Part shown: positions 1-64,000 of the stretch, one piece after another
How the letters are laid out: every line of letters begins with the position of its first letter
Position numbering within the stretch: the first letter of the stretch is position 1
From: a virus
Lineage: Duplodnaviria > Heunggongvirae > Uroviricota > Caudoviricetes
DNA: 64,000 nucleotides
Reading direction: 5' to 3' (one strand)
IMG/VR virus record: IMGVR_UViG_3300037471_001733
Location: 22,201 to 86,200 of that record
Translations under genes and position numbers: made by a program
The notes under the pieces: generated by a model
What the model saw: only the letters and a program-made list of their open reading frames with translations
Database searches by the model: none
What the model was told of the DNA's origin: nothing

Positions 1-116
1 ACGCCGCCGGCAGGAACTGCCCACGACATGACAGGGAAAAGCACCTGCGCGGGGGCATCGCCGGCACCCTCAATGGATACAGGGCCGACAACAACGGCTT
101 GAAGGGTCATGGCTGC

Positions 117-650
117 TCAGCTAATTGATGCGACCGTGCCGTCGCTGTTGTAGGTCCACGTCTGCAGCGTCACGCTGCCGCTCGTGACGGTGGAGACTTT
201 CTTTTTGCCGTTAACGGTGGTGTAGTTGACCGTGTAGGTCACGCCGTTGACGGTGTACGTCGCAACGGATTTGTCCGAGTTGTACGTATAGGTTGCGCCG
301 CTATTGATGATCCCCAGCAGCTTCAAATCGGCGGCATTGGTCGTCACCGAGAACCGCTTGGTGCCAGCTGAGAAATTGACCGGCAGCGTGGCGCTGCTAC
401 CGGACTGAGGCGATGTGCGCTCAAACGTATCGCCGCCGAGATACGTTCCCTCGCCGGTCTCCCACTGTCCGGTCGGCTGGTAGTTGGCATCCACGGCCTC
501 ATAGCGGTACGGGATGCGCGCGTTTACCGCAGCAACCGATTGCAGCGTGCGACGGCCCGGGAAAGGCGTCGTGGGGGACAGCGTGACGTTGCCAGTGCCG
601 GTACTTGTGCTCGTCTGAGCCACCGCGTCATGGAATTCCTTGATCGGCAT
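117..650 (-). CDS. Hypothetical virion (neck/tail-proximal) protein
   Basis: 177-aa ORF directly downstream of the head-tail adaptor gene in the structural operon; T/S/G-rich; no motif recognised. Confidence 0.4.
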   Translation of the reverse strand: MPIKEFHDAVAQTSTSTGTGNVTLSPTTPFPGRRTLQSVAAVNARIPYRYEAVDANYQPTGQWETGEGTYLGGDTFERTSPQSGSSATLPVNFSAGTKRFSVTTNAADLKLLGIINSGATYTYNSDKSVATYTVNGVTYTVNYTTVNGKKKVSTVTSGSVTLQTWTYNSDGTVASIS

Positions 651-654
651 GTGT

Positions 655-1017
655 TCAGCTCTTCAGGTTCGTGTTCTCACAAGCCAGGTCGATGAACGCC
701 CTGTCGGAAGTCGGCATGACGGCGCGGATGTCGTAAGGCCTGCCGTCAATGAGCAATCGCATCCCGGCGTCAATACCGGTGCGATGTCGGATGCGCACGG
801 ACGCGCGCACCGTGGAGAGATCTGCGCCGCCCTTCACAGCCTCAAGGCCGTTGACGTGACGCACGTCAGCCCAAAGCCGCGCGATCTCGGTCCAATCGCC
901 GACGACCTCCTGGCCGAAGTCGTCCTTTCCGCTGGGACGCTGTTGCAACGTCACCCGGAAGTTGAAGGCGCCGGCACCCATTAGCCGTAGACCTTGAATG
1001 GTTCCAGCAGTCCGCAC
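655..1017 (-). CDS. Head-tail adaptor / head closure protein (SPP1 gp16-like family, tentative)
   Basis: 120-aa ORF overlapping the gp6-like gene; expected size, position and loose sequence resemblance to phage head-tail joining proteins. Confidence 0.45.
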   Translation of the reverse strand: MRTAGTIQGLRLMGAGAFNFRVTLQQRPSGKDDFGQEVVGDWTEIARLWADVRHVNGLEAVKGGADLSTVRASVRIRHRTGIDAGMRLLIDGRPYDIRAVMPTSDRAFIDLACENTNLKS

Positions 1018-1550
1018 AGATACGGCAGCGCCGTCATCTGCTTGCCTGCAACAGCCTCACGGTTCGCATAGAAGGCGCCGACGTGCAGCAAGATCCACTG
1101 TCGAATGGACTGCGGCACATCTGCGGGGCTGGACCCGAAACCGGCGACGTAGCGCACGCGCACCGTGTTGATTTCGGCGCGCGTCGTCGGCCATGCCTTC
1201 TCGAAGGCTGGCACTAGGTATGCCGGCGACACGTCGTTGCTGTTGTCTAGAACGTAGTCCGCAGGGTCCAGCGTGGCTAGCACGCCGTCCTCATCCACGT
1301 ACTGCAGCGACTCGACGCCCAGCACCCTGGGCCACTCCAGGCGCAGCGCCTCGCCGAATGCGTCCGTCGTCATCTGCCACGTTGTGCTGATGAGCGTGCG
1401 CTGCATCTGGCCTTCGGCAAGTTGCCGAGCGGCGGTTATGAGGCCGCCTATCAGCAAGTCCTCTTCGTCGTGATCGACTCGAAGGTGCAGCTTTGCCTCT
1501 GCGACGCTCACCGGTTCGGTGGTCGCATCCACGAGCTTTACGGTTGACAT
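981..1550 (-). CDS. gp6-like head-tail connector protein (Phage_connect_1-like)
   Basis: 189 aa; N-terminal VSVAEAKLHLRVDHDEEDLLIGGLITAARQ is characteristic of the phage gp6-like connector/DNA-packaging family. Confidence 0.55.
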   Translation of the reverse strand: MSTVKLVDATTEPVSVAEAKLHLRVDHDEEDLLIGGLITAARQLAEGQMQRTLISTTWQMTTDAFGEALRLEWPRVLGVESLQYVDEDGVLATLDPADYVLDNSNDVSPAYLVPAFEKAWPTTRAEINTVRVRYVAGFGSSPADVPQSIRQWILLHVGAFYANREAVAGKQMTALPYLCGLLEPFKVYG

Positions 1551-1553
1551 GCG

Positions 1554-3239
1554 CTACCTTCTTGGACGCTTCGTGTCGTTCAGACGTGGCGCGAAGCCGC
1601 TGCCGCTCGGAGCGCGGCGATATACCTGCGTCGTGTAGACATAAGCCGACAGTGCCGACTGCTGCGTCGCAGCACGCACTACCACTGCACTCAGAGGCGC
1701 CGAGGCAGAGGCTGCATTGACCACGACGGCCGTGACCGGAACGCTGGCGTTCTGAGCAACCTGCACGATCGTGCTCAGGTCTATCGACGTGCTCACGGGG
1801 TGGCTGGCGTCGATGTAGGCGCTCAGGCCAGAAACAGCCTCTGGCTGGCTCAGAACCCCGACACTGAGACCCGCGCTGCGGGTCATGGTGTCAAGCACCG
1901 CAGCACTGACATCAGCAGCCGCCGTGACGCTGACGGCCTCCATGACCATCAGCGACAAGCCGGCCTGCGTCGACTGTGCCGCCGCGATCACGACGTCAAG
2001 CGCCGTCTCCACCGCCTGCTCAACACTCAGTGCCGCACTCAGCGCGGCCTCGACGGCTTGGGTGACCGATACAGGAACTGACAGCTCTGCCTGGAGCAGC
2101 ATCGGCACGTTGATGCAGACATCCAGCGCTGCCGACGTGACCGGCTGATCAAGAACCGCTACCGAGACCTCGGCAAAAGCTTCAACGGGCGTTTCAATCG
2201 CCGCCGACATCTCCACCGTCAACTCGGGGATGGAGTGGATCTGCAGCGACAGATCGGCCGCTAGGGTGTTGCTGAAGAGCACACCGACGCTGAAGGGGAA
2301 ACTTACCTCCGCGTTGGACACCCGGCTGAAAACCGGCATGCCAACCTGCTCGTGCGCGTAAGTCGCCGCCCAGCCGATGTCGGCCGACCAGGCCAGCGGC
2401 AGCCCTTCGTCATAGAACGGGGTGCCAGGCGTCTGCGGCGGCACCGCACCGAGGCCGCCGAGTTCCAGCACTGCGAGACTGCGGAAGCCGGCGTCCTGTC
2501 GGATGTAGACGCTCAGCCCAGTGTTGGCTGAACGCGCCTCCAGCACTGCTGCGGACAACAGCACCTCTGCCGAGCGCGGCTCGTACACGCTGACCGACAG
2601 CGCTGCATCCAGCGAGGCGCTGCGCTGGTTGAACGCCGGCTGCACACCAAGGGGCTGGTATGCATAGATCGCCGACCAGCCGATGTCCGAGGCCCACGCT
2701 TGCGGAAGGCCCTCATCGTTGGCCGGAACCCGCGGCGTCTGCGGCGGCGCTGCTGAGATGCCGCCGGCTTCAAGTAGCGCCAGGCCGCGGAAACCGCTGG
2801 CCGTGGTGACGATCTGCGCGCTCAGTTCGGCGCTGTTCGTGCGCGCGGCCTGCACCGGCGCCGACAGCGGCGCCGACACAGAGCCGGCCTGCTGGACCGC
2901 TACGGACAGCGCCGCATCAGCCTTGGAGACCGGGACGCTGATTGCGCTAAGGCCGCCAGCCTCCAGCAACGCCAGGCCACGGAAACCGCCTTGCCGAATG
3001 TAGACGCTCAGCGGCGCGCTGAGGGTCACGCCCGTGCGCGGCGCGCTGATGCCGCCCAGCTCCAACAGCGCAACACTGCGCCAGCCGCCGTCCAGACGTA
3101 CCAGCGCGCTCAGCGGCGCGCTGGCCGTGGGCTTTGTGCTGACGGCTACCGAGAGCCCAGCCGAGGTGGTGCGCCCGGGGCCGAGCGCACTGACGCCACC
3201 CAGCTCTGGTAGCGCCAGCGAGCGAAAACCGCCCGCCAC
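1554..3239 (-). CDS. Repeat-rich virion protein: five GFRxLALLExGG repeats, then an A/V/S-rich C-terminal half
   Basis: 561-aa ORF in the structural operon. Interspersed imperfect DNA repeats (core GCCAGGCCACGGAAACCGCC) at about 2455, 2770, 2965, 3065, 3190. Confidence 0.5.
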   Translation of the reverse strand: MAGGFRSLALPELGGVSALGPGRTTSAGLSVAVSTKPTASAPLSALVRLDGGWRSVALLELGGISAPRTGVTLSAPLSVYIRQGGFRGLALLEAGGLSAISVPVSKADAALSVAVQQAGSVSAPLSAPVQAARTNSAELSAQIVTTASGFRGLALLEAGGISAAPPQTPRVPANDEGLPQAWASDIGWSAIYAYQPLGVQPAFNQRSASLDAALSVSVYEPRSAEVLLSAAVLEARSANTGLSVYIRQDAGFRSLAVLELGGLGAVPPQTPGTPFYDEGLPLAWSADIGWAATYAHEQVGMPVFSRVSNAEVSFPFSVGVLFSNTLAADLSLQIHSIPELTVEMSAAIETPVEAFAEVSVAVLDQPVTSAALDVCINVPMLLQAELSVPVSVTQAVEAALSAALSVEQAVETALDVVIAAAQSTQAGLSLMVMEAVSVTAAADVSAAVLDTMTRSAGLSVGVLSQPEAVSGLSAYIDASHPVSTSIDLSTIVQVAQNASVPVTAVVVNAASASAPLSAVVVRAATQQSALSAYVYTTQVYRRAPSGSGFAPRLNDTKRPRR

Positions 3240-3250
3240 AGTGGGCTACC

Positions 3251-3727
3251 TCAGGCGGCGCCGACGATGGGCACGGCCGCCGCGTCGGTGGTCAACGTCT
3301 GGGTGTACTGAGTCGTGGAGCCATCGGTCTTCTTGACCGTCAGCGTCGCGCCGGAAATGCTGAAGTCAGCGCGCAGGCCGGTGGTCTCAAGCCACTCGGT
3401 GCCTCCCACCAAGCTCTCGTACACGTTCGACGGAACGACCATGTAGTCATGCCACACGGGCAGCGCACCGGTTTCGTTCACTGCCACGCGCAAGCGGCCG
3501 AGAGTACCGGTGTCGGTGGCATTGATGGCCACGCTGTAGTAGCCGTTCTCCATGTGCGTTGCGGTAGTCGTTTCCGACTTTTGCGCGAAGGCTGCGGCGT
3601 TCTTGGACAGGCGGATCTTTGCTTGAGTCAGCGACAGAGCAGTCTCGGCCGTGAAACCATCGGTGCTGTCAACAAACGGACCGAGCACCAGCGTGGCGGC
3701 CGTGGATTGCTTGAGAAGAGTGCTCAT
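3251..3727 (-). CDS. Hypothetical structural protein
   Basis: 158-aa ORF, 12-bp gap to the next gene, co-oriented in the structural operon. Confidence 0.45.
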   Translation of the reverse strand: MSTLLKQSTAATLVLGPFVDSTDGFTAETALSLTQAKIRLSKNAAAFAQKSETTTATHMENGYYSVAINATDTGTLGRLRVAVNETGALPVWHDYMVVPSNVYESLVGGTEWLETTGLRADFSISGATLTVKKTDGSTTQYTQTLTTDAAAVPIVGAA

Positions 3728-4455
3728 TGCGCGGACCTCAGTCGGAATTGATGCATGGAACGAGGGGCCTGTGACTGGCTGCTGCCGGAGCCGAGAACTT
3801 CGATGGCGGCCAGCGTCCAGGTCTGTGAAGCGGGGGCCGTCATGCCAATCGCGTAGGTGCCAGTGGCGCCTGAATCGGCGTGGTAGCCGTGGTACACGCA
3901 GTACTCGTTGGCCAGTGTGTCGTTGTTCTGCGCAACGGCAGCAGTGCGCTGCGTGAACGTCCCGGCATTGCTGCGGTATGTCTGCGATGTCAACGCAGTG
4001 GCCGCACGGTCGCCGATGAACATCACCGCCGCCGAGTTGGCCCCGGTGGTCGTCAAGTTGACGGACGGAGCCGTGCCGGTACCGGAGCCAGAGACAACGG
4101 CACCGACGCCGCCAGCACTGCGGAACTGGTACGCCGTCGCGCCGAACACGATGCCATCGTCTCCTTCAGTGCCAGCGCCGCGCGAGACCGAGATCGTCAC
4201 GGACGCTGCCGTGGACGCAGTGGCGGTCCAGATGTAGAGCTCAGCGTGCGACGAGTCGACCGCGACGTCCGCGCGTTGCGTGTACGTGTTCGTCGCGCTG
4301 TCGCTAACGACTAGGCCGTCAATGTGCGATTTCAGGGTGCCAATGACGACGATCAGGTCGCCAACCTGCGTCGTGAGCGACATGGTCAGCGCGCTGCCGA
4401 AGGCCTGGGCCCATGTGCTCGTGTTTACGCTGGTGACAAAGGTTGGTGCTGCCAT
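3724..4455 (-). CDS. Hypothetical structural protein
   Basis: 243-aa ORF; ATGA overlap with the upstream gene; T/S/A-rich beta-like composition. Confidence 0.45.
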   Translation of the reverse strand: MAAPTFVTSVNTSTWAQAFGSALTMSLTTQVGDLIVVIGTLKSHIDGLVVSDSATNTYTQRADVAVDSSHAELYIWTATASTAASVTISVSRGAGTEGDDGIVFGATAYQFRSAGGVGAVVSGSGTGTAPSVNLTTTGANSAAVMFIGDRAATALTSQTYRSNAGTFTQRTAAVAQNNDTLANEYCVYHGYHADSGATGTYAIGMTAPASQTWTLAAIEVLGSGSSQSQAPRSMHQFRLRSAQ

Positions 4456-4457
4456 GG

Positions 4458-5933
4458 TCAGGTTCTCTGGTAAGCGCCGCGGGTCCAGTTGCCAGCCACG
4501 CGCGGGACGCCATCCATGTCGATGTCGTACGGCGCCGCCAAGTCGATGCCGGCCGCAAAGCTGGCGGTGCTGGCGATGTGGTAATCGGCGCCGGCGTAGT
4601 TCTTGAAGATGGACGTCGGCACGCTGAAAATTGCGTTCGTTCCGGAGCCGCTGTAACTCGTGTTCGAAAACGCGTTATGCGACACCACTGAACCGCTTCC
4701 GGCCGTGATGGAGCCGCCGCTACCGATCCAGAGGTTGTTGCGCACGGTGTTGCCGCTGCCGTCCGGGAACTGGATGCCGGCGTTTCCTTCGAGGCCGCGG
4801 ATGAACGTGTTGTTGACGATCACGCAGCCAGTGCCGTTGCCGCCGTTGGTCGGGTTGCCCAGGAAGCCGATGGCGGCATCGCCGACATAGAACGTGTCGA
4901 AGACATTGCCGTACACGAAGATCGCGGGCTTGCGGCTCTGCGAGCGGTTGACGGCCACGGCGATGAGCGCGGTGCCGCCGAGCCCAGACTGGTAGCTGTT
5001 GCGCCAGACGTTGTGCCGAATGACGGTGTCGAACACCGAGAAATACACGTTGACGATTTCGCCGTGGTGCGTGCCGTTGCTCCACGCGTTCTCGCAGGCG
5101 TTGTATTCGATCACGCAGCCATCGGTCTGACGGATGAAGAAGACGTTGCTGCTGCGGTTTATGTAGTTGCGACTGAAGACGATTCCCGTACCCTGAATGT
5201 CGTTCGAGTCTGTATCGAACGTGTACGGCCGGTAGTTGCTGTCGGTCTGCGGGCCAATGCCGTAGCAGTAGCAGCGCGTGATGGTGACGTTGTTGACGGC
5301 TGTGCCGCCGAAGCGGATGTTCTGGCCGCGGGCGTTGCCGCCGGGGCCGGTGGTCGTTCCGTTGCCGCCGGACGTCGAGTGGTCGATGCGGATGCCGTAG
5401 CTGTCGCCGTCGAACCAGTTCAACTCGTTGCGCGTGCCGCCGTCAATGATCCAGTTGCTCGTGTTGATGGTGATCGGTTCGAGCTGGCTGGTGAAGTACG
5501 CCTGGCCGGTGCCGAAGGAATCTGACCAGCCCTGGTTGGTGCCGTGATCCGAGATAGTGGCCTTCTTGATCGTGATGTAGAGCGATCCGTTCGTGGCCGT
5601 GCTCAGCGTGCGCGTGGTGTAGGTACCAGACTTCAGGTAGTACGTGAATCCGCGCTGAAAATTGACTGTGCTCCAGGGCGCCACGTTGTTCCAGTCATCC
5701 CCGGATTGGTCACCAGAGGGCAGCGGACCAACGTACTTGGCATTCGTCGGCGCCTGCGCCTGCTGATCGATCTGCATTGACAGGCCGGCAGATAGAAGCC
5801 GCTGGTACCGCAATGCGAGGGAAAGCGGGCCCGACGCAATGGCGGACGCCGGCTGCGCAAACGACTCCGATGGTCGCTTGCGCTGCGGTCGCCCCATGCC
5901 GGCGCGCACTGCAATGGGCCTGCTGTACGCCAT
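4458..5933 (-). CDS. Right-handed parallel beta-helix (pectate-lyase-like) protein; putative depolymerase or spike
   Basis: 491 aa; repeated NNxFxxG...GIxF...GNTVRNNxW-type coils (NNTFIRGLEGNAGIQFPDGSGNTVRNNLWIGSGG; RHNVWRNSYQSGLGG) typical of beta-helix glycosidase or tailspike domains. Confidence 0.6.
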   Translation of the reverse strand: MAYSRPIAVRAGMGRPQRKRPSESFAQPASAIASGPLSLALRYQRLLSAGLSMQIDQQAQAPTNAKYVGPLPSGDQSGDDWNNVAPWSTVNFQRGFTYYLKSGTYTTRTLSTATNGSLYITIKKATISDHGTNQGWSDSFGTGQAYFTSQLEPITINTSNWIIDGGTRNELNWFDGDSYGIRIDHSTSGGNGTTTGPGGNARGQNIRFGGTAVNNVTITRCYCYGIGPQTDSNYRPYTFDTDSNDIQGTGIVFSRNYINRSSNVFFIRQTDGCVIEYNACENAWSNGTHHGEIVNVYFSVFDTVIRHNVWRNSYQSGLGGTALIAVAVNRSQSRKPAIFVYGNVFDTFYVGDAAIGFLGNPTNGGNGTGCVIVNNTFIRGLEGNAGIQFPDGSGNTVRNNLWIGSGGSITAGSGSVVSHNAFSNTSYSGSGTNAIFSVPTSIFKNYAGADYHIASTASFAAGIDLAAPYDIDMDGVPRVAGNWTRGAYQRT

Positions 5934-5936
5934 GAC

Positions 5937-6380
5937 TCAGCCGTCGATCTCTTCGATCGCCAGGTTGATCGTCACGTTGCCCGTGCCGCTGGCACTGCGG
6001 ATGCTGACCTGGCCGCTGACAGGCACCGGGAACTCCCAGCCGGGCGCGGCGACGTACTTGTCGATGCCGCCGTTGGCGTTGGGGCCCATGCGCCACAGGA
6101 TTGCGCCGTCCAGCGTCGGGGCTGCGGCCCAGGTCGTATAGACGCTGAAGGACGCCGCTGCGCTGGACGGGTTCAGCTTGCTGGGCGTGATCGCGCCGCC
6201 GGGCGTCGTGCCTCCGGAACTGCGCTGCACCAGGATTTCGTTGACGGCCGATGCCGTGTCCATCCCTTTGATGTCGATGACGGTGATGCGCAACGGCTTG
6301 GTGGAACTGGCGACGATGGTGAGCAGGTCGGCCGTCGTGCTGAGCGTGGTGCGGGCACGCGAAACTGAGAAGAGAGGCAT
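5937..6380 (-). CDS. Hypothetical structural protein
   Basis: 147-aa ORF with a 3-bp gap to the beta-helix gene. Confidence 0.45.
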   Translation of the reverse strand: MPLFSVSRARTTLSTTADLLTIVASSTKPLRITVIDIKGMDTASAVNEILVQRSSGGTTPGGAITPSKLNPSSAAASFSVYTTWAAAPTLDGAILWRMGPNANGGIDKYVAAPGWEFPVPVSGQVSIRSASGTGNVTINLAIEEIDG

Positions 6381-6398
6381 TGCAGGTTCTCCAGAAGA

Positions 6399-6650
6399 TC
6401 AGGGCTGCAGGTCCTGGCGAGACACCACGACCGCCCCGCTTGCGCTATCCACGTAGACACGCACGCCGGCCAGTTCGACCACGACCCACTCGACGTTCGA
6501 CTGAGCCTCCGTCCCGACATCCCTGATGCCGCGGCGGCGGAAGATCGCGCCTTCGGTGTCATGGAGCGCGACACGGACGGAGCCGTTGGACGCTGCGCGC
6601 ATGCCGCTCTGTGCGTCTGCGTCGATTTCGAAGGGGATGGGCTGGGTCAT
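6399..6650 (-). CDS. Hypothetical protein
   Basis: 83-aa ORF in the structural operon, downstream of an intrinsic terminator. Confidence 0.4.
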   Translation of the reverse strand: MTQPIPFEIDADAQSGMRAASNGSVRVALHDTEGAIFRRRGIRDVGTEAQSNVEWVVVELAGVRVYVDSASGAVVVSRQDLQP

Positions 6651-6661
6651 GAGGTGTTGGC

Positions 6662-6690
6662 GCGAAAAAGCCGCCTCGTGGGCGGCTTGT
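6662..6690 (-). terminator. Rho-independent terminator after the 162-aa gene
   Basis: On the minus strand, GCCGCC-CACGA-GGCGGC hairpin followed by TTTTT. Confidence 0.55.
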
Positions 6691-6727
6691 TAGGTGATCC
6701 GTATCTGAGAGCGCTATTAGTTGCGCC

Positions 6728-7216
6728 TCAGACTTCATCCCAGGAAAAGTAGACGCTGTCACCTTGCGCGAGGCCGCCCGTCGCAGTCGACTGCACTTCG
6801 CACATCAGGACCAAGTGGTCGCCCTTTTCGCCAGTGCTCGTGTACGGGCCGGCGCCAAGACTCAGCGCGGAGCCGGACGTGTAGCCAAAGAAGTTGTTGT
6901 AGCCGGTGGTAGCCGTGGCCTCGGCCGGCGTGGCGTAGGTGGTCACGGCCTTTGCCCACAGCAGAACACCGGTGCCCAGGCTGTTGGTGCCGTCGGAGTA
7001 CGCCTTGATGCCGGTGATCTGCGAGTACGTGCCGCCGGTCACCTCCAGGCGCAACCACTTCTCATACGAGAAATCGCTGCCGCTGGTCGGCTTGACCATC
7101 GGGTTGTTCAGATCGACGGCGCTGTTGTCCGCATTTTTGAACCGGATGCCACTGGCCGCGTCCGTCGCGGTTGCACCGGCCCCATTTTTTTGCACGATGC
7201 GAGTCGTTGCGGCCAT
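6728..7216 (-). CDS. Hypothetical abundant virion protein (possible decoration or fibre)
   Basis: 162-aa ORF bracketed by intrinsic terminators. Confidence 0.5.
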   Translation of the reverse strand: MAATTRIVQKNGAGATATDAASGIRFKNADNSAVDLNNPMVKPTSGSDFSYEKWLRLEVTGGTYSQITGIKAYSDGTNSLGTGVLLWAKAVTTYATPAEATATTGYNNFFGYTSGSALSLGAGPYTSTGEKGDHLVLMCEVQSTATGGLAQGDSVYFSWDEV

Positions 7217-7225
7217 GTGGCCTCC

Positions 7226-7254
7226 TCAAAAAGAAAAGCCGCCCGAAGGCGGCT
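7226..7254 (-). terminator. Rho-independent terminator after the 145-aa gene
   Basis: On the minus strand, GCCGCC-TTCG-GGCGGC hairpin followed by TTTTCTTTTT. Confidence 0.55.
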
Positions 7255-7276
7255 TGATGGTTGCAAGTGAAGCGGC

Positions 7277-7714
7277 TTAGGCCGGCGTGCTAGCCGGGTG
7301 GCCCTTGATCACGTTCACGGCGATGGGCGTGCCAGCGCCGTGGGTGCCGCTGAAATCAGCGGTGACCTTCAGGTAACGGCGTTCGCCGATGTAGGCCACC
7401 TTGGCGACGGTGGCCGCAGCGTGAGCAGCGGTCAGCGAGCGCACGATGCCGCCGGTGCCCACGCTGGAGTCAGCGTTGGTCAGAAGGCGCACGTCATCAC
7501 TGGTCACGGCGGTGTACGTGGTGTCGTCCTTCGAGTGAGTCAGCAGGAACTCGATCTTGTTGGACGTGGTGAACGTGATGCCGCCGACGCCGACACCGAT
7601 GGAGACAACGGCGCTGTCGAAGCCCTTGAGATCAATGGCAGAGGAGGTCGTGTCGCTGGACAGCGTGGCGTTGAGCGCCGGCACGATGGAGATGTTGTTA
7701 GCGAGGTCTCGCAT
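7277..7714 (-). CDS. Hypothetical abundant virion protein (possible capsid decoration)
   Basis: 145-aa ORF immediately after the capsid gene, with a strong RBS and terminators on both sides. Confidence 0.5.
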   Translation of the reverse strand: MRDLANNISIVPALNATLSSDTTSSAIDLKGFDSAVVSIGVGVGGITFTTSNKIEFLLTHSKDDTTYTAVTSDDVRLLTNADSSVGTGGIVRSLTAAHAAATVAKVAYIGERRYLKVTADFSGTHGAGTPIAVNVIKGHPASTPA

Positions 7715-7741
7715 GACAATTCCTTTGGAAGCCTGGGTGAA

Positions 7742-7770
7742 GAAAGGCCTGTCAGTGCAGGCCTTTTTCA
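7742..7770. terminator. Bidirectional hairpin terminator between the capsid gene and the next gene
   Basis: GGCCTG-TCAGTG-CAGGCC hairpin with TTTTT on the plus strand and TTTCTTC on the minus strand. Confidence 0.5.
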
Positions 7771-7785
7771 GTGGTCAGTCGTGGA

Positions 7786-9033
7786 TCAGGACGCGGAAAT
7801 TTTGAGCTTCTTCATCGCGTCGCTCTGACGCACGCCGCCACCGACGCGCTTGCGGGCGCGGTACACCACGAGGCCGTTGTCGGCTTCGGTGATGTAATCG
7901 GCCTGGAAGCCCAGGCCGATGCGATCAACGATGGTGTATGCGCGCTTGAAGTCACCCCACAGCACCGGGTAGGCGCTGGCCGCGATGTCCGGAAGGTCAG
8001 GGAACTCAACGTACGGAGCGCCCAAGATCGTGTTCGCCACGGCGTTGGCGAAGCCAGGGGTCCAGAGGTAGTTGCCTTGGCCGTCCTTAAGCTTGCGGAT
8101 GTCACGGATGGTCTTGCGGTTCAGCGCGAACATCGCGTTGGCAGCGTAGGCCGTCTTCAGCTCGAACTGCAGGTTGATCAGGCCGTCAGACGTGATCTTG
8201 GTAGCGTCGCCGCTGACCACCTCACCGATGCCAGAGGCCACCAGCAGGCCCTCCATTTGCTGAGCGGCGGAGCCAACGCCGTTGATGGACTCGGCGCCTT
8301 CCTTCACGGCCATCTGCTCGGCGACTTCCATGCGCAGCTCGCCAAGGAGGTCGTAGTCCGAATCCTCCAACATCTGTTGCGACACGCGGTTGCGCGCGAA
8401 CATTTCCGGGGCCGTGATCTCGCCCATCCCATACTTGGGATCGGTCGTGTCCGTACGGGTCTCGATTTCACCGACGCGCTTGGCGCTGCCGGTGCCGACA
8501 CGCTTGGGCCACTTGTACGAGTGGCCGCCGATAATGCGCACGGTGGCGAGTCGACGGATGGGCGACTGCTCCACGATGTCCTTGAGGATCGCGCGCTCCA
8601 GATCCGGCGGGGCAAGCAGGTAGCCGGCGGACTGGTCGTCGCCCTTCACCAGAGACGCCATGTGCGTCTTGATGACCTGCATGTCCTCCAGCGAGCGGGC
8701 CTCATGGCGGGTGCGCATCACGCGGTTGAACGCGGCTTGCAGCTTGGCGTTCTCGGCGGCGGAGTCGGCAGCGGTGGAGCCGGGGCGCTGCAGCATGGTC
8801 TGGACTTGATCCAGTTGCTCCTGCATGGCCTTCGCAGCATTCTGCTGGGCCAGCAGTTGCTGGTTCATGTTCTCGTAGCGATCCAGCGTATCGCTGATCG
8901 CCTCGACCTTGGCAGTCAGGTCGCCAACGGCCTTGCCGTCAGCCTTGGCCGAGATGAGCTTGTCGTTGTGCTCACGCAGTTGCGTGACGGCTTCCATTAC
9001 TTCCTGGATGCCATCATTGGTGATGTTGGGCAT
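7786..9033 (-). CDS. Major capsid protein, HK97 family, with N-terminal delta (scaffold-like) coiled coil
   Basis: 415 aa; C-terminal LWTPGF...ILGAPYVEFPDL...GLGFQADYITEADNGLVVYRARKRVGGGV is typical of HK97-type capsid proteins. Confidence 0.85.
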   Translation of the reverse strand: MPNITNDGIQEVMEAVTQLREHNDKLISAKADGKAVGDLTAKVEAISDTLDRYENMNQQLLAQQNAAKAMQEQLDQVQTMLQRPGSTAADSAAENAKLQAAFNRVMRTRHEARSLEDMQVIKTHMASLVKGDDQSAGYLLAPPDLERAILKDIVEQSPIRRLATVRIIGGHSYKWPKRVGTGSAKRVGEIETRTDTTDPKYGMGEITAPEMFARNRVSQQMLEDSDYDLLGELRMEVAEQMAVKEGAESINGVGSAAQQMEGLLVASGIGEVVSGDATKITSDGLINLQFELKTAYAANAMFALNRKTIRDIRKLKDGQGNYLWTPGFANAVANTILGAPYVEFPDLPDIAASAYPVLWGDFKRAYTIVDRIGLGFQADYITEADNGLVVYRARKRVGGGVRQSDAMKKLKISAS

Positions 9034-9049
9034 TTGGATTCCTACAGAC

Positions 9050-9076
9050 GTAAAAAAGCCCGCTCGGGGCGGGCTT
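9050..9076 (-). terminator. Hairpin plus U-tract in the 66-bp gap between protease and capsid genes (attenuator or processing site)
   Basis: On the minus strand, GCCCGC-CCCGA-GCGGGC followed by TTTTTT, immediately upstream of the capsid RBS (TAGGAATCCAAATG). Confidence 0.45.
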
Positions 9077-9099
9077 CGTTGGGCTTGGGGACGGTTTGG

Positions 9100-10182
9100 C
9101 TACTTGCTGATGAGGCTCAGGATGTGGGCCTTCAGGTTCGCCAGCTCGGTTGCGCTTTGCTCGTCACGAGCAGGCGCGGCCGGAGCCGCAGGTGCGGCAG
9201 CGGCGGGTTCCCGAGACTCGTCGCGAGGCCCGGTGTGCAGCGCGGCCTTGGCCAGTGCGATGACGCACTTGGCCTCGGCCGCAGAAAGGCCAACCGCATC
9301 ACGCAGTTGGCGCTCAAGGATGCGGACCTCAGGCGTGCCGTCGTCGTCGCCGGCAGGCACGAGGTCTTGCGGGGTGTTCTTGAAGAAGGGCAGCATGGCC
9401 GAGCGCGCATGCGTCAGCGCGGCCTTCTTCTCCTTCTTCTTGGCCGGCACCATCGTGTCGGCGAATCCTTTGTCCACGGCGTCCTGGCCGCGGAACCACG
9501 TTTCGGCGTCAACCCACGAGGCGATTTCGGCGCGGTCGCCACCGGTGCGCGCGACGTAGATGTCGATGAGGCCGGCTTCCAGCGTGTCCAGCACGTCGGC
9601 TTCCTTGCGCAGGGCCTTGGCGTTGCCGGCGAGAATCGTCCACGGCGCGTGGATCATGAAGTTCGCGCCTTCAGCGATGCGGATCTCGTCGCCGGCCATC
9701 GCAATTACGGAAGCGATGCTGGCGGCAATGCCATCGACGTGCACGATGATCTTGGCCTTGTGCGTGGCCAGCGCGTTGTAGATGCTGACGCCGTCGAACA
9801 CGGACCCGCCTGGCGAGTTGATGTGTACGTGCAGCTCATCAGCATCCAGCGCGGCGAGTTCGCGCACTGTGTCCTCGGCATTAACGCCGCCGTCCCAGTA
9901 GCCGCCGATGTCGCCGTATACAAACAGCTTCGGCGCTTCGCCTTCGTCGGCGGCCAAGCGCAGGTGGCCAGGGCCCAGCGCGCGCGGCGCCAGATTCATT
10001 GCCCGCTCGGGCAGGCCGGCGAGATTGATGACGGGTTTGGTCATTGCGGCCGTCCCTTCCTCATTGCTTTCTTGTTCCTCGCCCAACTCGGAGAGGACTG
10101 CGGCCAGCGACACCTGAGCGTCGCGGATGCGAGATTCGTTGCGGGCGCTCAGCACGCGCCCGGCGTTCAGACGTTGGCCCAT
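9100..10182 (-). CDS. ClpP-like (S14) prohead protease with C-terminal extension
   Basis: 360 aa; INSPGGSVFDGVSIYNALATHKAKIIVHVDGIAASIASVIAMAGD matches the ClpP/prohead-protease catalytic core. Confidence 0.8.
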   Translation of the reverse strand: MGQRLNAGRVLSARNESRIRDAQVSLAAVLSELGEEQESNEEGTAAMTKPVINLAGLPERAMNLAPRALGPGHLRLAADEGEAPKLFVYGDIGGYWDGGVNAEDTVRELAALDADELHVHINSPGGSVFDGVSIYNALATHKAKIIVHVDGIAASIASVIAMAGDEIRIAEGANFMIHAPWTILAGNAKALRKEADVLDTLEAGLIDIYVARTGGDRAEIASWVDAETWFRGQDAVDKGFADTMVPAKKKEKKAALTHARSAMLPFFKNTPQDLVPAGDDDGTPEVRILERQLRDAVGLSAAEAKCVIALAKAALHTGPRDESREPAAAAPAAPAAPARDEQSATELANLKAHILSLISK

Positions 10183-10185
10183 GGG

Positions 10186-11481
10186 CTACCCTTGGTTGCG
10201 CGCTGAAAGCGCTTGACTGGATGCCGCCAAGTCGTTGTTGTCTTGCTGTGCCGGGGCCGCGCCAGCGGGGTTGCTTGGCATGCCTAATTCCGGATCAGAG
10301 GCGTCGCCCATGTTCACGGGCGCGCGGTAGATTTCGCCGCCCTCGTACGGGTTCTGCTCCTCGTAGGCGCGGATCTCGTTCGCGTTGAGCGCGCCCATCT
10401 GCCAGAGGCGGAAGTAGTACTCGGCGCGGTCACGCGCGGCGCCGCGCATCAAGGCATTGGCGTTGAACTTCGCGTAGATACCGTCGTCCAGGTCACGCTC
10501 GCTAAGCAGGTTGCAGTCGATGCTCTGCTCGATGCGTTCGTACCAAGGCGCCAGGCAGTGCACCACGTGCGCCAGGAACATCTGCTCCGCGCTGGCGTAA
10601 GTGGCCGTCTTGTCGCTGTAGCCGACCATCAGTGGCGCGCACCTAAAAATTCTGCACACCTCTTCGATCTGGTGACGTCTCGTTTCGAGATGCTGGCTAT
10701 CAACGCCCGTCATCGACGTCGGCACAAACTTGGCGCCGCGGTCAAGAATCATCGGGCGGAATCTCGCTTCGCCTGTCATGTTCTTCTCGACCCAGTTGCG
10801 CAGAGCAAGGAACTGGTCCGGAAGCAGCTTGTCGTCCACGCTGTAGATGCCAGTGGACTGCGCGCCATTGGCATGCATCAGCGCATGCGCCTCTTCGGTC
10901 GCCATCGCAAGGCCTATGGCCTCGCGAGCCAACTGCAACGGCTTTAGGCCGTCATAGCCGTTCCAACTCAGCCCTTTGACGTGCCAGATCGCCTCAGCCG
11001 GGAAGTCCTGCGACTGCCCAGTGATCTCGCTGCTTACGCGGTACACCGGCCGGCGGAACTGGTCCACATCCACGCACACCTCGTGCGGGAGAAACGGGAT
11101 CAACTCGCGGATCTTGCCGTTGACGACGTTCTTGAACGCCACGAAACGACCGGCCAAGCACACATGCGCGGCCAGCATCTCGCGGAACTCGAAGGACGTC
11201 TGCCAAGGGTTCGGCCGGCGGTACAGCACGCGATACAGCGGGTGGTCCTTCGCCGGATCGCTGCCGCCGTCGTCACGCTCCTTGTAGAGCTTCAAGGGCA
11301 CCTGCGCGATGCCCTCGGCAATCACGCGCACGCACGCCAGGACCGTCGTCACCTGCAGCGCGGTTTCCACCGTGACGTTCTGACCCGAACGCGACGCAGG
11401 AAACCAGCCGCTCCAGAAAGGCTCAGTGAACGCCTGCGCCCGGCGCTGCCGCGGCGCCATCATCTTCGACAGGAAACTCAC
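10186..11481 (-). CDS. Portal protein, HK97 family
   Basis: 431 aa, positioned between the large terminase and the protease; sequence typical of HK97-family portals. Confidence 0.8.
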   Translation of the reverse strand: MSFLSKMMAPRQRRAQAFTEPFWSGWFPASRSGQNVTVETALQVTTVLACVRVIAEGIAQVPLKLYKERDDGGSDPAKDHPLYRVLYRRPNPWQTSFEFREMLAAHVCLAGRFVAFKNVVNGKIRELIPFLPHEVCVDVDQFRRPVYRVSSEITGQSQDFPAEAIWHVKGLSWNGYDGLKPLQLAREAIGLAMATEEAHALMHANGAQSTGIYSVDDKLLPDQFLALRNWVEKNMTGEARFRPMILDRGAKFVPTSMTGVDSQHLETRRHQIEEVCRIFRCAPLMVGYSDKTATYASAEQMFLAHVVHCLAPWYERIEQSIDCNLLSERDLDDGIYAKFNANALMRGAARDRAEYYFRLWQMGALNANEIRAYEEQNPYEGGEIYRAPVNMGDASDPELGMPSNPAGAAPAQQDNNDLAASSQALSARNQG

Positions 11482-11756
11482 TCGGCAGCCTTCCCGTCAC
11501 CGGCACGCGCGCGGATGCCCATCAGGCCCAGGCCCAGCGCCAGCAAGCCGCCGACGATGAAGCCAGCCGGCAGGGAGTACAGGCCGGTGCCATAGGCAAC
11601 AGCCCCGGCGCCGCCCAGCGCCAGCATGTCCGGCATCAGAAAGGCCAACAGTTCGCCGCCGGCCGCAATCAGGCCCAGCATGGCGCGGCCAAGGGTCAAC
11701 ATTCGGCGGGCCAGAAATGTCCTGGCACCGGCGATCTTCGTTCGCAGGTTTTTCAC
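11478..11756 (-). CDS. Small hydrophobic protein between terminase and portal
   Basis: 92 aa, Gly/Ala/Leu-rich predicted membrane segments; overlaps the stop and start of both neighbours. Confidence 0.4.
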   Translation of the reverse strand: MKNLRTKIAGARTFLARRMLTLGRAMLGLIAAGGELLAFLMPDMLALGGAGAVAYGTGLYSLPAGFIVGGLLALGLGLMGIRARAGDGKAAE

Positions 11757-13513
11757 GGCGTCAGGACTTCCCAGAATGACTTTCCAGTGGACTCGGTGGT
11801 TCTGGACATCAAGCCCACGGCCATCACAGCCGCCACGATGAGGTCGATGCGGCCCGTGGCCTTTTCCTTGCTGAGCTTGCGGTTCTCGGCGTCATCCATC
11901 ACCGTCACCGCGTTGCTCGCACACCAGTTGAAAACTGGGTGGTCGTTGTGCGCCAACTCGTTGTTGAGCAGCATTCGCTCGAACTCTTCAACGGCTGGCG
12001 AAGCCTCTTTGTAACCTTGCCCGAACGCGACCATGGGCGGTAGGCTGATGCCTTCGTCGTCGGCAAGCGCCAGCAAGTCTTCGATGCGCCAGCGGTCGTA
12101 TGCGACGCCCTGGATCTCGAATGCCTCGGACAGCGCGGACAGCCGCTGCAGCACGTTGCGCTTGCTGATCGCGCGCCCCGGCGTGGTGTCCAAGTGCCCG
12201 GCAGCTTTCCACTGCACGTAGGGCACTCGATCGGTTTCGGCCTTCTTCTGCAGCCCCTCATCAGGCAGCCAGGCGAACGGCACTAGGTGCCACGGCTCGC
12301 CTTCCTCTTGCGGCTCAACCAGCAGCACCAGCCCCGTAAGGTCGGTGGTGGACGACAGGTCCAGCCCGGCCCAGGCTCGCCGGCCGCGCAGGTCTTGCCA
12401 GTTGAAGGTGCGAATCGCACTCTTCCAAACGTCGGCCGACAGCCACGGCGAATCGGCATCCGTCCACTGGCAGAAATTCAGCCGGCGGACGATCGCCTCC
12501 TTAGACGGCATGCCGCGCGCTTCGGTCACCTGCTCGCGCAGGTACTTCATGCCCGGCAGATCGGCGTCCTGCAGCGAAGGGTTGGCCTTCACCCAGCACG
12601 ACTCGTCCGAGAAAGGATCCTCGCCTTCATCTAGGGCGCACACGAAACTGAAGAACGCATCGTCCTCCAGCGTCCCCGCTGCGACCTTTGCGCCGTACTC
12701 GTGGTACGCCCAGCACGGCCCCCGTTTGTCGGAGCCGCTGTTGGTGATCATGAAGATCAGCGCCTGCCGCCGGCTCTTGGTGCCGGCGCGCATCATCTCC
12801 ACGACCGTGTTGGTCTTGTGCTCGTGCAGCTCGTCGATGAGCGCAATGTGCGGCCGCGGGCCGGACTGCCCATCGTCCGAGCTGATCGGGCGGAAGAAGC
12901 TGCCGGCCTGCAGGTAGGCCAGGTTCCACACCCGCTCGCCCGTGCCGCTCTTGGTCAGCCGCTTAGCGAGTTCCGGCGACTGGTCCACCATGGCCACCGC
13001 GTCGCGGAAGAGGATCATGGCCTGATCCTTCTTCGTCGCCGCAGCGTAGACCTCTGCGCGCGCCTCGCTGTCGGCGGTCAGGCCAAGAAGCCCAATGCCC
13101 GCCGAAAGGGGCGACTTCCCGGAGCCCTTGGCCGTCTCGACGTAGGCAACACGGAACCGCCGCCAGCCGTCAGAACCCTTCCAGCCGAACAGACTGCCGA
13201 TGACGAATTTCTGCCACGGCAGAAGCTCGAAGGGCTTTCCCTCAAAGTCGCCGCCGTTGAGCTTCAGGACGTTGCGGTAGTACCGCAGCGCCTTCAGGGC
13301 GGTCTCCAGGTCCCAATTCAGGCCGCGTGCCGGGCCTTTCTCCAGGTCGCGCAGGTGGCGCGCGCATGCCGCGCGCACATGCGGGCCGGCGATGCGTTTG
13401 CCGTCAACGACGGATTGGGCGTACTCGGTGACCGGATCGTCACCAGTCGGGACGTCAGCCGAAGAATTCCTGTAAGTGGTCTTCCTTTTGGTCGTCGTCG
13501 GCGTTTTGGACAT
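11753..13513 (-). CDS. Terminase large subunit
   Basis: 586 aa; Walker-A-like ETAKGSGKSPL plus a C-terminal nuclease-like region; Terminase_1-type. Confidence 0.85.
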   Translation of the reverse strand: MSKTPTTTKRKTTYRNSSADVPTGDDPVTEYAQSVVDGKRIAGPHVRAACARHLRDLEKGPARGLNWDLETALKALRYYRNVLKLNGGDFEGKPFELLPWQKFVIGSLFGWKGSDGWRRFRVAYVETAKGSGKSPLSAGIGLLGLTADSEARAEVYAAATKKDQAMILFRDAVAMVDQSPELAKRLTKSGTGERVWNLAYLQAGSFFRPISSDDGQSGPRPHIALIDELHEHKTNTVVEMMRAGTKSRRQALIFMITNSGSDKRGPCWAYHEYGAKVAAGTLEDDAFFSFVCALDEGEDPFSDESCWVKANPSLQDADLPGMKYLREQVTEARGMPSKEAIVRRLNFCQWTDADSPWLSADVWKSAIRTFNWQDLRGRRAWAGLDLSSTTDLTGLVLLVEPQEEGEPWHLVPFAWLPDEGLQKKAETDRVPYVQWKAAGHLDTTPGRAISKRNVLQRLSALSEAFEIQGVAYDRWRIEDLLALADDEGISLPPMVAFGQGYKEASPAVEEFERMLLNNELAHNDHPVFNWCASNAVTVMDDAENRKLSKEKATGRIDLIVAAVMAVGLMSRTTESTGKSFWEVLTP

Positions 13514-13955
13514 GAACCTTGGACCTCGCGGCCGGCGTCAGCCCGAACTCGACCAGCCACGCCTTGAAGCGCCGGTCGGCATCGGCCAGCATGGCCACCG
13601 CCGGGTTCGCTTTGATGCTGCGGTCGCCCTGCGTGTTCGTTGTTTCGTAGGTAGGGCCGTCCTGGTTCACCAGTTCCTGATACCGCAGGATCTCGGCGTA
13701 CACGGCGCAGCCTCTCTCAAGGGCGTAGGCATCGGCCTCGGTTAGCACGCCCATCCGATCCAGCAGCACAGACATGCGGCCCCAGGCAACCTTGGCCTCG
13801 TCGGACAAGTGGCTGGGGCAACTAGGTATCTCGCGGCGTGGTTTGGGCTCGCTCTTGTTGAGCGCGCGCCTTCCCGGGTTGCCTGTAACTATTTTTAAGT
13901 GGCTCGGTTTTGGCCTGCGCCCCGCCATATCTCTATTCCTTGACTGGCCAGCCAT
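13455..13955 (-). CDS. Terminase small subunit, P27 family
   Basis: 166 aa; KPSHLKIVTGNPGRRALNKSEPKP...FGLTPAARSKV is typical of P27-family small terminases. Confidence 0.7.
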   Translation of the reverse strand: MAGQSRNRDMAGRRPKPSHLKIVTGNPGRRALNKSEPKPRREIPSCPSHLSDEAKVAWGRMSVLLDRMGVLTEADAYALERGCAVYAEILRYQELVNQDGPTYETTNTQGDRSIKANPAVAMLADADRRFKAWLVEFGLTPAARSKVHVQNADDDQKEDHLQEFFG

Positions 13956-14214
13956 CCACCCCGATCACCGGCCGAACTCGATGACCTAGATCTCGCGCCG
14001 TTTTGTCACGGTGACAGGGGGTACATAGCCCCTGAGCCTGGCCCGGGTCTTCGTGGAAGTCCTTGCCGCCGTTGACTAGCGCGACTTTGTGGTCCAACTG
14101 AGTTGCGGCAGCAAGTCGGCCATGGCGTGAGCACTCAGCACAAAGCGGGTTCAGCCGCAAGTAGTAGTCGCGGAACCGCTGCAGCGGGCGGCCACGCAAG
14201 CGATCAGTGGCCAT
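13933..14214 (-). CDS. HNH endonuclease (terminase-associated)
   Basis: 93 aa; CAECSRHGRLAAATQLDHKVALVNGGKDFHEDPGQAQGLCTPCH is an HNH motif; overlaps the small terminase start, as in cos-packaging phages. Confidence 0.75.
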   Translation of the reverse strand: MATDRLRGRPLQRFRDYYLRLNPLCAECSRHGRLAAATQLDHKVALVNGGKDFHEDPGQAQGLCTPCHRDKTARDLGHRVRPVIGVDGWPVKE

Positions 14215-14271
14215 GCGCGCCTCGGGAAAGAAAAGGCCCGCCTGCCGGAGAGCCGGGGCGAGCAGAAACCT

Positions 14272-14358
14272 GTGGCGCGGACGGCTGGGCTCGAACCAGC
14301 GACCTGCAGCGCTGGTCTTTGCGAACCCGCTGCTTCTCTACCGGCTGAGATACGCCCG
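14272..14358 (-). tRNA. tRNA-like element with aberrant 16-18-nt anticodon loop (pseudo-tRNA or intron-containing)
   Basis: Minus-strand sequence GCGGGCG-TA-TCTC-AGCCGGTA-GAGA-A-GCAGCG[16 nt]CGCTGC-AGGTC-GCTGG-TTCGAGC-CCAGC-CGTCCGC-G-CCA. Acceptor, D and T arms are canonical; the anticodon arm is not. Confidence 0.45.
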
Positions 14359-14365
14359 CGTCGGA

Positions 14366-14392
14366 AACGAAAAAGCCCGCGCGAGGCGGGCT
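14366..14392. terminator. Bidirectional hairpin terminator
   Basis: GCCCGC-GCGAG-GCGGGC hairpin flanked by AAAAA and TTT. Confidence 0.5.
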
Positions 14393-14552
14393 TTGAGAAA
14401 TCTGCAGAGACACCTATCCCACGGACCTGTCGGAATTGGGATAGATTCACCGGGAGGCCGTAAGCGTAGCCGGCGTGGGCCAATTGTACGGCTTGTTGTC
14501 TTGCACACGCAACAGGGGCTGTCAAGGGCTCGCGAGCGACGCCCACATATCT

Positions 14553-15449
14553 CTATAACCCCAACTGCAGTTGACCAAGAGACTTGCTTCCCTTGGACCG
14601 GTTGCACCCAAAGCACTCGCACTGCGTGTTGCTATAGCTGTGTGGACCTCCATCGCGCAGGCTGACAACGTGACCAAGCTCCGGTGCGCCCTCAATCCTC
14701 TTGCCCATCTTCGACCTCGGCGTCTTAATGCCGCAAATCTTGCAGCGCCAGCCGTCGCGCTCAAAGACAGACAGCTTGTCCACCTTCTCGTACTCGCAGC
14801 CGAACTTTCTGGCGCGACGCCGATGCGTGGTGCCGCTAGTGGCTCTGTAACGGTAGCTCAGCTGACAGGCTATCGAGCAGTACTTTTGGCGCAGGTCGCC
14901 ATAGTCCGGCGTGAACGCAACTTCGCAGAAGCCGCACTTGCGAGGCGACCGGTCGCGGCTACGCTCTTGCTTCTTCCGATTGTAAACCTTGCTCCTGCAT
15001 TTGCTGCTACAGAAGTTCGCATCCGGCATCTTGGCCATGAAGTCGCGCCCGCAGGACGGGCTGGCGCAGACCCTGGCATAGCGCAGCTTATTCTGGCCGC
15101 GCTCCTTTTTCTCCGGCGCTGGAACGCACTCATAGCAGAACTTGCGCGGCTTGCCGTTCTTAAATAGTGGCTTTGGGTGGCGGCAGCCGTTTTCATTCCG
15201 GGTCCTGCACTCGTCGGAGCAATGACTGCGGCGCAGCTTCGTCGGCTTGAAGGGCATTCCACAGTAGGCGCATAACCGCGGCGGTTTCGGAGGCACGGGC
15301 GGATTCTTCCGTGGTCGTCCAGCGCCAGGACGGCGGCCGCCAGAGTTTGGACGCGGGCCACCGCGCTTTGAACGCGACGCCTCGACCAGTGCGCATAGCG
15401 CGCCTTTGCAGCCGCCAACAGACAGCCGCCTATACTCGCCTTCAACCAT
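14553..15449 (-). CDS. HNH endonuclease with N-terminal Arg/Pro-rich multi-zinc-finger region
   Basis: 298 aa; many CxxC pairs, then C-terminal GWRCKICG...ELGHVVSLRDGGPHSYSNTQCECFGCNRSKG (HNH); RBS AGGAAG. Confidence 0.7.
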   Translation of the reverse strand: MVEGEYRRLSVGGCKGALCALVEASRSKRGGPRPNSGGRRPGAGRPRKNPPVPPKPPRLCAYCGMPFKPTKLRRSHCSDECRTRNENGCRHPKPLFKNGKPRKFCYECVPAPEKKERGQNKLRYARVCASPSCGRDFMAKMPDANFCSSKCRSKVYNRKKQERSRDRSPRKCGFCEVAFTPDYGDLRQKYCSIACQLSYRYRATSGTTHRRRARKFGCEYEKVDKLSVFERDGWRCKICGIKTPRSKMGKRIEGAPELGHVVSLRDGGPHSYSNTQCECFGCNRSKGSKSLGQLQLGL

Positions 15450-16190
15450 GCTGACTTCCTATACAAGTTGGTATGGCCAGAGACCCGGTCGTGTTGCAAG
15501 CGCGACTGGGTTTCGCCATTTTGGCCTAGAACCAACAAATCTGCTGGACAAAACCACAGTTCCCAGGGCGCCAAGAATTTCCTCTCAAAACGCGCCTCTG
15601 AACAGCAAGGTCAACCGATGGTTTACAAGCCGAGGGCTGGGAAGAACTGATTGGGGTATTGGGGGGTGCGCCTCGACTCTCCCCACGCCCAGCCGCGCCA
15701 GCTGTCAGCGCACGAGCTGCCGCTCAGCACGAGCTGCGCCGCTCGATCCCTGCTGGTGCTGGTGCTGCGCGTTGTCACGAGGGGTGCGGCGCCGCCTGGC
15801 TGTCGAGTGCCTGCGGTTATGTGGCGAGGGTCTGCCGCTGCGCCAGTGCACCCGGGCCGCTGCGCGGCCGTGCTCCTGGTGGTGGCGTGCTGGAGCTCCG
15901 ACCGATCGGCGCAGGCAAGCGCCATGGTGCGAACGGTGCACGAGGGAATGCGGCGCAGTGCTGGTGCCTGCGGCTTAGTGGAGTGCTGCGGCTTTGTGGA
16001 GTGGCGCAACTAGTGGAGTGCGCCGTGCTGCAGGGCATGGCGCCATGGACAGGGGTGCAGCGCTGCTGCGCCGCTGGTGCTGTCTCACCCGTGCCGATCG
16101 GCTTCCGCTGCAGGGGCGCTGGTGCTGGAATGCAGGCACCAAAGCAAAAGGGCCGCACGAGGCGGCCCATGGCGTGGAGTGCTTTGGTCT
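15450..16190. repeat. Non-coding GC-rich repeat region (candidate cos/pac or replication origin)
   Basis: No credible ORF in any frame. GTGGAGTG at 15999, 16017, 16034 (17-18 bp spacing) and 16194; GCTGGTGCTG-type motifs at 15771, 15985, 16095, 16142, 16210. Confidence 0.5.
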
Positions 16191-16440
16191 AGGTGCTGGC
16201 GGCTTTCCGCTCCCGTCCTATACGGATGGCATGGGCAAGCGCGGCCATCTCCCGACCGTTGTCGTAAGGGCCGCGCGCCACCGGCTTTTTGCTGATGCCT
16301 GCGGCTGGCAGCAGGCCAACGAAGCCGGCTTCGTCCACGAAGTCTAGATATGTCATGGCGCCGATGGTCTTGACTGCGATGACACAAGCAACGCTGCCGC
16401 CGCCGATGGTGGGGCGCATGAAAAGGTCCCCGGCTTGCAT
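16189..16440 (-). CDS. Hypothetical protein (last gene of the small-gene operon)
   Basis: 83 aa; junction CTGAGGAGGGGACGCC-ATG with the upstream gene. Confidence 0.4.
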   Translation of the reverse strand: MQAGDLFMRPTIGGGSVACVIAVKTIGAMTYLDFVDEAGFVGLLPAAGISKKPVARGPYDNGREMAALAHAIRIGRERKAAST

Positions 16441-16452
16441 GGCGTCCCCTCC

Positions 16453-16746
16453 TCAGTGGGCCAGCAGATGCCGCACGCTGGCGCCATCCGGTATCCGCAG
16501 CATTGCCGCCACTGCATCCACGTATTCCGGTGCAGGCCGGCGCAATTTGTACTGCTGGTCTCCATACGAGTTGGGAATGGTGCGCGATTCAATCAAGCCG
16601 CGTTCCCTAAGCGCGCGGAATGCCCGGGTGTCATCTTCTGGCGCCACCTCAGCAGCGGCGGCAATGTCATGCCATGAGGGGAGACGGATAGTCCCGTCTG
16701 CATTGGTACGGGAAGCGAGCAGGGCATACAGACGATTGAGGTTCAT
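16453..16746 (-). CDS. Hypothetical protein, possible winged-helix DNA-binding
   Basis: Start chosen at MNLNRLYALLASR (97 aa) because of the CTGAGGGGCCGCGCC-ATG junction; the longer ORF (to 16911) overlaps the upstream gene. Confidence 0.4.
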   Translation of the reverse strand: MNLNRLYALLASRTNADGTIRLPSWHDIAAAAEVAPEDDTRAFRALRERGLIESRTIPNSYGDQQYKLRRPAPEYVDAVAAMLRIPDGASVRHLLAH

Positions 16747-16757
16747 GGCGCGGCCCC

Positions 16758-17132
16758 TCAGATGTCCCAGACGCCATCCACGGTCGCGCCGTGCGCCGCC
16801 TCGTGGGCGTGCGCCGCGATGGCCGCCACGAGGCGCCCGCCGGGCGTTGCTTCCAACGTATCGCCCTCGCTGCACTGGTACTGCAGGCACCGCGCCAGCG
16901 AATGGAACCATGCGGCGGTCTGATTTGGCATGGGGCGCGCCAGCAGTGCACGCAGGCCCTGCAGCGGCTGCCGATCCTCCGGGTAACGCCCCTCATAGCG
17001 GGTTGCGTGGGCGTAGTTGTTGGCTGCACGCAGCGAGATAGCCGCCTGCGCCGCATCGTCGGCGATGCCCTGGGAAACGGCCCATTGCGCCACGGTGGCC
17101 ACGTGCAGATCAGAGCAGATAAAGCAAGACAT
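16758..17132 (-). CDS. Hypothetical protein
   Basis: 124 aa; RBS AGGAGAT 7 nt before the ATG. Confidence 0.4.
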   Translation of the reverse strand: MSCFICSDLHVATVAQWAVSQGIADDAAQAAISLRAANNYAHATRYEGRYPEDRQPLQGLRALLARPMPNQTAAWFHSLARCLQYQCSEGDTLEATPGGRLVAAIAAHAHEAAHGATVDGVWDI

Positions 17133-17182
17133 GGTGTGATCTCCTATTGCCGCTCATGCTGGCGGCGCAGCGGGTTGAAGGG

Positions 17183-17453
17183 TTAGTCCTCGCGCGGTGT
17201 CTCAATTTGATGCGGCAGGGGTCGCCCCATGCCGTCGGCGCAGTAAAGGGACGTAGAAGCACCGCACGGCAGGTATGCCGGCGCGTCAATTGGCCCGCCT
17301 GCCGTCACATCCATACATGCCCCGTACCGAAATTGCCGCCGGTCTTGATGCAGATGGATCAATTCGACCGTCTGCCGTTGGACTTGCCCGCCGGTCACAT
17401 TGTGGAAAGCGCCAGCAGCAGCGCGGCGGATGGTTTCTGATTGCATGGACATG
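17183..17453 (-). CDS. Hypothetical protein
   Basis: 90 aa starting MSMQSE; preceded by the exact junction CTGAGGAGCGAACC-ATG. Confidence 0.45.
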
Positions 17454-17462
17454 GTTCGCTCC

Positions 17463-17691
17463 TCAGTTGAAGCCCTTGTCCGCCTCGATCTGGCGCAGGA
17501 TCTCGACTGCCTCAGCGATCGGCACGAAGTCAGACAGGGGGTCAACAATCGTTTTCTTGCCCACGGTCACCAGCACGACGCGAAACTTTCCGCGCGCCGC
17601 CTCAGTGCTGATTCCGGGCATGCCGGTGGCGGCGCGCGCGGCAAGGGTGGCGGCTCGCAATTGCTTGAGTTGCTCAAACATGGTTCGCTCC
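17463..17691 (-). CDS. Hypothetical protein
   Basis: 76 aa starting MFEQLK; preceded by CTGAGGAGCGAACC-ATG. Confidence 0.45.
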
Positions 17692-17931
17692 TCAGATACC
17701 GAAAACTTGATTGATCGCAGCGCGGCGCAGTGCCTCGCAGTGCATCTGCGCCACGGGTTGATTGATCTCGTCCACCACGTCAAGTGCATCGTTAACGGCA
17801 TCCATGAGATGCGCCATGGCGATATCTTCCGGGTTTGCTTCTACGTGATTGCGCAACTGCAGGCGGGCGCTCAGCAGGTTTTCGACGATCACGTCGAATT
17901 GCTTGACATGCATGGTCACAGGGGTGGGCAT
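17692..17931 (-). CDS. Hypothetical protein
   Basis: 79 aa starting MPTPVT; junction CTGAAAGGTCGAGCC-ATG. Confidence 0.4.
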   Translation of the reverse strand: MPTPVTMHVKQFDVIVENLLSARLQLRNHVEANPEDIAMAHLMDAVNDALDVVDEINQPVAQMHCEALRRAAINQVFGI

Positions 17932-17942
17932 GGCTCGACCTT

Positions 17943-18176
17943 TCAGCGCATGTTGATGTAACCCGGCATGCCGAGTGCGCGCGCCAGCACGTTTGCCGCG
18001 TGGCGGTCTGCAAGGTTGCATATCAGGTACTTGGCCTGCGCGACCGCTTCGAAGTGCGCGCTCTGCGCCTCTTCGTATTCCTGATGGGTTCGATTGCTGT
18101 CGCCGATCATGTGCACGTGGCCACCGATGGCGGGCCGCAATTCCTTGGCGATGCTGATGGCAGTTCGGATATTCAT
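17943..18176 (-). CDS. Hypothetical protein
   Basis: 77 aa starting MNIRTA; preceded by CTGAGGAGCGAACC-ATG. Confidence 0.45.
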   Translation of the reverse strand: MNIRTAISIAKELRPAIGGHVHMIGDSNRTHQEYEEAQSAHFEAVAQAKYLICNLADRHAANVLARALGMPGYINMR

Positions 18177-18186
18177 GGTTCGCTCC

Positions 18187-18318
18187 TCAGTGCGCCGCAC
18201 GAATGGCGGCAATGTCTGCATGGATCAGCGCGCGGACTTGCAGGCGGCGCACGAGGGATTGATCGTTGCGCATGGGTAGCAGAACCCGCAGCGCATACAT
18301 AAGAGAGAAACGAGACAT
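18187..18318 (-). CDS. Possible 43-aa leader ORF of the leftward operon
   Basis: MSRFSLMYALRVLLPMRNDQSLVRRLQVRALIHADIAAIRAAH; RBS AAGGGG; its TGA lies inside the CTGAGGAGCGAACC-ATG junction of the next gene. Confidence 0.3.
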   Translation of the reverse strand: MSRFSLMYALRVLLPMRNDQSLVRRLQVRALIHADIAAIRAAH

Positions 18319-18366
18319 CTCAACCCCTTGCCACTGATTACGCGCGGCGCCGTTTGGTATGTCTCT

Positions 18367-18395
18367 AATGTAGGCGATACGACTACATGATGCAA
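18367..18395 (-). promoter_or_regulatory. Leftward sigma70-like promoter with palindromic operator O1 in its spacer
   Basis: Minus strand TTGCAT-N17-TACATT; the spacer contains the palindrome ATGTAG-N9-CTACAT (18368-18388). Confidence 0.55.
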
Positions 18396-18660
18396 GCCCT
18401 TGCGCAAACTTTTTTCATGCGCCATGGCGGCGCGGCTGCACGTATATTGATAGTGCTGCGCCGCATAGGTGCGGCTTTGCTTTGCCTGCTCGCTTTTGCC
18501 TGCTGGTGCTGCAGCATGGGCACGAGTGCCTGCGCCATGGATGCGCCGCACTGGTCTGCGCGCCGTGCGCCGCCTCGTGCTGATCAGCTGCGCCGCCGGT
18601 CGAGCTGGTGCGCGACGTTGAGCGGCTGCCTCGTGCTGGCAATCGAGCGAGTGCGCGACC

Positions 18661-18770
18661 TGGCGCACCCCCTCTGATGGAAACACAGGCAACCCCCTGG
18701 AGTGGAAACACAGGCCAGGCGCACCCTCTCCACGGGAATTACGGAACCCCCTGAGATGGAAACAGGAATT
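18661..18770. repeat. Four tandem direct repeats of about 27 bp between the divergent promoters
   Basis: GCGCACCCCCTCTGATGGAAACACAGGC / CCCCCTGGAGTGGAAACACAGGCC / GCGCACCCTCTCCACGGGAATTACGG (degenerate) / CCCCCTGAGATGGAAACAGGAATT. Confidence 0.6.
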
Positions 18771-18784
18771 CACAAATAAACTAC

Positions 18785-18813
18785 TTGCGTTCTGTAGTCG
18801 TTGCGCCTACATT
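18785..18813 (+). promoter_or_regulatory. Rightward sigma70-like promoter with palindromic operator O2 in its spacer
   Basis: TTGCGT-N17-TACATT; the spacer contains CTGTAG-N9-CTACAT (18792-18812), about 60 bp upstream of the 18873 gene. Confidence 0.55.
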
Positions 18814-18872
18814 GGACACATCGCAGCACTGCTGCAGCGGCGCCACCCGCGACGAGTGGCACTGGAGTTGAT

Positions 18873-19547
18873 ATGTTTGGAAAATACGGCAAGCGGATTA
18901 CCGATCCTGCGGAACTGCGCGAGTATCGTTTGAGCTATGTCCCGGCCGCGCTGCGCGACCAGTGCCAGCACGTGAAGTGCAAAACCGGCGATGCTGAGGC
19001 GTGGATCTGGAGCGACAAGGGCCGCGCCTACGCGGTGGGTTTCTCCGGTCGCGGCAAACACCCGTGGTCGCGCAATGGTGGCCAGGGAGCGGCCTACTAC
19101 TTCAAAACCCCGGAAGCGCGCCGCTCCTGGGTTGCGGAACTGTTTGCAGACGCCATGGCCGACGCAAAGCGCGCCGAGGAGCGCAAGGCGCAAAAGGCCG
19201 CAGCGCGTGCAAAGCCGCACGCCTTGCAGGTGGGAGATGTGTTGCGCTCCTCCTGGGGGTACGACCAAACCAATATCGACTATTACGAGGTCACGAAGCT
19301 TGTCGGCTCACAGATGGTCGAGGTTCGGCGCATTGCCTGCCAGTCTGAGGAAACCGCGCACATGCAAGGCGTGAGCGTTCCCGCCCCTGGCCACTACATC
19401 GGCGAGCCGAAGCGTTGCAAGGTCTCCGACTACGGCAACCGCGACTCGGTCAAGGTGTCCGAGGTGGCGCACGCCTACAAGATGACCCCGCGCATCGTCG
19501 GCGGCGTCAAGGTTTTCAACTCGTCTAGCTGGACGGCCTACGCCTGA
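18873..19547 (+). CDS. Hypothetical protein (first gene of the rightward operon)
   Basis: Start moved to the internal ATG at 18873 (RBS GGAG 5 nt upstream); 224 aa; no family recognised. Confidence 0.5.
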   Translation: MFGKYGKRITDPAELREYRLSYVPAALRDQCQHVKCKTGDAEAWIWSDKGRAYAVGFSGRGKHPWSRNGGQGAAYYFKTPEARRSWVAELFADAMADAKRAEERKAQKAAARAKPHALQVGDVLRSSWGYDQTNIDYYEVTKLVGSQMVEVRRIACQSEETAHMQGVSVPAPGHYIGEPKRCKVSDYGNRDSVKVSEVAHAYKMTPRIVGGVKVFNSSSWTAYA

Positions 19548-19605
19548 TCAACCAGGGCCGCTCATGCGGCGGCCCCCTTACGTGAATTTCACAGGAGCAC
19601 CGACC

Positions 19606-19908
19606 ATGGGCACCACGACCGGCCGACTCTTCCGCACGATCCGCAGCACGGGACGTGGAAGCGACTACTTCGGCACCTGCGACCAGTGCGGCAAGCACAT
19701 GAGCGAATGCCACGTGAGCCAAGTTCAGCGCGAATATCGGCGCGACGATGGCACCACGTACACCGGGCCCGTGACCGGCGGCGCCTATGGGCATCGTGAG
19801 TGCTTGGTCAAGCACTTCGGCGAACCCGTCCCAGCGGTGACGCGCGAATCCGTGCGAGTTTCGCCCTTTACTGATCCGGCGCGCTTCCCCAAAACGCTGC
19901 GCGCCTGA
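19606..19908 (+). CDS. Hypothetical Cys/His zinc-binding protein
   Basis: 100 aa; CDQCGKH...CH...HREC; RBS AGGAG. Confidence 0.45.
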   Translation: MGTTTGRLFRTIRSTGRGSDYFGTCDQCGKHMSECHVSQVQREYRRDDGTTYTGPVTGGAYGHRECLVKHFGEPVPAVTRESVRVSPFTDPARFPKTLRA

Positions 19909-19944
19909 CCCCTTCCGTAGATTGCACAGCAGGAGCACCACACC

Positions 19945-20340
19945 ATGGGAGCAGCAGCAGAACACCGGGGCAATGCCCTGATCCGCAGGCAGGCCGGCGC
20001 AGCGCATGCCGCGCGCCAAGCCATCGAGGACGCAGCGCGCGCCGCGCAGGTGGCCGAGGACTGCAACGAGTTTGCCCGCCAAGCGTGGGCGTATCTGCTC
20101 GACCCTTCCGGCCTGCGGCAACCCGCAGTGGAGCGCGCAAAGACTCGGCGCGGCTGGGCTAAGCGCCATGCGGAACTCAGTGCCGCGCATTGCGCATGGG
20201 TTGATGCGGACCATCGCAACGCCATGGCCTACCTTAGCGCCTGCATCCGCCGCGCGAAAGCCGCGCATGCGCTACTCACATTTGCGCTGGGCGGCTGGAC
20301 GATCCCGGATCACATTGAAGTGCCGCGCGCTGCGGCTTGA
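19945..20340 (+). CDS. Hypothetical alpha-helical protein
   Basis: 131 aa; RBS AGGAG. Confidence 0.45.
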   Translation: MGAAAEHRGNALIRRQAGAAHAARQAIEDAARAAQVAEDCNEFARQAWAYLLDPSGLRQPAVERAKTRRGWAKRHAELSAAHCAWVDADHRNAMAYLSACIRRAKAAHALLTFALGGWTIPDHIEVPRAAA

Positions 20341-20453
20341 CCCCTTCCGGCGCACTCGCAAGGGTGCGCATTGCGATGCAGCCACGCGGAAGCATCGCAA
20401 TGCGCCAGCGCGCATAACGGCGCCGTCCCGGCTTGAGGCGGCAGGAGATTCAG

Positions 20454-22262
20454 ATGTCAGCACAAGACTTGATTGTTAGGATCAACGCAGCCGCCCAGGT
20501 GGCCCCGGAGCAACTGCCCAAAGGGGCGCAGCCGCGCGACCACATGATTGCCTTTGAGTACACCGACGCCCACGGCACGCGCGGCTGCATGCGCATCCTG
20601 AACACCCGGGCGCGGCTGCTGGCCTTCGCTGAGCAGGTGCGGAAGAACGCGGCAGCATTCGACGGCAAGCCGCGCAGCAAGCCCGCCGGGCCGCGCAAGA
20701 TTGCCGGCGCATCCCCGCTTTCCACGGCGCGCGCACTGCTCAAGGATGGCGCGCGGGTTGAAGCCCTCGCAGCGCTTGAGGCGCGCGGCGGGGAGGTGTT
20801 TTTCGGCGCCGCTGGCGTGCCTGTGCTGCATCAGGTTGCACAGCGCGTGGAGCACGAGGGCCGCCGCTGGGTTGTCACGCGCTGCGCCGTTGATGGTCTC
20901 ATCTACCTCATTCACGAGGCGTCCGGGCTGTCAGCAGGCGGCAAGGGCTTGCCTGAGATGCGCAGCATTGCGGATGCCCTGGCGCGGCTTGAGCTCGTGC
21001 ACCGGGACGAGGCGGAAAACGGCTACCGGCAGCGAATGATTGCTGCGATCGAGCAAGCGGCGGATTACGACCAGCAGGCGGCGCGCGCGGCTTTCGAGGC
21101 GTGCGATGGTCTCAAGAGCAAGGATGCCGCGCCGGTGGCTCAGGAAGCGTACCAGCAGGCGCGCGCGCTGTCGGCGGCGCAGGTGGCGCCCGATGTCGAG
21201 CCGGCAGTAGATGCAGACCCCTCCCCGGTGGAAAGCGAAGCCGAGGCGGCACCCCCTGTAGCGGAAACGCCTGCGGCAGCTGACACCCCTGCAGCGGAAA
21301 TCGAGTCCAGCGCGCCGGCGGTTGCGCCAGCATCCCCTCCGGCGGATTCACAGGCAGGCGCTGCACCCCCTGCGATGGAAAGCGCGCAGCCTGCGCCGCT
21401 TGCCACCGCGCCAGGCCGATCGGATGCGCTCATCGCGCGGGCCATCGCTTGGGTTGCCGTAGTCTGGGGAACCGCCAGCGTGCCGAGCGTTGCGGACTAC
21501 CGCGCCGGCCGGTGCGATGACACATTCCCGTGGGCGGGCGGCAGCCGCGCCGCCGGCTATCTGACATGGGCCGACCTCATTGGCGAGTGCATGGCCGCGC
21601 TGGAGCGCGACGACAGCGCCGACCAGGCGGCACGAGACGCCGCACTGCAACCACCGACCCCCATCCGTAGGAAAGGCCCGCGACAACATGAGCAGCACAC
21701 CCCATCCCGTGCAACCCGCAGTGCCAACCGGCCGCGAGTGGTGGACCCGCGGGCTGCTCGACTGGCACGCCGAGGCGCTGCACGCCGCCCAGGAGATCGC
21801 CGCGCTGCGCGAATCACTGGCTGCGGAGCGCGCAATGGTCCGCGAGCTGCAGGAGGCGCTCGCTGCCCGCCGGCAGGCCGCTTGACCCCTTCCCGGGGAA
21901 TCACGGCGCCACAAGCTTGCCGCCCCTGGCGCGACGCCAGCGAAACCCGAGACTGCACCCATAAAAACCTGGAGCACAGCATGACCTACACCGAAGCCAT
22001 CCAAGCCCTGCGCGACGCTATTGCGCAGGCCCCGAAGGGTGAAAAGCTGCAAGCCTTCCAAGCCAAGCGGGAGAAGATAATAGGGGCAATGCCCAAGGTG
22101 GAAATCTGTGGCGGCGAGCAGTGCATCCGCTATCCCAAGGGCTACCGCTTTGACTGCGGTCGCGAGGTCCACACGGACTGGATGTGGCAACCGTTTGCCA
22201 GCGAGGAAATCGCCATGCGGCCTGGCAACCTGCCGTACATCCTGCGCATGCCGGCTGCCTGA
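20454..22262 (+). CDS. Large ORF with acidic Pro/Ala-rich repeat linker; the 3' third is doubtful (possible frameshift or composite of two or three genes)
   Basis: No stop from 20454 to 22262, but 21650-21980 translates as Arg-rich low-complexity while another frame gives a coiled-coil ORF (21688-21885); a separate RBS plus ATG at 21981 starts a Cys-containing C-terminal domain. Confidence 0.35.
   Translation: MSAQDLIVRINAAAQVAPEQLPKGAQPRDHMIAFEYTDAHGTRGCMRILNTRARLLAFAEQVRKNAAAFDGKPRSKPAGPRKIAGASPLSTARALLKDGARVEALAALEARGGEVFFGAAGVPVLHQVAQRVEHEGRRWVVTRCAVDGLIYLIHEASGLSAGGKGLPEMRSIADALARLELVHRDEAENGYRQRMIAAIEQAADYDQQAARAAFEACDGLKSKDAAPVAQEAYQQARALSAAQVAPDVEPAVDADPSPVESEAEAAPPVAETPAAADTPAAEIESSAPAVAPASPPADSQAGAAPPAMESAQPAPLATAPGRSDALIARAIAWVAVVWGTASVPSVADYRAGRCDDTFPWAGGSRAAGYLTWADLIGECMAALERDDSADQAARDAALQPPTPIRRKGPRQHEQHTPSRATRSANRPRVVDPRAARLARRGAARRPGDRRAARITGCGARNGPRAAGGARCPPAGRLTPSRGITAPQACRPWRDASETRDCTHKNLEHSMTYTEAIQALRDAIAQAPKGEKLQAFQAKREKIIGAMPKVEICGGEQCIRYPKGYRFDCGREVHTDWMWQPFASEEIAMRPGNLPYILRMPAA
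21688..21885 (+). CDS. Alternative-frame 65-aa coiled-coil ORF inside the large ORF
   Basis: RBS AGGAAAGG; MSSTPHPVQPAVPTGREWWTRGLLDWHAEALHAAQEIAALRESLAAERAMVRELQEALAARRQAA. Confidence 0.3.
   Translation: MSSTPHPVQPAVPTGREWWTRGLLDWHAEALHAAQEIAALRESLAAERAMVRELQEALAARRQAA
21981..22262 (+). CDS. Possible independent 93-aa Cys-containing protein (same frame as the large ORF)
   Basis: RBS TGGAG 6 nt before the ATG; CGGEQC...DCGREVH. Confidence 0.35.
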   Translation: MTYTEAIQALRDAIAQAPKGEKLQAFQAKREKIIGAMPKVEICGGEQCIRYPKGYRFDCGREVHTDWMWQPFASEEIAMRPGNLPYILRMPAA

Positions 22263-22404
22263 CGCATTGTCCGGTGGCGCAGCCTTTGGCGTTCAGCGCT
22301 ATTTGAACAAGGTGCGCGGTTTAGTTCAGGCGTACTTGAATAGCGCCCCCCCATGTAGTGAAAACAGGGCATCAACCCCATCCAGCGGATACAGGAGTCA
22401 AACC

Positions 22405-22695
22405 ATGGGAAGTATCAACCTCGGCCGCCACCACGTCGCCATCAGCGATCAATGGACGATCTACACCCCTGGCCTACCTGGCTGGCAGATGCTGGGCGTG
22501 ATCACCCGCAGCAAGGGTGGCGAGCAGATCACGAAGGCGCTGGCCCGCAGCCCGAAGGGCGAGCTCTGCGCGGTGCGTGGGCTGTCAGCCGAGCCGCTTG
22601 TCCAGCGAAAGGCTGAAGCGGCGCTGGCGGCTGCGATGCGCGAGGCCCATCCGGTGGAAACAGATGGCACCCATTCCGAGGGAAACAGGGCTTGA
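22405..22695 (+). CDS. Hypothetical protein
   Basis: 96 aa from the internal ATG with RBS AGGAG; the upstream part of the track ORF is GC-rich junk. Confidence 0.45.
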   Translation: MGSINLGRHHVAISDQWTIYTPGLPGWQMLGVITRSKGGEQITKALARSPKGELCAVRGLSAEPLVQRKAEAALAAAMREAHPVETDGTHSEGNRA

Positions 22696-22719
22696 ATATG
22701 TAGGTTAAGCGCCTACACT
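22691..22719 (+). promoter_or_regulatory. Promoter of the XRE gene with palindromic operator O3 in its spacer
   Basis: TTGAAT-N17-TACACT; the spacer is ATGTAG-N9-CTACAC (22698-22718), 8 bp before the ATG. Confidence 0.5.
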
Positions 22720-22725
22720 GGCATC

Positions 22726-22956
22726 ATGAGCACCTTACCGCCGCGCACGCCAGAGAACATCAAAGCCTTCCGCCAGCGTGCCGGCTGGACGCAGGAGAAG
22801 GCATGCGAGATGGCGTGCATCCACGACCGCCAAACCTGGCGTAAGTACGAAAACGGCACGCTCAAGATGAGCGAAGAGCGCTGGCGGCTGGCGCACTTTA
22901 TGGCCAACCTGCACCCCGACTTCGACGTTCGGCCGCGTACCAAGGCTGCGGCCTAG
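22726..22956 (+). CDS. XRE-family HTH transcriptional regulator (candidate operator-binding autoregulator)
   Basis: 76 aa; IKAFRQRAGWTQEKACEMACIHDRQTWRKYENG matches the HTH_XRE pattern. Confidence 0.7.
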   Translation: MSTLPPRTPENIKAFRQRAGWTQEKACEMACIHDRQTWRKYENGTLKMSEERWRLAHFMANLHPDFDVRPRTKAAA

Positions 22957-22989
22957 CCTTCGCCCTCTGAGTACCGCCGGGAGGCGGCG

Positions 22990-23334
22990 TCAACCGTTTG
23001 GGTTCTGTGCCAGCCAAGCCCGGATCATCGCCTTGACCGCGGCGTGCAGGCCGTGTGGCGCGTAGACGCCACGCACTTCCTCGATACCTCTTTCCTTGAG
23101 CAGGGCCCTTCTTGCTCGATTCCTCTCTGTCGAGCTCTTCCCCGAAGGGGCTTTCGCGGTGGCGTTCATGAGCAGTTCCGTGCCATCGATTTTCTTCTCA
23201 GGCAAGGAGCAGGGGGCCAGTTCGCACTCTGCGGGAGCATTTGAGGGGGGCGGTTTGTTCTCGACCATTTGGCATTGACCCGTCGCGCGCGACGGTCCAT
23301 CATTCTTCGCTTTTCGACGATCAGAAGCCGCCAT
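22990..23334 (-). CDS. Hypothetical protein (weak)
   Basis: 114-aa ORF convergent with the XRE gene; no clear RBS. Confidence 0.3.
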   Translation of the reverse strand: MAASDRRKAKNDGPSRATGQCQMVENKPPPSNAPAECELAPCSLPEKKIDGTELLMNATAKAPSGKSSTERNRARRALLKERGIEEVRGVYAPHGLHAAVKAMIRAWLAQNPNG

Positions 23335-23568
23335 AAGTTGTGATGCGGCCGGAGTGCGCTAGTTGCAAGAACTATCAATTGGCATTCTCAAGGCGCAAGC
23401 GTGTCTTGCCAAGACTTTGTTGCACAGAGAGCGGCATGGATGCCGCTTTTGCGTTTGTGCAATCACCTCGAAAGGTTCCTGCCAGAGGATGCCGCCGATT
23501 GCCCACTATGGGGCAGGAACCAGTTCCACAATCGAAGCGCCACGCACTACGAAGAGTGGAGTTGCGCC

Positions 23569-24279
23569 ATGGACTGCGGCAAGAGAAGAACATGGGAGTG
23601 TGGCGTGACAACGAACTCTAAGAGGCTTTCTGGTAGACCATCTTTTAATTGGTCTATACCTGAGCCAGAAGAAGTTAAAGAAGTTAGATTGAAAGCCAAT
23701 TTGTCTCAGAGAGAAGCTTGTAATCTTTCTGGGATTAAAGAAGTAATGACTTGGAGTAATTGCGAAACTAGGAGAGCCGATGGCACTCCTAAGGCCCGCA
23801 TGGACCCAATTAGATGGGAATATTTCCTTCTAATAGTTGGACAACATTCCAAATTCGTTATTCTTCCGAGACTCGGGGTTGAACAGCCAAGAGAGGCGGC
23901 AGCTTTAACTAGGAAAGGTCCGTCTCTGCCTGGGGAGAACATTACTTTCGCAGTCGAGAGCCGAACTAGTGAAGACGAGTGGCGCTTGGTAGAAGGCGGA
24001 CAGTTCACAGCTCTGACTGCGGCATGTGTGGCCATAGACACGATGGTTGCCTGCAGGAACCTAAATGAACTAAGGGTGTCGCGTTACTCAGGTGGCGACT
24101 TCGTGATGGCAGTGCATGGGCCTGGTGTCTCTATGGACGAAGGCCCGAAGCGTTTTACCCATGCAAAGGCTGCGCCATCTCGAAGGACTGGGACTGACAG
24201 GAACGGAGCAGACCCAGGAGACCCAGATAATGATGGAAATGGAAGCAGAAATTCCAATGGTTTCGACCCTCAGGATTGA
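23569..24279 (+). CDS. HTH_XRE-domain protein with unknown C-terminal domain, in a low-GC island
   Basis: Start at the internal ATG (RBS GGAG); VRLKANLSQREACNLSGIKEVMTWSNCE is HTH-like; local GC about 45-50% against about 65% in the flanks. Confidence 0.5.
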   Translation: MDCGKRRTWECGVTTNSKRLSGRPSFNWSIPEPEEVKEVRLKANLSQREACNLSGIKEVMTWSNCETRRADGTPKARMDPIRWEYFLLIVGQHSKFVILPRLGVEQPREAAALTRKGPSLPGENITFAVESRTSEDEWRLVEGGQFTALTAACVAIDTMVACRNLNELRVSRYSGGDFVMAVHGPGVSMDEGPKRFTHAKAAPSRRTGTDRNGADPGDPDNDGNGSRNSNGFDPQD

Positions 24280-24306
24280 CATTCCCCGAAATAGGGAAGC
24301 CCAGGA

Positions 24307-25227
24307 TCAGCCACCTTGGGCATGCAGGAACCTTCGCATTTCTCGCTCCACCTCGCCGAGCATCTCGCTCATGCGGTCAAGCATGTGGCCCGCAAAGCGG
24401 CGCTGGACATCGGTCTCGCCAAGCGACTCACGAACCAGGCCGGTGCCTCGGCAGAAGCGGCACTTCATCTGCAGCGCAGAGCCGTAGGCACCCTGGGTAT
24501 CCTTCCCTCCTTTCTTGCCGACGCGCGGCTGCGATTGAAGTACCGATCCGACGCCGCAGCACGGACCACAACGGGGATTGAGCCAACTGCGCAGCACGCG
24601 GCCTGTGATCGCCGCCACAGCCTTGTCGGACAGGCTGCTTTGCTGGGCTGCCTTGGTGACCCGTCGATGCCATTCTTGATGCCGAGCTCGCAACTGCTCG
24701 TCGGTCTCGCCCTGCCGCCGTCTCGGTTCGGCCGGCAGCCGGAGTCCCTGCAGCGGGAACTTTGAGGCTTCGATGGTTGCCCAGCGGAACAGCGCGTCGC
24801 GCGCCGACTCCAGCGTCCTCAGCTTCGACAACATCAGCGCTTGCTCGGAGATCGCCTCGCGCTTAGCTTGGTCGCGCAGCGCTTCAAGGTCGGCGATCTT
24901 CTGCTCAAGCACCTCCTTGTCCTGCGCCGCCTGGCTCAGCATCAGCCGCGAAACCTCCTTCGCTGCCGACTTGATCGCCTCCTCCAGTTGGATCTGACGC
25001 CTCAAGGCCAGCGCGTGATCGCCTTTCACGCCGTCCCACTCGACGTGCAGTCTGAGCAGCAGTGGCGCAAGCGCACGCTCGGCATTGCCGCGATACCGGC
25101 TCTCGACGCAGCCGGCGGCGATGAGCAAGTCGACGTCCGTGATGCGTAGTCTGTTGACTTTCAAGCGCTTGGCAGTGATGGCCTGGCCGTACCGCTCTTC
25201 AATGGTGATAGGGGCGTCGGAAGTCAC
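24307..25227 (-). CDS. Coiled-coil protein with C-terminal DnaJ-type zinc finger (two CxxCxGxG motifs)
   Basis: 306 aa; CGPCCGVG and CRFCRGTG motifs; central heptad-rich region. Confidence 0.5.
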   Translation of the reverse strand: MTSDAPITIEERYGQAITAKRLKVNRLRITDVDLLIAAGCVESRYRGNAERALAPLLLRLHVEWDGVKGDHALALRRQIQLEEAIKSAAKEVSRLMLSQAAQDKEVLEQKIADLEALRDQAKREAISEQALMLSKLRTLESARDALFRWATIEASKFPLQGLRLPAEPRRRQGETDEQLRARHQEWHRRVTKAAQQSSLSDKAVAAITGRVLRSWLNPRCGPCCGVGSVLQSQPRVGKKGGKDTQGAYGSALQMKCRFCRGTGLVRESLGETDVQRRFAGHMLDRMSEMLGEVEREMRRFLHAQGG

Positions 25228-25278
25228 AGCGAATCCTCTCGGTCCTGCTTCAAATTTCCAGATTGACGGAGACGCCGG

Positions 25279-25749
25279 TCACGGCTTTTTGGCGGATTGC
25301 ACGGCTTCTTGGTAGATGGACTCGTAGATGCCGCGCAGCCAGGTGGTCACGATGGTCTTGGCCAGGAGCAGCACGTCACCAATGACGTTGCTGGCCATGC
25401 TGATGGGCCACACGATCATCCAGTGCACGATACGGCCAGCTTGGCGCGCGGGAGACAGGTGGGCGTAGCTTTCCCGTCCGGGGTTGTTGTCCACAGCATC
25501 GCGCACGAAGCGGCGGTAGCGCCAGATGCTCCAAACCACGCCGATCAGCACATAGCCTATGGCCCCGTAGAGCACGTGTTGCGGCGGCACCTGGAAGAAC
25601 AGATAGGCCACGAAGCCGGCGATCACCGCGAAGAAAAGCGCAAAGCCGGTGGACTCCATGGCCTCGCAGAAGATGGCCACGAGGACCAGCGCAGAGAGGG
25701 CGATCCAGTTGAGCAGGTAGCCTGTGACCAGGCCCATCACAAATTCCAT
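25279..25749 (-). CDS. Integral membrane protein (about four TM helices)
   Basis: 156 aa with four hydrophobic stretches. Confidence 0.5.
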   Translation of the reverse strand: MEFVMGLVTGYLLNWIALSALVLVAIFCEAMESTGFALFFAVIAGFVAYLFFQVPPQHVLYGAIGYVLIGVVWSIWRYRRFVRDAVDNNPGRESYAHLSPARQAGRIVHWMIVWPISMASNVIGDVLLLAKTIVTTWLRGIYESIYQEAVQSAKKP

Positions 25750-26070
25750 GTCGATTCCTTCCAGAGTTTTCGATCAGGGCATGGCCCTGCTGATATTCGG
25801 CACGATCAGGCGTATTCGCTTCCGATTTGGCCCGGAGCGTCCGAGGCTGAACATTGATTTTTGTGATTGCTAGCCGAGGGACATCTAGCGAACCCGCAGT
25901 GTCCGCAAAGGTTCCTGCGCAGCACCGTGATGCCAGGCGGCAGCCACGAGATCGGTCCCGGGCCGGCAAGCCTAGCTTTGAGCCGCCGCGCCTCGTCGAC
26001 ATCGCATTGGCGGCACCAGCACGCCCCGAACTGCTTGCGCATGGGGCTGCCTCGGCCTGAATTCGGGCGC

Positions 26071-26421
26071 TTACCGCGGGGCATCAGCCCTCCCTGCATC
26101 GAGGCGCAGCAGGTGATGGGCGCCGCGCGGCTCGCTTGATCTGGGCACGTCGTCTTGCCGCTGGAGATGGCGCACGATGCGCTCGGCCCAGGGCTCCATC
26201 AGGATGACGACCGTGCCGTAGAGCGTCTCGCGCAGCGGCTCCCGCGTCTTGAGGTCGACAACAAATCTGCCGGCGCTGTCAGCGACATAGCGCACCAACT
26301 CACGCCGCTCCTCGTCGGCCGTCAACACGTAGCTGCGTTCTATGCCGTCAAGCAGCACCCTCACCTTTCCTGGGCAGCCGCCGATGTATGCAGGGTCCGT
26401 GGGGTCTAGGCTCAGTCGCAC
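26071..26421 (-). CDS. Hypothetical protein
   Basis: 116-aa ORF; C-terminal end GC-junk-like. Confidence 0.35.
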   Translation of the reverse strand: MRLSLDPTDPAYIGGCPGKVRVLLDGIERSYVLTADEERRELVRYVADSAGRFVVDLKTREPLRETLYGTVVILMEPWAERIVRHLQRQDDVPRSSEPRGAHHLLRLDAGRADAPR

Positions 26422-27008
26422 GCGTCACCCTCTCCGTCGCTGTCCAGATTGCGCTGCCACTTGGCCAGCCGTGCTTCGAGCTCCAGCGTTCCGGACAGGT
26501 TGCTCCAGCCTGGGTGTGACAGCTCCAACTCGGGCCCGCCCTCACCCACTAGGCGCCAGCCTCCCTCGTGAACGCCTCCTCGCTCCCAAAGTGCCACGCT
26601 GGTTATGTCGTCTCCGCCTGCGCCGTCGATGCCGACCTTGTACGGGTACGGCTCGCCCAGGTGATGCCGCTGAAACGCCTTCATGTGGCCCACCTCGCCG
26701 GGCGCACCGGTGATAGCGGCGATGTAGGCATCCACCAGCTCCTGCACTCGCAGCGGTTCGCCCACCTTCAGCGTGCCTGCTGGGACCGTGCCCAGCACCA
26801 TCGTGCATGGCCCATCGGGCACCGGCACCCACTTCTTGACCACCTCCACAGGCTCGCCGTTGACCCGTACCGAGAAGATGGTCCGCTTGGCCGGCGCGCG
26901 TTCGGGTTCTGACTCAGGCGCCAGCATCGGCGCCGGGGGCAGCGGGTGGCGCAGCACGGTGGCCCTGAGGGTGTGCTGCCACAGCAGGCGCTTGATGGTC
27001 TTGCTCAT
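26412..27008 (-). CDS. Hypothetical protein
   Basis: 198 aa; 4-bp overlaps chain the six ORFs from 28414 down to 26412. Confidence 0.45.
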   Translation of the reverse strand: MSKTIKRLLWQHTLRATVLRHPLPPAPMLAPESEPERAPAKRTIFSVRVNGEPVEVVKKWVPVPDGPCTMVLGTVPAGTLKVGEPLRVQELVDAYIAAITGAPGEVGHMKAFQRHHLGEPYPYKVGIDGAGGDDITSVALWERGGVHEGGWRLVGEGGPELELSHPGWSNLSGTLELEARLAKWQRNLDSDGEGDACD

Positions 27009-27271
27009 GCTGCGACACCTTTCTGGACAAAAGGCTTCTGAGCCTGGACTTCCTCCACGTAGAAGCGTCTGAATTCCGTCTCATCCGGGGAGAGATAGCG
27101 GACTCGGACCGTCGCCGCAGCGTCTTGCTTGGCGATGTTCTCCCGATAGCGGTCCCACTCTTTGGCGATGGCAATGTTTTCGAGGAACTGCTTGTCAAAG
27201 CTCCAACTGAGCACATCAAAGGTGCCCCAGTTCTCGCCCACCTCGCACAACAGGTAAATCGTTTCCATCAC
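27005..27271 (-). CDS. Hypothetical protein
   Basis: 88 aa; ATGA overlap. Confidence 0.45.
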   Translation of the reverse strand: MMETIYLLCEVGENWGTFDVLSWSFDKQFLENIAIAKEWDRYRENIAKQDAAATVRVRYLSPDETEFRRFYVEEVQAQKPFVQKGVAA

Positions 27272-27564
27272 CAGTTTCCTTCCTCGCTGCCTCGCGCGTC
27301 CGCCTGGATCACCTGCAGCGACTCCCTATTGCTGAGAATCAGTGTGCGGATACCCGGCGGCAGGTGCTCTGCGAGCCACTTCTTTGCGCCGTTGTGCATG
27401 TCGGCGGACAGGGTGGGCGTGTTGATGCGCAGCACAAGCACGTCACCAGGCTTCAGCGTGAGCTTTGCTGCCTCGGTGATGAGTGGGAACGTCGGCTCTG
27501 GCTCGATACGGCGCCGCTCCCACAAAACTTCCGGGTTCTGGTTCAGGGTGGCCGGCATGGTCAA
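27268..27564 (-). CDS. Hypothetical protein
   Basis: 98 aa; ATGA overlap. Confidence 0.45.
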   Translation of the reverse strand: MTMPATLNQNPEVLWERRRIEPEPTFPLITEAAKLTLKPGDVLVLRINTPTLSADMHNGAKKWLAEHLPPGIRTLILSNRESLQVIQADARGSEEGNW

Positions 27565-28172
27565 GCCTCCACAGGACGGCGCTGCAGGCTTGGCAAAGCC
27601 AGCGCGCCACGGTTGCGCTTGATGATCCAGTACGTCAGCAGCACACCACCCAGCACGGACGCCAGTACCAGGCCGATGGCCAGCAAAGCAAGCGCCGCCT
27701 TCGGGTCGTCAATATCGAGGTCCAAGTCCTTGAACAAGCTGCCGGCGCCATCGAGCGCGCCGCCCATGTTCTGGAATGCGTCGTATGTGTTCTTGAGGTT
27801 GGCGAACGTGTTCCAAGACGTGATGGCGAGATTGGTCAAGGACCGCTCGCGCCACAACTCAATCCACGAATGGATCATGATCACCCAACCGCTCATGAGC
27901 GCCGGGATGATGACGAGGACGTACCAAAGCCCCGACATCTGCTTTGCGTACTCCTTGGGCAGACAGCCGGCGGCTATTGCTATGCCGGACAGCATCAGCA
28001 TGAGTACGGCCGAGAAGCCCACTGCAGACTGCACTGCGCCGCTCCAGACAACGAGGCGCATCCAGCCGCCGAGGGCTTTTACCTCATCCCAGACTTTGCC
28101 GCAGACGCGAGCGTTCCAGTACGAGATGCCTATGGTCAGCAGGATCAGGCCGACAAGAAGAAGTGTGTTCAA
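27561..28172 (-). CDS. Integral membrane protein (about five TM helices)
   Basis: 203 aa; multiple hydrophobic helices. Confidence 0.5.
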   Translation of the reverse strand: MNTLLLVGLILLTIGISYWNARVCGKVWDEVKALGGWMRLVVWSGAVQSAVGFSAVLMLMLSGIAIAAGCLPKEYAKQMSGLWYVLVIIPALMSGWVIMIHSWIELWRERSLTNLAITSWNTFANLKNTYDAFQNMGGALDGAGSLFKDLDLDIDDPKAALALLAIGLVLASVLGGVLLTYWIIKRNRGALALPSLQRRPVEA

Positions 28173-28414
28173 GCAAAGACTCCGAAAGTGAGACGAGACA
28201 GAAGGGACGCTTTGGGGCGGGCCGGCGGCGTCACCGCTTCCTTGATGAGCCGCGCAATCTCTTCAGGTGACTCGCGCACATGCACATACTTGCCATGCGT
28301 CAGGTAGACGGCGGTCAATGTGCTAGAGCTGCGATGGACGTGCGTTATGTGCTCGGCGATGAGCCATTCATCTAGGCCGCAGTCACTGGTGAACTTTATG
28401 GGGTGCATGTTCAA
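28169..28414 (-). CDS. Hypothetical protein
   Basis: 81 aa; first gene of the overlap-coupled six-gene set. Confidence 0.4.
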   Translation of the reverse strand: MNMHPIKFTSDCGLDEWLIAEHITHVHRSSSTLTAVYLTHGKYVHVRESPEEIARLIKEAVTPPARPKASLLSRLTFGVFA

Positions 28415-28461
28415 ACTCCTATTTGAGAAGGTCTACTCGGCCGGTGAGCACAAATTGCGCT

Positions 28462-28791
28462 TCATCCATACAGCTTCCTGATGGTTTCGTTGAGCACCGA
28501 CAGTTCGGTGGCCTTGTAGACGGCCCACATGCGCTTCTCCCCATGCCAGCCATTCCGACTACCTTGATGGCAGTCTTTGCACAGCGGCAGAACCAAAAAA
28601 TGTCGGCCTTGCTCGATGTGATGGGCGTCACTTGGGCCGGGATGACCGCACACGCCGCAGGACAACTCCTTCACGCGCGCGATGTGATCAGACTCAGAAG
28701 CCGTGATCGCCTTGGCGTTCTTGGTCCTCACCTCTGCTTTTCCTTCCACGCCATAAAGGGCTGCCGAAAGCGCTTGTTGAAGCACTCCCAA
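28462..28791 (-). CDS. Cys/His-rich protein, possible HNH-like (DUF968-like)
   Basis: 109 aa; SCGVCGHPGPSDAHHIEQGRH...PLCKDCH. Confidence 0.4.
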   Translation of the reverse strand: MGVLQQALSAALYGVEGKAEVRTKNAKAITASESDHIARVKELSCGVCGHPGPSDAHHIEQGRHFLVLPLCKDCHQGSRNGWHGEKRMWAVYKATELSVLNETIRKLYG

Positions 28792-29366
28792 GCGGTGGAG
28801 TCGACGTCAAGGTGCGATCTAGATTCGACCCCGCAGATTTCACGCACCACCATGGCGGACAGTTCCGCCCGACTCTTGGAACCCGGTCCGGATTGGTCTA
28901 ACGCCCAGAGCCAAACGGTCTCCGTGGTTGGCTCGCGTTGGAGCCACTGCTGGAACTGCTCGTCGTTGCACCACTGCGCCGCGAGCGCTGCCTTGCTGCC
29001 GCCGCGGGCCTCCATGCGCTGCTTGGCTTCGCGCTCGCGCATCGGCATGGTCTTGAGCGCAGCCAAGGCCAGTGCTGCGCCAGGTGTGCCGAACTGCTTG
29101 AAAGCCGCTCGGGCGAAGCGCGGGTCGATGTCGACACTGAGCCTCAACGCGCCTTTGGCCATGGTCTGCACCGGGCCGCTTGCGCCTTCGATGGCCTCGG
29201 CTTCGTCCTTGCTGCGGAGTGCGATCAACGCCATGGGCGTGCCCCTACTGCCGAACAGATCGAAGGCCGCCTGTGCGAGCTCTGCCGCGATATTCACGGG
29301 CAGTCGCAGAGTTCCGTCGCCCATCGTGCGCCCTGCTCCGCTGGTGGCCTCGATGATCCCTTCTTC
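28728..29366 (-). CDS. Hypothetical protein with internal tandem duplication
   Basis: GTG start with RBS GGAGG, overlapping the stop of the upstream small gene (GTGA); duplicated segments LRLPVNIAAELAQAAFDLFGSRGTPMALIAL and LRLSVDIDPRFARAAFKQFGTPGAALALAAL. Confidence 0.4.
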   Translation of the reverse strand, partial: EEGIIEATSGAGRTMGDGTLRLPVNIAAELAQAAFDLFGSRGTPMALIALRSKDEAEAIEGASGPVQTMAKGALRLSVDIDPRFARAAFKQFGTPGAALALAALKTMPMREREAKQRMEARGGSKAALAAQWCNDEQFQQWLQREPTTETVWLWALDQSGPGSKSRAELSAMVVREICGVESRSHLDVDSTAWECFNKRFRQPFMAWKEKQR

Positions 29367-29368
29367 GC

Positions 29369-29551
29369 TCACAGCACCTCCCCGAATGCGCCAGCCAGCG
29401 CCCAGCCCAGGCCGGCGCCGGACGCCGCCGCAAAGTCGCGCGTCAGTTGGCTCCACGCGGACGGGTCCAACTGCCAAGCGGAGAACGCTGCCACGAGATA
29501 GCTGATGCCGGCGCCAATAGCGAACCCGGCTGTGGCCTTGATCGCGGTTTT
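29369..29551 (-). CDS. Small membrane protein (61 aa)
   Basis: MKTAIKATAGFAIGAGISYLVAAFSAWQL... Confidence 0.35.
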   Translation of the reverse strand, partial: KTAIKATAGFAIGAGISYLVAAFSAWQLDPSAWSQLTRDFAAASGAGLGWALAGAFGEVL

Positions 29552-29796
29552 CATGCGGCACCCCTCGTCGCGCAGCTGCGCCCGGCATAGACCTGCTCCA
29601 GCGCGTCGTTGGGCTTGGCGTCGCGCCACTCGGTGCTCGTGCTGATCACGCGCGGCTCCCGGTCGGGCAGCAGCGAGACAAGGTCCATGCGCTCGCACAG
29701 CACTTCGACCTGGAGCACCACACGCCCGTACCAAGTGCGGCGCGGGCGGACGCGGCCGGTCAGCGAGCGGTGGTATATGGGAGGCAGCGCGGCCAT
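29551..29796 (-). CDS. Hypothetical protein
   Basis: 81-aa ORF. Confidence 0.3.
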   Translation of the reverse strand: MAALPPIYHRSLTGRVRPRRTWYGRVVLQVEVLCERMDLVSLLPDREPRVISTSTEWRDAKPNDALEQVYAGRSCATRGAA

Positions 29797-29798
29797 GG

Positions 29799-30161
29799 TC
29801 AGGCGCCCTCCTGCACGCCGTAGAAGGCTGCCAAGATCAGTCGATGGATGTAGGCGTCTGCTACCCCGATATCGACCTCCTCAACGCCACCATCCGCGTA
29901 CAACGTCCCGGGGATGAAGCCGGCCGCGATCAGTGGCTGGTAGAGGTCGTAGCACCAGTCGCTGTTGCCGAACGGGCGCTTGCCGCTGAACCCATCCTGC
30001 TCGTCCCACAGCGTCTGCAGCAACTTGCACAGGTAGTCGCGCACGCGCAAGTTTGCGCCCGCGTCAGAGTCGAAGCGCAGATCCAGCGCGGCCAACAGCC
30101 CCTTGTCGGCCTGCTGCTCCGGCATTGGCACGTACTGCACACCGTCGATCACAACCGTCAT
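29799..30161 (-). CDS. Hypothetical protein
   Basis: 120-aa ORF. Confidence 0.4.
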   Translation of the reverse strand: MTVVIDGVQYVPMPEQQADKGLLAALDLRFDSDAGANLRVRDYLCKLLQTLWDEQDGFSGKRPFGNSDWCYDLYQPLIAAGFIPGTLYADGGVEEVDIGVADAYIHRLILAAFYGVQEGA

Positions 30162-30361
30162 ACCTCCTCCACCTCATGCAGGAAAGACAGCGAATGGACA
30201 GCCACGTCCGCCACCCCGTACTGCTTCGCAATCTGCTGCTTCAGGTCGTCGAAGTGCTGCTGCGAGTCGATGCGCAGCCGGGCGACGAAGATGCCGTCCA
30301 GATCTATCGTGCGGCTGCGGCCCATGTCGGCCACGGCGTGGTAGTGATACGCATACGCCAT
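30158..30361 (-). CDS. Hypothetical protein
   Basis: 67 aa from the internal ATG with RBS AAGGGAG; TGATG overlap with the upstream gene. Confidence 0.35.
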   Translation of the reverse strand: MAYAYHYHAVADMGRSRTIDLDGIFVARLRIDSQQHFDDLKQQIAKQYGVADVAVHSLSFLHEVEEV

Positions 30362-30579
30362 CACTCGGCTCCCTTGTCGGCCTGCTTCGACTTGTCCAAG
30401 TAATCGGCCCACTGGATGAGTTGCAGGCCCAAGAATCTGGCGCATTCCGTGGTCATGAACACAGCGCTTTGGGATGTGCCGCCAGTACTCAGCAGCACCT
30501 TCTCGTCCTTGCCCTCGCAGACGCCAATGCCGACAGAGACGGCTCCCTTGTTTTGCGGCGGGTGGAAACCGTGGCTCAT
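30361..30579 (-). CDS. Hypothetical protein
   Basis: 72-aa ORF. Confidence 0.35.
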   Translation of the reverse strand: MSHGFHPPQNKGAVSVGIGVCEGKDEKVLLSTGGTSQSAVFMTTECARFLGLQLIQWADYLDKSKQADKGAE

Positions 30580-30761
30580 TCGTTAGCTCCTTTGTTGGCC
30601 TTCTGCGCCTCGTACTCCGCCCGCGTCACCGGCTCGGGCAGCCGCTTGCACACAGGCGCACCGCGCACGCGCTCGTGGGTGAGCTCGACGCCGTAGCGGA
30701 TGACCAGCTTGCCGCCGCAGTGACGGCAGACCTGGCCGTTGTTGTCGGGGCCGCTGCTCAC
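30576..30761 (-). CDS. Zinc-ribbon protein
   Basis: 61 aa; CRHCGG...C. Confidence 0.4.
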   Translation of the reverse strand: MSSGPDNNGQVCRHCGGKLVIRYGVELTHERVRGAPVCKRLPEPVTRAEYEAQKANKGANE

Positions 30762-31447
30762 TGGTTGGGCCCTTTGATGCTTGCCGGTAGGCTGTAGAGC
30801 TGCAGTTCCTGCGCGTTCTCAACCATGAGATCCAGTGCGGCCGACTGCGCTGGCGTCGGGCCGGGCGCCTCACCGTTGAGGATTTGGTCGATGGCCTCGC
30901 CGTAGTACGAGCCCTTGTATGGCTGGTTATCGCGCTGGCGCTGCGGGTTGCGCCGCGGCGGCACTTGGCCGCTGCGCCTTTGAGACAGCGCCTCGCGCAA
31001 CTGCGTCGGCGTCATCATGCTGGCGCTGAGCACAGGTTTGTCGCCGCACCGGCTGCCGTCGCACTCCCCGCAGCACTCGCCATTTGCATCGGCCGCCTCC
31101 TTGGCCCTCCGCTCCTGCAGCGCCTTGAACGCAGCCTCGCCCGCAATGACATATGGCGTGAACACTCCGTACCCATGACGCTCTTCGGCTGGCGGCACCT
31201 GCGCGGTATGCAGCGGTCGCTGCACTGGGTTGGACGATGCCGGCCACTGGCGAGGCGGGACCATGCCTTGCGGCCTTGGGATCGGATGCGGCGGCACATG
31301 GCCGCGGTAGTCCATCAAGGCCATTGAGTCCTGCAGATCGAGCCACGCGCGAAGCGCCAGGACGATGGCCGCGAAGGCCAGAGCAACCACCGCGACAAGG
31401 ATGTACGGCGCGGCCGGCGATGTAGCGAAGTCGATGAACCAGCCCAT
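30758..31447 (-). CDS. N-terminally membrane-anchored Pro-rich protein with Cys cluster
   Basis: 229 aa; TM segment ILVAVVALAFAAIVLAL; GECCGECDGSRCGD. Confidence 0.45.
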   Translation of the reverse strand: MGWFIDFATSPAAPYILVAVVALAFAAIVLALRAWLDLQDSMALMDYRGHVPPHPIPRPQGMVPPRQWPASSNPVQRPLHTAQVPPAEERHGYGVFTPYVIAGEAAFKALQERRAKEAADANGECCGECDGSRCGDKPVLSASMMTPTQLREALSQRRSGQVPPRRNPQRQRDNQPYKGSYYGEAIDQILNGEAPGPTPAQSAALDLMVENAQELQLYSLPASIKGPNQ

Positions 31448-31456
31448 GGCGCACCC

Positions 31457-32305
31457 TTACCTGACGGACACCAGAGGCTGCGCGCCGTACGGGACCATGA
31501 TCGTGGTGTTGCCGTCCTTCGCGGCAATCGCGCGCTGGGCCTCGATCTCACGCATCTTCAGCACCTGCGGCGTGATGCTGGCAGCAAGGATCTCGTTGGC
31601 TTTGGCAGTGGCCTGCGCGCGCAATACATCAGCCTTGGCGATGCGCTCCACTACCTCCATCTGCCGTGCCGTCTCAGCCTTCTCCAGCGCCAGTTCCTTC
31701 TGCTTGGCCTCGATTTCCTTGTCCTTGGCTGCGGCGTTGCGGATGGCCTGCTCAATGGCAGGGTCCGTCACCATGTTGCGCACGTTGATGTTGGTGATGA
31801 CGAAGGCCTCCTTGTCGGTGTCGTCCAGCGCCTTTTGCAGTGCCTTCTGGATCGCTTGGCCGACCTCGTTGCGCTTGGTGTGCATCGTGGTGGCATCGAA
31901 GTCCGCAAACGCCTTGTAGATGGCTTCGCGCCCCTCGCGGCTCACGCGGTTGAATCCGACGACCGAATCTCCGTTGTCAAGCTTGCGGACATCGCCCTGG
32001 TACTTGATGAACAGGGCCGCGACCTTGGCCGGGTTGACGCGGAAGTAGATGTCGAGGTCCACGTCCTGCATGGAGAGGTTGTCCTTCGACTTCGGCGCCA
32101 TGTTGTCGAACGACACGGCGATTTCCTTGGTCGTGAACTCGTCCACCGTCTTGAACATCGTGAAGTACACGCCCTGAGGAAGTGTCTCGGGGCTGACCTT
32201 GCCGATGGTCCGCTCGACGCCCACGTTGCCGGTGTCGATCTGCGTGCAGGCGCCCAGCAGCATGACGATGCCCATCAGGGCCAGGGAGAACAGTCGCTTG
32301 ATCAC
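31457..32305 (-). CDS. SPFH/band-7 (prohibitin/HflKC-like) lipoprotein
   Basis: GTG start giving signal peptide VIKRLFSLALMGIVMLLGAC (lipobox); band-7 core, then a coiled-coil EAKQKELALEKAETARQMEV. Confidence 0.7.
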   Translation of the reverse strand: MIKRLFSLALMGIVMLLGACTQIDTGNVGVERTIGKVSPETLPQGVYFTMFKTVDEFTTKEIAVSFDNMAPKSKDNLSMQDVDLDIYFRVNPAKVAALFIKYQGDVRKLDNGDSVVGFNRVSREGREAIYKAFADFDATTMHTKRNEVGQAIQKALQKALDDTDKEAFVITNINVRNMVTDPAIEQAIRNAAAKDKEIEAKQKELALEKAETARQMEVVERIAKADVLRAQATAKANEILAASITPQVLKMREIEAQRAIAAKDGNTTIMVPYGAQPLVSVR

Positions 32306-32316
32306 AGGTTCTTCTT

Positions 32317-32508
32317 TCAAAGCAGGTTGGTGGACGGGAGGTAATAGGCCGACGCAACGAGCGCCAGCAGGACGAGCACGAGCGCGCCGAGACGCAGACC
32401 GTGCCGGGTGACAAGGCGCGCGGCTTGGCTGCGCTCCTTGTGGTCGAAGAACTGCCAGGCGCCGTAGCCGAGCACCAGCAGCACGATGAGCAGGAGCAGG
32501 TGTTTCAC
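32317..32508 (-). CDS. Small two-TM membrane protein next to the SPFH gene
   Basis: 63 aa; MKHLLLLIVLLVLGYGAWQFF...LGALVLVLLALVASAYY. Confidence 0.45.
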   Translation of the reverse strand: MKHLLLLIVLLVLGYGAWQFFDHKERSQAARLVTRHGLRLGALVLVLLALVASAYYLPSTNLL

Positions 32509-32696
32509 TGGACCATCTCCGGTGCAAGGTGAAGGTTTGCGGTCAGTGCGGGCCGCATCTCGACCTCGTGTTCTGACTCAGTGGCGCATGCAGTGGCGCC
32601 GCCCACCGCGCGCAGCACGAGGCACGCGCCGACAGCGCCGCTGGCCACGCCGACAAGGGCGAACAGGCTGACAGCGAACAAGACGGGATGCTTCAT
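32505..32696 (-). CDS. Small secreted or lipoprotein-like ORF (weak)
   Basis: Internal start MKHPVLFAVSLFALVGVASGAVGAC. Confidence 0.3.
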   Translation of the reverse strand: MKHPVLFAVSLFALVGVASGAVGACLVLRAVGGATACATESEHEVEMRPALTANLHLAPEMVQ

Positions 32697-32931
32697 TGCT
32701 GCACCTGCACAAAGACCGAACAAACGGCCCGCAGTTGGTCCGAAACCACCCCCGCCGGATCTAGCTTTTCCTCCTGCCCAGCCGGCTGTTCCTTGGCTTG
32801 GACCCCCTTGCAAAACCTGTCACGCGCAGGCCGGCGGTCCAGTTGAATGAGGTCGCGGGGAAGGACGTAGAAGGGAGGGACGATTGGGAACTTCAACATC
32901 GGGGGGCCTCTTGGGAACGAATCGGACGCAG

Positions 32932-33255
32932 TTACTTCAGTTTCGAAGCGCCGGACAGATGCCGGAACTTGGCCGCGATCAGCAGGCACTGCTGCTCAAC
33001 CCAGCCCATGAATCGCCACATGCGCGACGGCGCGAAAAGCTTTGCCTCTGGACCGCAAGGTCCGTCGGATGCACGCATCTCGCCCACCCGCATGGCCCAC
33101 GCATTGCCCTGCTGGTACTTGCTGCGCGACTTCAGATGGAAAGTGCCTGTGTACTGGTCCATGACATGGTCAAAGCCGTCCCAGTGCTCCTGGCAGTACG
33201 CGGCGCCATTGCGGCGACTGATGTGCAGGTGCTTGCAGCCGGTGCAGGGCTTCAT
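32932..33255 (-). CDS. Cys-rich hypothetical protein
   Basis: 107 aa; CTGCKHLH...C. Confidence 0.4.
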   Translation of the reverse strand: MKPCTGCKHLHISRRNGAAYCQEHWDGFDHVMDQYTGTFHLKSRSKYQQGNAWAMRVGEMRASDGPCGPEAKLFAPSRMWRFMGWVEQQCLLIAAKFRHLSGASKLK

Positions 33256-33728
33256 CAGACGTCCTCCTCAATCCAGCCGCCACCATCCTTCTTGGGGCGC
33301 GGGAAGATCACCTTGAACACAAGCGGATAGGCGTCAGCCGCAACACGCATCTTCACTTTCGCGTCGTCCTGATAGACAGCCTTGGCGCCCTTCACGTCGC
33401 GGAGCTCAAGCCTCCCATCGGCAGCCAACACCGCGAAGTCGGGCGTGAGGAATGTGTTGTCCGCGAGACGCAGCTTCACACCCTCAAAGCGGAACCACAG
33501 CACGCGGCCGGCGACGCGCTCAGCCTCAAGGTACTTGGCGTACTTGGCCTCAAGCGGGTTCATCTCGCCGGTCTTGAGCCTGCCAAGCGCGTACAGCCCG
33601 GCCTTTGTGCTGGCCGGCTTGGCTGGCGCTGGCGGCGCCTTAGCGGCCGGCGTCGACACGGGCTTGCCCTGCTTGGCCTTGTGCTCAGCCAACTGCTCCT
33701 CTGACCAGCGAAGCATCGTGCCCATCAC
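33255..33728 (-). CDS. Hypothetical protein
   Basis: 157 aa. Confidence 0.45.
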   Translation of the reverse strand: MMGTMLRWSEEQLAEHKAKQGKPVSTPAAKAPPAPAKPASTKAGLYALGRLKTGEMNPLEAKYAKYLEAERVAGRVLWFRFEGVKLRLADNTFLTPDFAVLAADGRLELRDVKGAKAVYQDDAKVKMRVAADAYPLVFKVIFPRPKKDGGGWIEEDV

Positions 33729-33955
33729 GCACCGCCTTTCGGATCAGCGGCGAGACCACGCCAAGGGGCGTTCTGCCAGCCGCTGAGGGCCCGGCGGAAC
33801 TCGACGGCCTCGGCTTTGTCGGGCCCGGAGAAATTCCATTGGCGGCCGTCCCACCATCCCCAATACAAATCGCCCTCGATGTCGCGCTGGTACAGGCCAG
33901 GGCGCACCGGCTGGACGTCTGCCGAATACCACGGCGTGAGCTTCTGATTACTCAA
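33725..33955 (-). CDS. Hypothetical Trp-rich protein
   Basis: 76 aa. Confidence 0.4.
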   Translation of the reverse strand: MSNQKLTPWYSADVQPVRPGLYQRDIEGDLYWGWWDGRQWNFSGPDKAEAVEFRRALSGWQNAPWRGLAADPKGGA

Positions 33956-34149
33956 TCGCCCTCTCCTTCGCTTTCGTCGTCCGGTTCAAAACCAAGCGGC
34001 ATCACGCCCGCCTCAAGGCACATCACGACATCGCATTCGTCGCACCTGGCCGTGCCGTCAAACTCGTCGTTCGTATGCATCTCGATCAGCGTCAGAGGGC
34101 GACCGCATGACTTGCAGTTCGGCTCCATGTGCAGGGCTTCGGCGGTCAT
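33952..34149 (-). CDS. Zinc-ribbon protein
   Basis: 65 aa; CKSCGRP...CDECD. Confidence 0.4.
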   Translation of the reverse strand: MTAEALHMEPNCKSCGRPLTLIEMHTNDEFDGTARCDECDVVMCLEAGVMPLGFEPDDESEGEGD

Positions 34150-34451
34150 GCGTGACCGCCTTCCTTGTCGAGTTCCACGACCGCCGCGGCCACGTCATAG
34201 GCCCCGCCGTCCTGGTTCATTGCGCGCCGGCCGGTGGCCACATCAATCAGCGTCCAACCGCGCATGGTCGATGTGACCCGCAGCAGGCGCCCGTCGCGCA
34301 GCTTCACGCGCACGCCGTCTGCGATGTGGCCGCGCATCGGGTGGAATGCCGCGGACTCCACAAAGTCGCTCATGCCGGCGCCCTCCATTGCACCCAGGCA
34401 CCCCGGGCGTAGACCACCGAGTACGCCGTGGCCAACGGGATCAGGCCCCAT
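34146..34451 (-). CDS. Hypothetical protein (start probably internal, at MSDFVESAAF)
   Basis: 101-aa ORF. Confidence 0.35.
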   Translation of the reverse strand: MGPDPVGHGVLGGLRPGCLGAMEGAGMSDFVESAAFHPMRGHIADGVRVKLRDGRLLRVTSTMRGWTLIDVATGRRAMNQDGGAYDVAAAVVELDKEGGHA

Positions 34452-34735
34452 GCCTCAACCTGCCATGCGAAAACCATCCAGAAGGGCTGGCCTGCCAAGC
34501 CGATCAGCGGCGCCCACTTCCGGCCGCGTGCGCTGTGCCCCATCGAGAGCCACATCGCCGTAAGGCCGAACAGAGCCAGTGCGGACTGGATCAGCGCACT
34601 GCTCACGTCGCCGACCTCGCCGCCTGCAGGGCAACCATCAGCGCGTCCAGTTCTTCCCACCGCGCCGACACCGCGAAGCGCAAGGCCAGATCCTTGCCGG
34701 TCGCGATGACGTTGGCGCCTTCGAGGTTGCTCCAC
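34370..34735 (-). CDS. Small membrane protein (probable GTG start near 34613)
   Basis: Hydrophobic C-terminal 80 aa; the upstream part is GC junk. Confidence 0.3.
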   Translation of the reverse strand: MEQPRRRQRHRDRQGSGLALRGVGAVGRTGRADGCPAGGEVGDVSSALIQSALALFGLTAMWLSMGHSARGRKWAPLIGLAGQPFWMVFAWQVEAWGLIPLATAYSVVYARGAWVQWRAPA

Positions 34736-34815
34736 TGCATCACCGACACCGTGAAGCCGTCGCGGCCCTCAAGGAATACCTCGGTGGTCGGGTTCTTGAG
34801 CGTCTCCAGCTTCAT
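34603..34815 (-). CDS. Hypothetical protein
   Basis: 70 aa. Confidence 0.4.
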   Translation of the reverse strand: MKLETLKNPTTEVFLEGRDGFTVSVMQWSNLEGANVIATGKDLALRFAVSARWEELDALMVALQAARSAT

Positions 34816-35015
34816 GCGGCGGTCCTCACAGGCTCAGGCGCCAGGTCAGCTTCCGGGATGAGCCCTTCGCAGACCGTGCCGCCGATCACCACGACCCACC
34901 AAAAGCGCTGGGCGCCGTCCAATAGGTCGATGAGCCGGCAGCGCTTGCCGGCGTTGCCGAGCTCGCTGCGCAGAATGATTGCGGTGTCGCCCGGTTTCAC
35001 GCCGTCACCTCGCAA
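34812..35015 (-). CDS. Hypothetical protein
   Basis: 67 aa. Confidence 0.35.
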   Translation of the reverse strand: MRGDGVKPGDTAIILRSELGNAGKRCRLIDLLDGAQRFWWVVVIGGTVCEGLIPEADLAPEPVRTAA

Positions 35016-35323
35016 GGTTTGCTGGTGTCGCGCAGCACCTCGTCCTGGCCATCCGAGTCGCGCAGCGGGCGCAGCCAGTCATCTGGCACGGCGCCGATCT
35101 TCACTGTCCGCCCAGCCTCGTAGAGCTTGCCGTTCTGCTGAGCCGTCACCGGCAGCACGACCGGGATGTGTTCCTTGAGCCACCAGCAGGTCTTGCTGCG
35201 GTACTCCATGGTCCGGTCCACTTGGACGACCTTGCCGAGAAGCGCCGTCATGCCCGGGTCCGTCCGCACGATGATGGCAATGTCATTGGGCTTGCAGTTG
35301 AGCGCCACAGCTTCGCTCCTCAC
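34997..35323 (-). CDS. Hypothetical protein
   Basis: 108 aa. Confidence 0.4.
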   Translation of the reverse strand: MRSEAVALNCKPNDIAIIVRTDPGMTALLGKVVQVDRTMEYRSKTCWWLKEHIPVVLPVTAQQNGKLYEAGRTVKIGAVPDDWLRPLRDSDGQDEVLRDTSKPCEVTA

Positions 35324-35456
35324 GCACGCGCCAGCGCAGCCTTGCGCGCGTCAGCCCACTGTGTGGCGTCCCGGTGCATACCGAGACCCCAGCAGGTCAG
35401 CGACACCAATGCCCGCTCGATCAGGCCCCACAAGAAATCGAACAGCGGCCAGCGCA

Positions 35457-36125
35457 TCACGCGCCTCTCGTGGCGTCGATGCCGTGGGGCGGCGGGGCGC
35501 CTACACCGTCGCGTATCGCCGCATCAACAGCCGCATCGAACGCTGCACCCTCTGGGACATGCTGGCCGGGCCAGTACGCCGCCTCCATCTCGTCCAGATC
35601 AGCATGGCGCAGCCAGCGATACCGGGCTGCATCCAGGGCATCCTGTTGCGCCGGCTGCGCGGCGCTCAGAAGCAGCGGCTGCAGGCTGGCGAACTGATCC
35701 TCGTCCAGCAGTGCCGCCAGGCGCGCGCCCAGCTTGCGCAGCGGCTCCGGACTACTGGCGATCATGTGCTGAACCACGCACTCCGCCTGCTCGATCACCT
35801 GCGGTGAAGGCTCGCCGTCGTCGTTGGGCTCGCTGCGCTTTGCGGGCTGCCACGCCTGCGCGCCTGCTTGATCCGGCGCGACGCACACCAGCACAACCCG
35901 GGCAGCGCCGCCGCAGTGCGCGGCTTGGGCCTCTGCCTCCTCGTGCGTCAGCAGGTGCTGGCCGTAGGTATCTGGGCCGTAGGCCACGACATAGCCGATG
36001 GGCTTGCCCCACAGGCTGCGCCGCGGCGGGGCCGCAGGCACAGGCGGCCTCTGGCTGGGGGCGTCAGGATTCACGTTGGAGAACTTGCGGTGGTCCATAG
36101 CTATTAATCCAGGTTCGGTACTCAT
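35457..36125 (-). CDS. Hypothetical protein
   Basis: 222 aa. Confidence 0.4.
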   Translation of the reverse strand: MSTEPGLIAMDHRKFSNVNPDAPSQRPPVPAAPPRRSLWGKPIGYVVAYGPDTYGQHLLTHEEAEAQAAHCGGAARVVLVCVAPDQAGAQAWQPAKRSEPNDDGEPSPQVIEQAECVVQHMIASSPEPLRKLGARLAALLDEDQFASLQPLLLSAAQPAQQDALDAARYRWLRHADLDEMEAAYWPGQHVPEGAAFDAAVDAAIRDGVGAPPPHGIDATRGA

Positions 36126-36295
36126 TGCGTCAGCCCAATCTCGGCACGCGGATAGCGCAAGTTGTGCTTCTTGGCCGCATGAATCTCAGGTTCATCACAG
36201 CCCTCCCAGTACAGGCACGCCCAGCGTGACGAGCGTTATGGCCGCCAGCAGCGCAGAAGCGGCGACAACGGCCACGGCGTGGATTGCTGCGCGTG

Positions 36296-36583
36296 TCATT
36301 GATCGCTCCACGCAGCCGCCCGCAGATCGCGTATCGCAGCGTCCTTGGCTTTGTCCAGGCCGACGTAGCAGCGGTCGGTGGAGTCCACCACGTATAAGTC
36401 CGCATCGACGCCGGGCTCCCTCGCGTAGCCCTTGAAGCGCAGCGACAGCAGCACCAGCACCTCTCCGTCATCTGTGGCCACCAACGCATAGGAGCCAAAG
36501 CCGTAGTCGTGCCATGCGGCGTCATCTATGCGCGCCAGGCGCTCCTGCGTGGCGCAGGATTGATCCAGAACCGGGGTGTTCAA
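36296..36583 (-). CDS. Hypothetical protein
   Basis: 95 aa. Confidence 0.4.
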   Translation of the reverse strand: MNTPVLDQSCATQERLARIDDAAWHDYGFGSYALVATDDGEVLVLLSLRFKGYAREPGVDADLYVVDSTDRCYVGLDKAKDAAIRDLRAAAWSDQ

Positions 36584-37452
36584 GCAGGGACTCCTTCCGC
36601 TTCCGCCGCAGCCTTCGCGGCCTCGTTAGCAACCATCTCCGCGCACTCGCGCACGAGCTGCGCGGGGCTCTGCGACAAGACGGCTTCGGCAACAGAGCAG
36701 TACGTCTCCAGCGTCGCCACCACCAGATCCAGTTCGCTGTTGTCGTCGGGCTTGGTCAGGTCGCGCAGCCGGCGCAAAGTGGCGGCCACCATGCGGCCGA
36801 CGCCATGCATCTGCGCCTTGAGCACCGTCTTGCCACTCGCGTCCTTCACGCCATCCGGCTTCGGGCTCGCCGCAGTGACGACGTTCTTGTCCATGTAGAC
36901 CCGGCGCAGCACCTCCTGCTCTGCGCGCACCAGCACGCCGCGGGTGCAGTTCGGGTGCTCGCGCTGCGCGTCGTGCACGAGCAGTAGCCCGGCCACAGCT
37001 TCCAGGCCCAGGCGGTCCAGCGGGCACACACCGGGCTTGCCCAGCGGCGCCAGCGGATCAACCTGCTTGCCGGGCTTGGGCTTCGGGCAGAACCGCTTCA
37101 GTTCTTCGAGCACGCGCTGCGCGGTGACGACGGCGAATTCGTGTTCGGCGCCCAGCCCCCAGTTGCAGAGCACGACAGCGATGTTCGCGGCGCCAGCAAG
37201 GATCTGGGCATGGCGCACTTGGCCGTTGCCGGCAGCAATGGCAGACAGAGCACCGTGCTGGCGCAGCGACACCTCAACGAGCTTGCGCTGCTGCAGCGGC
37301 CAGTTCCCCATCTGCAGTCGGACGATGGGCTCGCGGCGCAGGCATCGGGCCCGCAGCGCCAGCGGCTGGCGCCACAGCACAGGCCGCGGCTTGGGCACGA
37401 GATGCAGTTGCGGAACAGGCCGGGCCTTCGGCTGCTCGGTGCGCTTGTTCAT
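36580..37452 (-). CDS. Hypothetical protein
   Basis: Internal start MNKRTEQ (about 290 aa). Confidence 0.4.
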   Translation of the reverse strand: MNKRTEQPKARPVPQLHLVPKPRPVLWRQPLALRARCLRREPIVRLQMGNWPLQQRKLVEVSLRQHGALSAIAAGNGQVRHAQILAGAANIAVVLCNWGLGAEHEFAVVTAQRVLEELKRFCPKPKPGKQVDPLAPLGKPGVCPLDRLGLEAVAGLLLVHDAQREHPNCTRGVLVRAEQEVLRRVYMDKNVVTAASPKPDGVKDASGKTVLKAQMHGVGRMVAATLRRLRDLTKPDDNSELDLVVATLETYCSVAEAVLSQSPAQLVRECAEMVANEAAKAAAEAEGVPA

Positions 37453-37463
37453 TGCGGCAGACC

Positions 37464-37940
37464 TCATTCCCCGCCCTCCACTCGGAACATCCAGCGCGAC
37501 GCATCGACACAGGCCATGTCGCCACACGTCCCATCCGACTGGCGCGCGCAGTTGCTGCACGACTTCTCATCCGCCGGCACATCCTCGGCGCGCATTTCCT
37601 GCCAGCGCTGCAGGGTGTCGATGGCCTCGGCTACGTCCTTGGCCTGATCCTTGGCGCCGCGTAGGCCAGCGCACAGCAGCTTCTTAATGCTGTGCTGCAG
37701 GCAAGGCGACGTGACGCCGAACAACTCCAAGACCCGGTACACATCGACCGTCTGGAGCTTCGAAACGTCCTTGAAGTAGTGCGGGTGCTTCCGCAGCGAG
37801 ATCGGCGCTCCTGCGGGCTCCTGAGCGGCCGCAGGGGTATCGGCGCGTGGCTCATGATCGTCGCACCACCAGATTTCAGGCCCGCGCATTTGGCAATTGG
37901 CCTTCTGGCACGTCGCGCAGTTGCGTTGCGTCGCGCTCAT
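37464..37940 (-). CDS. Phage protein, DUF3310-like
   Basis: Start MSATQRN (ATGA overlap with the HNH gene); HPHYFKDVSKLQTVDVYRVLELFG. Confidence 0.45.
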   Translation of the reverse strand: MSATQRNCATCQKANCQMRGPEIWWCDDHEPRADTPAAAQEPAGAPISLRKHPHYFKDVSKLQTVDVYRVLELFGVTSPCLQHSIKKLLCAGLRGAKDQAKDVAEAIDTLQRWQEMRAEDVPADEKSCSNCARQSDGTCGDMACVDASRWMFRVEGGE

Positions 37941-38482
37941 GCGGCGATACCTCCCCAGGAAAACACGGACGCGCCGTTCATGGCTTCTGCCCAGTTGTGC
38001 CCGCGGCAAATTTGCGTCACCGACGAATACGGCATGCCGGTCCGCTCAGCGATGCTCTTCAACGACATTCCGGCGCTCCTCAGTTCGCGCAGCTCTCGCG
38101 CCTTCTCCATGGAGTACCGCTTGGCTTTCGCGCGCACTCCTGCCGTCTTGGCAGCCCTTACGGCGGGAGTTCTGTACACACCGCGCTTCGCGTGCTCGGC
38201 GTTGCACTCGGCGCGCGTCGCCAGCTTCAGATGACACAGGCACCGCTGGTGGAAACAGCCCGGCATTACCAGAAAGCCATCAGGGATCGGTCCTTTGGTT
38301 TTCTGCCAGAGCCACCTGCGGACGTTCGTGCCACGCAAGCCCTGCACCGACGCTTGAGGGACCCCCATGCGCATTGATCCCTTCCAGAGGCGGCACTCAC
38401 CCTCTTCGACCGTGCGCGCGTCCAGCCACGCGCCAATCCACGCCTGAACGTGCGCGTCATGAGGTTTCTTTGGCTTGGTCAT
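37937..38482 (-). CDS. HNH_3-type homing-endonuclease-like protein with C-terminal HTH
   Basis: CRLWKGS...RRWLWQKTKGPIPDGFLVMPGCFHQRCLCHLKLATRAEC; C-terminal MSLKSIAERTGMPYSSVTQICRG. Confidence 0.6.
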   Translation of the reverse strand: MTKPKKPHDAHVQAWIGAWLDARTVEEGECRLWKGSMRMGVPQASVQGLRGTNVRRWLWQKTKGPIPDGFLVMPGCFHQRCLCHLKLATRAECNAEHAKRGVYRTPAVRAAKTAGVRAKAKRYSMEKARELRELRSAGMSLKSIAERTGMPYSSVTQICRGHNWAEAMNGASVFSWGGIAA

Positions 38483-38727
38483 GCCGCGACCACCGCGCGC
38501 ACCAGCGCCTTGAAATGCTTCACGTGCGCGTCGTGCTTGACCACCTTGGCGGCAGCAGTGCACTCCGGGCAGTGCAGGAGCACCCTGCGGTAGCGGCTGC
38601 AGCCTTCGATGCTGCTGAGCTGCTTGTGGCAGCCGTCGCAGCGCGCCGTGACAGCGTGACCGGGGCCGGCGGGCTTGTAGCGGACGTCCTGCGCGCCGCG
38701 CACGGACTCATAGCGGGTGGCGGTCAT
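38479..38727 (-). CDS. Zinc-finger protein
   Basis: 82 aa; CDGCHKQ...CPEC. Confidence 0.4.
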   Translation of the reverse strand: MTATRYESVRGAQDVRYKPAGPGHAVTARCDGCHKQLSSIEGCSRYRRVLLHCPECTAAAKVVKHDAHVKHFKALVRAVVAA

Positions 38728-39125
38728 GCGGCACCCCCAGTCGCCTTGGCAATGACGGCTCGGGCGTTCGCCTCAGCCTTGGAAGCCGCCAGCATGGCGC
38801 GCTCGTGTGCAACACGTTCCCGGCCAGCGTCGCCGAAGTTCTCGTGCGCCACCGTGTACGCCATGGCGGCCTTCGCCTCGGCGTTGCGCGTCGTCAGCAC
38901 GTCTTGGAGCGCCGCCAGCAACTCAGGCGCGGCAGCGAACAAGTCCGGCCCGTAGCTGCCGAAGTAGCCGGAGAAGTTGACGTAGAAGTCATTCCACGAC
39001 TGGCTGCCATCGGTGTTGGAGAAGCTGCTGGCGTTCTCGATTCGGAACTGGTCGCGGGTCTCGCCCTCTGGCGCGCAGGAGGTGACACGCAATGGCCCTG
39101 GCGTGAGTTTTGGTTTTGCGGTCAT
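38724..39125 (-). CDS. Hypothetical protein; paralog of 46401-46769
   Basis: 133 aa; C-terminal ARAVIAKATGGAA matches ARAAIAKATGGV in the other gene. Confidence 0.45.
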   Translation of the reverse strand: MTAKPKLTPGPLRVTSCAPEGETRDQFRIENASSFSNTDGSQSWNDFYVNFSGYFGSYGPDLFAAAPELLAALQDVLTTRNAEAKAAMAYTVAHENFGDAGRERVAHERAMLAASKAEANARAVIAKATGGAA

Positions 39126-39967
39126 GCAGAGGCTCCCTTGGCACCGGCCGCGCTCATGGCGGCGTCGATGGCCTCGCGCGAGAGTCCGTTGCCGGCAACG
39201 ATCCCCTCGCGCCGCAGCCCGGCCCAGTCGCCAACCCGACGGATCAGCCAGTCCAGGCGCGTGGCGTCGGGATGGGGCTGCACCAGCGGAGGTGCGAACT
39301 GCCGCTCCGCATAGAGGCGGATCACCTCGTTCTGCTGGTCGATCTCGTTGCGCAGGCGCTTGTTCTCGGCGATCACCTGAGCCAGCAGCCGCTGCTGGCA
39401 CTCCTCGACTCCGCTGCTGTCGCAGGTGTCGCAGTCATCGCACGGCTTGGCCGGCTCGGGCTGCGCCACCGAGGCGCCAGCCGGCTTCAGCAGCGCGTCA
39501 TCAAGCAGCACGAGGGCGTCGCCAATGGCCGGAACGTACTCCGCCGCAGGCACGACGAGCGTTTGCCGCGTGCGACGCAGAGCGACACGCAGCCGCTCAA
39601 GATCCGCCTCACGCTGATTCAGCGCAGCCCACAGCGCCCGCACCTCAGCGTTGTTGTGGTCCCGCTCGCAGTTGAGGCAGGCATCGCCAGGGATGCGCGT
39701 TTTCCAGCCGCAGACCTCGCATGCCTCCAGCGCCTGTTGGTCGTAGGTCTCAGCCTGCTGACCATCGTCAGCCGCACCGCGTGCCCGGATGGCAGCCTCA
39801 AGATCAACCGGCCCACCGTACATCGCCACCAGATCAATGCACGCCTCGCGCTCGGCTTCCGTCACCAGCGCAGCGAAGCGCTCCAGAACCGGCACGACAT
39901 CGGGACTAGGCTCCAGGCGCTCGGGATGAGCCTCGCGGGCCAGCTTCACAACCTCCTCGCGCGTCAT
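39122..39967 (-). CDS. Hypothetical coiled-coil protein
   Basis: 281 aa. Confidence 0.45.
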   Translation of the reverse strand: MTREEVVKLAREAHPERLEPSPDVVPVLERFAALVTEAEREACIDLVAMYGGPVDLEAAIRARGAADDGQQAETYDQQALEACEVCGWKTRIPGDACLNCERDHNNAEVRALWAALNQREADLERLRVALRRTRQTLVVPAAEYVPAIGDALVLLDDALLKPAGASVAQPEPAKPCDDCDTCDSSGVEECQQRLLAQVIAENKRLRNEIDQQNEVIRLYAERQFAPPLVQPHPDATRLDWLIRRVGDWAGLRREGIVAGNGLSREAIDAAMSAAGAKGASA

Positions 39968-40302
39968 GCCTTCGCTCCTTCGTCATCGCCACACATGCGC
40001 AGCCAGTCAGCCATGGCAATGAACCGCGGCCCCCAATCGTCAGCCGGCAGGTCAGGCTCATGCTCGTCGTCGTGCCAGTAGATCCAGCCGCCGATGGCCG
40101 CCGACAGTTCACGCAGCCGCTGCAGCGACTCCTCAGGCACCACGTCTTGGCCGTAGCTGCGATCCGGCGCGGTCTCCGTCGCCATGGCCCACAGCGAGAA
40201 CTCGTTGCCCATGATCCATCCAGCGCAATAGCAGTCCTCGCTGATGTCGCTCATCAGCTCGTAGAGCTCGTTCTGCTGAGGGGTCAGGTTTTGCTCGCTC
40301 AT
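39964..40302 (-). CDS. Hypothetical acidic protein
   Basis: 112 aa. Confidence 0.45.
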   Translation of the reverse strand: MSEQNLTPQQNELYELMSDISEDCYCAGWIMGNEFSLWAMATETAPDRSYGQDVVPEESLQRLRELSAAIGGWIYWHDDEHEPDLPADDWGPRFIAMADWLRMCGDDEGAKA

Positions 40303-40820
40303 GCCTTGGCTCCTTCAGCGGGCTCGTCTTTTCGGCGTTGGTCAGCTTCGCCAGCCAAGTGCAGGCCATGAATCGCTAGCGCCTCACGAATCCTGGCGAT
40401 GGATGTGGGTCCAATGCCGCCGAACCGGCGCCGAGTCAGGTCCGCAGGAGTGAGCCTCGTCAGGGCGCCAATCGTTCGCACGCCATTGCGGTCCAAGGAG
40501 CCGGTCACCCTGGGCGTGAGGCCATCAAGCGCGGCGGGCGAGAAGGCCAGGAAGCCGACGTCATCAGGGTGCGGGCCCTGCTCGTGGCGCGGCTCGATGA
40601 GCGGCGGACGGGCCGGAGACGGCGCAGGAGCGGGCTCGGGCGCCGGCACAGGGATCGTGAAGCTCACCGGCTTCAGGCGCACCTTCAGCATCTCGTCGGC
40701 CACCATGTACGACACGATGGCAACCTGCTCCGGGCTGATGTCGCCGCCGTAGGCGCCCAGCAGGGACTGCATGGCACCCTCAGCGAGCTTGTCGCGCAGC
40801 TTGGTCAATTGCTTGCTCAT
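40299..40820 (-). CDS. Helix-hairpin-helix protein (RNA polymerase alpha-CTD-like C-terminus)
   Basis: Start MSKQLTKL (ATGA overlap); C-terminal GVRTIGALTRLTPADLTRRRFGGIGPTSIARIREAL. Confidence 0.45.
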   Translation of the reverse strand: MSKQLTKLRDKLAEGAMQSLLGAYGGDISPEQVAIVSYMVADEMLKVRLKPVSFTIPVPAPEPAPAPSPARPPLIEPRHEQGPHPDDVGFLAFSPAALDGLTPRVTGSLDRNGVRTIGALTRLTPADLTRRRFGGIGPTSIARIREALAIHGLHLAGEADQRRKDEPAEGAKA

Positions 40821-41599
40821 GCTCCAGCCCTCCGCGCAGTCGGCCGGTAACTCTCCCAAGGAAACGGCACCCAGCGACACGTCTCGGCCAGTCGATCAAA
40901 GGTGCGCTCACCAACGAACTGCTTGAAGCCCGCCGAGTTCTGGTTCGTGAGCAGGATGGTCGGCTTGACATCGCGGTAACGGCCGTCCAGCACGTCGAAG
41001 ACGATGTTCTGCTCGCTATCGGTGCCGTACTGCACGCCAACCTCGTCGATGACCAGCAGGTCCAGGTCCGTCAGGTAGCGCAGCACCTGCGTCTCGCTCT
41101 TCTCGCTGTCGCGCCGCCACGTCTCGCGGATCATGCGGATCAGGTCCATGCAGGTCACGTAGCGCACATCCGGCGAAAGCAGCGACTGCAGGACAGCGCC
41201 AGCGAGGTGGCTTTTGCCGGTGCCCGGCTTGCCGGCCAAGATCAGCCCGGAGCCCTTGCGCGAGTGCTCGGCAAAGTTCTCCGCGAAATCGCGCGTCACC
41301 GTCAGCGCATGGCGCTTCTCGTCGGTGTCGGCCACGAAGTTGTCGAACGTGCGGCCGATGAAGCGCGTCGGGATCATGGCGCTGGCCAGCATCCGGCTAT
41401 GGCGCTCTTCAGCGTCGCGGCGCTTTTGCTCAGCCTCGGCCGCGCGGTCCTCCTTGGCCTTGGCCTCTTCGCAGGCAGGACAGCGCGACCAGATGCGGCC
41501 GAAGATGTTGCGGCTCGTGTAGTCCCCGTGCTCGAGGCAAGAGGCTGCGCGCTCTTCCACCTGGCGCCTCACGGTGTCAGACAAGCGATCCATCGTCAT
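40817..41599 (-). CDS. DnaC-like/IstB-like replicative helicase loader ATPase
   Basis: Walker A GKPGTGKSHLAG; Walker B LLVIDEVG; C-terminal TILLTNQN. Confidence 0.75.
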   Translation of the reverse strand: MTMDRLSDTVRRQVEERAASCLEHGDYTSRNIFGRIWSRCPACEEAKAKEDRAAEAEQKRRDAEERHSRMLASAMIPTRFIGRTFDNFVADTDEKRHALTVTRDFAENFAEHSRKGSGLILAGKPGTGKSHLAGAVLQSLLSPDVRYVTCMDLIRMIRETWRRDSEKSETQVLRYLTDLDLLVIDEVGVQYGTDSEQNIVFDVLDGRYRDVKPTILLTNQNSAGFKQFVGERTFDRLAETCRWVPFPWESYRPTARRAGA

Positions 41600-42656
41600 C
41601 CACGCCTTCGCGGTAGTCCTTGGAGTCAAAACCAGCGTGCTTGCTGGCACCTTGGCTGCCGGCGACCGGCAGTTCGTCCATCCAGCGCCCCTGGTTCAAC
41701 CAAGTAGACGGATGCGGGATGTACTTGCCGCCATCGCGCGTCCAGTCAGTGGACTGCTTCTGCACCTTGATGGCATTCAGCATCGTGGCCAGCAGCTCAA
41801 CTCCAACTTGGCGCTTTTCAAAGGCGCGACGTGCCGCGTCAATGCCGACCTTCCTCGGGTATGCGCTCCAGAAATCCTCGAATCGACCGTCACCCCCAGG
41901 GGGGTTAGGGGGGTATTGGTTCCCTTGACGGTTAATTGACGGTTCTCCGTACCGTTTTTGGGACTGCTTCTCGGGAAAAACGGTACCGCTTCCACGGAAA
42001 AACGGTACTGCTTCACCATCCTCCGAAGCTGTACCGTTTTTGGCATAGCTTCCCAGACGTCGAGTCCGCTCCGCGATTGTTGCCGCGCGCAACTTGCTGG
42101 GAGTGCCTTCGTTCTTGCACAGCGGGTCCAAGTCGTACTGGCGGAACAGCCTCATTTCTGCCGCGCTGGCCTCCTCCGGCGTTTCAAACACCTCCAACAC
42201 CTCGCGCACCAGCAGGCGGCCGGCAGCGATCTGCTCGCGCGGCCACTTGCCGCTTCCACGATAGGCGTCTGCCTCGGGGTCTCCGCAAAAAGAGCGCTTA
42301 CCCAGGTAGAAATTGCCCGTCTCCGGGTCTGTCACTCGGTACGTGTAGTGCGTGGCTGACGCCGTAGGCAGGCCAAGCAGCCGATAGACCGGGATGGAGC
42401 CGGTCACACCAACGCGCTTGCCCGTGTCCATAAGCAGACCGGCGTCTTGCAAGTTCTTGATGTTCTTGATGAGAGTCTTGCGGTCGCAGCAGGTGTCCTG
42501 CTCCAGCCGCAGGATGCTCGGGTAACAGAACCCGAACTCGTCGGCGTAGTTGGCAAGGCAGACCATCAAGAACTTTTCGCTGGACTTCGGCATGTCCAGC
42601 TTGAAGGCGTAGGCGAGGGCTGGGATGCTCACAGCGGACCTCCCCGCACGTTCCAT
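41577..42656 (-). CDS. Replication initiator/replisome organiser (lambda-O-like N-terminal HTH); contains a possible GIY-YIG-like segment
   Basis: Start MERAGR; N-terminal LMVCLANYADEFGFCYPSILRLEQDTCCDRKTLIKNIKNLQDAGLL; internal YTYRVTDPETGNFYLGKRS. Confidence 0.6.
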   Translation of the reverse strand: MERAGRSAVSIPALAYAFKLDMPKSSEKFLMVCLANYADEFGFCYPSILRLEQDTCCDRKTLIKNIKNLQDAGLLMDTGKRVGVTGSIPVYRLLGLPTASATHYTYRVTDPETGNFYLGKRSFCGDPEADAYRGSGKWPREQIAAGRLLVREVLEVFETPEEASAAEMRLFRQYDLDPLCKNEGTPSKLRAATIAERTRRLGSYAKNGTASEDGEAVPFFRGSGTVFPEKQSQKRYGEPSINRQGNQYPPNPPGGDGRFEDFWSAYPRKVGIDAARRAFEKRQVGVELLATMLNAIKVQKQSTDWTRDGGKYIPHPSTWLNQGRWMDELPVAGSQGASKHAGFDSKDYREGVDDDGSLV

Positions 42657-42895
42657 TGCCGCGCAGCCTCTACTGCAGCCTCCATGGCGTCTTCCAGCAC
42701 CACATCGGGCCCGTGCGACTCGCACTGCCAGCACTCGACCTTGGCGTTGAATGCCAGGTCGCCGTTGTTGTCCGTGGTCGGGCTGACCTCAGCGCATGCG
42801 TTGCCGTCGTTGCAGAACGGGCACGGCTTCAGGCCGGCGTTGATTTTTTCCAGCTCAGCGTTGAACCGTTTGCTGTTGAAACGGGGGTTGCTCAT
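42629..42895 (-). CDS. Lar-family-like zinc-finger protein
   Basis: 88 aa; CPFCNDGNACAEV...CWQCESHG. Confidence 0.45.
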   Translation of the reverse strand: MSNPRFNSKRFNAELEKINAGLKPCPFCNDGNACAEVSPTTDNNGDLAFNAKVECWQCESHGPDVVLEDAMEAAVEAARQWNVRGGPL

Positions 42896-43092
42896 GCGCG
42901 CCCCCTTTGCTCTACACTTCTCTCCACAGCTTCCTCTGCGTGATAGAGGTTGCGAAATGAGGCCTCGGCTGTTGGCGCAGTCGAGGCCTCGCCACTTGCA
43001 GCGCTGCTTTTGATGCAGCCGCCATCGGCACGGCGAGCGAAGTCGCCATGTCCGAGGTCAGCGTGAGCAGCGCGCAAAAACATGGAATTCCT

Positions 43093-43368
43093 TCAGCCGG
43101 CGCGGCGCCATCCAAGCGCCACAGCCAACTCGCGGAAGAAGGACGGGCGCTCAGGCTTGGCGCGGGGCGTTTGGGGCTCTTGCGGGGCCTGGCGCTTGGC
43201 TTCGCGGGCCTTCCTCTCGGCGTCTTGCTCGGCCCACTGCTTGCGCAGGTACTCGGCCTGCCAGTTGGCAAAAGCAACGTGTGCCTGCGCCGCGCGGAAC
43301 TCTTCGAGACGCTCCGCGCGCTGCGCGAGCCGGGCCTTGTAGGCGGGGACGGGGCGGCTGGGCTTCAT
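43093..43368 (-). CDS. Hypothetical protein
   Basis: 91 aa, Ala/Arg-rich helical. Confidence 0.4.
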   Translation of the reverse strand: MKPSRPVPAYKARLAQRAERLEEFRAAQAHVAFANWQAEYLRKQWAEQDAERKAREAKRQAPQEPQTPRAKPERPSFFRELAVALGWRRAG

Positions 43369-43970
43369 AGGAGGGGCTGACCAAAGTGACGGGCGAGGTA
43401 GTCATTCAGGGCCGCACTCCAGTAGTGCGCGTCCTTTACCTTGTCCTTTTCCTGCTCACACAACTCGCAGGGCACCGGCGGCGGCGCACCGTAGGCTTCA
43501 AACGGGTGCGGGAAGACTCCCGGGCCGCGCCGGAGATTGCAGGCACGGCAGACGGGCTGGACGAAGAGCAGATGGTTGTAGTCGCGGTGCTCGTAGTCCT
43601 GGGCCTGCTCACCACAGTCGACACACTTCAGGGTATGGACCCTCGGGAGCAGGCCCTTCCTCACCGCGCAGCTCACCGTGGCGTGGGCCCTGGTCAAGAT
43701 GGCTTGCTTGATGTTGAAGCGCAGGCTGCGGCACTTGTCACATCGCTGCGGTCGCAGCCAACCGCCCATGCCCTTCAGATAGCCGGGCGCAGCAACATCG
43801 GTCGACTGAAACGTTGCCAAGCAGTCTCTGCAGCACTGATGCTTGGGCTCGCTCGCGGCCACTCGCCTCTTCGGCGGCGGGCAGTTCCCGCAGAACTTGG
43901 CCGAGTAGTGCCGGTTGATGATCTTTCCGGAGCAGCGCGGACACAGGCGGTCGTTGGGGTCGAGCCTCAT
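43365..43970 (-). CDS. Multi-zinc-finger protein
   Basis: 201 aa with many CxxC pairs. Confidence 0.45.
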   Translation of the reverse strand: MRLDPNDRLCPRCSGKIINRHYSAKFCGNCPPPKRRVAASEPKHQCCRDCLATFQSTDVAAPGYLKGMGGWLRPQRCDKCRSLRFNIKQAILTRAHATVSCAVRKGLLPRVHTLKCVDCGEQAQDYEHRDYNHLLFVQPVCRACNLRRGPGVFPHPFEAYGAPPPVPCELCEQEKDKVKDAHYWSAALNDYLARHFGQPLL

Positions 43971-44286
43971 GACTGCCCCCTTTTGGTGGTGTTACCGCAG
44001 TGTTCAAAGACCTGAACGCGGCCTTCTACGGGGTGTGCTTTGCAAGAAACTGTTGCGGTGCAGCACGGTGCTGCTGGAGCGAAATGCTCCGTGCTTCGGT
44101 TGGTGCGGTGCGAGGGGAAATGCGCCCTCTGGATGACAGGCCCGGCGATCTTCGACCATTCGGTCGAGTCGTTGCAGATTTGTACACTTAATGGTTTAAG
44201 GACATTGGCCCATGTACATGACGCGGTGTACCTTTGCCCCATGGAAACGCAGCAATTCGTGACGCGCATCACAGGGAGCGGGTTCA

Positions 44287-44610
44287 TTACACCGGCTCCG
44301 TTGCATCTGCGGGCACAGCAGATGCGCCTTGGCCATCAGTCCAAATCTCTTTCCCGTCGTCAGGATGCAAATGGAATCGCGTGACCTTGCCGCCGGTATT
44401 CCGCTCAATCAGTACAGACAATTTCGGGTTGCTGGGACTCAGCCCGTACATGACGTTGCGGAGGCGACCGAGGGAGACACCACAGCTGGCAGCGAACTCT
44501 TTCCTAGCTTTCGCGTTGGGCAAAGCTTTGACGAAGTCGTACAGCGGGGTGATGTACAGACTGCGGTCGCGTCCATTGACCTTCGTAGCGGTGTAGGTTC
44601 CGGTGCACAT
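44287..44610 (-). CDS. Cro-like / YdaS-family HTH regulator (first gene of the leftward early operon)
   Basis: Start chosen at MCTGTY; ALPNAKARKEFAASCGVSLGRLRNVMYG is HTH-like; its start sits at the centre of a 34-bp palindrome. Confidence 0.5.
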   Translation of the reverse strand: MCTGTYTATKVNGRDRSLYITPLYDFVKALPNAKARKEFAASCGVSLGRLRNVMYGLSPSNPKLSVLIERNTGGKVTRFHLHPDDGKEIWTDGQGASAVPADATEPV

Positions 44611-44685
44611 AACACCGAATCCTACACTGATGAATGCATACCTAGCAAACACCGTTCGTGGCCTGCCGCGCAGTCCACTACTGGT

Positions 44686-45180
44686 GTGAGTGACGACCGC
44701 TTAATCCGTATCAGCAATCTGCGCAGGGTGTGCGCCGAGCGCAGGCTCAAGACCGCCGATCTACACCGGCTCCTGCCCTATGCCCGCTACACCTACTGGC
44801 GTGACGTACTGGAGGGCGACAAGCCCTTTGGAGAGAAGGCAGCGCGCAAGGTAGAAGCCAAGCTCGGCCTGCCCGACCGGTGGCTGGACACGCCGCGGGA
44901 CCCTGTTGAGTTCCGCGAGGTGTTACCCAGCGTGCCCGACGACGACGAAGACGAGCACCCAGATGAAGGGGGCCATGAATCGCACTGGCGCCACATCGCG
45001 GAGCTGTTTGCCGATATCTGCACGGAGCAGGACATCAAGATGCTGCCGTCCACCTTCTTGCTGATCGTTGATGCCGGCGTCCAGCGCGTGAATGAAGCGG
45101 CCGACAAGCGCAAGGCTTCCGAGGTTTTCAGCAAGCTTCTTCGCGTACTACAGCACGGCAAAGACCAAAATAGGGGCTAA
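44686..45180 (+). CDS. CI-like HTH repressor candidate (GTG start; no S24 peptidase domain)
   Basis: VSDDRLIRISNLRRVCAERRLKTADLHRLLPYARYTYWRDVLEGDKPFGEKAARKVEAKLGLP is HTH-like; divergent from the Cro-like gene; upstream part of the track ORF overlaps the Cro-like gene. Confidence 0.45.
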   Translation: MSDDRLIRISNLRRVCAERRLKTADLHRLLPYARYTYWRDVLEGDKPFGEKAARKVEAKLGLPDRWLDTPRDPVEFREVLPSVPDDDEDEHPDEGGHESHWRHIAELFADICTEQDIKMLPSTFLLIVDAGVQRVNEAADKRKASEVFSKLLRVLQHGKDQNRG

Positions 45181-45281
45181 TACCTCTTTTCGTAAAACCG
45201 CACCCCCGGGCTTTGCCTTGGCGTAACGAATTACGGAACCTGTAGTTCTTGCAGTAGTCTTCACCACTATGAACCGCACGG

Positions 45282-45596
45282 GTGTTGCGGTTTGGAGCAG
45301 TGGTGGGATCGGTCTGGAACGAAGAAAAGCACGGCAGCCGCCTTCTCGTGGCCGCTAACGAGGGACATGCCCCGGCGCCGACGGAACCCCCGTCGATCAC
45401 GGCGGGGCTGCTGCAGCAGAGATTGCGCAGCAACGCTCCAATCAAGGCCATGAGCAACGCCGCGGCTGATGCCCTGGTCGGGCTGCTCGCTGGCGACACC
45501 GACGCCGCTACGGTGCGCGCGTGGATCGCTGATCTTGACGCCATGGTGCGCAAGGAGATCGTCTTGCCCTCCCAGGGGCCCGTCGGGCTCGCCTAA
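45282..45596 (+). CDS. Hypothetical ORF following the CI-like gene (weak)
   Basis: 104-aa ORF ending 12 bp before a strong terminator. Confidence 0.3.
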   Translation: MLRFGAVVGSVWNEEKHGSRLLVAANEGHAPAPTEPPSITAGLLQQRLRSNAPIKAMSNAAADALVGLLAGDTDAATVRAWIADLDAMVRKEIVLPSQGPVGLA

Positions 45597-45607
45597 CCAA
45601 CCCCTTT

Positions 45608-45640
45608 AAGCAAGCAAGAAGCCGCCTTCGGGCGGTTTTC
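45608..45640 (+). terminator. Rho-independent terminator
   Basis: GCCGCC-TTCG-GGCGG followed by TTTTCTT. Confidence 0.6.
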
Positions 45641-45649
45641 TTGGCACAC

Positions 45650-45673
45650 CGTACTGTGTATTTTATCAGTACG
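45650..45673. promoter_or_regulatory. Palindromic site CGTACTG-N10-CAGTACG upstream of the rightward promoter
   Basis: Perfect 7-bp inverted repeat, 38 bp upstream of the -35 element. Confidence 0.35.
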
Positions 45674-45710
45674 TATTTACTTAGGTAATCGAAAAGCACA
45701 CCGTTTTGTG

Positions 45711-45740
45711 TTGACCGTCGCCGGGCTGCGGTGTTGTAAT
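45711..45740 (+). promoter_or_regulatory. Sigma70-like promoter of the rightward operon
   Basis: TTGACC-N18-TGTAAT, 30 bp upstream of the 45770 ATG. Confidence 0.4.
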
Positions 45741-45769
45741 GACTCCAACGCGCTACACCAAAAAGCGCA

Positions 45770-46111
45770 ATGGAGACGGCAATGAACACCAGTGGCAGCG
45801 GCTACTCCTTCCAGAGTTTTCTGGGGGCGATCCCGGTAACTGTCTTCTATTGGGTAGAAGACGGTTTCGTGACGCCGATGACCTGCGATGTCGGCGGGAA
45901 GGTTGCATCGCTGCTGGATGACGGAGACCACTTCTCTCCGGTGCAGCTTCGCGTTTGGCAGCGCGCCGCCGAAGCCGACTACAGCCGCCGCACTGGCGCC
46001 GACTTCGAGCCCGATCCCACCGACTTCTTCAGCGACCCCGCAGGATGCGCCACGCGCTCGCTGGCCAGCTACTTCGACCGCGTTGATGCGGCTGCTCGGT
46101 GGGGTGCGTGA
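45770..46111 (+). CDS. Hypothetical protein
   Basis: 113 aa. Confidence 0.45.
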   Translation: METAMNTSGSGYSFQSFLGAIPVTVFYWVEDGFVTPMTCDVGGKVASLLDDGDHFSPVQLRVWQRAAEADYSRRTGADFEPDPTDFFSDPAGCATRSLASYFDRVDAAARWGA

Positions 46112-46404
46112 TGACCACCCTCTACGCCGAATTCTCTGCCTTCGCCGCAGAGTTCAAAGCCGCCCGCCCCGAGCGCTTCGGCCGCCGTTCTGAACGCGCT
46201 AAACGCTCTGAAGCACCGTTCCGTGGCGTTCCTGCGCGCCTGGACGTTGATGCTGCGCGCGCTGAGCTGAGGGAACTGGTTGCGCGTCACGACGCGCGCT
46301 ATGAGTACAGCGACGACTACTCCGTCTGGGCTCGCGGTCAGGCTGAAGCCCAGCGGATCGCGGATCTGCGGTCGGCGATCGCCAAGGCTGGGGCAGCGGC
46401 ATGA
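46099..46404 (+). CDS. Hypothetical protein
   Basis: 101 aa. Confidence 0.45.
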   Translation: MGCVMTTLYAEFSAFAAEFKAARPERFGRRSERAKRSEAPFRGVPARLDVDAARAELRELVARHDARYEYSDDYSVWARGQAEAQRIADLRSAIAKAGAAA

Positions 46405-46769
46405 ACGGCGCACATCTGACTAGCCAGCGGGCCATCAATGGGCCGTCGAAGCCGACAGCCGATGCTCCTGAAGGCGGCGACTACGCCATCGTTGTTGACG
46501 GACAGATCATCGCTGAGGTGTTCTACCGGTCATCGCCCACGCACACGCATGACGCGTGCGCCACTGCCCGCCTGTTCTCTGCCGCGCAGGACCTTCTGGA
46601 CGCCCTGCAAGACCTCCTGCGCGCCAACACCGAGGCGGCGAACTTCTCGATGAGCATGGTCACCGACCGCGAGGAGTTCGATGGCTTCCTGCGCGAGTGC
46701 GAGGCCAAGGTGGATGCGGCTGAGACGAAGGCTCGGGCTGCGATTGCAAAAGCGACTGGAGGCGTGTGA
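46401..46769 (+). CDS. Hypothetical protein; paralog of 38724-39125
   Basis: 122 aa; C-terminal ARAAIAKATGGV. Confidence 0.45.
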   Translation: MNGAHLTSQRAINGPSKPTADAPEGGDYAIVVDGQIIAEVFYRSSPTHTHDACATARLFSAAQDLLDALQDLLRANTEAANFSMSMVTDREEFDGFLRECEAKVDAAETKARAAIAKATGGV

Positions 46770-47251
46770 TGCGCGGCGTGTTTGCCGACCTGCGTGACCG
46801 AGTGTTTGGCCGCCTGGTAGTTGTGGACATGCATGACAAGCTGCCCACCGGCCAAGTGCTGTGGCTGTGCCTGTGCGAGTGCGGTGAAACGAAGGCTGTT
46901 CAGAGCGGCCACTTGACAAGCGGCCGCATCAGTTCCTGCGGCTGCCTGAAGCGCGAGAGTCAGCCTGCGCACCTGTGGACCGCCGAGAACATCGCCAAGT
47001 CCAGTGCTGCCCGCCTGACCAAGCGCGCAGCACGCTTTGAGCAGGCCCGCCGCCGTGTATGGGGGCTTCTCACTCCTGTTGAGAGCATCGACCGCCAAGG
47101 TGAGGAGTTCTGGCGTTGCGCGTGTGTGTGTGGTGGAGAAAGAACTGCCTGGGCAGCCGACATACGCCGCGGCAAGACCATCTCTTGCGGCTGCAGTCGG
47201 CGTGGCTTGTCCTACGGCAAGGCTCATGACGGAGTCGCGACATGCGCGTGA
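46766..47251 (+). CDS. Zinc-binding protein with duplicated CxCxCG...SCGC motif
   Basis: CLCECGETKAVQSGHLTSGRISSCGC and CACVCGGERTAWAADIRRGKTISCGC. Confidence 0.45.
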   Translation: MMRGVFADLRDRVFGRLVVVDMHDKLPTGQVLWLCLCECGETKAVQSGHLTSGRISSCGCLKRESQPAHLWTAENIAKSSAARLTKRAARFEQARRRVWGLLTPVESIDRQGEEFWRCACVCGGERTAWAADIRRGKTISCGCSRRGLSYGKAHDGVATCA

Positions 47252-47649
47252 TGCTCATCGCCTGCTCGAAGGCCAAGCGCCCGCACGAAGCGGTTGCGGC
47301 CGAGCTCTACCAGGGCGACCTGTTCAAGAAGGCTCGCGCACTGGCCGAGAATCGCGGGGCCCGCTGGTTTGTGCTTTCGGCCAAGCATGGAGTGGTTTCG
47401 CCCGACCGCGTGCTGCACCCCTACGACGACACACTGGCGCATGCCACGCGGGACCGCCTCGCCGCCTGGAATGCGCTGGTGCTGTCTCAACTGGTCGAGG
47501 CCAAGCTGCTGGCTGAGCCGCTGGAGATCCTGGCTGGCCGCTGCTACCGCGGCTGGGCTTCATGCCTGGATGCGACTGTTCCGATGCGCGGTATGGGCAT
47601 CGGCAAGCAGAAGGCGTGGCTTGCCGAGCAACTGCGGAGGGCTGCGTGA
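47242..47649 (+). CDS. Hypothetical protein
   Basis: 135 aa; MRVMLIACSKAKR... Confidence 0.45.
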   Translation: MRVMLIACSKAKRPHEAVAAELYQGDLFKKARALAENRGARWFVLSAKHGVVSPDRVLHPYDDTLAHATRDRLAAWNALVLSQLVEAKLLAEPLEILAGRCYRGWASCLDATVPMRGMGIGKQKAWLAEQLRRAA

Positions 47650-47822
47650 TGGCCCGCCGAGACGGTTTAGCACGCGGCTCCAAGTGGCTACTGCCCAGCG
47701 GCCGCGTGGCAACGGTGGATGTCCTGAAGGGCTACCACGTCACGCTGCGGTACGCGGACGACACGGACGAGTCTGTGGAACTGCTGCTGTCGTTCCTGAC
47801 GCAACACGGCATCGAAGTATGA
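47649..47822 (+). CDS. Small hypothetical protein (57 aa)
   Basis: TGATG overlap with the upstream gene. Confidence 0.35.
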   Translation: MARRDGLARGSKWLLPSGRVATVDVLKGYHVTLRYADDTDESVELLLSFLTQHGIEV

Positions 47823-48043
47823 GCAGCCTCACCGAAGCCACGCTGGCCGAAGGCGACTTCACTGCCCGCGAGCGCGCACTGTTGCAGGCGCTCCAGCCGT
47901 TCGCTTACTACGGAAGCCTCGACGGCACCGTGCATCACTTTGCCGCGCTGTTCCCTGTGCACGAGCGCGAGCGGATCAAGGAAGAGTTTGCGCGGGCAAC
48001 CCGCGTGTACCGGAAGGCGACTTCCGCCAAGGAGGAATCGTGA
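47819..48043 (+). CDS. Hypothetical protein (74 aa)
   Basis: ATGA overlap. Confidence 0.4.
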   Translation: MSSLTEATLAEGDFTARERALLQALQPFAYYGSLDGTVHHFAALFPVHERERIKEEFARATRVYRKATSAKEES

Positions 48044-48456
48044 ATGCTGTCATCGAATCTTGGTTCCCATCGAGGGCGAAGAAGCCCGCGAAGCCACAGC
48101 AAACCCGCCTAGGCCGTCGCCGGATGCTAGACCTCAACACCATCGCGCCGGCTGCGGTCCCCGGCCCGTACATCAAGCGCGCTGGCGACCGCTGCCTGTA
48201 CGCCGAAGTCGGCGGTGAGATGGTGCTGCTGGGCATGGCGTTCCAAGGTCTGCACCCGACGATCACCCCGGCGATGAGCGAAGCGACTGCGCAGCAGTTC
48301 AAGGCGGCCCCGGACCTGTTTGCGGTGACGCTGGAGCTGGCGCGGCTGGCCGACCAGGCGCACGAGCTTGATGAGCAGGCGCTGCGCCAGCGCGTTGCTG
48401 CGCTGTTCGACCCGGCTGAGGTTGCGCTGGCCCGTGCGACTGGCCTGCTGGGGTGA
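48040..48456 (+). CDS. Hypothetical protein
   Basis: 138 aa. Confidence 0.45.
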   Translation: MNAVIESWFPSRAKKPAKPQQTRLGRRRMLDLNTIAPAAVPGPYIKRAGDRCLYAEVGGEMVLLGMAFQGLHPTITPAMSEATAQQFKAAPDLFAVTLELARLADQAHELDEQALRQRVAALFDPAEVALARATGLLG

Positions 48457-48459
48457 GTC

Positions 48460-48675
48460 ATGAGCGCGCAACTCCACCAATCTGCGATCCGCATCCTGTT
48501 TGCGGCCCGACAAGCTGACCCGCTGCAGGTTGATGCGCTGATCGCTCGGCACGAGCGTGAGTGCGTCGCCGAGATGGCCGAAGAGGCAGCGGCTGGCCAA
48601 CTGACGTGCCCGCCGTGCACGAGAAATTGCAGCCAGGGCCTCACCTGTCCTGCCCGTCAACAGAAAAATGGTTAA
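48460..48675 (+). CDS. Hypothetical protein
   Basis: 71 aa. Confidence 0.35.
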   Translation: MSAQLHQSAIRILFAARQADPLQVDALIARHERECVAEMAEEAAAGQLTCPPCTRNCSQGLTCPARQQKNG

Positions 48676-48943
48676 GGAGCCGACCATGGACCAGAACAGC
48701 GCCATCCTTTATCGCCGCGCCCGCGAAGAAGACTTTGTGGACACGGAGCCGGCAGCGTTCGACGGCCACATCCCGCTGTCCGAGTGCAGCGAGGAAACGC
48801 AGTCCCTCTGGGCCGAGCACCAGATAGCGGCCTGCGCGCGCTGCCGGTATGGCTGCAACCCGCCGCTGCCGAGTTGTACTGGCGGCATCGGCATCAAGGA
48901 GATCTTGGGATTTCTGTTCTATCCCCTGGCGCGGAGGGCTTGA
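48668..48943 (+). CDS. Cys-rich hypothetical protein
   Basis: 91 aa. Confidence 0.4.
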   Translation: MVKEPTMDQNSAILYRRAREEDFVDTEPAAFDGHIPLSECSEETQSLWAEHQIAACARCRYGCNPPLPSCTGGIGIKEILGFLFYPLARRA

Positions 48944-48944
48944 A

Positions 48945-49103
48945 ATGCTGGATCACTACTTCCTGGCCGGCGACGGCCCCAAGGAACTGATCGACCGTGA
49001 GTTTGTGCGCACGCGCAACGACCGGGCACGGTCGCTGGTGTGGGACGTGCTCGCCTTTGTCGGCGGCATCGGCCTGTTCGTGCTGTCTTACCTCAGCCGC
49101 TGA
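48945..49103 (+). CDS. Small membrane protein (52 aa)
   Basis: Internal ATG; C-terminal hydrophobic helix. Confidence 0.3.
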   Translation: MLDHYFLAGDGPKELIDREFVRTRNDRARSLVWDVLAFVGGIGLFVLSYLSR

Positions 49104-49112
49104 AAGCAAACC

Positions 49113-49604
49113 ATGACCGAAAAACAAACAATCACCGAAGAGTCCGGTATCCACAATGAGTGGTACGAAGAGGCCAAGAAAGTCACGCTGGAAACTCTGC
49201 CGGCCTTCGTCACCAAGCTGTGCAACGACTACTCGCACGACTACGGGACCATCTGCCACGCCATGGCTGCCGCGATGACGGCGGCCATGAACGCAGTGGA
49301 CAGTTCGCCTACCGGTGGCATCACCGGATTCCAGGCCGGCTGCGTCATGTGGATGGTGCTGAAGCACGCATTCCACAAGGATGGGCCGATGTCTCTCGTG
49401 GACTGGACGAACCTGCTTTATCCGCAGTACGCCGATCGCTTCACCACGATTCCCAAGCAATCCTGGGAACGAGTTCGCGAGATAGCGCAGAAGAAACTCA
49501 GTGAAGACGACAAGCGTTACTGGTCGCTAGGCGTGCTGTCTCACATGCAGTCCATCGCTGAACACGGTATCCCGCCCTTCGGGCTGAAGGTTGCCGCCAA
49601 CTGA
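49113..49604 (+). CDS. Hypothetical protein
   Basis: 163 aa; GC slightly lower than its surroundings. Confidence 0.5.
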   Translation: MTEKQTITEESGIHNEWYEEAKKVTLETLPAFVTKLCNDYSHDYGTICHAMAAAMTAAMNAVDSSPTGGITGFQAGCVMWMVLKHAFHKDGPMSLVDWTNLLYPQYADRFTTIPKQSWERVREIAQKKLSEDDKRYWSLGVLSHMQSIAEHGIPPFGLKVAAN

Positions 49605-49658
49605 GCTACGGGCGCACCGGCTGCCCTGACGCCGGCATCCAACCTCTCGGAGACCGCC

Positions 49659-50366
49659 ATGACGTATCGTGCAGTTGACCCTTTGACCGGCAAGTCCATA
49701 GGCCTCGGCAACTACAAGCCGCGGCCTGAACTGGAGAAGCGCTTGGCCGAGCAGGTGCAGCGCAAGACCAGCGAAGGCACGTTCAAGACCGGCGCCGATG
49801 GGCGCACAACGTTCGTGCCCAAGTTCATTGAGGAGGCAGCTGCGCATGCGGTCACCGCCGCACCGTTGACGCAGTTCAAGCCGGGCGACCGCGCGCGAGT
49901 CATCGCCTCTGCTGCTGAGCTGCACGAGGCCGGCTTCAGCGCGGGCTTCTCCGCATTTCTTGCTGGGCGCGAAGTTGTGATTGAGGAAGAGGCCCGGTGC
50001 GGGTTTGGTCAGGCCCGTCACCTCGTGAGCTTTACCTACACAGATAGTTGGGGCGACTCGGCCAGCGTCAGGGCGGTGTTCCTGAGTCGCATCCATGAAG
50101 CCGAGGGCGACGACGAGCGAGAAGCCATGGGCCTGACCTCGGCTGAGGCTGGCGTGCTGTCGCCTAGCGAGGCCGCTCGGGAATTTGATCCGTTCGCGGA
50201 GCCGTTGGGCATTGGCGACTACGTGGAATGCGTACGCGAAGACAGCATGCTCTTTGGCTGTCGCGGAGAGGTTGACCAAATCGACGGCACATGGGTGCAC
50301 GTGCTTGGGCTTGGCGGGTGGGATGCCGACCATCGCCACTTCCTGAAGCTCATCGCCAAGGCCTGA
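49659..50366 (+). CDS. Hypothetical protein
   Basis: 235 aa. Confidence 0.5.
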   Translation: MTYRAVDPLTGKSIGLGNYKPRPELEKRLAEQVQRKTSEGTFKTGADGRTTFVPKFIEEAAAHAVTAAPLTQFKPGDRARVIASAAELHEAGFSAGFSAFLAGREVVIEEEARCGFGQARHLVSFTYTDSWGDSASVRAVFLSRIHEAEGDDEREAMGLTSAEAGVLSPSEAAREFDPFAEPLGIGDYVECVREDSMLFGCRGEVDQIDGTWVHVLGLGGWDADHRHFLKLIAKA

Positions 50367-50432
50367 CCATCTAACTGATCCATGCCCGGCGCGGGCTGCG
50401 CGCCAATTCCACAGAAGACGGAGACGGAAACC

Positions 50433-51374
50433 ATGACTACTGCACTCGCTCTCATGAGCAACCGCCTGGCGCAACGCTTCGGCATGGTCGAAGACGCCGA
50501 GTTGATTCCTGTGCTCAAGGCAACTGCGTTCAAAGGTCAGGTCAGTGACGCGCAGATGACGGCGCTGCTGATCGTTGCCGATCAATACGGCCTGAATCCG
50601 TGGACCAAGGAAATCTACGCTTTCCCAGACCCGCAGAACGGCATCGTGCCGGTGGTCAGCGTTGACGGCTGGAGCCGCATCATCAATGAGCACCCCGCCT
50701 TCGACGGCATTGAGTTCGAGTTGTCCGGCAAGGGCGATGACATGGAGATGCTGTGCCGCATCTTCCGCAAGGACCGCAGCCGCCCGATCGCAGTGACGGA
50801 GTACTTGACCGAGTGCAAGCGTGAAACGAAGCCTTGGAAGTCTCACCCGCGACGCATGCTGCGTCACAAGGCTGAGATCCAATGCGCCCGATTGGCCTTC
50901 GGCTTCGCTGGGCTCCACGACCACGACGAGGCGGAGCGCATTGTGGAAGCATCGTCTGGCGCACCGAAGAACATGGGGGCAGCCCAGGTGGTCGAGGCCG
51001 CCGCAGCTGCGGAAATGCCGCTCGGCCTGCTGGAGTCAGCCGAGAGCGCTGCGACCGAAGGGGTGGCCATCTATCAGGAATTCTGGAAGTCAACCGGCCC
51101 GGAAAACCGCAAGGCGCTGGCTGGCCACCATGCGCGGCTGAAGCAAGCAGCCATTGACGCCGACGCGGCGCGCACGGTGGAGATGCCCACGACCGGCGGC
51201 CAAGCCGAGCAGCCCACGCTGGACCTGGTGGCGCTGGAGCGGCGCATCGGCAGCTGCAACGACGCTCAGGTGTTGCTGCTCATTGCCGACGACGTGGCCA
51301 CGCTGCCCGAGGGTGAGGATCGCGCGCGGCTGGAGAAGTTGATCGCGGTGCGCGGCGAAGCGCTGGAGGGCTGA
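50433..51374 (+). CDS. recT: RecT-family single-strand annealing protein
   Basis: LNPWTKEIYAFPDPQNGIVPVVSVDGWSRIINEHPAFDGIEFE...MLRHKAEIQCARLAFGF; RBS GGAGACGG. Confidence 0.8.
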   Translation: MTTALALMSNRLAQRFGMVEDAELIPVLKATAFKGQVSDAQMTALLIVADQYGLNPWTKEIYAFPDPQNGIVPVVSVDGWSRIINEHPAFDGIEFELSGKGDDMEMLCRIFRKDRSRPIAVTEYLTECKRETKPWKSHPRRMLRHKAEIQCARLAFGFAGLHDHDEAERIVEASSGAPKNMGAAQVVEAAAAAEMPLGLLESAESAATEGVAIYQEFWKSTGPENRKALAGHHARLKQAAIDADAARTVEMPTTGGQAEQPTLDLVALERRIGSCNDAQVLLLIADDVATLPEGEDRARLEKLIAVRGEALEG

Positions 51375-51377
51375 TCT

Positions 51378-52064
51378 ATGGCGCTAATCGTCCACACCGA
51401 CCCGCAGGGTAGTGAGGCGTGGCTCGCGGCACGCCGCGGCATCCCGACCGGCAGCCGTTTCAAGGATTGCCGTGACTACCTAAAGCCCACGGCAGCCGAG
51501 GTCAAGGCCGGCGCCACGCGCGGCAAGCCCTCCGCGAAGCTGCTGGGCTATGCGATGGATCTGGCGCGCGAGCGGGTCGGTGGCCATGTGCCTCCCGTGT
51601 TCCAGACCGCCGCGATGCGTACCGGCCATATCGAGGAGCCAAAAGCACGACTCGCCTACGAGGAAGAGACCGGCAACATCGTGATCGAAGCCGGCTTCAT
51701 CACGACGGAAGACCGGCGCTGGGGCGTGTCGGTGGACGGCCTCGTGAAGCCCAAGGGTGGAATCGAGGTGAAGACTATGGTGAGCAGCGCCACGCTGTTC
51801 AAGGCCGTGGTCGAAGGCGACATCAGTGAGTACATCGACCAGATCAACGGCGCGATCCTGCTGCTTGAACTGGACTGGCTCGACCTTGTGCTCTGGGCGC
51901 CCGACCTGGCGCACCTGGGGCGCGGGCTCACCATCCGCCGCATCTGGCGTGACGAAGCTGCGATCCGAGCACTGGAAGCGGACCTGCTGACCTTCGTGGC
52001 GCTGGTCAATGACTTCGAGGCCGCGCTGCGTGCGCCGGCAGTGGAAACCGAAGGAGCCTTCTGA
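51378..52064 (+). CDS. YqaJ-like PD-(D/E)XK exonuclease (RecE/lambda-exo partner of RecT)
   Basis: HTDPQGSEAWLAARRGIPTGSRFKD N-terminal motif; immediately downstream of recT. Confidence 0.75.
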   Translation: MALIVHTDPQGSEAWLAARRGIPTGSRFKDCRDYLKPTAAEVKAGATRGKPSAKLLGYAMDLARERVGGHVPPVFQTAAMRTGHIEEPKARLAYEEETGNIVIEAGFITTEDRRWGVSVDGLVKPKGGIEVKTMVSSATLFKAVVEGDISEYIDQINGAILLLELDWLDLVLWAPDLAHLGRGLTIRRIWRDEAAIRALEADLLTFVALVNDFEAALRAPAVETEGAF

Positions 52065-52321
52065 TGGCAATCGACAAGTCCCTGCGCGGCGGCCAGTTCG
52101 AGACCGTCTACAGGAAGGACACGATTTCGCTCGAATGGGTGCAGCCGGGTCCAGACAGGAAGTCGCTAGTGCTCGCAACCGTCGATACGCAATTGTGCGA
52201 CGAAGATTTTGCGCTTGAGCAGGCGTTTGCGGAGTTTCAGCGGCACCTGATGTCTTCGTTCCTCAAGCACAGGCTGGGCTTTGTCTCGGTTAGGCCGGGA
52301 GACGGGCCGGACACGCACTAG
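52064..52321 (+). CDS. Hypothetical protein
   Basis: 85 aa; ATGA overlap. Confidence 0.4.
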   Translation: MAIDKSLRGGQFETVYRKDTISLEWVQPGPDRKSLVLATVDTQLCDEDFALEQAFAEFQRHLMSSFLKHRLGFVSVRPGDGPDTH

Positions 52322-52341
52322 ACACTTTTCGGGCGATCCCA

Positions 52342-52397
52342 GCGTGATGAGCTTTTTCCAATCTTCGTCTCCTCCCTAGCGGGCTTGCTCATCACGC
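52342..52397 (+). promoter_or_regulatory. Perfect 11-bp inverted repeat (stable RNA hairpin) upstream of the 7-deazaguanine genes
   Basis: GCGTGATGAGC-N34-GCTCATCACGC. Confidence 0.35.
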
Positions 52398-52607
52398 GCA
52401 GCTTCGGCTGCCGCCTTTCTTCTTTCTGCGGCGAACAACAGCACGACGGGGTCTGCTTCCTCCCTGTACTCCTCCTTACCCGTCGTGCGGCGGCGTGTGC
52501 TGCCAGCCGCTCTTTCTTTTGATGGCAACTGCGAAAACCCCGGGGCTACGAGCGCGGCCAGCAGAGCCGCGCCGCCAGCCCCACCAACCAACTACAGCGA
52601 GATTCAC

Positions 52608-53357
52608 GTGATCCACTACCACGGACTGCCGATTACGCCGGACACGGCAGCAGAGCGTGCTATTGCTGGCGGCCATGCGTTTGTGTCATTCGCGCACCCT
52701 GAGCAATTGGGTCTCGCTGCGGCTGTGGCGCAATCATTCGCCATTGATAACGGCGCGTTCTCGGCTTGGCGGGCCGGCCGTCCGGTAACGGACTGGACGC
52801 CTTTCTACGAATGGGCTGCCGCAGCCAAGCGCATCCCTGGCTGCGACTTCGCCGTCATACCTGATGTCATTGACGGCACTGAGGCTGACAACGATGCGTT
52901 GCTTGCCGAGTGGCCGCTGCCCAACTGGTTCGGGGCGCCCGTGTGGCACATGAACGAGGGCCTGGATCGCCTGGAGCGCTTGGCCACCGTCTTCCCTCGC
53001 GTGTGCATCGGCAGTTCTGGCGAGTTCGCAATGGTGGGAACGCCGACGTGGTGGGGCCAGATCGCCCGCGCCATGCGTGTTGTGTGCGACGACGATGGGC
53101 GCCCGATGTGCAGGCTCCATGGCCTGCGCATGCTGGACCCGGAAGTGTTCAAGCATCTCCCGTTTTCCAGCGCAGACAGCACGAATATCGGCCGCAACAT
53201 TGGCATCGATCAAGCTTGGCGCGGCACCTATACGCCGCCGACGAAAGAGGCGCGGGCAGCTGTCATGCGCTCGCGCATTGAGGCTGAGAACGCGCCAGCA
53301 CGCTGGGCGTTTCGCATCCCCGAGTTCCATCCTGAAGACCAAGGGAGCCTGCTGTGA
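52608..53357 (+). CDS. Candidate DpdA-family (TGT-like) DNA-guanine transglycosylase; start uncertain (GTG 52608; track ORF from 52485)
   Basis: Call rests on context: directly precedes and overlaps queC-queE-queD. N-terminal HYHGLPITP is reminiscent of the TGT HGxxxTP motif. No family-level motif verified. Confidence 0.4.
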   Translation: MIHYHGLPITPDTAAERAIAGGHAFVSFAHPEQLGLAAAVAQSFAIDNGAFSAWRAGRPVTDWTPFYEWAAAAKRIPGCDFAVIPDVIDGTEADNDALLAEWPLPNWFGAPVWHMNEGLDRLERLATVFPRVCIGSSGEFAMVGTPTWWGQIARAMRVVCDDDGRPMCRLHGLRMLDPEVFKHLPFSSADSTNIGRNIGIDQAWRGTYTPPTKEARAAVMRSRIEAENAPARWAFRIPEFHPEDQGSLL

Positions 53358-53890
53358 GCAAAGTTATCCTGTTGTCCGGCGGCCTGGATTCCGCCCTGTG
53401 CTTGGCTCGCTACGGCGCCGACTTGGCCATTGGCTTCAATTACGGACAGCCGCATGCGATTGAGTTGGCCCATGCCGAGCGCATTGCAAGGCAGCACGGC
53501 GTGCCTTTCGAGATCCATGCGCTGCCGACCATGCCGCGCGTCAACGACGTCGTCTTCGCCGGCCGCAATGCGGTGATGCTGACGGCAGCCGCAGCCATTG
53601 CTCAGGCGCGCGGCCACGACGCGGTGTTGATCGGCTGCAACTTCTCGGATGCCACCCGGTTTCCTGACTGCCGGCCGGAATTCATTCGCAACATCAGCAA
53701 GGCGCTTGAGTCGGCATATGGCGTAAGCGTCTGCGCGCCGCTGCTGTTGTCCACCAAGACGCAGATAGTGGCAGAGGCCAAGCAACGCGGCATCACGGAC
53801 ACCTGGACCTGTTACGCGCCCACAACTGATGGTCAGCAGTGCGGCCAGTGCTACTCCTGCCAGGGCATCGCCTCAGCGAGCGCGTCATGA
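53354..53890 (+). CDS. queC: 7-cyano-7-deazaguanine synthase QueC
   Basis: PP-loop VILLSGGLDSALCL; C-terminal CGQCYSCQ zinc site; GTG start overlapping the upstream stop. Confidence 0.85.
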   Translation: MSKVILLSGGLDSALCLARYGADLAIGFNYGQPHAIELAHAERIARQHGVPFEIHALPTMPRVNDVVFAGRNAVMLTAAAAIAQARGHDAVLIGCNFSDATRFPDCRPEFIRNISKALESAYGVSVCAPLLLSTKTQIVAEAKQRGITDTWTCYAPTTDGQQCGQCYSCQGIASASAS

Positions 53891-54507
53891 CCTATACCGT
53901 CAAGGAGATCTTCTACACGCTGCAGGGCGAGGGCTTGCACGCCGGGCGCCCAGCGGTGTTCTGCCGCTTCGCCGGGTGCAACCTGTGGAGCGGGCGTGAG
54001 CAGGACAGGAGCAAGGCGGCATGCCGTTTCTGCGACACCGAGTTCCGCGGCGGCACGAAGTACCGCACGCCCGAGGATTTGGCTGATGCCATTGAGCAGG
54101 CGTGGGCGCCGCAGGTGGTGGCCCGACGCATGGTGGTGCTCACCGGCGGCGAGCCGGCGCTGCAGGTGGATCAGGCGCTTGTGCACTTGCTGCAGGCCCG
54201 CGGGTTCTATGTCGCCATCGAGACGAACGGCACCAAGGAACTGCCGCAGGGTCTGGATTGGGTGTGCGTGAGCCCCAAGGGCGATGAGCCGCTGCGTGTG
54301 GTGCATGGCAACGAGCTGAAGCTGGTGTACCCGCAGATGCTGGCACTGCCGCAGCGGTTTGAGGAGTTGGCCTTCGACCACTTCCTTCTGCAGCCCATGG
54401 ACGGCCCGTTCCTTGAGGCCAACACCCAGGCTGCCATCGAGTTCTGCATGGGCAACCCAAAGTGGCGGCTCTCGGTGCAGACCCACAAGTACATCGGAGT
54501 GCGCTGA
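53887..54507 (+). CDS. queE: 7-carboxy-7-deazaguanine synthase QueE (radical SAM)
   Basis: FCRFAGCNLWSGREQDRSKAACRFCDT cluster; ATGA overlap with queC. Confidence 0.85.
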   Translation: MTYTVKEIFYTLQGEGLHAGRPAVFCRFAGCNLWSGREQDRSKAACRFCDTEFRGGTKYRTPEDLADAIEQAWAPQVVARRMVVLTGGEPALQVDQALVHLLQARGFYVAIETNGTKELPQGLDWVCVSPKGDEPLRVVHGNELKLVYPQMLALPQRFEELAFDHFLLQPMDGPFLEANTQAAIEFCMGNPKWRLSVQTHKYIGVR

Positions 54508-54509
54508 CC

Positions 54510-54965
54510 ATGCCCACCACCATCATGAAACGCCTGGAGTTCGACGCCGGGCACCGCATCCCCAACCACGCCAGCAAGTGCCGCAACCTGCACGGCCACA
54601 GGTACGCGCTGGAAATCACGCTGGTGGGCGAGCCCATCGACGCCCCCGGCACCAGCAGCCACGGGATGCTGGAGGACTTCAGCGACGTGAAGCGCTTGGC
54701 GATGGAGCACCTCGTGGAGCCCTGGGACCACGCTTTCCTGGTGTACGAGGGCGACACGCAGGTGCTGGCGCTGCTGGCCGCGCTGCCCGGCCACAAGACC
54801 GTGGTGCTGCCGCGCGTGCCCACGGCCGAGAACCTCGTGGCGCTGGCCTTTGAAACGCTGGCGCCGATCTACACCGACCGCTTCGGCAACGGGCTGCGCC
54901 TGGAGCGCGTGCGCCTGTGGGAAACGCCGACGTGCTGGGCGGACTTCAGTTCCACAACCAACTGA
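54510..54965 (+). CDS. queD: 6-carboxy-5,6,7,8-tetrahydropterin synthase QueD
   Basis: RLEFDAGHRIPNHASKCRNLHGHRY is typical of the QueD/PTPS family. Confidence 0.8.
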   Translation: MPTTIMKRLEFDAGHRIPNHASKCRNLHGHRYALEITLVGEPIDAPGTSSHGMLEDFSDVKRLAMEHLVEPWDHAFLVYEGDTQVLALLAALPGHKTVVLPRVPTAENLVALAFETLAPIYTDRFGNGLRLERVRLWETPTCWADFSSTTN

Positions 54966-54973
54966 CGAGCACC

Positions 54974-56038
54974 ATGTTCAAAAACTTGACCTTGTTGCGC
55001 ATCAGCAGCGACTGGCTGCCCGATGCCATCGCTGCCGAGGACCAGCTGGCGCGCGAGCCCTTCACCGCCTGCGGTGCGACACAACCCGCGAGTGCTGGCT
55101 GGGTGCCGCCGCGAGGTGTGCCGCATGCGCCGCTGCTGGAGGTCATCGGCGGCCATTGGATTCTGTCGTTGATGTCAGAGCGCCGGCTGCTGCCCGGATC
55201 TGTCATCAAGGACCGCGTTGCCGAGATGACTGCCGAGTTCGAGAAGGCCAACGGCTACAAGGTCGGCAAGCGCCAGCGCAAGGAACTGGTGGCGCAGGCC
55301 GAGCAGGAGTTGCTGCCGAAGGCATTCACGAAACGCTCGCTGACCAAGGTGTGGCTCGACCCCCGCGCCCGCCTCCTAGCGGTCGACACCGGCAGCGCCA
55401 GCGCGGCCGAGTCTGTGGTTTCGATGCTGGTCAAGAGCCTGGACGGCTTTGGTGTGCAGCCTGTGACGACTTGGCTGGCGCCGGCCGGCGCGATGGCGGC
55501 TTGGATCAGCGAAGGCTGCGCGCCAAGCGGCTTCAGCCTGGACCGCGAGTGCGAGCTCAAGTCCACGGACGAGATGAAGAGCGTCGTCCGCTACGCCCGC
55601 CACTCGCTGGACAACGATGACGTGCGCCGCCACATCGCATCCGGCAAGCGCCCGACGCGCCTGGCGCTGTCCTGGGGCGACCGCGTGGCGTTCACCTTGA
55701 CCGATGGGCTTGTGCTCAAGCGCATCGAGTTTCTTGACGTCGCCATGGAAGGCCGCTCCGAAGTGGACGCGGCAGAGGCCTTTGACGCTGATGCTGCTAT
55801 CGCCTGCGGCGAGCTCAGCCGCCTGATACCGGATCTGCTGGCGGCGCTTGGTAACGAGGCTGAGCAGTCGCGCATCCACGAGGAAGAATCCAGCCCCAAG
55901 GCTGCGCTACAGGACCCCGCAGTGCCGAATTTGGACCACATCAGTACATCAGCGCTCTACTTGGCAGCGCAGGTGGAGCAGCAGATGGCTCCGATACGCG
56001 CGGCCCTGTCCGAGACTGCAGGAGCCGCCAAGGCATGA
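54974..56038 (+). CDS. rdgC: Recombination-associated protein RdgC
   Basis: MFKNLTLLRISSDWLPDAIAAEDQLAREPFTACGATQPASAGWVPP parallels the RdgC N-terminus. Confidence 0.7.
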   Translation: MFKNLTLLRISSDWLPDAIAAEDQLAREPFTACGATQPASAGWVPPRGVPHAPLLEVIGGHWILSLMSERRLLPGSVIKDRVAEMTAEFEKANGYKVGKRQRKELVAQAEQELLPKAFTKRSLTKVWLDPRARLLAVDTGSASAAESVVSMLVKSLDGFGVQPVTTWLAPAGAMAAWISEGCAPSGFSLDRECELKSTDEMKSVVRYARHSLDNDDVRRHIASGKRPTRLALSWGDRVAFTLTDGLVLKRIEFLDVAMEGRSEVDAAEAFDADAAIACGELSRLIPDLLAALGNEAEQSRIHEEESSPKAALQDPAVPNLDHISTSALYLAAQVEQQMAPIRAALSETAGAAKA

Positions 56039-56616
56039 GCCTGCACATCGTCCCGATCACGCTTGAGCAGGCCAAGAGGTTCGTGCGCCGGCACCACCGC
56101 CACAACAAGCCGCCCACGGGCTGGAAGTTCGGCGTGGGCCTGTGCCACAGCGCCGGGCCGCTAGTGGGAGTGGCGACCGCTGGGCGCCCGGTGTCGCGCG
56201 AGATCCAGGAGCGCGAGCCGCTGACGCTGGAGGTCAACCGCACGTGCACGGACGGCACGCGCAACGCCAACTCGATGCTCTACGGCGCGATCTGGCGCGC
56301 GGCCAAGGCCCTGGGCTACACGCGCGCCATCACCTACATCCAAGGCAACGAGACGGGCGCCTCGCTCAAGGCTGCGGGCTGGGTGAAGGTGCGCGACCTA
56401 GATGCGCGCGGCTCCTGGAAGGAGTCGAGCAAGAAGTTGGCGCACCTGCGCGACGACGAGGGCACGGGCGGCGTGGCGCGGCAGCTGTGGGAAATCCGCG
56501 CTGCGACCGCCGGCCCAGTGGTGCTGCCCGACCTGGGCGCCGACGACGATCTGACAGACGACACAGAAGACCCCACGGGCGACTTGTTCGCCGAAGCTGA
56601 AGGAGAGCCCGCATGA
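56035..56616 (+). CDS. Hypothetical protein with acidic C-terminal tail
   Basis: 193 aa; no family recognised. Confidence 0.45.
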   Translation: MSLHIVPITLEQAKRFVRRHHRHNKPPTGWKFGVGLCHSAGPLVGVATAGRPVSREIQEREPLTLEVNRTCTDGTRNANSMLYGAIWRAAKALGYTRAITYIQGNETGASLKAAGWVKVRDLDARGSWKESSKKLAHLRDDEGTGGVARQLWEIRAATAGPVVLPDLGADDDLTDDTEDPTGDLFAEAEGEPA

Positions 56617-56774
56617 CCATCGTCGCCCGCCAACCCATCCGCCAAGCCTTCAAGGCCGCCCTCAAGATCGACCCGCACAAGACGCTGGAGCAGTGCATCG
56701 AGGACGCCATCCAGACCGTCGCCAAGGAGCGACGCCTGCCGGCCGAGTTGGTGCGGCAGGCCATTGAGGACTGA
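56613..56774 (+). CDS. Small hypothetical protein (53 aa)
   Basis: ATGA overlap; not in the ORF track (under 60 aa). Confidence 0.3.
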   Translation: MTIVARQPIRQAFKAALKIDPHKTLEQCIEDAIQTVAKERRLPAELVRQAIED

Positions 56775-56778
56775 CACC

Positions 56779-57249
56779 ATGAGCACGAATCCCATTGCCT
56801 CCATCACCGAGTGGATGGATGGAGCAGGCCACGGACCCGAGAGCCTGCCGCTGTACTTCGCTCTGACGCTGGAAGAAGGCGGGCAGGAGATGCTGGACCC
56901 GGTGTCGCTGCTGCACCCCAACGACAGGGTTGAGCCCACCGAAAGGCTTGGACTGATGCTGAAGAACCTGAGCCGAATGATCCGCAACGGCGATGTGCGC
57001 TTGGATGTGGCCAACCGCGCGGAGCTACTGGATGCAGCGCTGGACACCGCCTGGGTTGCCCTGTGCCTGGCGCGCACGCTCACCGGCGACAGGCTGGGAG
57101 AGGCTTGGGCGGAACTGCATCGCAGCAACGTGACGGACAAGCAGCAGGACGGCGTGTTCGTCAAGGACGCATCAGGCAAGGTCTGCAAGCCGAATGGCTA
57201 CAGAGGCCCGAACTTCGCGCAGTTCCTATTAGCGGCAAAGACTAGTTGA
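56779..57249 (+). CDS. Possible MazG-like all-alpha NTP pyrophosphohydrolase
   Basis: RBS GAGGA; EEGGQEML...ELLDAALDTAWVALCLARTLTGDRLGEAWAELHRSN resembles the MazG helical core. Confidence 0.4.
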   Translation: MSTNPIASITEWMDGAGHGPESLPLYFALTLEEGGQEMLDPVSLLHPNDRVEPTERLGLMLKNLSRMIRNGDVRLDVANRAELLDAALDTAWVALCLARTLTGDRLGEAWAELHRSNVTDKQQDGVFVKDASGKVCKPNGYRGPNFAQFLLAAKTS

Positions 57250-57335
57250 TTTGTGTGACTATGCGTCGAGAAATGCCTTATCCACAGGCTTTTTAATACA
57301 CTCAGTCAGTGCCGCGTTGACCCAGGAGCCTGCCC

Positions 57336-57665
57336 TTGAACCAAGACGACAAGCCAATCCGAGAAGCCCGTGCGGCGCTTCTGGAACTGCGCGGCCTCGG
57401 CATCGAAAAGCCTGCGCGTGCACAGCAACTGTTCGCGCGCATCGGGCTGGCGCTGGATGCCGTTGCTGCGGACCAGCACATGAGCCTGTTCCTCGCCGCC
57501 TATGCCGTGCTTCAGCAGCGCCAGCACGGAGGCGTCACGCCGCACGGATGGGAGCAGTTGTGGAATGCGGCTGACGCGCTGCTGGGGCACTACGGGATCA
57601 CCGGACCGGCAGACGTGGATGCGCTGCAGGAGCAACTTGACGAACGAATGGAGCAGCCGGCTTGA
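57336..57665 (+). CDS. Hypothetical protein (TTG start)
   Basis: 109 aa; RBS GGAG 9 nt upstream. Confidence 0.4.
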   Translation: MNQDDKPIREARAALLELRGLGIEKPARAQQLFARIGLALDAVAADQHMSLFLAAYAVLQQRQHGGVTPHGWEQLWNAADALLGHYGITGPADVDALQEQLDERMEQPA

Positions 57666-58108
57666 ACTACATGATCGACCAGCCCTCTTGGGCGGATGCG
57701 CCAGCGTGGGCCACGCATCTGCTGCGCCATGACACCAATTTTCCGCACGAGGTCTACGCCTGGGCATGCGATGGCGGTGACAGACGCCTTTATGCCGGCC
57801 CGGCTGGGCATGTCAATGCGCGACTGCAGCTTGTTGTTGGCGAGCACGACGACCTGTGGAAGATGATCGAAACGCGGCCGGCAGCGCCAGCCGCCGACAT
57901 AGGGCACTGCGGCCAGTGCCACTTCGCCGGCCCCGTGGAGATGAGGATGTGCCTATGCCGGCGCCACGCCCCAACAGGCGTGCGCAATCCGCCGCATGTA
58001 GTTGACATTCGGAGCGGCTGCCTGTCGTCGGCGGCGCCAGCGTTTCCGCTCATGGCCGCAGAGCGCGACTGGTGCGGCGACTTTCGGCGCCGGGAGGCTG
58101 GAGCATGA
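57662..58108 (+). CDS. Hypothetical Cys/His-rich protein
   Basis: 148 aa. Confidence 0.4.
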   Translation: MNYMIDQPSWADAPAWATHLLRHDTNFPHEVYAWACDGGDRRLYAGPAGHVNARLQLVVGEHDDLWKMIETRPAAPAADIGHCGQCHFAGPVEMRMCLCRRHAPTGVRNPPHVVDIRSGCLSSAAPAFPLMAAERDWCGDFRRREAGA

Positions 58109-58461
58109 GCAACGACACCTATCTGACCATCGTGTACCGCGGCATCCAGGCCGGCGACGAAGCCCGCGCACTGACCGAGCACCCGAAAGCCTCGGTGCTC
58201 GCATGGGGGCATCAACTGCTCAAGCGCGACATCCTGCAGGAGACGGTGGACTGCCAAGCCGCCGAGATCGCGTCGCTCAAAGCCGCGCTGGAGCACTCGC
58301 AGCGTGCCGGCGGAACGCAGCAGCAACCTGGCGATCAGATGGCAAGGCTGCGCGAACTGTCAGCACTGGATGATCGGATCAACGCGCTGCGCGACAAGCG
58401 CGACACGCTGCTGCGCTTGATTGCGGAAAGCCACGCGGGCACCACCGGGAGCGCGGCATGA
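58105..58461 (+). CDS. Hypothetical coiled-coil protein
   Basis: 118 aa; RBS GGAGG. Confidence 0.45.
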   Translation: MSNDTYLTIVYRGIQAGDEARALTEHPKASVLAWGHQLLKRDILQETVDCQAAEIASLKAALEHSQRAGGTQQQPGDQMARLRELSALDDRINALRDKRDTLLRLIAESHAGTTGSAA

Positions 58462-59000
58462 GAAACGAGAACGCTAATCCCGCGCCGGCCATCCAAGTCG
58501 CCGAAATCGTGGAGATACTGCCCACACGCATCTGGATCGAGTCCGATTTTTTGGGCGGGCGCCATGTCGTGCTGCAGCACCAGGACTGCGAGCAGTTCAC
58601 CTACGCGAGCTTTGGCTACGACTGGCGCTACACCAGCAACGCCGGCACGTATGAAGCCGCGCGGCAGATTGCGCTGGCGCTCGGAGCGCAAGAACCGATT
58701 GAGGAGCGCACGCGCGGCCTGGAGCCGCCTGACTCGACGGCGATGCAGTACCTGGCGCTCACGGACGCCATGCACTACGAGGCCGGCCCGCAACTGCTGT
58801 CGCCGGAGGAATACGCCGCCGCGCTGTACGCCGATGCCGCACGCTACCGCTGGCTCATGGGCGACTGCGACGGCGACGCGCAGGACGACGTGATTCAGTG
58901 GCTCGCCAAGACGGTAGCCAGCAAGGGCTGCATTGATGCGCTCATCGACAACGCCAGGATGGACCCGGCCACAGGCGCCATTGAGGGAGCGCAGCCATGA
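58458..59000 (+). CDS. Hypothetical protein
   Basis: 180 aa. Confidence 0.45.
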   Translation: MRNENANPAPAIQVAEIVEILPTRIWIESDFLGGRHVVLQHQDCEQFTYASFGYDWRYTSNAGTYEAARQIALALGAQEPIEERTRGLEPPDSTAMQYLALTDAMHYEAGPQLLSPEEYAAALYADAARYRWLMGDCDGDAQDDVIQWLAKTVASKGCIDALIDNARMDPATGAIEGAQP

Positions 59001-59668
59001 GCACCGTCACCATCAGCCGCGCCACGCTAGAGCGCTGGGAGGGTTTGCTGTTCGCTGCCCACCAAGGCATTGCGCACAAGTCGGTAGTGCGTGATGTGCG
59101 CGGCGAGATGCAGACCACGTTGGCGGACGCGGACACCATCGCACACAGCGAGTGGAAGTGCGGCAACGAGTTCCTGCCATACCACCCGCAGGCATCACAC
59201 GCACCGCCCGACTACAGGGATGGCTGGAATGCCTGCTTTAAGGCGGCAATGGCGCTGCGCCAGCCCATCCCCGAATCCATGCTCACCGGTCCAGCGCTTG
59301 GCGAGGCCATCGAGGCAGCGCGCGCCAAGAAAGGCGTCACCAAGAAGGCCATGGCCGACCACTTCGGCGTTGAGCCGCCGTCGATTCAGGGCTGGGTCAA
59401 CTGCGGCACCATCAGCAAGGAAAAGCTGCCGAAGCTTTGGGCGTACTTCAGCGACGTGGTCGGCCCGGAGCATTGGGGGCTTAGCGCCTACGCGGCGCCG
59501 GTCTCGCGATTCAGCGACGCGGATGTCAAGCAAATCATGGCGCTGGTCCACGACGCCAAGAACGCCTCCGTGATGATTGGCAAGGGCTGCGACTACGCCG
59601 CCTGGTATCGCAAGGCAGAGAAAGCTACCGATGAAATTGAGGCGCTGCTGCGCGCTGCTGGAGGTTGA
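58997..59668 (+). CDS. Hypothetical protein with internal HTH-like segment
   Basis: KKGVTKKAMADHFGVEPPSIQGWVNCGTISKEKL. Confidence 0.45.
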   Translation: MSTVTISRATLERWEGLLFAAHQGIAHKSVVRDVRGEMQTTLADADTIAHSEWKCGNEFLPYHPQASHAPPDYRDGWNACFKAAMALRQPIPESMLTGPALGEAIEAARAKKGVTKKAMADHFGVEPPSIQGWVNCGTISKEKLPKLWAYFSDVVGPEHWGLSAYAAPVSRFSDADVKQIMALVHDAKNASVMIGKGCDYAAWYRKAEKATDEIEALLRAAGG

Positions 59669-59782
59669 CATGGACGAGACCCTGCACACCGGCCTGACGC
59701 TCGCTGCCCTCATCGGAGCCATCCTGTTTCTGGCGTGGGCCTGGACCCGCGAGGACCGGCGCGACGAGCGCGGGGACTGACG

Positions 59783-60076
59783 ATGCCCGATGCCCTGCTT
59801 TTCCTCGCAGACGTGCTCCTGCTGGCGCTGGTGATCGTCGGCATGTGCCTACTGCACAGCCAGCAGAAGAACCGCGAGAAGGTCGATGCTGCCGTGCGCG
59901 AACTCAACACAGCCGTGCAACGGGTGTTGGACGCGCGCGACAAGATCATTGAACTCGGCTACGAGCAGGACCGCAAGGCCGCCGAGCTGCGCCAGTACCT
60001 CAACGGCTTCGCGGGCTGGCTGTCGCTGCAGCGGGCCATTCACGATGCGGCCGAAGCCGCCACCAAGAAGGACTGA
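59783..60076 (+). CDS. Membrane-anchored coiled-coil protein
   Basis: 98 aa; N-terminal TM segment LLFLADVLLLALVIVGMCLL. Confidence 0.4.
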   Translation: MPDALLFLADVLLLALVIVGMCLLHSQQKNREKVDAAVRELNTAVQRVLDARDKIIELGYEQDRKAAELRQYLNGFAGWLSLQRAIHDAAEAATKKD

Positions 60077-60078
60077 GC

Positions 60079-60519
60079 ATGGCCGTATCCGCGATTCAAC
60101 CGAAGCGCCCCAAAACCTCTGGCTGGGTTCCGGTGCCAGCATGGCAACAGCAGAAGCGGCACATTGAGCTGGTGTGCGACTTCCCTTCTGAGGCGTGGCT
60201 GCACCGCAGCAGCGGCATCTACGTGATCAGTTCTGTGGAAGTGGCTCACGACCCAGGGCAGCCCGACCTTGGGCCGGAATACCACCTGAGTATGAGCCGC
60301 AATGGTGGGCGCTGCACCAGCGGCGATGCGCTGTGGGTGCTGTCCTGCTTCGACGTGTCCGACGCGAAGGAAGACAACCATGTGCCCAACGGCATCGCCA
60401 GGAATTGGTGGCGCCCGGTGGCCGACAACCTCAGCGGCTACGAGTGCCCGTGCCAGGATGAAGAGCCGGCGATGCGAGAGGACAAGGGCGACTATGTTTG
60501 GCGCGGAGTGACGCGGTGA
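60079..60519 (+). CDS. Hypothetical protein
   Basis: 146 aa. Confidence 0.45.
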   Translation: MAVSAIQPKRPKTSGWVPVPAWQQQKRHIELVCDFPSEAWLHRSSGIYVISSVEVAHDPGQPDLGPEYHLSMSRNGGRCTSGDALWVLSCFDVSDAKEDNHVPNGIARNWWRPVADNLSGYECPCQDEEPAMREDKGDYVWRGVTR

Positions 60520-60758
60520 GCCTGTTCACCGTTCTGACGCCCGCTGAGGCTGAGTTGATGCAGACCGAAATCCGCCTGCTGCGCGAAACCGTGAAAGGCC
60601 TATCCACCGTGCTCAACATCGCCCGCACGCATAAATGCGGCAGCGTGGGCGACTACATCCCGACAAATGCAGGCAGCCAAGTACGGTGTGCAGATGCGCT
60701 GGCCATGGCGCATACAGCGCTGCTACTTGGGACCAGGAAACCGCTGGAGAAAAACTGA
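60516..60758 (+). CDS. Hypothetical protein (GTG start)
   Basis: 80 aa; GTGA overlap. Confidence 0.35.
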   Translation: MSLFTVLTPAEAELMQTEIRLLRETVKGLSTVLNIARTHKCGSVGDYIPTNAGSQVRCADALAMAHTALLLGTRKPLEKN

Positions 60759-61036
60759 TGACCACCACCCAGACACCCGAGATGCTGGACGAGCTGCTGC
60801 GCGTCACGACCCCGGCGCAACCTCGGATCGACTACGACACGCTGCGTGCGCGGTACGAGTGGCTGTGCAGCAACCTGGGCAAGCTCTACAGGGTTGAAGC
60901 CCTTCGACGCGCTGGTGCCGCAGACGGCGACCCCGTGGACGCCACGAGATTCGAGTTCAGGAAGTGGGATGGCTGCGTGTTTGACCCGGCCAGCGTGGAT
61001 GCATTGGTGGCGAAGGCTATGAAGGGGGAAGGCTGA
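60758..61036 (+). CDS. Hypothetical protein
   Basis: 92 aa; TGATG overlap. Confidence 0.4.
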   Translation: MTTTQTPEMLDELLRVTTPAQPRIDYDTLRARYEWLCSNLGKLYRVEALRRAGAADGDPVDATRFEFRKWDGCVFDPASVDALVAKAMKGEG

Positions 61037-61227
61037 TGGCGAGCCCATACGCCAGATGCACCTGCCCCCTGGGAAGCACCTGCTCCTGTGGTGCCCTGAC
61101 CTACGGCGACCTACAGAACCACGAGGTCAAGATGCTGCGCGAGGCCGTGACGAAGCTGCGCAATAAGGCAAAGGCCGCGGCGCCGGCAGACACGCAGGCG
61201 GCGCTGGGGCTGGAGGGCAAGCCTTGA
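61036..61227 (+). CDS. Small Cys-containing protein
   Basis: 63 aa. Confidence 0.35.
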   Translation: MASPYARCTCPLGSTCSCGALTYGDLQNHEVKMLREAVTKLRNKAKAAAPADTQAALGLEGKP

Positions 61228-61424
61228 ACAGCCGCAGCACCCGCTGGCACGCTCGCGTCGGCATGGCATGGCTTGCCGCCTCATTCCTCTGCGACTTCGG
61301 CCGCTTGGCCGTTGACAGGCTCAGCACTGTGGACAGCGTGCTCTTTGGCGCGCAATTGGTCTGCATCGCGGTATCGGCCGCTCATGCCGTCGCGTCGATC
61401 GCTACATGGAGGTCGCAACCTTGA
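61224..61424 (+). CDS. Small membrane protein
   Basis: 66 aa. Confidence 0.35.
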   Translation: MNSRSTRWHARVGMAWLAASFLCDFGRLAVDRLSTVDSVLFGAQLVCIAVSAAHAVASIATWRSQP

Positions 61425-61738
61425 AGCTGCGTCAACTCAAGCGGAAGCACGTCGGGCGCCTGCGCCTGCGCATCGTCATGGCGCGCATGGCCGCGCTGAG
61501 GATCGAGTGGGACCGCGCCTTAGACGACATGGCCGGCGCGATGGCAAAGGCCATCCTTGGCTATGGCGAGGCGATCAAGCAGCGCCTGCTACTGGTCTTC
61601 AACAAGACCGGCGATCTCGTGGCCCACAGCGATACCGCTTGCCAACCGGACACGCCGATGACCATGGGCCTGATCCCCGCCAACACGCAAATCAAAGGCC
61701 ACATCGCCAGTGCGCCGCTGGAAATGCATGACCGATAG
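61406..61738 (+). CDS. Hypothetical protein
   Basis: 110 aa. Confidence 0.35.
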   Translation: MEVATLKLRQLKRKHVGRLRLRIVMARMAALRIEWDRALDDMAGAMAKAILGYGEAIKQRLLLVFNKTGDLVAHSDTACQPDTPMTMGLIPANTQIKGHIASAPLEMHDR

Positions 61739-62237
61739 CAACTTCCCCGACACCCCTACCCTGCGCGACGAGTTCGCTCTGCACGCCCCCATTGATTTCA
61801 ACGCGGCGCTGCGCCTATGGGGCGATGCGGACGCTGACTTGGTCAACGACGCGAACCGGGTCACGTTCATGATGCTCTGGGCGATGCACCGGTACGACTA
61901 CGCCGACGCCATGCTGGCTCAGCGCGACGAGCCACAGCGTGAGCCCGGGCAGCCGTTGCCATCCGGTGAGGACCGGCGCCTGGACCGCAAGCTGGTGACG
62001 CTCGACTTCTGGGACTACCGCGTCACGAAGCCTCTGGCCACCGCCGGCATCGAGACCCTGCGACAGCTGCTGGCGCTGGACATCTACCAGCTCGACGCCA
62101 TCAAGGGCATCGGGCCGGACGGGCTGCGCGACATCATCGACCGGCTCAACCGCGAGGGGCTGCGCCTGGCGCCAAAGGCAGCGCCAGCATTCGTGGACGA
62201 TGCGCCTGGGATCGGCGAAGAGACGATTGGGGGCTGA
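61728..62237 (+). CDS. Helix-hairpin-helix protein (alpha-CTD-like); domain paralog of 40299-40820
   Basis: LDIYQLDAIKGIGPDGLRDIIDRLNREGL. Confidence 0.45.
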   Translation: MTDSNFPDTPTLRDEFALHAPIDFNAALRLWGDADADLVNDANRVTFMMLWAMHRYDYADAMLAQRDEPQREPGQPLPSGEDRRLDRKLVTLDFWDYRVTKPLATAGIETLRQLLALDIYQLDAIKGIGPDGLRDIIDRLNREGLRLAPKAAPAFVDDAPGIGEETIGG

Positions 62238-62239
62238 TC

Positions 62240-62425
62240 ATGTTCTGGAATGCACTTCTGCTAGTAGTGTTCTGCGTCGCGCTGCCGATTTTCGCTGGCA
62301 TGCTGAGAGAGGGAGCATCCCCGAAAGAGCTTGGCCAATTCGTGACCTCGCAATGGGGCATGACCATCTTCTTCCCGATTGGGATGGTCCTGTTCGTGAT
62401 TTGGCTGCTTGAGTACAGGCCTTGA
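62240..62425 (+). CDS. Small two-TM membrane protein
   Basis: 61 aa. Confidence 0.4.
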   Translation: MFWNALLLVVFCVALPIFAGMLREGASPKELGQFVTSQWGMTIFFPIGMVLFVIWLLEYRP

Positions 62426-62555
62426 GTGCACCGACCACCGGCTGGCCGCCGCCCGCGCTGGCGCAGGACGACTGCTTTGAGCTTTTCCGGTGGTTCGCGT
62501 CCAAGCCTGACGCGCGGCGGCTGGTGCGCGAGCACTGCGCGCGCATCGCTGCGAA

Positions 62556-62957
62556 TCAGGGGCGCGCCTTGCGCTCAATGTCCTCAGCCGTTTCCGGCCG
62601 GCGCGCGATCCAGCCCTGCGGCTCGTCGTGCTCGCTGACAGTGGGTTTCGCGGGCAGGGATTCGCCCGGGGCGGTTGGGGCCGGCATCCAGTGCGTGACG
62701 TTGAACATTTCATAGCCGCAGCTCATCCACTGGCCGTCGATGTAGAGGCCCAGCAGCTTGCGCGTCGGGTTGCGCAGGTCGGGCGAATAGAAGATCACGT
62801 CCTCGCGGTCCACCGGCAGCCGCTCGCTGACCGGAATCCAAGGTTCCGGCTGCGTCTGCGGGGCGGCGGCCAGCACGCTTTCCGCCCAATCCAGCAGCTT
62901 CAGTTCGTCCGCGTAGAACAGTTCGACGGACAGCTTCGGAAGCGTCGGTGTAGTCAT
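62556..62957 (-). CDS. DUF551-like phage protein
   Basis: GLYIDGQWMSCGYEMFNVTHWMPAPTAP. Confidence 0.5.
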   Translation of the reverse strand: MTTPTLPKLSVELFYADELKLLDWAESVLAAAPQTQPEPWIPVSERLPVDREDVIFYSPDLRNPTRKLLGLYIDGQWMSCGYEMFNVTHWMPAPTAPGESLPAKPTVSEHDEPQGWIARRPETAEDIERKARP

Positions 62958-62986
62958 TGGTACTCCAGAAAATCAGATTCGTGGGC

Positions 62987-63484
62987 TTATCTGATGGTTA
63001 TTTCCGCGCTTTTCAGCATGGCGCGCAGTTCTTCAACCTCGATCCGGCAGGTTTGCTCCGGCGGTCGGCCTTGCCCGGTTTCTCTGAAGTGAATGGCGCT
63101 CTCCATAGCGGTGAGGCACCGTTGAGCAAGGTCGTGCCAGCCTTGCGGCTCCGGCTGCGCCTGCGGGGCGGCGGCCAGGATTGCGATGGCGGCCTCCACC
63201 CGGTCGTCGGGGTACTGGGTGGTGTCACGCAGCTTGGCCTCCGCTTCCAGCGCACGGCGCTTCCAGTCCAGCAAATCCTCCCGGGCGCCTTCGTAGGCGT
63301 CGCGGAAGTCGTTGGGCTGCGCCTGCGGGGCGGCGTCCTCCAGTTCCCGTAGCGCCGAAATCATCGCGGCGCGGGCCTCGTTGGTGGCGGCGTCGGACCA
63401 CGCGCCGGCATTGCCTGCCCGCCACTTGGCTTCAGCGTAGGTGTCCAGCAGGGCAATCAGCTTGTTGGTGGTGGGTCGGTTCAT
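62987..63484 (-). CDS. Hypothetical protein sharing a LAAAPQAQPEP repeat with 62556-62957
   Basis: 165 aa; the DNA 27-mer GGCTGCGCCTGCGGGGCGGCGGCCAG occurs three times across the two genes. Confidence 0.45.
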   Translation of the reverse strand: MNRPTTNKLIALLDTYAEAKWRAGNAGAWSDAATNEARAAMISALRELEDAAPQAQPNDFRDAYEGAREDLLDWKRRALEAEAKLRDTTQYPDDRVEAAIAILAAAPQAQPEPQGWHDLAQRCLTAMESAIHFRETGQGRPPEQTCRIEVEELRAMLKSAEITIR

Positions 63485-63559
63485 GGTTCGTAATCCAGAT
63501 AATTTGACGTAGGGCTAGGGTAGTTAAGGACCTCTTATCTCAAATAAGAAAAATCGTGT

Positions 63560-64000
63560 TCAAGTCGGGAAGGCGGTGTGCTCCACGCCATCCAGCAGGC
63601 GGCCGGCGGCCTTCTTGCCAACGTGGATTGCCGTGTCGCCGTCAGGCAGCGAGCGGCAGCGCACGGTCGGCCCGTAGACCTGGGCCAGCCGCTGCACTTC
63701 GCTCGCATCGCTGCCAGCACCCAGCCATTCTCCCCACTGCTTGAACAGGAACGGCACGCCGGCAGCTGCGCATTGGTCGCGCAGATCTCGGGCCCACTGC
63801 AGGTGCATCGGCCGCGCCTTCGGGCCGCTCTCGCCGCCGACGATGACCCAGCTGATGAGCGACAGCATCGCGGCGCTGGCACCGCTCTCCCCCCAGGGGC
63901 GCACTGTCCGCCGCAGGTCTACCGGTCCCAGCAGAGGCTCCATGGACAGGAACCGCACGCGCGCTGGCGTGGCCAGCAGCTTCGGCGCGTCGCGGTCGGC
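63560..64000 (-). CDS. Phage Gp37/Gp68-family protein (partial; N-terminus beyond the window)
   Basis: EPLLGPVDL...WVIVGGESGPKARPMHLQWARDLRDQCAAAGVPFLFKQWG. Confidence 0.6.
   Translation of the reverse strand, partial: ADRDAPKLLATPARVRFLSMEPLLGPVDLRRTVRPWGESGASAAMLSLISWVIVGGESGPKARPMHLQWARDLRDQCAAAGVPFLFKQWGEWLGAGSDASEVQRLAQVYGPTVRCRSLPDGDTAIHVGKKAAGRLLDGVEHTAFPT

What the first reader, a model, noticed from the sequence alone, without database searches (positions are those of the whole stretch)
14272..14358. tRNA-like gene between two HNH endonuclease genes with canonical acceptor, D and T arms but a 16-18-nt anticodon loop
Seen in sequence (minus strand): the 7-bp acceptor stem (one G-U), D arm TCTC/AGCCGGTA/GAGA, T arm GCTGG/TTCGAGC/CCAGC, 5-nt variable loop and encoded CCA are all regular. 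The anticodon stem GCAGCG/CGCTGC, however, encloses GGTTCGCAAAGACCAG instead of a 7-nt loop, and no alternative 5-7-5 arm exists. An alternative 7-bp hairpin ACCAGCG/CGCTGGT (8-nt loop CTGCAGGT) overlaps the T arm and is mutually exclusive with the tRNA fold. Inference: a decaying phage tRNA, a tRNA carrying a small insertion, or a tRNA-mimic used as an RNA or integration element. It lies in the gap where cos/pac signals are expected (HNH, terminase).
Basis: seen in the sequence. Interest (0 to 1): 0.5.

Follow-up and report, generated by a model that had tools for sequence, protein, structure and literature searches.

The report
Phage tRNA look-alike without an anticodon
A prophage carries a gene for an RNA that folds like a transfer RNA except that its anticodon loop is replaced by a long closed hairpin; six related phages keep the same oddity at the same place, so it is a conserved, previously undescribed tRNA mimic that almost certainly cannot read codons and whose job is unknown.

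Summary
The Rfam tRNA model scores it 48.7 bits (threshold 29), with 18 nt where the 7-nt anticodon loop belongs. Default ARAGORN and the filtered whole-window Rfam scan miss it.

It is not a one-off decaying tRNA. Six other distinct phage or metagenome loci carry an orthologue in the same slot: after a 298-aa HNH gene, a conserved promoter-like block, a leader and an intrinsic terminator, and just before the small HNH and packaging genes. Acceptor, D and T helices are 100% paired across the seven, with compensatory changes. The anticodon arm is always non-canonical (18-28 nt instead of 17). It diverges far faster than the body (14-71% versus 66-95% identity).

Four members, including the window, share one arm design: a 5-bp outer stem, a small internal loop, a covarying 4-5-bp inner helix and a GCMA tetraloop. 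No consistent anticodon can be read.

Best reading: a tRNA-derived, non-decoding RNA cut out of the late transcript, selected for its tRNA body. Whether it acts in trans as a decoy or in cis as a processing handle is unresolved. No description was found in Rfam, GenBank phages, plasmids or the held literature.

The parts
14273..14359 (-). tRNA-like RNA gene, 87 nt. Acceptor 5' strand 14353-14359; D arm 14335-14350; extended anticodon arm 14306-14333; variable loop 14301-14305; T arm 14284-14300; acceptor 3' strand 14277-14283; discriminator G 14276; CCA 14273-14275.
   Evidence: Rfam tRNA model 48.7 bits, E 1.2e-9. Family model R1 96.1 bits, the only hit in the window. Sequence read.
14306..14333 (-). 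Non-canonical anticodon arm, 28 nt instead of 17. It has an outer stem GCAGC(G)/(C)GCUGC, an internal loop (5' G, 3' AG), an inner helix GGUU(C)/(A)GACC and a GCAA tetraloop. There is no U33/R37-framed 7-nt loop in a paired register.
   Evidence: RNAalifold on the four type-A members predicts the same outer and inner helices. Covariation counts.
14366..14397 (-). Intrinsic terminator (stem-loop AAAGCCCGCC UCGCG CGGGCUUU plus U tract). It ends about 12 nt before G1 of the tRNA-like RNA and is conserved in all relatives.
   Evidence: Terminator scan. Conserved in L148, L151, L152, L155, L156 and L289.
14398..14482 (-). Conserved leader segment between the promoter-like block and the terminator. 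Shared motifs are GUGAAUCU and GGGAUAGGUGUCUC.
   Evidence: Comparison of seven loci. Its role as a transcribed late leader is inferred.
14483..14525 (-). Conserved promoter-like block: TTGACA (14525-14520), 31 nt containing the palindrome TTGCGTGTGCAA, then TACAAT (14488-14483).
   Evidence: Sequence and conservation in relatives. The sigma-70 consensus scan does not call it, so promoter function is inferred.
14236..14263 (-). Hairpin GCUCGCC...GGCGGGC followed by CUUUUCUUU, between the tRNA-like RNA and the HNH93 start codon. It is a possible weak terminator or mRNA 5' hairpin and is specific to the window.
   Evidence: Fold -18 to -19 kcal/mol, not better than shuffles. Relatives carry a different conserved element here.
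14553..15449 (-). HNH endonuclease gene (298 aa), last gene before the leader. Its homologues mark the related loci.
   Evidence: Pfam HNH, PHROG 1271, homologues P0025-P0028.
13933..14214 (-). Small HNH endonuclease gene (93 aa), first ORF after the tRNA-like RNA. TerS (13455-13955), TerL (11753-13513) and portal (10186-11481) follow.
   Evidence: Pfam. The 108-aa ORFs at the same place in L152 and L289 are also HNH; those of L151 and L155 lie at the same place but were not scanned.

Best explanation
The element is one member of a small, conserved family of phage-borne RNAs derived from a tRNA. The acceptor stem and some arm loops hint at a tRNA-Gly ancestor.

Shown:
- It keeps the full L-shaped tRNA body: 7-bp acceptor, D arm with G18G19, 5-nt variable loop with C48, and a T arm with UUCGA.
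- It has lost the anticodon loop. The arm is an irregular closed hairpin of 18-28 nt.
- The arm differs in length and sequence between relatives, while the body is held constant by compensatory changes.
- It therefore almost certainly does not decode.

Inferred:
- It sits in the slot at the 5' end of the late (packaging/head) operon where related phages carry ordinary tRNA genes.
- It has no room for a promoter of its own, so it is transcribed when late transcription reads through the leader terminator.
- It is cut out by RNase P at G1 and by the normal 3' trimming and CCA-repair enzymes. These enzymes measure the acceptor/T-arm stack and the elbow, not the anticodon arm.
- The product would be a stable, probably uncharged, tRNA-shaped RNA made in quantity late in infection.

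My committed guess for its role (about 35%): it works in trans through its body, as a mimic that occupies or titrates a factor recognising the tRNA body. A tRNA-targeting host defence or toxin is one candidate. It would be invisible to the ribosome, and an anticodon-loop nuclease would find no anticodon loop to cut.

The nearest alternative (about 25%): the same processing acts only in cis, as a handle that severs the leader from the late mRNA.
For: 1. tRNA body. Rfam tRNA 48.7 bits. The window element has the canonical tertiary-contact nucleotides U8, A14, G15:C48, G18, G19, U54, U55, C56 and A58.

2. Orthologues in the same slot. L148, L151, L152/L153, L155 and L156 were found through flanking-protein homologues. 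L284/L289 were found by DNA pattern. All match family model R1 at 65-99 bits.

3. Structure under selection. Acceptor, D and T helices are 100% paired in 7 of 7 sequences. Double changes occur in D (G-C to U-A) and T (U-A to G-C), and all five outer anticodon-stem pairs covary. No shuffle in 500 reaches the observed values, and slid controls give 35-46% pairing against 93.5%. RNAalifold independently returns the cloverleaf with outer and inner arm helices.

4. Strand. About a dozen G.U cells would be A.C on the other strand, so the RNA of this strand is what is conserved.

5. Body against arm. Body identity is 66-95%; arm identity is 14-71%. Arm lengths are 28, 28, 27, 26, 25, 20 and 18 nt.

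6. No consistent decoder. ARAGORN calls the orthologues none, Gly(gcc), Leu(cag), none, Ile(gat), none and '???'. With introns allowed it gives Glu, Gly, Asp, Gly and Ile, with 'introns' at different positions.

7. Slot.
- The terminator ends about 12 nt before G1.
- A normal tRNA-Gly(UCC) sits beside the mimic in L148, L152 and L155.
- A tRNA-Met sits in the slot in the more distant L277.
- P22-like phages L and Sf6 carry tRNA genes at the 5' end of the late operon (PMC8022706).

8. Retention. The mimic is present in all seven loci, while the true tRNA-Gly is absent from four. L289 keeps only its 3' remnant ACCCGCUCCA.

9. Processing logic. RNase P and the CCA-adding enzyme gauge the elbow-to-acceptor distance, orthogonal to the anticodon arm (PMC4919913). 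Engineered 'tRNA scaffolds' with the anticodon stem-loop replaced by a hairpin are processed and stable in E. coli (PMC3753655).
Against: - There are no expression, processing or aminoacylation data. Transcription by terminator read-through is inferred, and no antiterminator gene was identified in the window.
- The family is small: seven distinct sequences, and four for the window's arm type. Relatedness inflates the shuffle statistics.
- CCA is encoded only in the window and L148. The others have GCCC, GCCU or GUCC.
- Type-B members deviate at positions 8, 14 and 15.
- The retention argument rests on three or four loss events, and one locus was found through the element itself.
- Nothing identifies a binding partner. 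A late-expressed decoy is an odd fit for defences that act early.
- The window's own minimum-energy fold is a competing structure 4.4 kcal/mol below the cloverleaf.
Confidence: 0.55

Rival explanations
1. Cis-acting processing handle. The tRNA shape is kept only so that RNase P and the 3' trimming enzymes cut the late transcript at this point. This separates the leader and terminator from the packaging and head mRNA. The excised RNA is a by-product, and the anticodon arm is free to drift as long as it stays a harmless hairpin.
For: - The element is always the last one before the first late ORF and directly follows the leader terminator.
- The parts RNase P needs are the ones most conserved, and C74 C75 are kept in 6 of 7 (PMC4919913).
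- The arm is hypervariable in length, so no fixed distance to its tip is required.
- Other contents of the same slot (tRNA-Gly, tRNA-Met, and a 167-nt RNA in L281 with only an acceptor stem and T arm recognisable) would serve equally well.
Against: - Where a true tRNA-Gly lies just upstream, the handle would be redundant. Yet it is the true tRNA that is lost, and the mimic never is.
- A full D arm and tertiary pairs are more than RNase P minimally needs (my knowledge of minihelix substrates).
- No benefit of a 5'-monophosphate mRNA end is evident.
Confidence: 0.25
2. Natural tRNA scaffold. The functional part is the hairpin carried in place of the anticodon loop, acting as a protein-binding or antisense 'cargo'. 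The tRNA body serves only to get it processed and keep it stable.
For: - The type-A arm design is shared by four diverged members: G / AG internal loop, a covarying inner helix (pair 3 is U-A, U.G, C-G, C-G; pair 4 is U.G, then C-G three times) and a GCMA tetraloop.
- The L148 arm has a perfect 14-nt complement at L148 1513-1526, inside a downstream ORF. About 1.5e-4 such matches are expected by chance in that locus.
- L281 carries a 167-nt RNA in the same slot with an acceptor stem, a T arm and several inserted hairpins.
- The engineered precedent is PMC3753655.
Against: - There are three unrelated arm types on one conserved body. A shared function would need three different cargos.
- The window arm has no complement longer than 10 nt in 64 kb, which is chance level.
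- There is no second copy of the hairpin motif in the window.
- Conservation among the four type-A arms may simply reflect their closer relatedness.
Confidence: 0.12
3. Decaying pseudogene. A phage tRNA suffered an insertion in its anticodon loop and is drifting towards loss.
For: - The anticodon loop is destroyed and default ARAGORN rejects the window copy.
- CCA is not always encoded.
- The element is absent from many phages with related HNH93 or terminase genes: L001-L010, L150, L277-L282, Ralstonia phage YO103_6 and Halomonas phage H4907.
Against: - 112 of 112 body base-pair cells are intact across seven sequences that differ by up to 34% in the body, with compensatory changes.
- The mutated arms are themselves well-formed hairpins.
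- The element outlasts the neighbouring functional tRNA.
Confidence: 0.06
4. A working decoder. Either the extra nucleotides are removed as a mini-intron, or the ribosome accepts the long arm. Candidates are a Gly-GCC-like or Ile-GAU-like tRNA with a stem of 8-10 bp.
For: - Some loops keep an anticodon-loop signature: L148 CUGAUGU, L151 CUGCCAA, window UUCGCAA.
- G1-C72, C2-G71 and G3-C70 match the glycine acceptor set in 6 of 7 (identity rules from my own knowledge).
Against: - The signatures are out of register with the helices, and the implied identities differ between orthologues.
- There is no bulge-helix-bulge motif and no common intron site.
- Type-B loops have 6 nt and no U33.
- Known functional tRNAs have anticodon stems of 5 bp, at most 6 (PMC7609411).
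- The discriminator is G in 6 of 7, not the U73 of tRNA-Gly.
Confidence: 0.03
5. A DNA-level signal: a cos/pac or terminase-binding site, a recombinase attachment site, or the target or immunity site of the adjacent free-standing HNH endonuclease.
For: - It lies between HNH genes and next to the terminase genes.
- Homing endonucleases associated with phage tRNA clusters are known (T4 SegB; my own knowledge).
Against: - G.U-tolerant, strand-specific covariation of four helices is an RNA signature.
- There is a complete tRNA cloverleaf with tertiary-contact nucleotides.
- No integrase is adjacent.
- The conserved downstream element that could be cos in the relatives is absent from the window, while the tRNA-like RNA is kept.
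Confidence: 0.04

Closest known systems
Ordinary phage tRNA genes at the 5' end of late operons (P22-like phages L and Sf6; PMC8022706)
   Same: Same genomic slot, just downstream of the late-transcript start and before the first late ORFs. Same gene size class and cloverleaf body. Relatives of this phage carry a true tRNA-Gly(UCC) or tRNA-Met there.
   Different: Those have a 5-bp anticodon stem, a 7-nt loop and a readable anticodon. This one has an 18-28-nt closed hairpin and no consistent anticodon.
Engineered 'tRNA scaffold' RNAs (Ponchon and Dardel; PMC3753655)
   Same: Acceptor, D and T arms are retained and the anticodon stem-loop is replaced by a hairpin insert. In E. coli such chimeras are recognised by tRNA-processing enzymes and accumulate stably.
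   Different: Those are man-made and carry a chosen cargo. Here the design is natural, the insert is only 1-11 nt longer than a normal arm, and no cargo function is known.
tRNA-like non-coding RNAs such as T4 species 1 and 2 stable RNAs, the RNase P-processed C4 RNA precursor of P1/P7, MALAT1 mascRNA and MHV68 vtRNAs (from my own knowledge, not checked here)
   Same: tRNA-shaped or tRNA-processed RNAs that are not used in decoding. Some are viral and sit beside real tRNA genes.
   Different: None is homologous. Rfam returns only the tRNA family for this element. Those RNAs mostly lack one or more canonical arms, whereas this one keeps all of them except the anticodon loop.
Bacterial Y RNA-like YrlA and the tmRNA tRNA-like domain
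   Same: They mimic the tRNA elbow and acceptor/T-arm stack.
   Different: In YrlA (from my own knowledge) the RNA ends lie in the helix that replaces the anticodon stem, and the 'acceptor' is closed. tmRNA lacks a D stem and carries a tag ORF. Here the ends are at a normal acceptor stem with a discriminator and CCA. ARAGORN finds no tmRNA and Rfam finds no such family.
Intron-containing archaeal tRNAs (for example the tRNA-Asn(GUU) genes picked up)
   Same: A tRNA gene with 10-20 extra nucleotides in the anticodon region.
   Different: Archaeal introns sit at 37/38 within a bulge-helix-bulge and leave a canonical loop after removal. Here there is no such motif, no common position, no canonical loop after any contiguous deletion, and a bacterial phage context.

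Membership tests
tRNA (Rfam RF00005), as a structural family | Covariance-model score above the curated threshold over the full model | tested here: met
   48.7 bits against a gathering score of 29, model positions 1-71, E 1.2e-9.
tRNA, as a structural family | 7-bp acceptor stem, 4-bp D stem with G18 G19, 5-bp T stem with a UUCRA loop, and tertiary partners U8:A14, G15:C48 and U54:A58 | tested here: met
   Read directly. The helices are 100% paired in seven orthologues.
tRNA, as a decoder | 5-bp (at most 6-bp) anticodon stem closing a 7-nt loop with U33 and a purine at 37 | tested here: not met
   18 nt lie between the 5-bp stem halves, folding into a further helix and tetraloop. Relatives have arms of 18-28 nt. 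The canonical limits are given in PMC7609411.
tRNA, as a decoder | The same anticodon or amino-acid identity in orthologues | tested here: not met
   ARAGORN gives none, Gly, Leu, none, Ile, none and '???'. With introns allowed it gives Glu, Gly, Asp, Gly and Ile.
tRNA, as a decoder | Aminoacylation and use on the ribosome | not testable with these tools
   Needs acid-gel or periodate assays and tRNA sequencing of polysomes.
Intron-containing tRNA (archaeal/eukaryal type) | Intron at 37/38 within a bulge-helix-bulge; a canonical anticodon loop after removal | tested here: not met
   ARAGORN -i places a 9-nt 'intron' at 39/40 and leaves the loop GGUUCGC, which has no U33. Positions differ in the relatives.
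tRNA with a group I intron | Self-splicing intron of 200 nt or more in the anticodon loop | tested here: not met
   Only 11 extra nucleotides. No Rfam intron hit.
tmRNA or its tRNA-like domain | Acceptor and T arm without a D stem, pseudoknots and a tag-peptide ORF | tested here: not met
   ARAGORN tmRNA search is negative. The RNA is 87 nt with a normal D arm.
Phage attP tRNA fragment | Only the 3' part of a host tRNA gene, adjacent to an integrase, identical to the host gene | tested here: not met
   This is a complete 5'-to-3' cloverleaf between an HNH gene and the terminase module. Identity to a host tRNA could not be tested because the host genome is not available.
New family proposed here (late-leader anticodon-less tRNA mimic; model R1) | tRNA body with a non-canonical closed anticodon arm, lying after the conserved promoter-leader-terminator block and before the small HNH and packaging genes | tested here: met
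   Window 96.1 bits with R1. Six other distinct loci score 65-99 bits. Synteny is shown.

The most novel reading that the evidence does not exclude
Phages make natural 'tRNA-scaffold' RNAs. A tRNA body serves as a self-processing, nuclease-resistant chassis that is released in bulk from the head of the late transcript. Its anticodon arm is rebuilt into a closed hairpin, so it cannot enter translation and offers no anticodon loop to an anticodon-loop nuclease. It would then act as a decoy or sponge for host factors that recognise the tRNA body, such as tRNA-targeting abortive-infection toxins, or as a carrier for a small functional hairpin. The unrelated enlarged-arm tRNA-likes found just upstream of terminase genes in other viral contigs would be independent examples of the same strategy.
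Probability: 0.25. Interest if true: 0.8.

Novelty: new variant of a known kind. Interest (0 to 1): 0.6.

Why it matters
Phage tRNA genes are usually explained by codon supply or, more recently, by escape from anticodon nucleases. This is a phage tRNA lineage that has given up decoding altogether yet is kept under clear structural selection, and outlasts the true tRNA next to it. If the body alone is what matters, that points to a tRNA-dependent step of infection or defence that does not involve the ribosome.

There are two practical consequences. Annotation pipelines either miss these genes or give them arbitrary anticodons, so phage tRNA censuses and codon-usage arguments are contaminated. 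Nature also appears to have arrived at the 'tRNA scaffold' trick used to express recombinant RNAs.

The element is short, and the prophage is probably inducible, so the question can be tested directly.

Tried and rejected
- Exact and degenerate DNA patterns for the element in IMG/VR found nothing or chance matches.
- The single genome-collection scan was wasted.
- The single metagenome scan returned only archaeal intron-containing tRNA-Asn genes.
- The ten viral loci with HNH93 homologues of 63% identity or less have no tRNA-like RNA.
- More distant HNH298-homologue loci (45% identity) lack it too. One has a tRNA-Met instead.
- GenBank phages and PLSDB plasmids have no match to the leader-plus-element region.
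- The nearest GenBank phages by TerL (Ralstonia YO103_6, Halomonas H4907) lack it.
- Antisense-target search: the window arm has no complement beyond chance in 64 kb. Only L148 gave a 14-nt match.
- A search for a second copy of the arm motif in the window found nothing meaningful.
- I looked for an antiterminator to support late read-through. There was no Pfam, PHROG or BLAST evidence in the ORFs upstream of HNH298.
- Host identification failed. The 100%-identical JGI protein P0024 could not be traced to a contig. Only hints of a proteobacterial, possibly Burkholderiales, host remain: an Azohydromonas HNH hit and Ralstonia phage TerL at 66%.
- A K-turn or boxB reading of the arm was considered by eye and dropped. 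The required tandem G.A pairs or GNRA-pentaloop context are absent.
- Eight literature searches found no description of such a family.
Full report
**1. The observation**

On the minus strand, window 14359 to 14273 reads GCGGGCG UA UCUC AGCCGGUA GAGA A GCAGCG GGUUCGCAAAGACCAG CGCUGC AGGUC GCUGG UUCGAGC CCAGC CGUCCGC G CCA.

The Rfam tRNA model matches 14276-14359(-) over its whole length at 48.7 bits (threshold 29; E 1.2e-9), with 18 nt in place of the 7-nt anticodon loop. Nothing else from Rfam approaches significance there. Default ARAGORN and the filtered whole-window Rfam scan miss it, so ordinary annotation would too.

With introns allowed, ARAGORN forces a tRNA-Glu(UUC) with a 9-nt 'intron' at a non-canonical site and no U33. 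I do not regard that as meaningful.

It is peculiar to this copy.

The '16-nt loop' is itself a hairpin, GGUU(C)-GCAA-(A)GACC. The arm is therefore an irregular helix of about 10 bp with a small internal loop (5' G, 3' AG).

**2. Context**

All on the minus strand:
- HNH endonuclease, 298 aa (14553-15449).
- A promoter-like block: TTGACA, 31 nt, TACAAT (14525-14483).
- A leader of about 90 nt.
- An intrinsic terminator (14394-14372 plus U tract).
- Twelve nucleotides.
- The tRNA-like gene.
- A weak hairpin with a U-rich tail (14263-14236).
- A 93-aa HNH (13933-14214).
- P27-type TerS, TerL and portal.

There is no room for a separate promoter between the terminator and G1. This is an HK97-like packaging module in a 64% G+C prophage. 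The nearest GenBank TerL proteins are from a Ralstonia phage (66%) and a Halomonas phage (64%).

**3. Relatives**

DNA-pattern searches were mostly unproductive. One viral contig has a normal tRNA-Ile(GAU) whose 3' half is identical over 27 nt. That shows the body is ordinary phage-tRNA material.

The flanking proteins gave the breakthrough.
- The closest HNH93 homologue (88%; L148) sits in a syntenic contig. The same leader and terminator are followed by a normal tRNA-Gly(UCC) and then by a clear orthologue of the window element. Its anticodon arm is an 8-bp stem with a 9-nt loop.
- HNH298 homologues of 51-70% identity led to L151, L152/L153, L155 and L156.
- In L151, L152/L153 and L155 the Rfam tRNA model finds a tRNA-like RNA with 10-19 nt in the loop position. 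In L148, L152 and L155 it also finds a tRNA-Gly(UCC).
- The L156 copy was seen by eye and confirmed with the family model.
- A pattern built on the shared 3' half found two further IMG/VR contigs, L284 and L289, with the same leader, a 3' remnant of the tRNA-Gly and the tRNA-like RNA.

That makes seven distinct members. A Logan contig identical to the window adds nothing.

The element is absent from:
- ten viral loci with more distant HNH93 homologues;
- loci with 45%-identical HNH298 homologues, one of which has a tRNA-Met(CAU) in the slot;
- the nearest GenBank phages;
- GenBank phages and plasmids generally.

**4. Is the structure selected?**

On the seven-sequence alignment (A4):
- The acceptor, D and T helices are paired in every cell. 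There is one compensatory change each in D (G-C to U-A, which is the window's unusual UCUC/GAGA) and in T (U-A to G-C). The acceptor stem shows G-C/G.U/A-U interchange.
- All five outer anticodon-stem pairs show double changes.
- Overall 93.5% of cells are paired, against 35-46% when partners are slid. No shuffle in 500 reaches the observed covariation. The family is small and related, so that number is an indication, not a probability.
- RNAalifold on the four members with the window's arm type predicts the cloverleaf plus an outer 5-bp and inner 4-bp arm helix without being told.
- In four of the six relatives the minimum-energy fold of the single sequence is the full cloverleaf; in L151 and L155 the D, anticodon and T arms fold that way but the acceptor helix comes out in a shifted register.
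- The G.U pairs would be A.C on the opposite strand, so the constraint is on this strand's RNA.

Body identity between members is 66-95%, while arm identity is 14-71%. For example, L155 against L148 is 89% in the body and 28% in the arm.

**5. The arm**

There are three designs.
- Type A (window, L151, L155, L289): outer 5-6-bp stem; 5' G and 3' AG(N) or AC unpaired; inner helix GGYYN/NRRYC with compatible changes (pair 3 is U-A, U.G, C-G, C-G; pair 4 is U.G, then C-G three times; pair 5 is CxA, U-A, G-C, AxA); tetraloop GCAA, GCCA, GCAA, GCCA.
- Type B (L152, L156): 7 bp or 5-6 bp with the 6-nt loop CCACUA.
- Type C (L148): 8 bp with CCUGAUGUA.

Total lengths are 28, 28, 27, 26, 25, 20 and 18 nt, against the canonical 17.

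Some loops retain an anticodon-loop flavour (L151 CUGCCAA, L148 CUGAUGU, window UUCGCAA), and the first three acceptor pairs are those of tRNA-Gly. That suggests descent from a real tRNA. But the registers do not pair, the implied identities disagree, and ARAGORN's calls for the seven orthologues are none, Gly, Leu, none, Ile, none and '???'.

Known functional tRNAs have 5-bp, exceptionally 6-bp, anticodon stems (PMC7609411). I conclude the RNA does not decode.

**6. Where it sits and how it is probably made**

The promoter-like block, leader and terminator are conserved in all seven loci. The slot after the terminator holds, in different phages:
- tRNA-Gly plus the mimic;
- the mimic alone;
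- tRNA-Met (L277);
- a 167-nt RNA with only an acceptor stem, a T arm and UCCA recognisable (L281).

P22-like phages L and Sf6 likewise carry tRNA genes within the first tens of bases of the late operon (PMC8022706). My inference is that the element is transcribed when late transcription reads through the leader terminator, and is excised like a tRNA.

RNase P and the CCA-adding enzyme gauge the acceptor/T-arm stack against the elbow, orthogonal to the anticodon arm (PMC4919913). Engineered tRNA scaffolds with a hairpin in place of the anticodon stem-loop are processed and stable in E. coli (PMC3753655). I could not find an antiterminator gene, so the read-through step remains an inference.

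**7. What it does**

- *Shown:* the body is conserved, and the arm is non-canonical and fast-evolving.
- *Inferred:* the selected function lies in the body.

Two readings fit: a trans-acting tRNA mimic, or a cis-acting processing handle. I lean to the first because the mimic is present in 7 of 7 loci while the adjacent true tRNA-Gly has been lost in four. L289 keeps only the remnant. In the window and L151 the mimic sits exactly where the tRNA-Gly starts in L148, and has G5 as in the tRNA-Gly, which gives the G5.U68 pair. That could reflect a deletion by recombination between the two 5' ends, or a simple A-to-G change. This is weak evidence: three or four events.

A 'cargo' reading is kept alive by the shared type-A design and by one unexplained 14-nt perfect complement of the L148 arm inside a downstream ORF. 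It is weakened by the three unrelated arm types and by the lack of any complement for the window arm in 64 kb.

A pseudogene, a spliced decoder and a DNA-level site are each contradicted by tested features (see the rival explanations).

**8. Comparison and novelty**

As a structure it belongs to the tRNA family. As a decoder it fails two defining tests. It is not tmRNA, YrlA, an att fragment or an intron-bearing tRNA.

Rfam has no separate family for it. The annotated phage and plasmid collections have no copy, and eight literature searches found no description. I file it as a new variant of a known kind: phage tRNA-like RNA.

**9. Limits**

- There are only seven sequences, mostly short metagenomic contigs.
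- The host is not identified.
- There are no expression data.
- My genome-wide scan was lost to a badly chosen pattern, so the true size and host range of the family are unknown.

Noticed in passing
window 14366-14525 (-); also L148 130-305, L151 1310-1480, L152 1010-1200, L155 3850-4060, L289 4270-4370: A conserved promoter-like block (TTGAC[AG], 31-32 nt, TACAAT/TATACT), a structured leader of about 90-125 nt with invariant motifs (GAAUYUG, GGUAGGUGUCUCC) and an intrinsic terminator. It resembles a lambdoid late-promoter/leader/tR' unit, but no antiterminator gene was found. Rfam has no match.
   Followed up: partly
L152 1205-1275, L156 about 1400-1470, L289 about 4372-4445: A further conserved element of about 75 nt that looks like a three-way junction (GGGGCGGGUUCGCG...GGGGUUGGUUGU...CGCGAUUUNCCNGGUCACNCUGG...CCCC). 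It lies between the terminator and the tRNAs and is absent from the window.
   Followed up: no
L148 about 480-540, L151 about 1580-1640, L152 about 1445-1505, L155 about 4268-4330, L289 4575-4625: A highly conserved sequence just after the tRNA-like RNA (GGCGCUACCCAGSSGCMGGUGGGAWMAACAGCSSCAGGCCG). It could be a cos-region or RNA element. The window has a different hairpin there instead.
   Followed up: partly
L148 415-439 and L148 1513-1526: The loop and 3' strand of the L148 arm (UGAUGUACCGCAGC) have a perfect 14-nt complement inside a downstream 233-aa zinc-finger/HNH-like ORF. About 1.5e-4 such matches are expected by chance in that locus, and no equivalent was found for the other members.
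   Followed up: partly
L281 1739-1905: In the same slot of a more distant phage lies a 167-nt RNA with a perfect 7-bp acceptor stem (GUCAGCG/CGCUGAC), a T arm, UCCA and several inserted hairpins. ARAGORN and Rfam find nothing there.
   Followed up: partly
L194 11494-11586, L172 750-842, L283 9449-9541(-), L190 3554-3632(-), L196 139-215(-), L217 6158-6248(-): Unrelated IMG/VR contigs carry other tRNA-like genes with enlarged anticodon regions (12-35 extra nt; AAUGG/CCAUU changes to AAGGG/CCCUU in one set). In L194, L283 and L190 they lie just upstream of terminase genes. In L217 the flanking ORFs scanned were an aminotransferase and a zinc-ribbon protein. L172 and L196 were not examined.
   Followed up: partly
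L157, L158, L161 and about 12 other viral loci (for example L161 11832-11908(-)): A recurrent tRNA-like RNA without a D arm: acceptor GCGAGCG/CGUUCGC, a 10-bp central helix GCCGCCUGUU/AACAGGCGG and a T arm. In L161 it lies directly upstream of a C-5 cytosine DNA methylase gene.
   Followed up: no
L031 459-544(-), L085 5485-5581, L120 6583-6675, L070 3343-3438: Bacterial MAG or genome contigs with tRNA genes that have 15-19-nt anticodon 'loops'. One Vibrio locus has what looks like a hybrid of two tRNA genes. Expanded-arm tRNA-likes are therefore not confined to this phage group.
   Followed up: no
window 50382-56038 (+): RecT, a YqaJ-type exonuclease and RdgC genes lie on the opposite strand, with an HTH_36 replication-type protein at 41577-42734(-). 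Phage-type genes therefore extend over most of the 64-kb window: either one large prophage or two adjacent ones.
   Followed up: no
window 14306-14333 compared with L152 1306-1322 and L155 4089-4105: The outer anticodon stem of the window element (GCAGC/GCUGC) is identical to the anticodon stem of the tRNA-Gly(UCC) of the related phages. The other type-A members have CCCCA/UGGGG or GGAUC/GGUCC. This could be gene conversion or coincidence.
   Followed up: no

Follow-up and report, generated by a model that had tools for sequence, protein, structure and literature searches.

The locus examined here raises the question of whether one small protein controls three promoters. The window, a 64-kb stretch of an otherwise unannotated metagenomic phage, contains a 76-aa XRE-type gene (22726..22956, plus strand) and three sigma-70-like promoters, P_L, P_R and P_X, which carry the same palindrome and together make up a candidate regulon of three promoters, one operator and one repressor. 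We consider it likely that the 76-aa protein is an Aca10-like homodimeric repressor of all three promoters, where its binding to the DNA, the repression and its timing are what we infer from sequences and predicted structures.

Palindromes within three promoters

A scan of the 64-kb window for exact copies of TGTAG-N9-CTACA returned 18369-18387, 18793-18811 and 22699-22717 and nothing else, bearing out the three palindromic sites reported in a preliminary description of this DNA. No exact match appeared in any of 100 dinucleotide shuffles. As a look-elsewhere test, all 5-mer palindromes with spacers of 3-12 were evaluated, and TGTAG-N9 ranked as the most significant of them in the window (Poisson p 2e-6, 0.023 expected), a significance that none of 60 shuffles reached. 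The window is 64% GC, and three copies of some 5-N-5 palindrome are not unusual as a bare count, so the case for real sites is built on the rarity of TGTAG and on the promoter register. Two imperfect sites were set aside: one with a single mismatch at 62949-62967 was judged to be chance, having no in-register hexamers and overlapping a start codon, and one with two mismatches at 21257 lies within an Ala/Pro-rich coding repeat.

Relative to flanking TTGnnn (-35) and TACAnT (-10) hexamers, all three palindromes occupy one shared register. P_L (18367..18395, minus strand) has its -35, TTGCAT, at 18395-18390 and its -10, TACATT, at 18372-18367 with N17 between them, and leads into a leftward operon of small genes. 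P_R (18785..18813, plus strand) leads into the rightward operon and has TTGCGT at 18785-18790 and TACATT at 18808-18813, again with N17. P_X (22692..22719, plus strand) overlaps the stop codon of a 96-aa gene and has TTGAAT at 22692-22697 and TACACT at 22714-22719. The earlier claim that each site fills a promoter spacer holds for the common register, but the P_X spacer is N16, and N17 is obtained only if CTTGAA is read as the -35. The hexamers match the consensus at only 7-8 of 12 positions, and a generic sigma-70 scan flagged none of the three promoters. MerR-type activation, which would call for spacers of 19-20 nt, was rejected in view of the observed 16-17 nt.

P_L and P_R form a 38-nt inverted repeat (82%), and their leaders are similar too. 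Being inverted duplicates of each other, they are not two independent occurrences, and it is P_X that is independent. The duplication also invites a reading in which the palindromes have no operator function, being the product of a copied promoter and a TACAnT -10 with a coincidental left half-site, and the right half-site CTACA does overlap the -10 hexamer. We give this reading very little credence. P_X shares the half-sites and hexamers of P_L and P_R but not their flanks, the distance of TGTAG stays constant across unrelated promoters in numerous phages of 30 to 70% GC, and the motif is enriched upstream of the phage family phrog_37844 in a way that is tied to the presence of an XRE gene (see below).

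The two leaders have a further likeness. A hairpin, GCCAC...GUGGC, is tentatively placed in the P_R 5' UTR (18842..18860, plus strand), with a tentative counterpart in the P_L leader (18330-18348, minus strand). Folding predicts it in the two leaders of the window and in the phage locus L447, with a stability no greater than that of shuffles, and an Rfam search of the whole window gave no match. For aca10 operons, 5' UTR hairpins are predicted in PMC13551039.

The 76-aa protein and its relatives

The candidate repressor scores 29.3 bits against Pfam HTH_31, for which the cutoff is 27, and its AlphaFold model has four helices with a pLDDT of 93.8; the curated-threshold match and the helical HTH fold together place it in the XRE family. 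The top Foldseek matches of the model are all XRE regulators, and its neighbours include C-proteins, HipB, Aca10, Aca1 and the C-terminal domain of MqsA. Family profiles that include the protein match Aca10 (7xi5) over residues 3-60 at E 1.1e-17 and 2.8e-13, the latter in the A2 family profile search, where the next XRE stands at 1.7e-4. The homology runs along the whole length at profile level, whereas the protein alone reaches only E 0.19 in pairwise comparison.

The conserved residues of Aca10 (Arg44, Gly49/Glu52 and Gln22) are not retained as a set in the alignment. Gln22 is conserved, as Gln23. Arg44, which is critical for DNA binding by Aca10, is replaced by Leu46, with Lys47 adjacent, and most other family members retain an Arg at this position. 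At the dimer interface, Gly49 becomes Glu51 and Glu52 becomes Arg54. The protein is best described, on these alignments, as a distant member of the Aca10 superfamily. Its gene is without a Shine-Dalgarno sequence and its ATG, at 22726, begins 6 nt past the P_X -10, so transcripts starting at P_X probably lack a leader.

Direct searches brought little. A word-index search and tblastn with the protein matched only itself, megablast of 17-24 kb against phages found no match, and a profile search of genome contigs with the AGWTQ subgroup of the family gave two irrelevant loci. One locus, L081, duplicates the window exactly and contributes no further evidence. As a separate observation, the capsid protein of this phage has at most 38% identity to any deposited phage.

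The known system compared most directly is Aca10 of the acrIC7-acrIC6-aca10 operon from Pseudomonas citronellolis (PDB 7XI5; TGC30851; PMC9410881), which is also a small single-domain XRE encoded last in its operon. Experiments showed that it recognises, as a dimer, a 19-21 bp palindrome placed between the -35 and -10 hexamers of the promoter that drives its own operon (PMC9410881). The window has the same operator geometry, a 19-bp palindrome that occupies the spacer and reaches into the -10 at all three promoters, and promoter occlusion, by which Aca10 represses itself, is proposed for the window protein as well. The half-sites differ, being ATACGC... for Aca10 and TGTAG... in the window. 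Unlike the Aca10 operon, the window has three promoters proposed to be regulated, one of them dedicated to the regulator and probably leaderless, and a cargo of about 16 genes that includes no known Acr.

Controller (C) proteins of R-M systems are close structural neighbours too (C.Esp1396I and C.Kpn2I, TM ~0.6), and the XRE protein is 30% identical to C.Kpn2I over 53 residues. C-proteins are about 75-100 aa long and bind palindromic boxes in their own promoters, and several of them give leaderless transcripts. At low concentration they are activators and later turn to repression, working through two adjacent operators, and their targets are R-M genes. The window operons contain no R-M genes, and P_X has a single palindrome and no tandem C-boxes. 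The likeness to C-proteins is purely structural.

The operator in other phages and the choice of regulator

The first rightward gene (18873..19547, plus strand, 224 aa) encodes a member of phrog_37844 (PHROG match 8.4e-29), a family with relatives at more than 500 viral loci whose proteins are made up of a long helix and SH3/Tudor-like barrels. At 28 of 89 loci, an Aca10-like XRE gene lies 3' of the phrog_37844 gene on the same strand and within 4 kb. Over 139 distinct loci, the 250 nt preceding phrog_37844 carry the pattern TGTA[GA]-N7/9-[CT]TACA at about 35 times the density seen elsewhere, and a downstream Aca10-like XRE was found at 12 of 12 phrog_37844 loci with the upstream operator versus 17 of 77 without it (Fisher p 2.2e-7). 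The exact N9 pattern occurred at none of 160 loci encoding phrog_37844 homologues, which is explained by their phages using N7 spacing or other palindromes.

A sample of 80 viral loci encoding XRE family members was also inspected. L324 and L338 have TGTAGCGG(A/T)A(A/C)CCGCTACA over a TACACT -10, 6-8 nt before the XRE ATG, and variant palindromes take the same position before the XRE gene in L313, L322, L310, L309 and L320. In L221, a TGTAG-N9-CTACA promoter is followed by a leaderless acidic 93-aa gene and then by a 68-aa XRE which is 34% identical to the window protein. A related phage, L443 (DnaC-like protein 55% identical, 224-aa protein 54%), encodes an XRE family member (85 bits) in a divergent operon and has a 19-bp palindrome, TCTAG-N9-CTAGA, in the intergenic region. 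L184/L387 has a tandem array of three promoters built in this way, and the final one drives a phrog_37844 homologue 34% identical to the first rightward gene of the window.

TGTAG-N9-CTACA promoters also precede higBA pairs (L205, L274) and CI/Cro-like pairs (L199, L216), so the motif is not exclusive to this XRE clade. The palindromes might accordingly belong to another regulator, such as the CI/Cro-like pair at 44.3-45.2 kb, the sub-threshold winged-HTH protein encoded at 16453-16746 or a host factor, with the XRE gene merely a target. L387 fits such a reading, with its three promoters, a CI-like/Cro-like pair and no Aca10-like gene found in 11.7 kb, as do L199 and L216, where such a promoter is paired with a divergent CI-like gene. 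We nevertheless find it quite improbable. The region at 44.3-45.2 kb has no exact or 1-mismatch site, a palindrome over the -10 before the XRE ATG is the signature of autoregulation in the homologues, and operator and XRE occur together at all 12 loci noted above. The adjacent regulators in L199 and L216 are, moreover, XRE proteins themselves.

A nearer candidate was missing from the preliminary inventory of regulators: a paralogous 236-aa HTH protein (23569..24279, plus strand) encoded 600 bp downstream of the XRE gene, whose N-terminal Aca10-like HTH, joined to a C-terminal domain, scores 54.8 bits with the family HMM and might act on these palindromes too. Across the HTH it has 32% identity with the XRE protein (E 4e-9), and an 'AC' and a 'TW', both unusual, recur in helices 2-3 of the two proteins. 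To judge from this similarity, the paralogue may be a second binder of the three sites. A stronger reading makes it the main binder, or a competitor of the XRE protein in a pair resembling CI (large) and Cro (small), and if it competed on the same sites the circuit would be a true switch. This we hold to be unlikely. The recognition-helix residues of the paralogue are unlike those of the XRE protein, and the region upstream of its gene has no TGTAG site. The gene sits in a low-GC island (0.46-0.53 versus 0.64 overall) which looks recently acquired, and elsewhere the operator accompanies small in-operon XREs and not two-domain proteins. The first suggestion, that the XRE protein is a candidate dimeric repressor acting on P_L, P_R and the promoter of its own gene, is supported by its fold, its Aca10 homology, the palindromes of its homologues and the co-occurrence of operator and XRE.

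The two operons and the proposed circuit

Downstream of the 224-aa gene, the rightward operon contains plus-strand genes of 100 aa (19606-19908) and 131 aa (19945-20340), a composite ORF (20454-22262) and the 96-aa gene that P_X overlaps (22405-22695), all without a family match. A GC3 frame plot divides the composite ORF into ~20454-21560, 21580-21885 and 21984-22262, and it is probably two or three genes. Headed by the 224-aa gene under P_R, the operon has about eight genes and not the seven described earlier.

Eight small genes make up the leftward operon (16150..18318, minus strand). They run from P_L through a 43-aa gene (18187-18318) and the genes at 17943-18176, 17692-17931, 17463-17681, 17183-17452, 16758-17132, 16453-16746 (a sub-threshold Crp-like winged HTH) and 16189-16440 to a terminator-like hairpin at 16168-16150. 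The hairpin ends the operon about 700 bp before HNH, so it does not run into the HNH/terminase region as previously stated, and a late-promoter role for P_L is unlikely for the same reason. Searches of the cargo genes with PADLOC, NCBIfam and Pfam gave no match, and no cargo gene matches an anti-defence family in Pfam, PHROGs or PADLOC. Among the hallmarks of Aca proteins at large, it is the operon architecture that fits. Within the P_L and P_R operons the only HTH genes are the XRE gene, last in the P_R operon, and the sub-threshold winged HTH of the P_L operon.

In the proposed circuit, host sigma-70 RNA polymerase would fire P_L, P_R and P_X upon phage entry. The XRE protein would build up by translation of the probably leaderless P_X transcript and of P_R read-through, and its dimer would then bind the 19-bp TGTAG-N9-CTACA. 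Because the palindrome spans the spacer and part of the -10, bound dimer is proposed to occlude RNA polymerase. The XRE gene would thereby come under negative feedback while both divergent accessory operons are shut off together, gating the eight small leftward genes and the roughly eight rightward genes that begin with the phrog_37844 gene. Such a circuit would be of the acr-aca type, widened to three promoters, and its cargo would be early accessory, possibly anti-defence, genes. Calling it a "second switch" was an overstatement: nothing shows bistability, two divergent antagonists sharing operators, as in a CI/Cro-type switch, were not found, and the architecture is that of an autorepressed acr-aca-like operon.

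A comparable arrangement exists in P22 immI, a second regulatory locus separate from the main immunity region (Arc/Mnt control of P_ant), where a small repressor acts on a 21-bp operator between -35 and -10 at divergent promoters. Both P22 repressors, Arc and Mnt, have the ribbon-helix-helix fold, and the gene under control is that of an antirepressor. The window likewise has a predicted small-repressor operator in divergent promoters, and neither homology nor an antirepressor was detected in it.

Closer parallels come from Aca proteins. They are predicted to co-regulate up to three neighbouring operons (NAR 2026, PMC13551039), and multi-operon regulation was shown for Aca11/Aca13 (PMC12282945). 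The systems described there have up to three sites and one operon containing the regulator gene, as in the window; what sets the window apart from them is that two of its three promoters are an inverted duplication forming a divergent pair. Neither the TGTAG-N9-CTACA specificity nor a conserved phrog_37844 cargo was found in the consulted passages of PMC13551039 and PMC12282945.

The regulatory logic is thus not new, and the circuit type is already described. For the Aca10-like family, TGTAG-N9-CTACA is a new predicted operator specificity, and AT-rich phages have a form of it with N7 spacing. Most anti-CRISPRs were found through guilt by association with Aca genes, which makes the conserved phrog_37844/Aca10-like module a practical screening lead, and phrog_37844 and about 15 orphan genes may serve early roles under tight control, for instance in anti-defence. 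A bolder and tentative idea, which we would not yet favour, is that the phrog_37844 family is an unrecognised anti-defence or host-takeover effector policed by Aca10-like repressors across a broad range of phages, with one repressor here gating a 16-gene island via three operators. If that were so, the inverted duplication of the promoter would let cargo operons shuffle their orientation (compare L447 and L443).

Three promoters with a common palindrome

The preliminary description had proposed that one palindrome, TGTAG-N9-CTACA, lies within three promoters and is bound by a dimeric XRE repressor, and this interpretation is supported overall, with corrections. A window-wide pattern scan confirmed exactly three copies in the 64-kb window (18369-18387, 18793-18811 and 22699-22717), each either outside coding sequence or at the end of a gene and all in a common register, and found 0 matches in 100 dinucleotide shuffles. 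The window has a GC content of 64%, and GC-rich pentamer palindromes typically reach a maximum of 5-7 copies in shuffles. Three copies of some 5-N-5 palindrome are thus not rare per se, so every pentamer, with every spacer from 3 to 12, was scored against its own expected count. On this baseline TGTAG-N9 is the most significant palindrome of the window (3 copies against 0.023 expected, p 2e-6), a value matched by 0 of 60 shuffles.

The predicted promoters are P_L (18367-18395, minus strand, TTGCAT-N17-TACATT), P_R (18785-18813, plus strand, TTGCGT-N17-TACATT) and P_X (22692-22719, plus strand, TTGAAT-N16-TACACT), the last with a spacer that had been miscounted as 17. In all three the right half-site overlaps the -10 and the left half-site begins 1-2 nt past the -35. 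Their hexamers match the consensus at 7-8 of 12 positions and were missed by a generic promoter scan. P_L and P_R form a 38-nt inverted repeat (82%; 18359-18396 versus 18784-18821) whose likeness extends into the leaders (18329-18352 versus 18838-18861), and these inverted duplicates flank a 387-bp non-coding segment. As duplicates, the two were counted as one origin; P_X has only the half-sites and hexamers in common with them.

P_L reads into eight small orphan genes, from 18318 down to 16189, followed by a terminator-like, GC-rich hairpin and T-run (16168-16150). Between this hairpin and the HNH gene (14553-15449) lie about 700 bp with no called gene (15450-16149), a candidate site for the late promoter and/or cos of an HNH-terminase phage; TerS (13455-13955) and TerL (11753-13513) head the structural genes, which are read leftward. 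P_R reads into a 224-aa phrog_37844 gene (18873-19547), several orphan genes and, last, the XRE gene (22726-22956). With no Shine-Dalgarno and an ATG 6 nt past the P_X -10, the XRE gene is probably expressed from P_X as a leaderless transcript. The TGTAG site is absent near the replication/recombination genes and the CI/Cro-like pair, all of which are located elsewhere. The phage has no close relative among deposited phages.

Two features of these operons were observed in passing. The 5' UTRs of P_R and P_L can form short, conserved GCCAC/GUGGC and GCCGC/GUGGC hairpins (18842-18860, plus strand, and 18330-18348, minus strand) directly before the Shine-Dalgarno, with a GCCGCAG/CUGCGGC counterpart in the 5' UTR of a related viral locus, L447. 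They are reminiscent of the RNA motif that a survey (PMC13551039) predicts in aca10 operons; the stability of all three is no greater than that of shuffles. Within the P_R operon, a 602-aa ORF (20454-22262, plus strand) is a single gene in the source annotation, and its GC3 frame shifts twice: the middle part is an out-of-frame Arg/Pro-rich reading, while an ORF at 21580-21885 has the look of coding sequence, as does the segment 21984-22262. Possible causes are gene overlap, a frameshift or a fault in the assembly.

A predicted repressor related to Aca10

The 76-aa XRE product scores above the HTH_31 threshold and is modelled as a four-helix XRE domain (pLDDT 93.8). Word-based searches found no relative of it, and an exhaustive HMMER search of 1.84 billion proteins placed it in a small, coherent family of 80 representatives with the consensus PTPxxIxAxRxxAGLTQxxAAxLxxLxxxxRWSEYERGxRxMDxxRWELFLLxxGxHP. 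Family profiles match the Aca10 structure 7xi5 over its whole length (E 1.1e-17 and 2.8e-13), with the next XRE match in the second (A2) profile search at 1.7e-4; the window protein alone matches Aca10 only at E 0.19. Leu46 occupies the place of Aca10's critical Arg44, and the protein is best seen as a distant member of the superfamily. Structure comparison places it near R-M controller proteins, HipB, Aca10, Aca1 and the MqsA C-terminal domain, all of them dimeric palindrome-binding autoregulators. [quoted passage not shown] The window palindromes have the same length, 19 bp, and the same placement in the promoter.

The best-supported mechanism is that a dimer of the Aca10-like protein would occlude all three promoters, giving autorepression at P_X and co-repression at P_L and P_R. 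The earlier label of a second switch is too strong, because nothing shows bistability. A 2026 survey predicts Aca proteins with up to three sites before neighbouring operons, the aca gene being in one operon only (PMC13551039), and the window circuit matches the multi-operon regulation predicted there.

The cargo, here the genes of the P_L and P_R operons, comprises about 16 genes for which Pfam, PHROG, PADLOC and NCBIfam gave no function. The 224-aa protein is modelled (pLDDT 91.5) as a long helix with SH3/Tudor-like barrels and has no convincing structural match. The architecture of the circuit would suggest an anti-defence role for the cargo.

Operators and regulators in other phages

Viral contigs were scanned for paired sites separated by 390-420 bp, as well as for the pattern CTTG-N5-TGTAG-N9-CTACA-NT. 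The scan returned many promoters of identical architecture, from phages of 35% to 73% GC. At loci L184 and L387 there are three tandem promoters, the last of which precedes a 34%-identical homologue of the 224-aa protein. At L221 the promoter precedes a leaderless acidic 93-aa gene and then a 68-aa XRE (34% identity to the window protein, 87 bits against the family HMM), and L203 and L285 resemble this arrangement. The promoters are not exclusive to this XRE clade: they also occur before higBA (L205, L274) and before Cro-like genes opposite CI-like genes (L199, L216); in these cases, too, an XRE protein is the neighbouring regulator. The higB-higA toxin-antitoxin pairs have TGTAGCG-N5-CGCTACA in their promoter spacers (L205, -13407; L274, 9038 and 9651), and in L274 it also heads the promoter of the next gene.

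In the reverse comparison, 80 viral loci encoding XRE-family members were fetched. Two of them (L324, L338) carry TGTAGCGG(A/T)A(A/C)CCGCTACA over a TACACT -10, 6-8 nt ahead of the XRE ATG as at P_X, and in each a further operator lies some 60-70 bp upstream. In other relatives this position is taken by variant palindromes (GGTAACGGAAACCGTTACA, TGTACGGGAAGCGTACA, TACGCCTAGCGTA, AACGCTTAGCGTT), which would be the pattern expected if operator and recognition helix drift together.

In 28 of 89 distinct loci, phrog_37844 has an Aca10-like XRE gene on its 3' side, on the same strand and no more than 4 kb away, in most cases at about 1 kb or less. In AT-rich phages, TGTAG-type palindromes with N7 spacing lie over the -10 upstream of phrog_37844 (for example TTGACAtagTGTAGTAaaaCGCTACAAT). 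Across 139 distinct phrog_37844 loci, the 34.7 kb of upstream sequence contain 18 copies of TGTA[GA]-N7/9-[CT]TACA, versus 15 in 1014 kb elsewhere. A downstream XRE is found at 12/12 operator-positive loci with enough downstream sequence versus 17/77 operator-negative loci (Fisher p 2.2e-7), and the XREs of operator-positive loci have a single recognition-helix type, LLGVHRVTYxxWExG.

The closer relatives of the window phage, L443 and L447, have other palindrome specificities. In L443 the gene of an 85-bit family member lies in the divergent, leftward operon, and the intergenic palindrome is TCTAG-N9-CTAGA. L447, whose cargo is 70% identical, has a GTTCATTGAAC palindrome in an equivalent promoter, and there the 222-aa homologue of the 224-aa gene is preceded by a homologue of the 43-aa gene that the window has in its leftward operon. 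These differences in gene placement mean that operons were rearranged around the duplicated promoters, and the different split of flanking genes by direction suggests recombination at those promoters.

A paralogue and neighbouring repeats

A 236-aa protein (23569-24279, plus strand) has an N-terminal HTH domain of the XRE family with 32% identity to the XRE protein. It sits in a low-GC stretch (23300-24300, 46-53% GC) of the 64% GC phage and is probably a recently acquired moron; it may be a second player at the predicted XRE operators.

GGAAACA occurs six times in the window, with five copies just upstream of P_R and P_X and none near P_L. Those upstream of P_R lie in 24-nt direct repeats, ACCCCCTnnnnTGGAAACACAGGC, at 18667-18690, 18692-18715 and 18746-18769 (spaced 25 and 54 nt). 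Upstream of P_X a pair (22656-22662 and 22681-22687, 25 nt apart) lies inside the end of a 96-aa gene. The same core is central in the palindromic operator of L443 (TCTAG-GTGGAAACA-CTAGA) and in operators of L324 and L313 (...CGGAAACCG...), L184 (GTAGCGGAAACTGTTAC) and L445 (CTAGGGGTAAACACCTAG). The repeats may be weak operators, sites for the 236-aa paralogue, or something else.

Farther along, at 52608-54507 (plus strand), lies what we take, by eye from the translations, to be a 7-deazaguanine DNA-modification-like set: DpdA-like, QueC-like ('SGGLDS') and QueE-like ('CNLWSG'). Nearby, read by eye in the same way, are presumably RecT/exonuclease-like genes (50433-52064) and an RdgC-like gene (54917-56038).

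Follow-up and report, generated by a model that had tools for sequence, protein, structure and literature searches.

What might four short direct repeats be doing, with no gene of their own, between two predicted divergent promoters of a prophage? The window (the whole stretch of DNA analyzed here, 64,000 nucleotides in length) is a temperate siphophage-type prophage, whose closest large terminase is that of Ralstonia phage YO103_6 (66% identity), a phage in which no junction units of the kind described below were found. The repeats occupy a 555-bp gene-free gap between a leftward gene and a rightward gene, in the following setting:

7.8-14 kb, minus strand: terminase small and large subunits, portal, protease, and major head protein
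14.5-15.5 kb, minus strand: HNH endonuclease
18187-18318, minus strand: first leftward gene, 43 aa
18873-19547, plus strand: first rightward gene, 224 aa (phrog_37844, no assigned function)
40.8 kb: DnaC/IstB-like gene, 22 kb from the array
50379-51374: RecT-family gene
54.9 kb: RdgC

A blastn search of the array region against phage records gave no match, Rfam reported nothing at the gathering threshold for the whole window and nothing at an E value of ≤10 for positions 18200 to 18950, and a scan for tRNA and tmRNA found none. Apart from a 76-aa HTH_31 protein, the proteins of the module had no Pfam match. A sigma-54 promoter, a DnaA box, an IHF site, and a G-quadruplex were also considered and dropped on reading the sequence by eye.

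Four units with irregular spacing

The first-pass annotation described four tandem 27-bp repeats. All four sequences are present where it had placed them, but they do not form a regular 27-bp array; the units are spaced 25, approximately 31, and approximately 24 bp apart, and the real period is that of a 56-bp double unit:

18667-18690, plus strand: array unit A1, ACCCCCTCTGATGGAAACACAGGC, an exact match to CCCCCT-N4-TGGAAACA
18692-18715, plus strand: array unit A2, ACCCCCTGGAGTGGAAACACAGGC, the best conserved, 17/19 identical to unit a2 of the relative described below
18719-18745, plus strand: array unit A3, GCGCACCCTCTCCACGGGAATTACGGA, degenerate, resembling the junction-type units of the relative (CCCCTTCCCGGGAATTGAGA)
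18746-18769, plus strand: array unit A4, ACCCCCTGAGATGGAAACAGGAAT, with its 3' end 15 nucleotides before the -35 element of P_R
18659-18714 and 18715-18770, plus strand: two 56-bp double units, each beginning CCWGGCGCACCC (repeat search, spacing of 56)
18397-18658, no strand assigned: GC-rich spacer from P_L to the array, with no gene called and no frame conserved with the relative

The motif CCCCCT-N4-TGGAAACA occurs three times without mismatch in the array, starting at 18668, 18693, and 18747, and a short A/T-rich patch of 20 bp (AATTCACAAATAAACTAC) flanks the array on its 3' side. A repeat search recovered three copies (100, 83, and 71% identity; spacing of 25 and 54), while Tandem Repeats Finder did not report the array, because its units are irregularly spaced. 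When up to two mismatches were allowed, the motif was matched seven times, against 0.26 expected from shuffles, none of which gave seven; all seven matches were on the plus strand, between 18668 and 22662. With up to three mismatches, 11 of the 14 matches fell inside that same 4-kb stretch (18.6 to 22.7 kb).

Predicted promoters and their operators

The array had been placed between divergent promoters, and this part of the first-pass annotation is well supported, although the promoters are still predictions:

18359-18396, minus strand: P_L, predicted leftward promoter/operator; -35 TTGCAT at 18390-18395, -10 TACATT at 18367-18372, palindromic operator at 18369-18387
18784-18821, plus strand: P_R, predicted rightward promoter/operator; -35 TTGCGT at 18785-18790, -10 TACATT at 18808-18813, operator TGTAGTCGTTGCGCCTACA at 18793-18811
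22692-22719, plus strand: P3, predicted third promoter/operator; TTGAAT-N16-TACACT, operator at 22699-22717
22726-22956, plus strand: gene for a 76-aa regulator of the HTH_31/XRE type

P_L and P_R form a 38-nucleotide inverted repeat that is 82% complementary, and each reads TTGCNT-N17-TACATT with the palindrome TGTAG-N9-CTACA in the spacer. None of the three promoters was flagged by a generic sigma-70 scan. However, the promoter-family pattern TTG-N15-17-SGCCTAnnnT has just three matches in the 64 kb analyzed (and four in the 20-kb locus of the relative, L154), the two copies around the array fitting the phage-specific form TTG-N16/17-CGCCTAnnnT, and since the window has only these three sites, a position between divergent promoters is a sound prediction. 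P_L, as predicted, would drive the 43-aa gene and the genes beyond it. As the -10 element of P3 lies 6 nucleotides from the ATG at 22726, the mRNA for the HTH protein is probably leaderless. This 76-aa regulator is also the likely reader of the TGTAG-N9-CTACA operators. In all three promoters the palindrome sits between the -35 and -10 elements, and no junction unit lies within any of them.

A single relative, in Azohydromonas aeria

The large open reading frame (ORF) of the module has a single homologue among 5.8 billion proteins, in Azohydromonas aeria (58% identity), and the contig that encodes it (L130) is a prophage with the same layout as the window. Only three module proteins are common to the two phages, and these are 58 to 76% identical. 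Most junctions of the rightward operon of A. aeria share one arrangement, namely a stop codon, CCCCTTCC, 5 nucleotides, TTTGACAGGAG, and ATG or, given in full, a stop codon, CCCCTTCC, 5 to 6 nucleotides, (C)TTTGACAGGAGCC, 5 nucleotides, and ATG. The C-tract is present at 16 of the 19 junctions, within 3 nucleotides of the stop codon in 12 of them, and the Shine-Dalgarno box lies 5 to 10 nucleotides from the start. Where the spacers are long, the C-tract remains at the stop codon and the box remains at the start codon; because the halves separate in this way, the unit is to be seen as a stop-associated half plus a start-associated half. The strand preference is strong, with 17 copies of the C-tract CCCC[CT]T[TCA][CA]C on the plus strand and 0 on the minus strand, or 34 versus 2 for a looser pattern over 20 kb.

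The A. aeria prophage also contains an orphan array of four units (L130:5114-5225) that aligns unit by unit with that of the window. Over window positions 18659 to 18770 and L130:5105-5225, 71 of 103 positions are identical (z = 9.1), compared with a z of approximately 4.2 for the adjoining spacer and promoter. In A. aeria, a1, a3, and a4 are of the junction type (e.g., CCCCTTCCCGGGGTTTCACA), whereas a2 is of the array type (CCCCCTGCAGCGGAAACG). The block kept in both phages comprises the leftward promoter, the GC-rich spacer, and the array; in A. aeria, a convergent terminator and three leftward genes come after the array, and the rightward promoter is 1.4 kb away. The operators, meanwhile, have diverged between the phages (TGTAG-N9-CTACA in the window and CATGCC-N4-CGCCTA in the relative).

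Searching related phages for the motif and comparing copy numbers, both of which had been put forward by the first-pass annotation as informative, brought up only the A. aeria prophage, with its units and an orthologous array, there being four array units in each phage. Neither motif nor operator was found at 48 genome loci and 80 viral loci with homologues of the 224-aa gene, and viral contigs contained no relative of the 76-aa HTH gene. When viral sequences were scanned with CCCCTTCC-N3-12-TTNACAGGAG, only chance matches came up besides the A. aeria contig, and metagenome and viral scans with AACCCCCTGSAGYGGAAAC gave eight chance coding matches and, again, the A. aeria contig. A Logan contig (L049) was uninformative because it is an identical copy, and pattern matches in three further contigs (L055, L061, and L063) were rejected as units, since they are ordinary GCCCCTTCGGGGGC terminator hairpins. 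Judged from these scans of viral and metagenome collections, the unit family is confined to two independent genomes, which, with a function that is putative, limits its practical reach. The repeats may organize an antidefense or accessory cassette array, given that LPD29/30 domains and an AcrVA2-like gene are also found in the A. aeria operon that carries the units.

Junction units in the window

In the rightward accessory operon of the window, too, the C-tract is found directly 3' of stop codons, and the 3' box provides the Shine-Dalgarno sequence of the next gene, 5 to 10 nucleotides before its start. A full unit of approximately 20 to 25 nucleotides consists of a C-tract, CCCC(C)T(T)CC, 4 to 6 variable bases, and a GG/W3/CAC box, often followed by AGG(AG). 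The box distinguishes two subtypes, GGAAACA in the array and TTTGACA or TTTCACA at junctions, and all copies are oriented with transcription. There are six junctions in the window, of which five have the C-tract, abutting the stop codon in three. The individual units are as follows:

19573-19597, plus strand: junction unit, CCCCCTTACGTGAATTTCACAGGAG, 8 nucleotides before the ATG of gene 19606-19908 (nhmmer E value of 0.027; 13.9 bits)
19909-19935, plus strand: junction unit, CCCCTTCCGTAGATTGCACAGCAGGAG, abutting the TGA at 19906-19908 and preceding the ATG at 19945 (20.1 bits, the top matrix score)
20341-20364, plus strand: stop-associated C-tract unit, TGA followed by CCCCTTCCGGCGCAC (18.3 bits)
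21886-21909, plus strand: junction unit inside a nominal 602-aa ORF, ACCCCTTCCCGGGGAATCAC (18.8 bits)
22349-22397, plus strand: unit pair B1/B2, CCCCATGTAGTGAAAACAGGG and CCCCATCCAGCGGATACAGGAG, spacing of 27
22645-22690, plus strand: unit pair C1/C2, GCCCATCCGGTGGAAACAG and CCCATTCCGAGGGAAACAGGG, in the last 17 codons of gene 22405-22695 and abutting the -35 element of P3

The junction at 19909 reads TGA, CCCCTTCC...CAGCAGGAGCACC...ATG. The unit at 20341 is separated from its Shine-Dalgarno sequence by a 113-nucleotide spacer containing a perfect 14-bp hairpin (20366 to 20405). The unit at 21886 lies directly 3' of the TGA of an ORF in the +1 frame (21580/21688 to 21885) and upstream of an ATG at 21981; the stretch from 20454 to 22262 may thus hold a single gene or three. 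B2 provides the Shine-Dalgarno sequence of gene 22405-22695 (CCCCATCCAGCGGATACAGGAG-N7-ATG), and C1 overlaps a weakly conserved PPV(E/D) peptide. The sites GAAAACAGGGC and GGAAACAGGGC, reported earlier at 22365 and 22683, both exist but lie a few bases away, at 22360 and 22681.

The window was then scored with a weight matrix derived solely from 22 junction units of A. aeria. The five best matches of this matrix (19908, 21885, 20340, 21332, and 19573; 13.9 to 20.1 bits) are all on the plus strand and in the module, compared with a best score of 11.9 bits elsewhere; such strong matches are confined to 19.5 to 22 kb, with none so high in the remaining operons of the window, whether structural or not, and an nhmmer profile of the junction units agrees with the matrix. 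Single units folded no better than shuffles (z of approximately 0 or above) and had no common structure, on which grounds we dropped an RNA hairpin or a masking of the Shine-Dalgarno sequence as the role of the units. Without a consistent RNA structure in the units, no mechanism is visible.

Copies in coding sequence and possible gene cassettes

Related units had also been reported within the acidic repeat of the large ORF, and this proved correct. Five are present and are read in frame as PPxxE(S/T) repeats:

21218, 21252, 21286, 21333, and 21366 (span 21218-21383), plus strand: five in-frame coding units encoding the acidic Pro/Glu linker PSPVES/PPVAET/TPAAEI/SPPADS/PPAMES

The unit at 21332 (ATCCCCTCCGGCGGATTCACAGGC) ranks fourth among the window matches of the matrix built solely from junction units. 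The A. aeria homologue has two Pro/Glu linkers of the PxPxE(S/T) form (PAPAVES, PAPMES, PPPAAET, PAPVES), and since these flank a domain of approximately 145 residues that is absent from the window protein, the linker repeats coincide with a domain insertion or deletion. A 131-aa gene, 76% identical in the two phages, is third in the window operon and tenth in that of A. aeria, among unrelated neighbors, and the nucleotide homology extends from the upstream stop codon and C-tract to just past the downstream C-tract. A homologue of this gene (67% identity) is found in a phage without junction units (L155). The earlier suggestion of a recombination-prone repeat common to coding and noncoding DNA is therefore supported by the clustering and strand specificity of the units, by unit 21332, by the linker-flanked domain, and by the behavior of the 131-aa gene as a cassette.

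We can take this further and speculate, while considering it rather improbable in this full form, that the module is an integrase-free gene-cassette system, in which the units are the boundaries, all accessory genes bear the same C-tract at the stop codon and the same box at the start codon, a short-homology recombinase (the RecT-family gene would be a candidate) inserts, deletes, and reorders the cassettes, empty runs of units persist, as at 18667 to 18769, or become "exonized" into disordered, domain-joining PPxxE(S/T) linkers, as in the large ORF, and the units also set the translation of each cassette. If such a system existed, any incoming gene would be expressed.

Linking the array to the junction units

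Scored as junction units, the array units do poorly: the junction matrix ranks A1 to A4 66th, 145th, 40th, and 2535th, respectively, and the nhmmer junction profile did not match them, so that the array is assigned to the family indirectly, by orthology and shared architecture and not by motif similarity. The two subtypes are connected by the orthologous arrays, by array-type units in junction position (L130:14415, CCCCTTGCAGTGGAAACACGA-ATG, and also B2 in the window), and by tandem runs. Ordinary junctions sometimes hold two to three units in tandem, and a run of four can thus be seen as the extreme of a continuum. In the place of the Shine-Dalgarno box, the array units have the degenerate sequences CAGGC, CGGAA, or CAGGAA, and no start codon follows them.

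Taken together, we see about an even chance that the four repeats belong, as an orphan cluster without genes, to a junction-repeat family whose members act in cis on expression and serve as recombination joints. The junction units would act in sense orientation on the expression of the downstream cistron, most likely at the level of the mRNA or the ribosome, a level also suggested for the start-associated sequences (SAS) of cluster K mycobacteriophages. As two phages with diverged repressor operators share one and the same unit, its reader would probably be a factor of the host or some other conserved factor, perhaps the translation machinery, rather than the module's own repressor. At the DNA level, each cassette would have the same short flanks, so that genes or domain segments could be gained, lost, or reordered between units. 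The array beside P_R might then consist of junction units without genes, either left by rearrangements or maintained as clustered sites at which the same factor acts. No promoter able to transcribe the array was found with the sigma-70 scan or the promoter-family pattern, and the array, lying upstream of P_R, is apparently untranscribed, which makes an RNA-level role hard to apply to the array itself. Its conservation exceeds that of its flanks, which suggests some function of the array itself that the junction-repeat explanation does not specify.

Alternative explanations

This last observation would fit a different explanation, in which the units are double-stranded DNA sites of a sequence-specific regulator, the array activating or repressing P_R or the leftward promoter and the junction copies being stoperator-like and halting elongation in one orientation. 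The units are asymmetric, orientation locked, and intergenic, and one promoter has an additional cluster next to it; P3 (22645/22670) and gene 22405 also have unit pairs a short way upstream; and the gene-less array is conserved above its flanks though apparently untranscribed. The exchange of AAA for TTT between the subtypes keeps an A/T tract and would be tolerated by proteins that read DNA shape. Stoperators share the general layout (PMC9283540), and the describers of ESAS likewise favored DNA binding (PMC3203893). However, an operator of another kind, a palindrome, is already present in the promoters, and it is this palindrome that the only recognizable DNA-binding protein, the 76-aa HTH protein encoded next to P3, would fit; a spacing between C-tract and box that varies by several bases, and halves that part in long spacers, would be awkward for one rigid protein, and a DNA site would have no need of C-tracts that stay anchored to stop codons even in long spacers. 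Gene 22405-22695, a neighbor that we considered as a unit-binding protein, was dropped: it is orphan-like, with one distant homologue only, and its low-confidence structure model (pLDDT of 51.6) has no PDB match. The reading as an activator site, one of those put forward by the first-pass annotation, is further weakened by the orthologous array of A. aeria, which is not next to the rightward promoter. We regard DNA sites of this kind as possible but doubtful.

It is unlikely, in our view, that the array is made up of functionless scars, i.e., junction units left behind by gene deletion or multiplied by slippage and then inherited by both phages. The runs of two to three units at ordinary junctions, the degenerate Shine-Dalgarno boxes of the array units with no start codon after them, and the different gene context of the block of promoter, GC-rich spacer, and array in each phage, as would be expected of mosaic leftovers, are all consistent with scars. 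Scars would not, however, be expected to retain their number (four), their order, and the 56-bp double-unit structure, nor to align far better than the adjacent spacer (z of 9.1 versus 4.2) in phages whose proteins are only 58 to 76% identical. We consider it very unlikely that the array is decayed coding DNA, a remnant of an acidic linker of the PPxxET type such as that at 21218 to 21383. Every strong unit does translate, in its own frame, as PP-x-x-ET, A2 and A4 share a frame that is open from 18678 to a TAA at 18777, and the unusual CCC-CCT and GAA codons recur in the coding linker; but A1 is out of frame with A2, a six-frame comparison of the window and A. aeria spacers showed no frame-specific similarity, six-frame and blastn comparisons of spacer plus array with both operons gave only unit-sized matches, and the array units of A. 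aeria are of the junction type rather than the linker type. A coding function of the spacer was rejected as well, since the gene caller of the public contig leaves the gap empty, no frame is preferred, and the A. aeria spacer is 80 to 90% GC in all three phases, with no codon periodicity; folding of spacer plus array was not convincing on either strand (z of -0.8 and -2.0 on the plus strand and -2.7 and -2.2 on the minus strand). Finally, we give next to no credence to the repeats being iterons, to which an initiator would bind at a replication origin or a centromere-binding protein at a partition site (the first-pass annotation had called the sites iteron-like), for although four direct repeats followed by a short A/T-rich patch in a noncoding region would suit them, the spacing is irregular (25/31/24 bp), the module has no Rep-, O-, or ParB-like gene (the replication-type DnaC/IstB-like gene being 22 kb away), reading of the array by eye showed no DnaA-box-like sequence, and related units occur at most gene junctions, unlike iterons.

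Comparison with known systems

Mosaic temperate phages have conserved boundary or linker sequences between their modules, and integron attC sites are recombination sites that flank gene cassettes. As with attC, the same short sequence recurs here directly 3' of stop codons (C-tract within 3 nucleotides of the stop in 12 of 19 cases in the relative and 3 of 6 in the window), and, as with both, a cassette common to two phages differs in position between them, its homology stopping at the units. However, attC is an imperfect palindrome of 57 to 141 nucleotides that folds as single-stranded DNA, whereas the units here are approximately 20 nucleotides long and fold no better than shuffles. We found no integrase family among the scanned proteins, no attC-like palindrome, and no attI; any exchange would need homology, and the window does have a RecT-family gene, at 50379 to 51374. 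The iterons of the lambda origin (in the linker of the O gene) and of plasmid origins resemble the present repeats in that noncoding direct repeats have related copies in a low-complexity coding linker, but the present units are unevenly spaced, have no initiator gene close by, and belong to a family spread across most gene junctions.

The stoperators of cluster A mycobacteriophages, which are bound by repressors of the L5 gp71 type, are likewise asymmetric sites in short intergenic spaces, oriented with transcription, with extra copies at or near a promoter (PMC9283540). The 13-bp stoperator sequence is the same as that of the promoter operator and is read by the immunity repressor, whereas here the palindromic operator is separate; moreover, stoperator repressors have an N-terminal HTH plus a stoperator domain and bind as monomers (PMC9283540), compared with the single HTH_31 of the 76-aa protein here. 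The units described here also differ from stoperators in being bipartite, with variable spacing.

Closest in kind are the SAS and ESAS repeats of cluster K mycobacteriophages and cluster EF Microbacterium phages (PMC3203893, PMC7302621). As far as the portions of these reports drawn on here go, these gene-start repeats of actinobacteriophages are dispersed and orientation locked and have been catalogued for more than a decade with no mechanism given, although action at the level of translation was proposed for SAS (PMC3203893). Within the same portions, the likeness is considerable: both systems consist of short, asymmetric, multicopy repeats that all run along transcription and occur only in the nonstructural or accessory region; SAS and, of the units here, the junction units but not the four array units lie in the position of a ribosome-binding site, a few nucleotides before start codons, with an AGGAG core and conserved flanks (here ACAGGAGCC, in SAS GGGATAGGAGCCC); both systems have a second, more variable element just upstream; and in both the motif is conserved across phages while the downstream genes differ. 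The differences are equally clear. The consensus is GGGATAGGAGCCC in cluster K and GGGAAAGGACCCC in cluster EF, compared with CCCCTTCC-N5-TTTGACAGGAGCC here, only AGGAGCC being common; the hosts of the repeats are actinobacteriophages there and a Burkholderiales-type prophage here; the upstream element is a 17-bp inverted repeat there and a stop-anchored C-tract here; and the orphan tandem array and the in-frame linker copies are absent from the SAS descriptions, as far as these were consulted. On the sequences compared, the units are an analogue of SAS/ESAS and not a member of that family.

The literature searched, in a search that was not aimed at this question, described such repeats only from actinobacterial phages and gave no proteobacterial description. 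Set beside the actinobacteriophage repeats, the units are an independent, sequence-unrelated example of gene-start repeats, in a high-GC proteobacterial prophage. What is new here is the stop-anchored C-tract, together with the orphan array and the linker copies read in frame. With its half-site at stop codons, its conserved array without genes by a promoter, and linker copies that coincide with a domain insertion or deletion, this example makes it more testable whether such a unit is read as RNA, as DNA, or through recombination alone.

Gene structure of the rightward operon

The nominal 602-aa open reading frame (ORF) at 20454-22262, hereafter the large ORF, probably comprises two or more genes. 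Similarity to the homologous protein of the Azohydromonas aeria prophage ends near residue 394, and the approximately 120 residues that follow are rich in arginine and have an out-of-frame appearance. The following features lie within the large ORF:

21580 (or ATG at 21688) to 21885, + strand, +1-frame ORF, coiled-coil-like (...REWWTRGLLDWHAEALHAAQEIAALRESLAAERAMVRELQEALAARRQAA)
21981, + strand, in-frame ATG with its own GGAG, product beginning MTYTEAIQ...

The TGA of the +1-frame ORF directly abuts the junction unit at 21886, one of the gene-junction repeats made up of a stop-anchored C-tract and a start-side Shine-Dalgarno box. Frame 0 stays open up to 22262, without an earlier stop codon; an internal junction unit is likewise read through in the 773-aa A. 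aeria ORF.

As for gene content, the module of the relative encodes:

L130 5508-6335, - strand, LPD29/LPD30-domain protein
L130 17111-18421, + strand, AcrVA2-like protein

Given these genes, and given that residues 323 to 362 of the large ORF match the C terminus of the A. aeria LPD protein, the junction-unit operon may be an array of anti-defence or accessory cassettes.

Elsewhere in the window, a 187-aa protein (61674-62237, + strand) gave weak, sub-threshold matches to HHH_5 (E value, 8e-5) and to the RNA polymerase alpha-subunit C-terminal domain (E value, 2e-4).

Spacers

Hairpins were found in two spacers:

20366-20405, perfect 14-bp inverted repeat with a 12-nt loop (GCGCATTGCGATGC / GCATCGCAATGCGC)
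18455-18485, + strand, terminator-like (GCTGCGCCGCATAGGTGCGGC then TTTGCTTTGC)

The former lies within the 113-nt spacer upstream of the large ORF, flanked by a stop-anchored C-tract and a Shine-Dalgarno sequence; GC-rich hairpins likewise separate the two unit halves in the long spacers of A. aeria. The latter sits inside the GC-rich spacer between the leftward promoter and the gene-less repeat array, about 60 nt from the -35 element of that promoter; a search upstream of this hairpin revealed no + strand promoter. A 21-nt exact direct repeat, CGCGCCGTGCGCCGCCTCGTG, links the same spacer (18559-18579) to the 3' portion of leftward gene 16758-17132 (16785-16805). The copy in that gene codes for HEAAHGA on the - strand, and the likeness is confined to these 21 nt.

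A further stretch (22290-22345, GCTATTTGAACAAGGTGCGCGGTTTAGTTCAGGCGTACTTGAATAGC), in the long spacer before gene 22405, resembles L130 18440-18500 (GCTATTTGCACAAGACGCGCAGATCAGTTCAAGCTTAGTTGCACAGC), in the spacer upstream of the last gene of the A. aeria operon. The window copy contains TGAAC-N15-GTTCA, and the conserved stretch may represent another regulatory site.

A predicted private promoter family

The pattern TTG-N15-17-SGCCTAnnnT, with a phage-specific operator inside the spacer (TGTAG-N9-CTACA in the window versus CATGCC-N4-CGCCTA in A. aeria), occurs three times in the 64-kb window and four times in the 20-kb A. aeria locus (L154), with no copies besides these:

18367-18395, - strand, window
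18785-18813, + strand, window
22692-22719, + strand, window (P3)
2478, 4310, 4365 and 12741, L154

Because only 6 nt separate the -10 hexamer of P3 from the ATG of the 76-aa helix-turn-helix gene, the mRNA of this gene is probably leaderless, like that of lambda cI.
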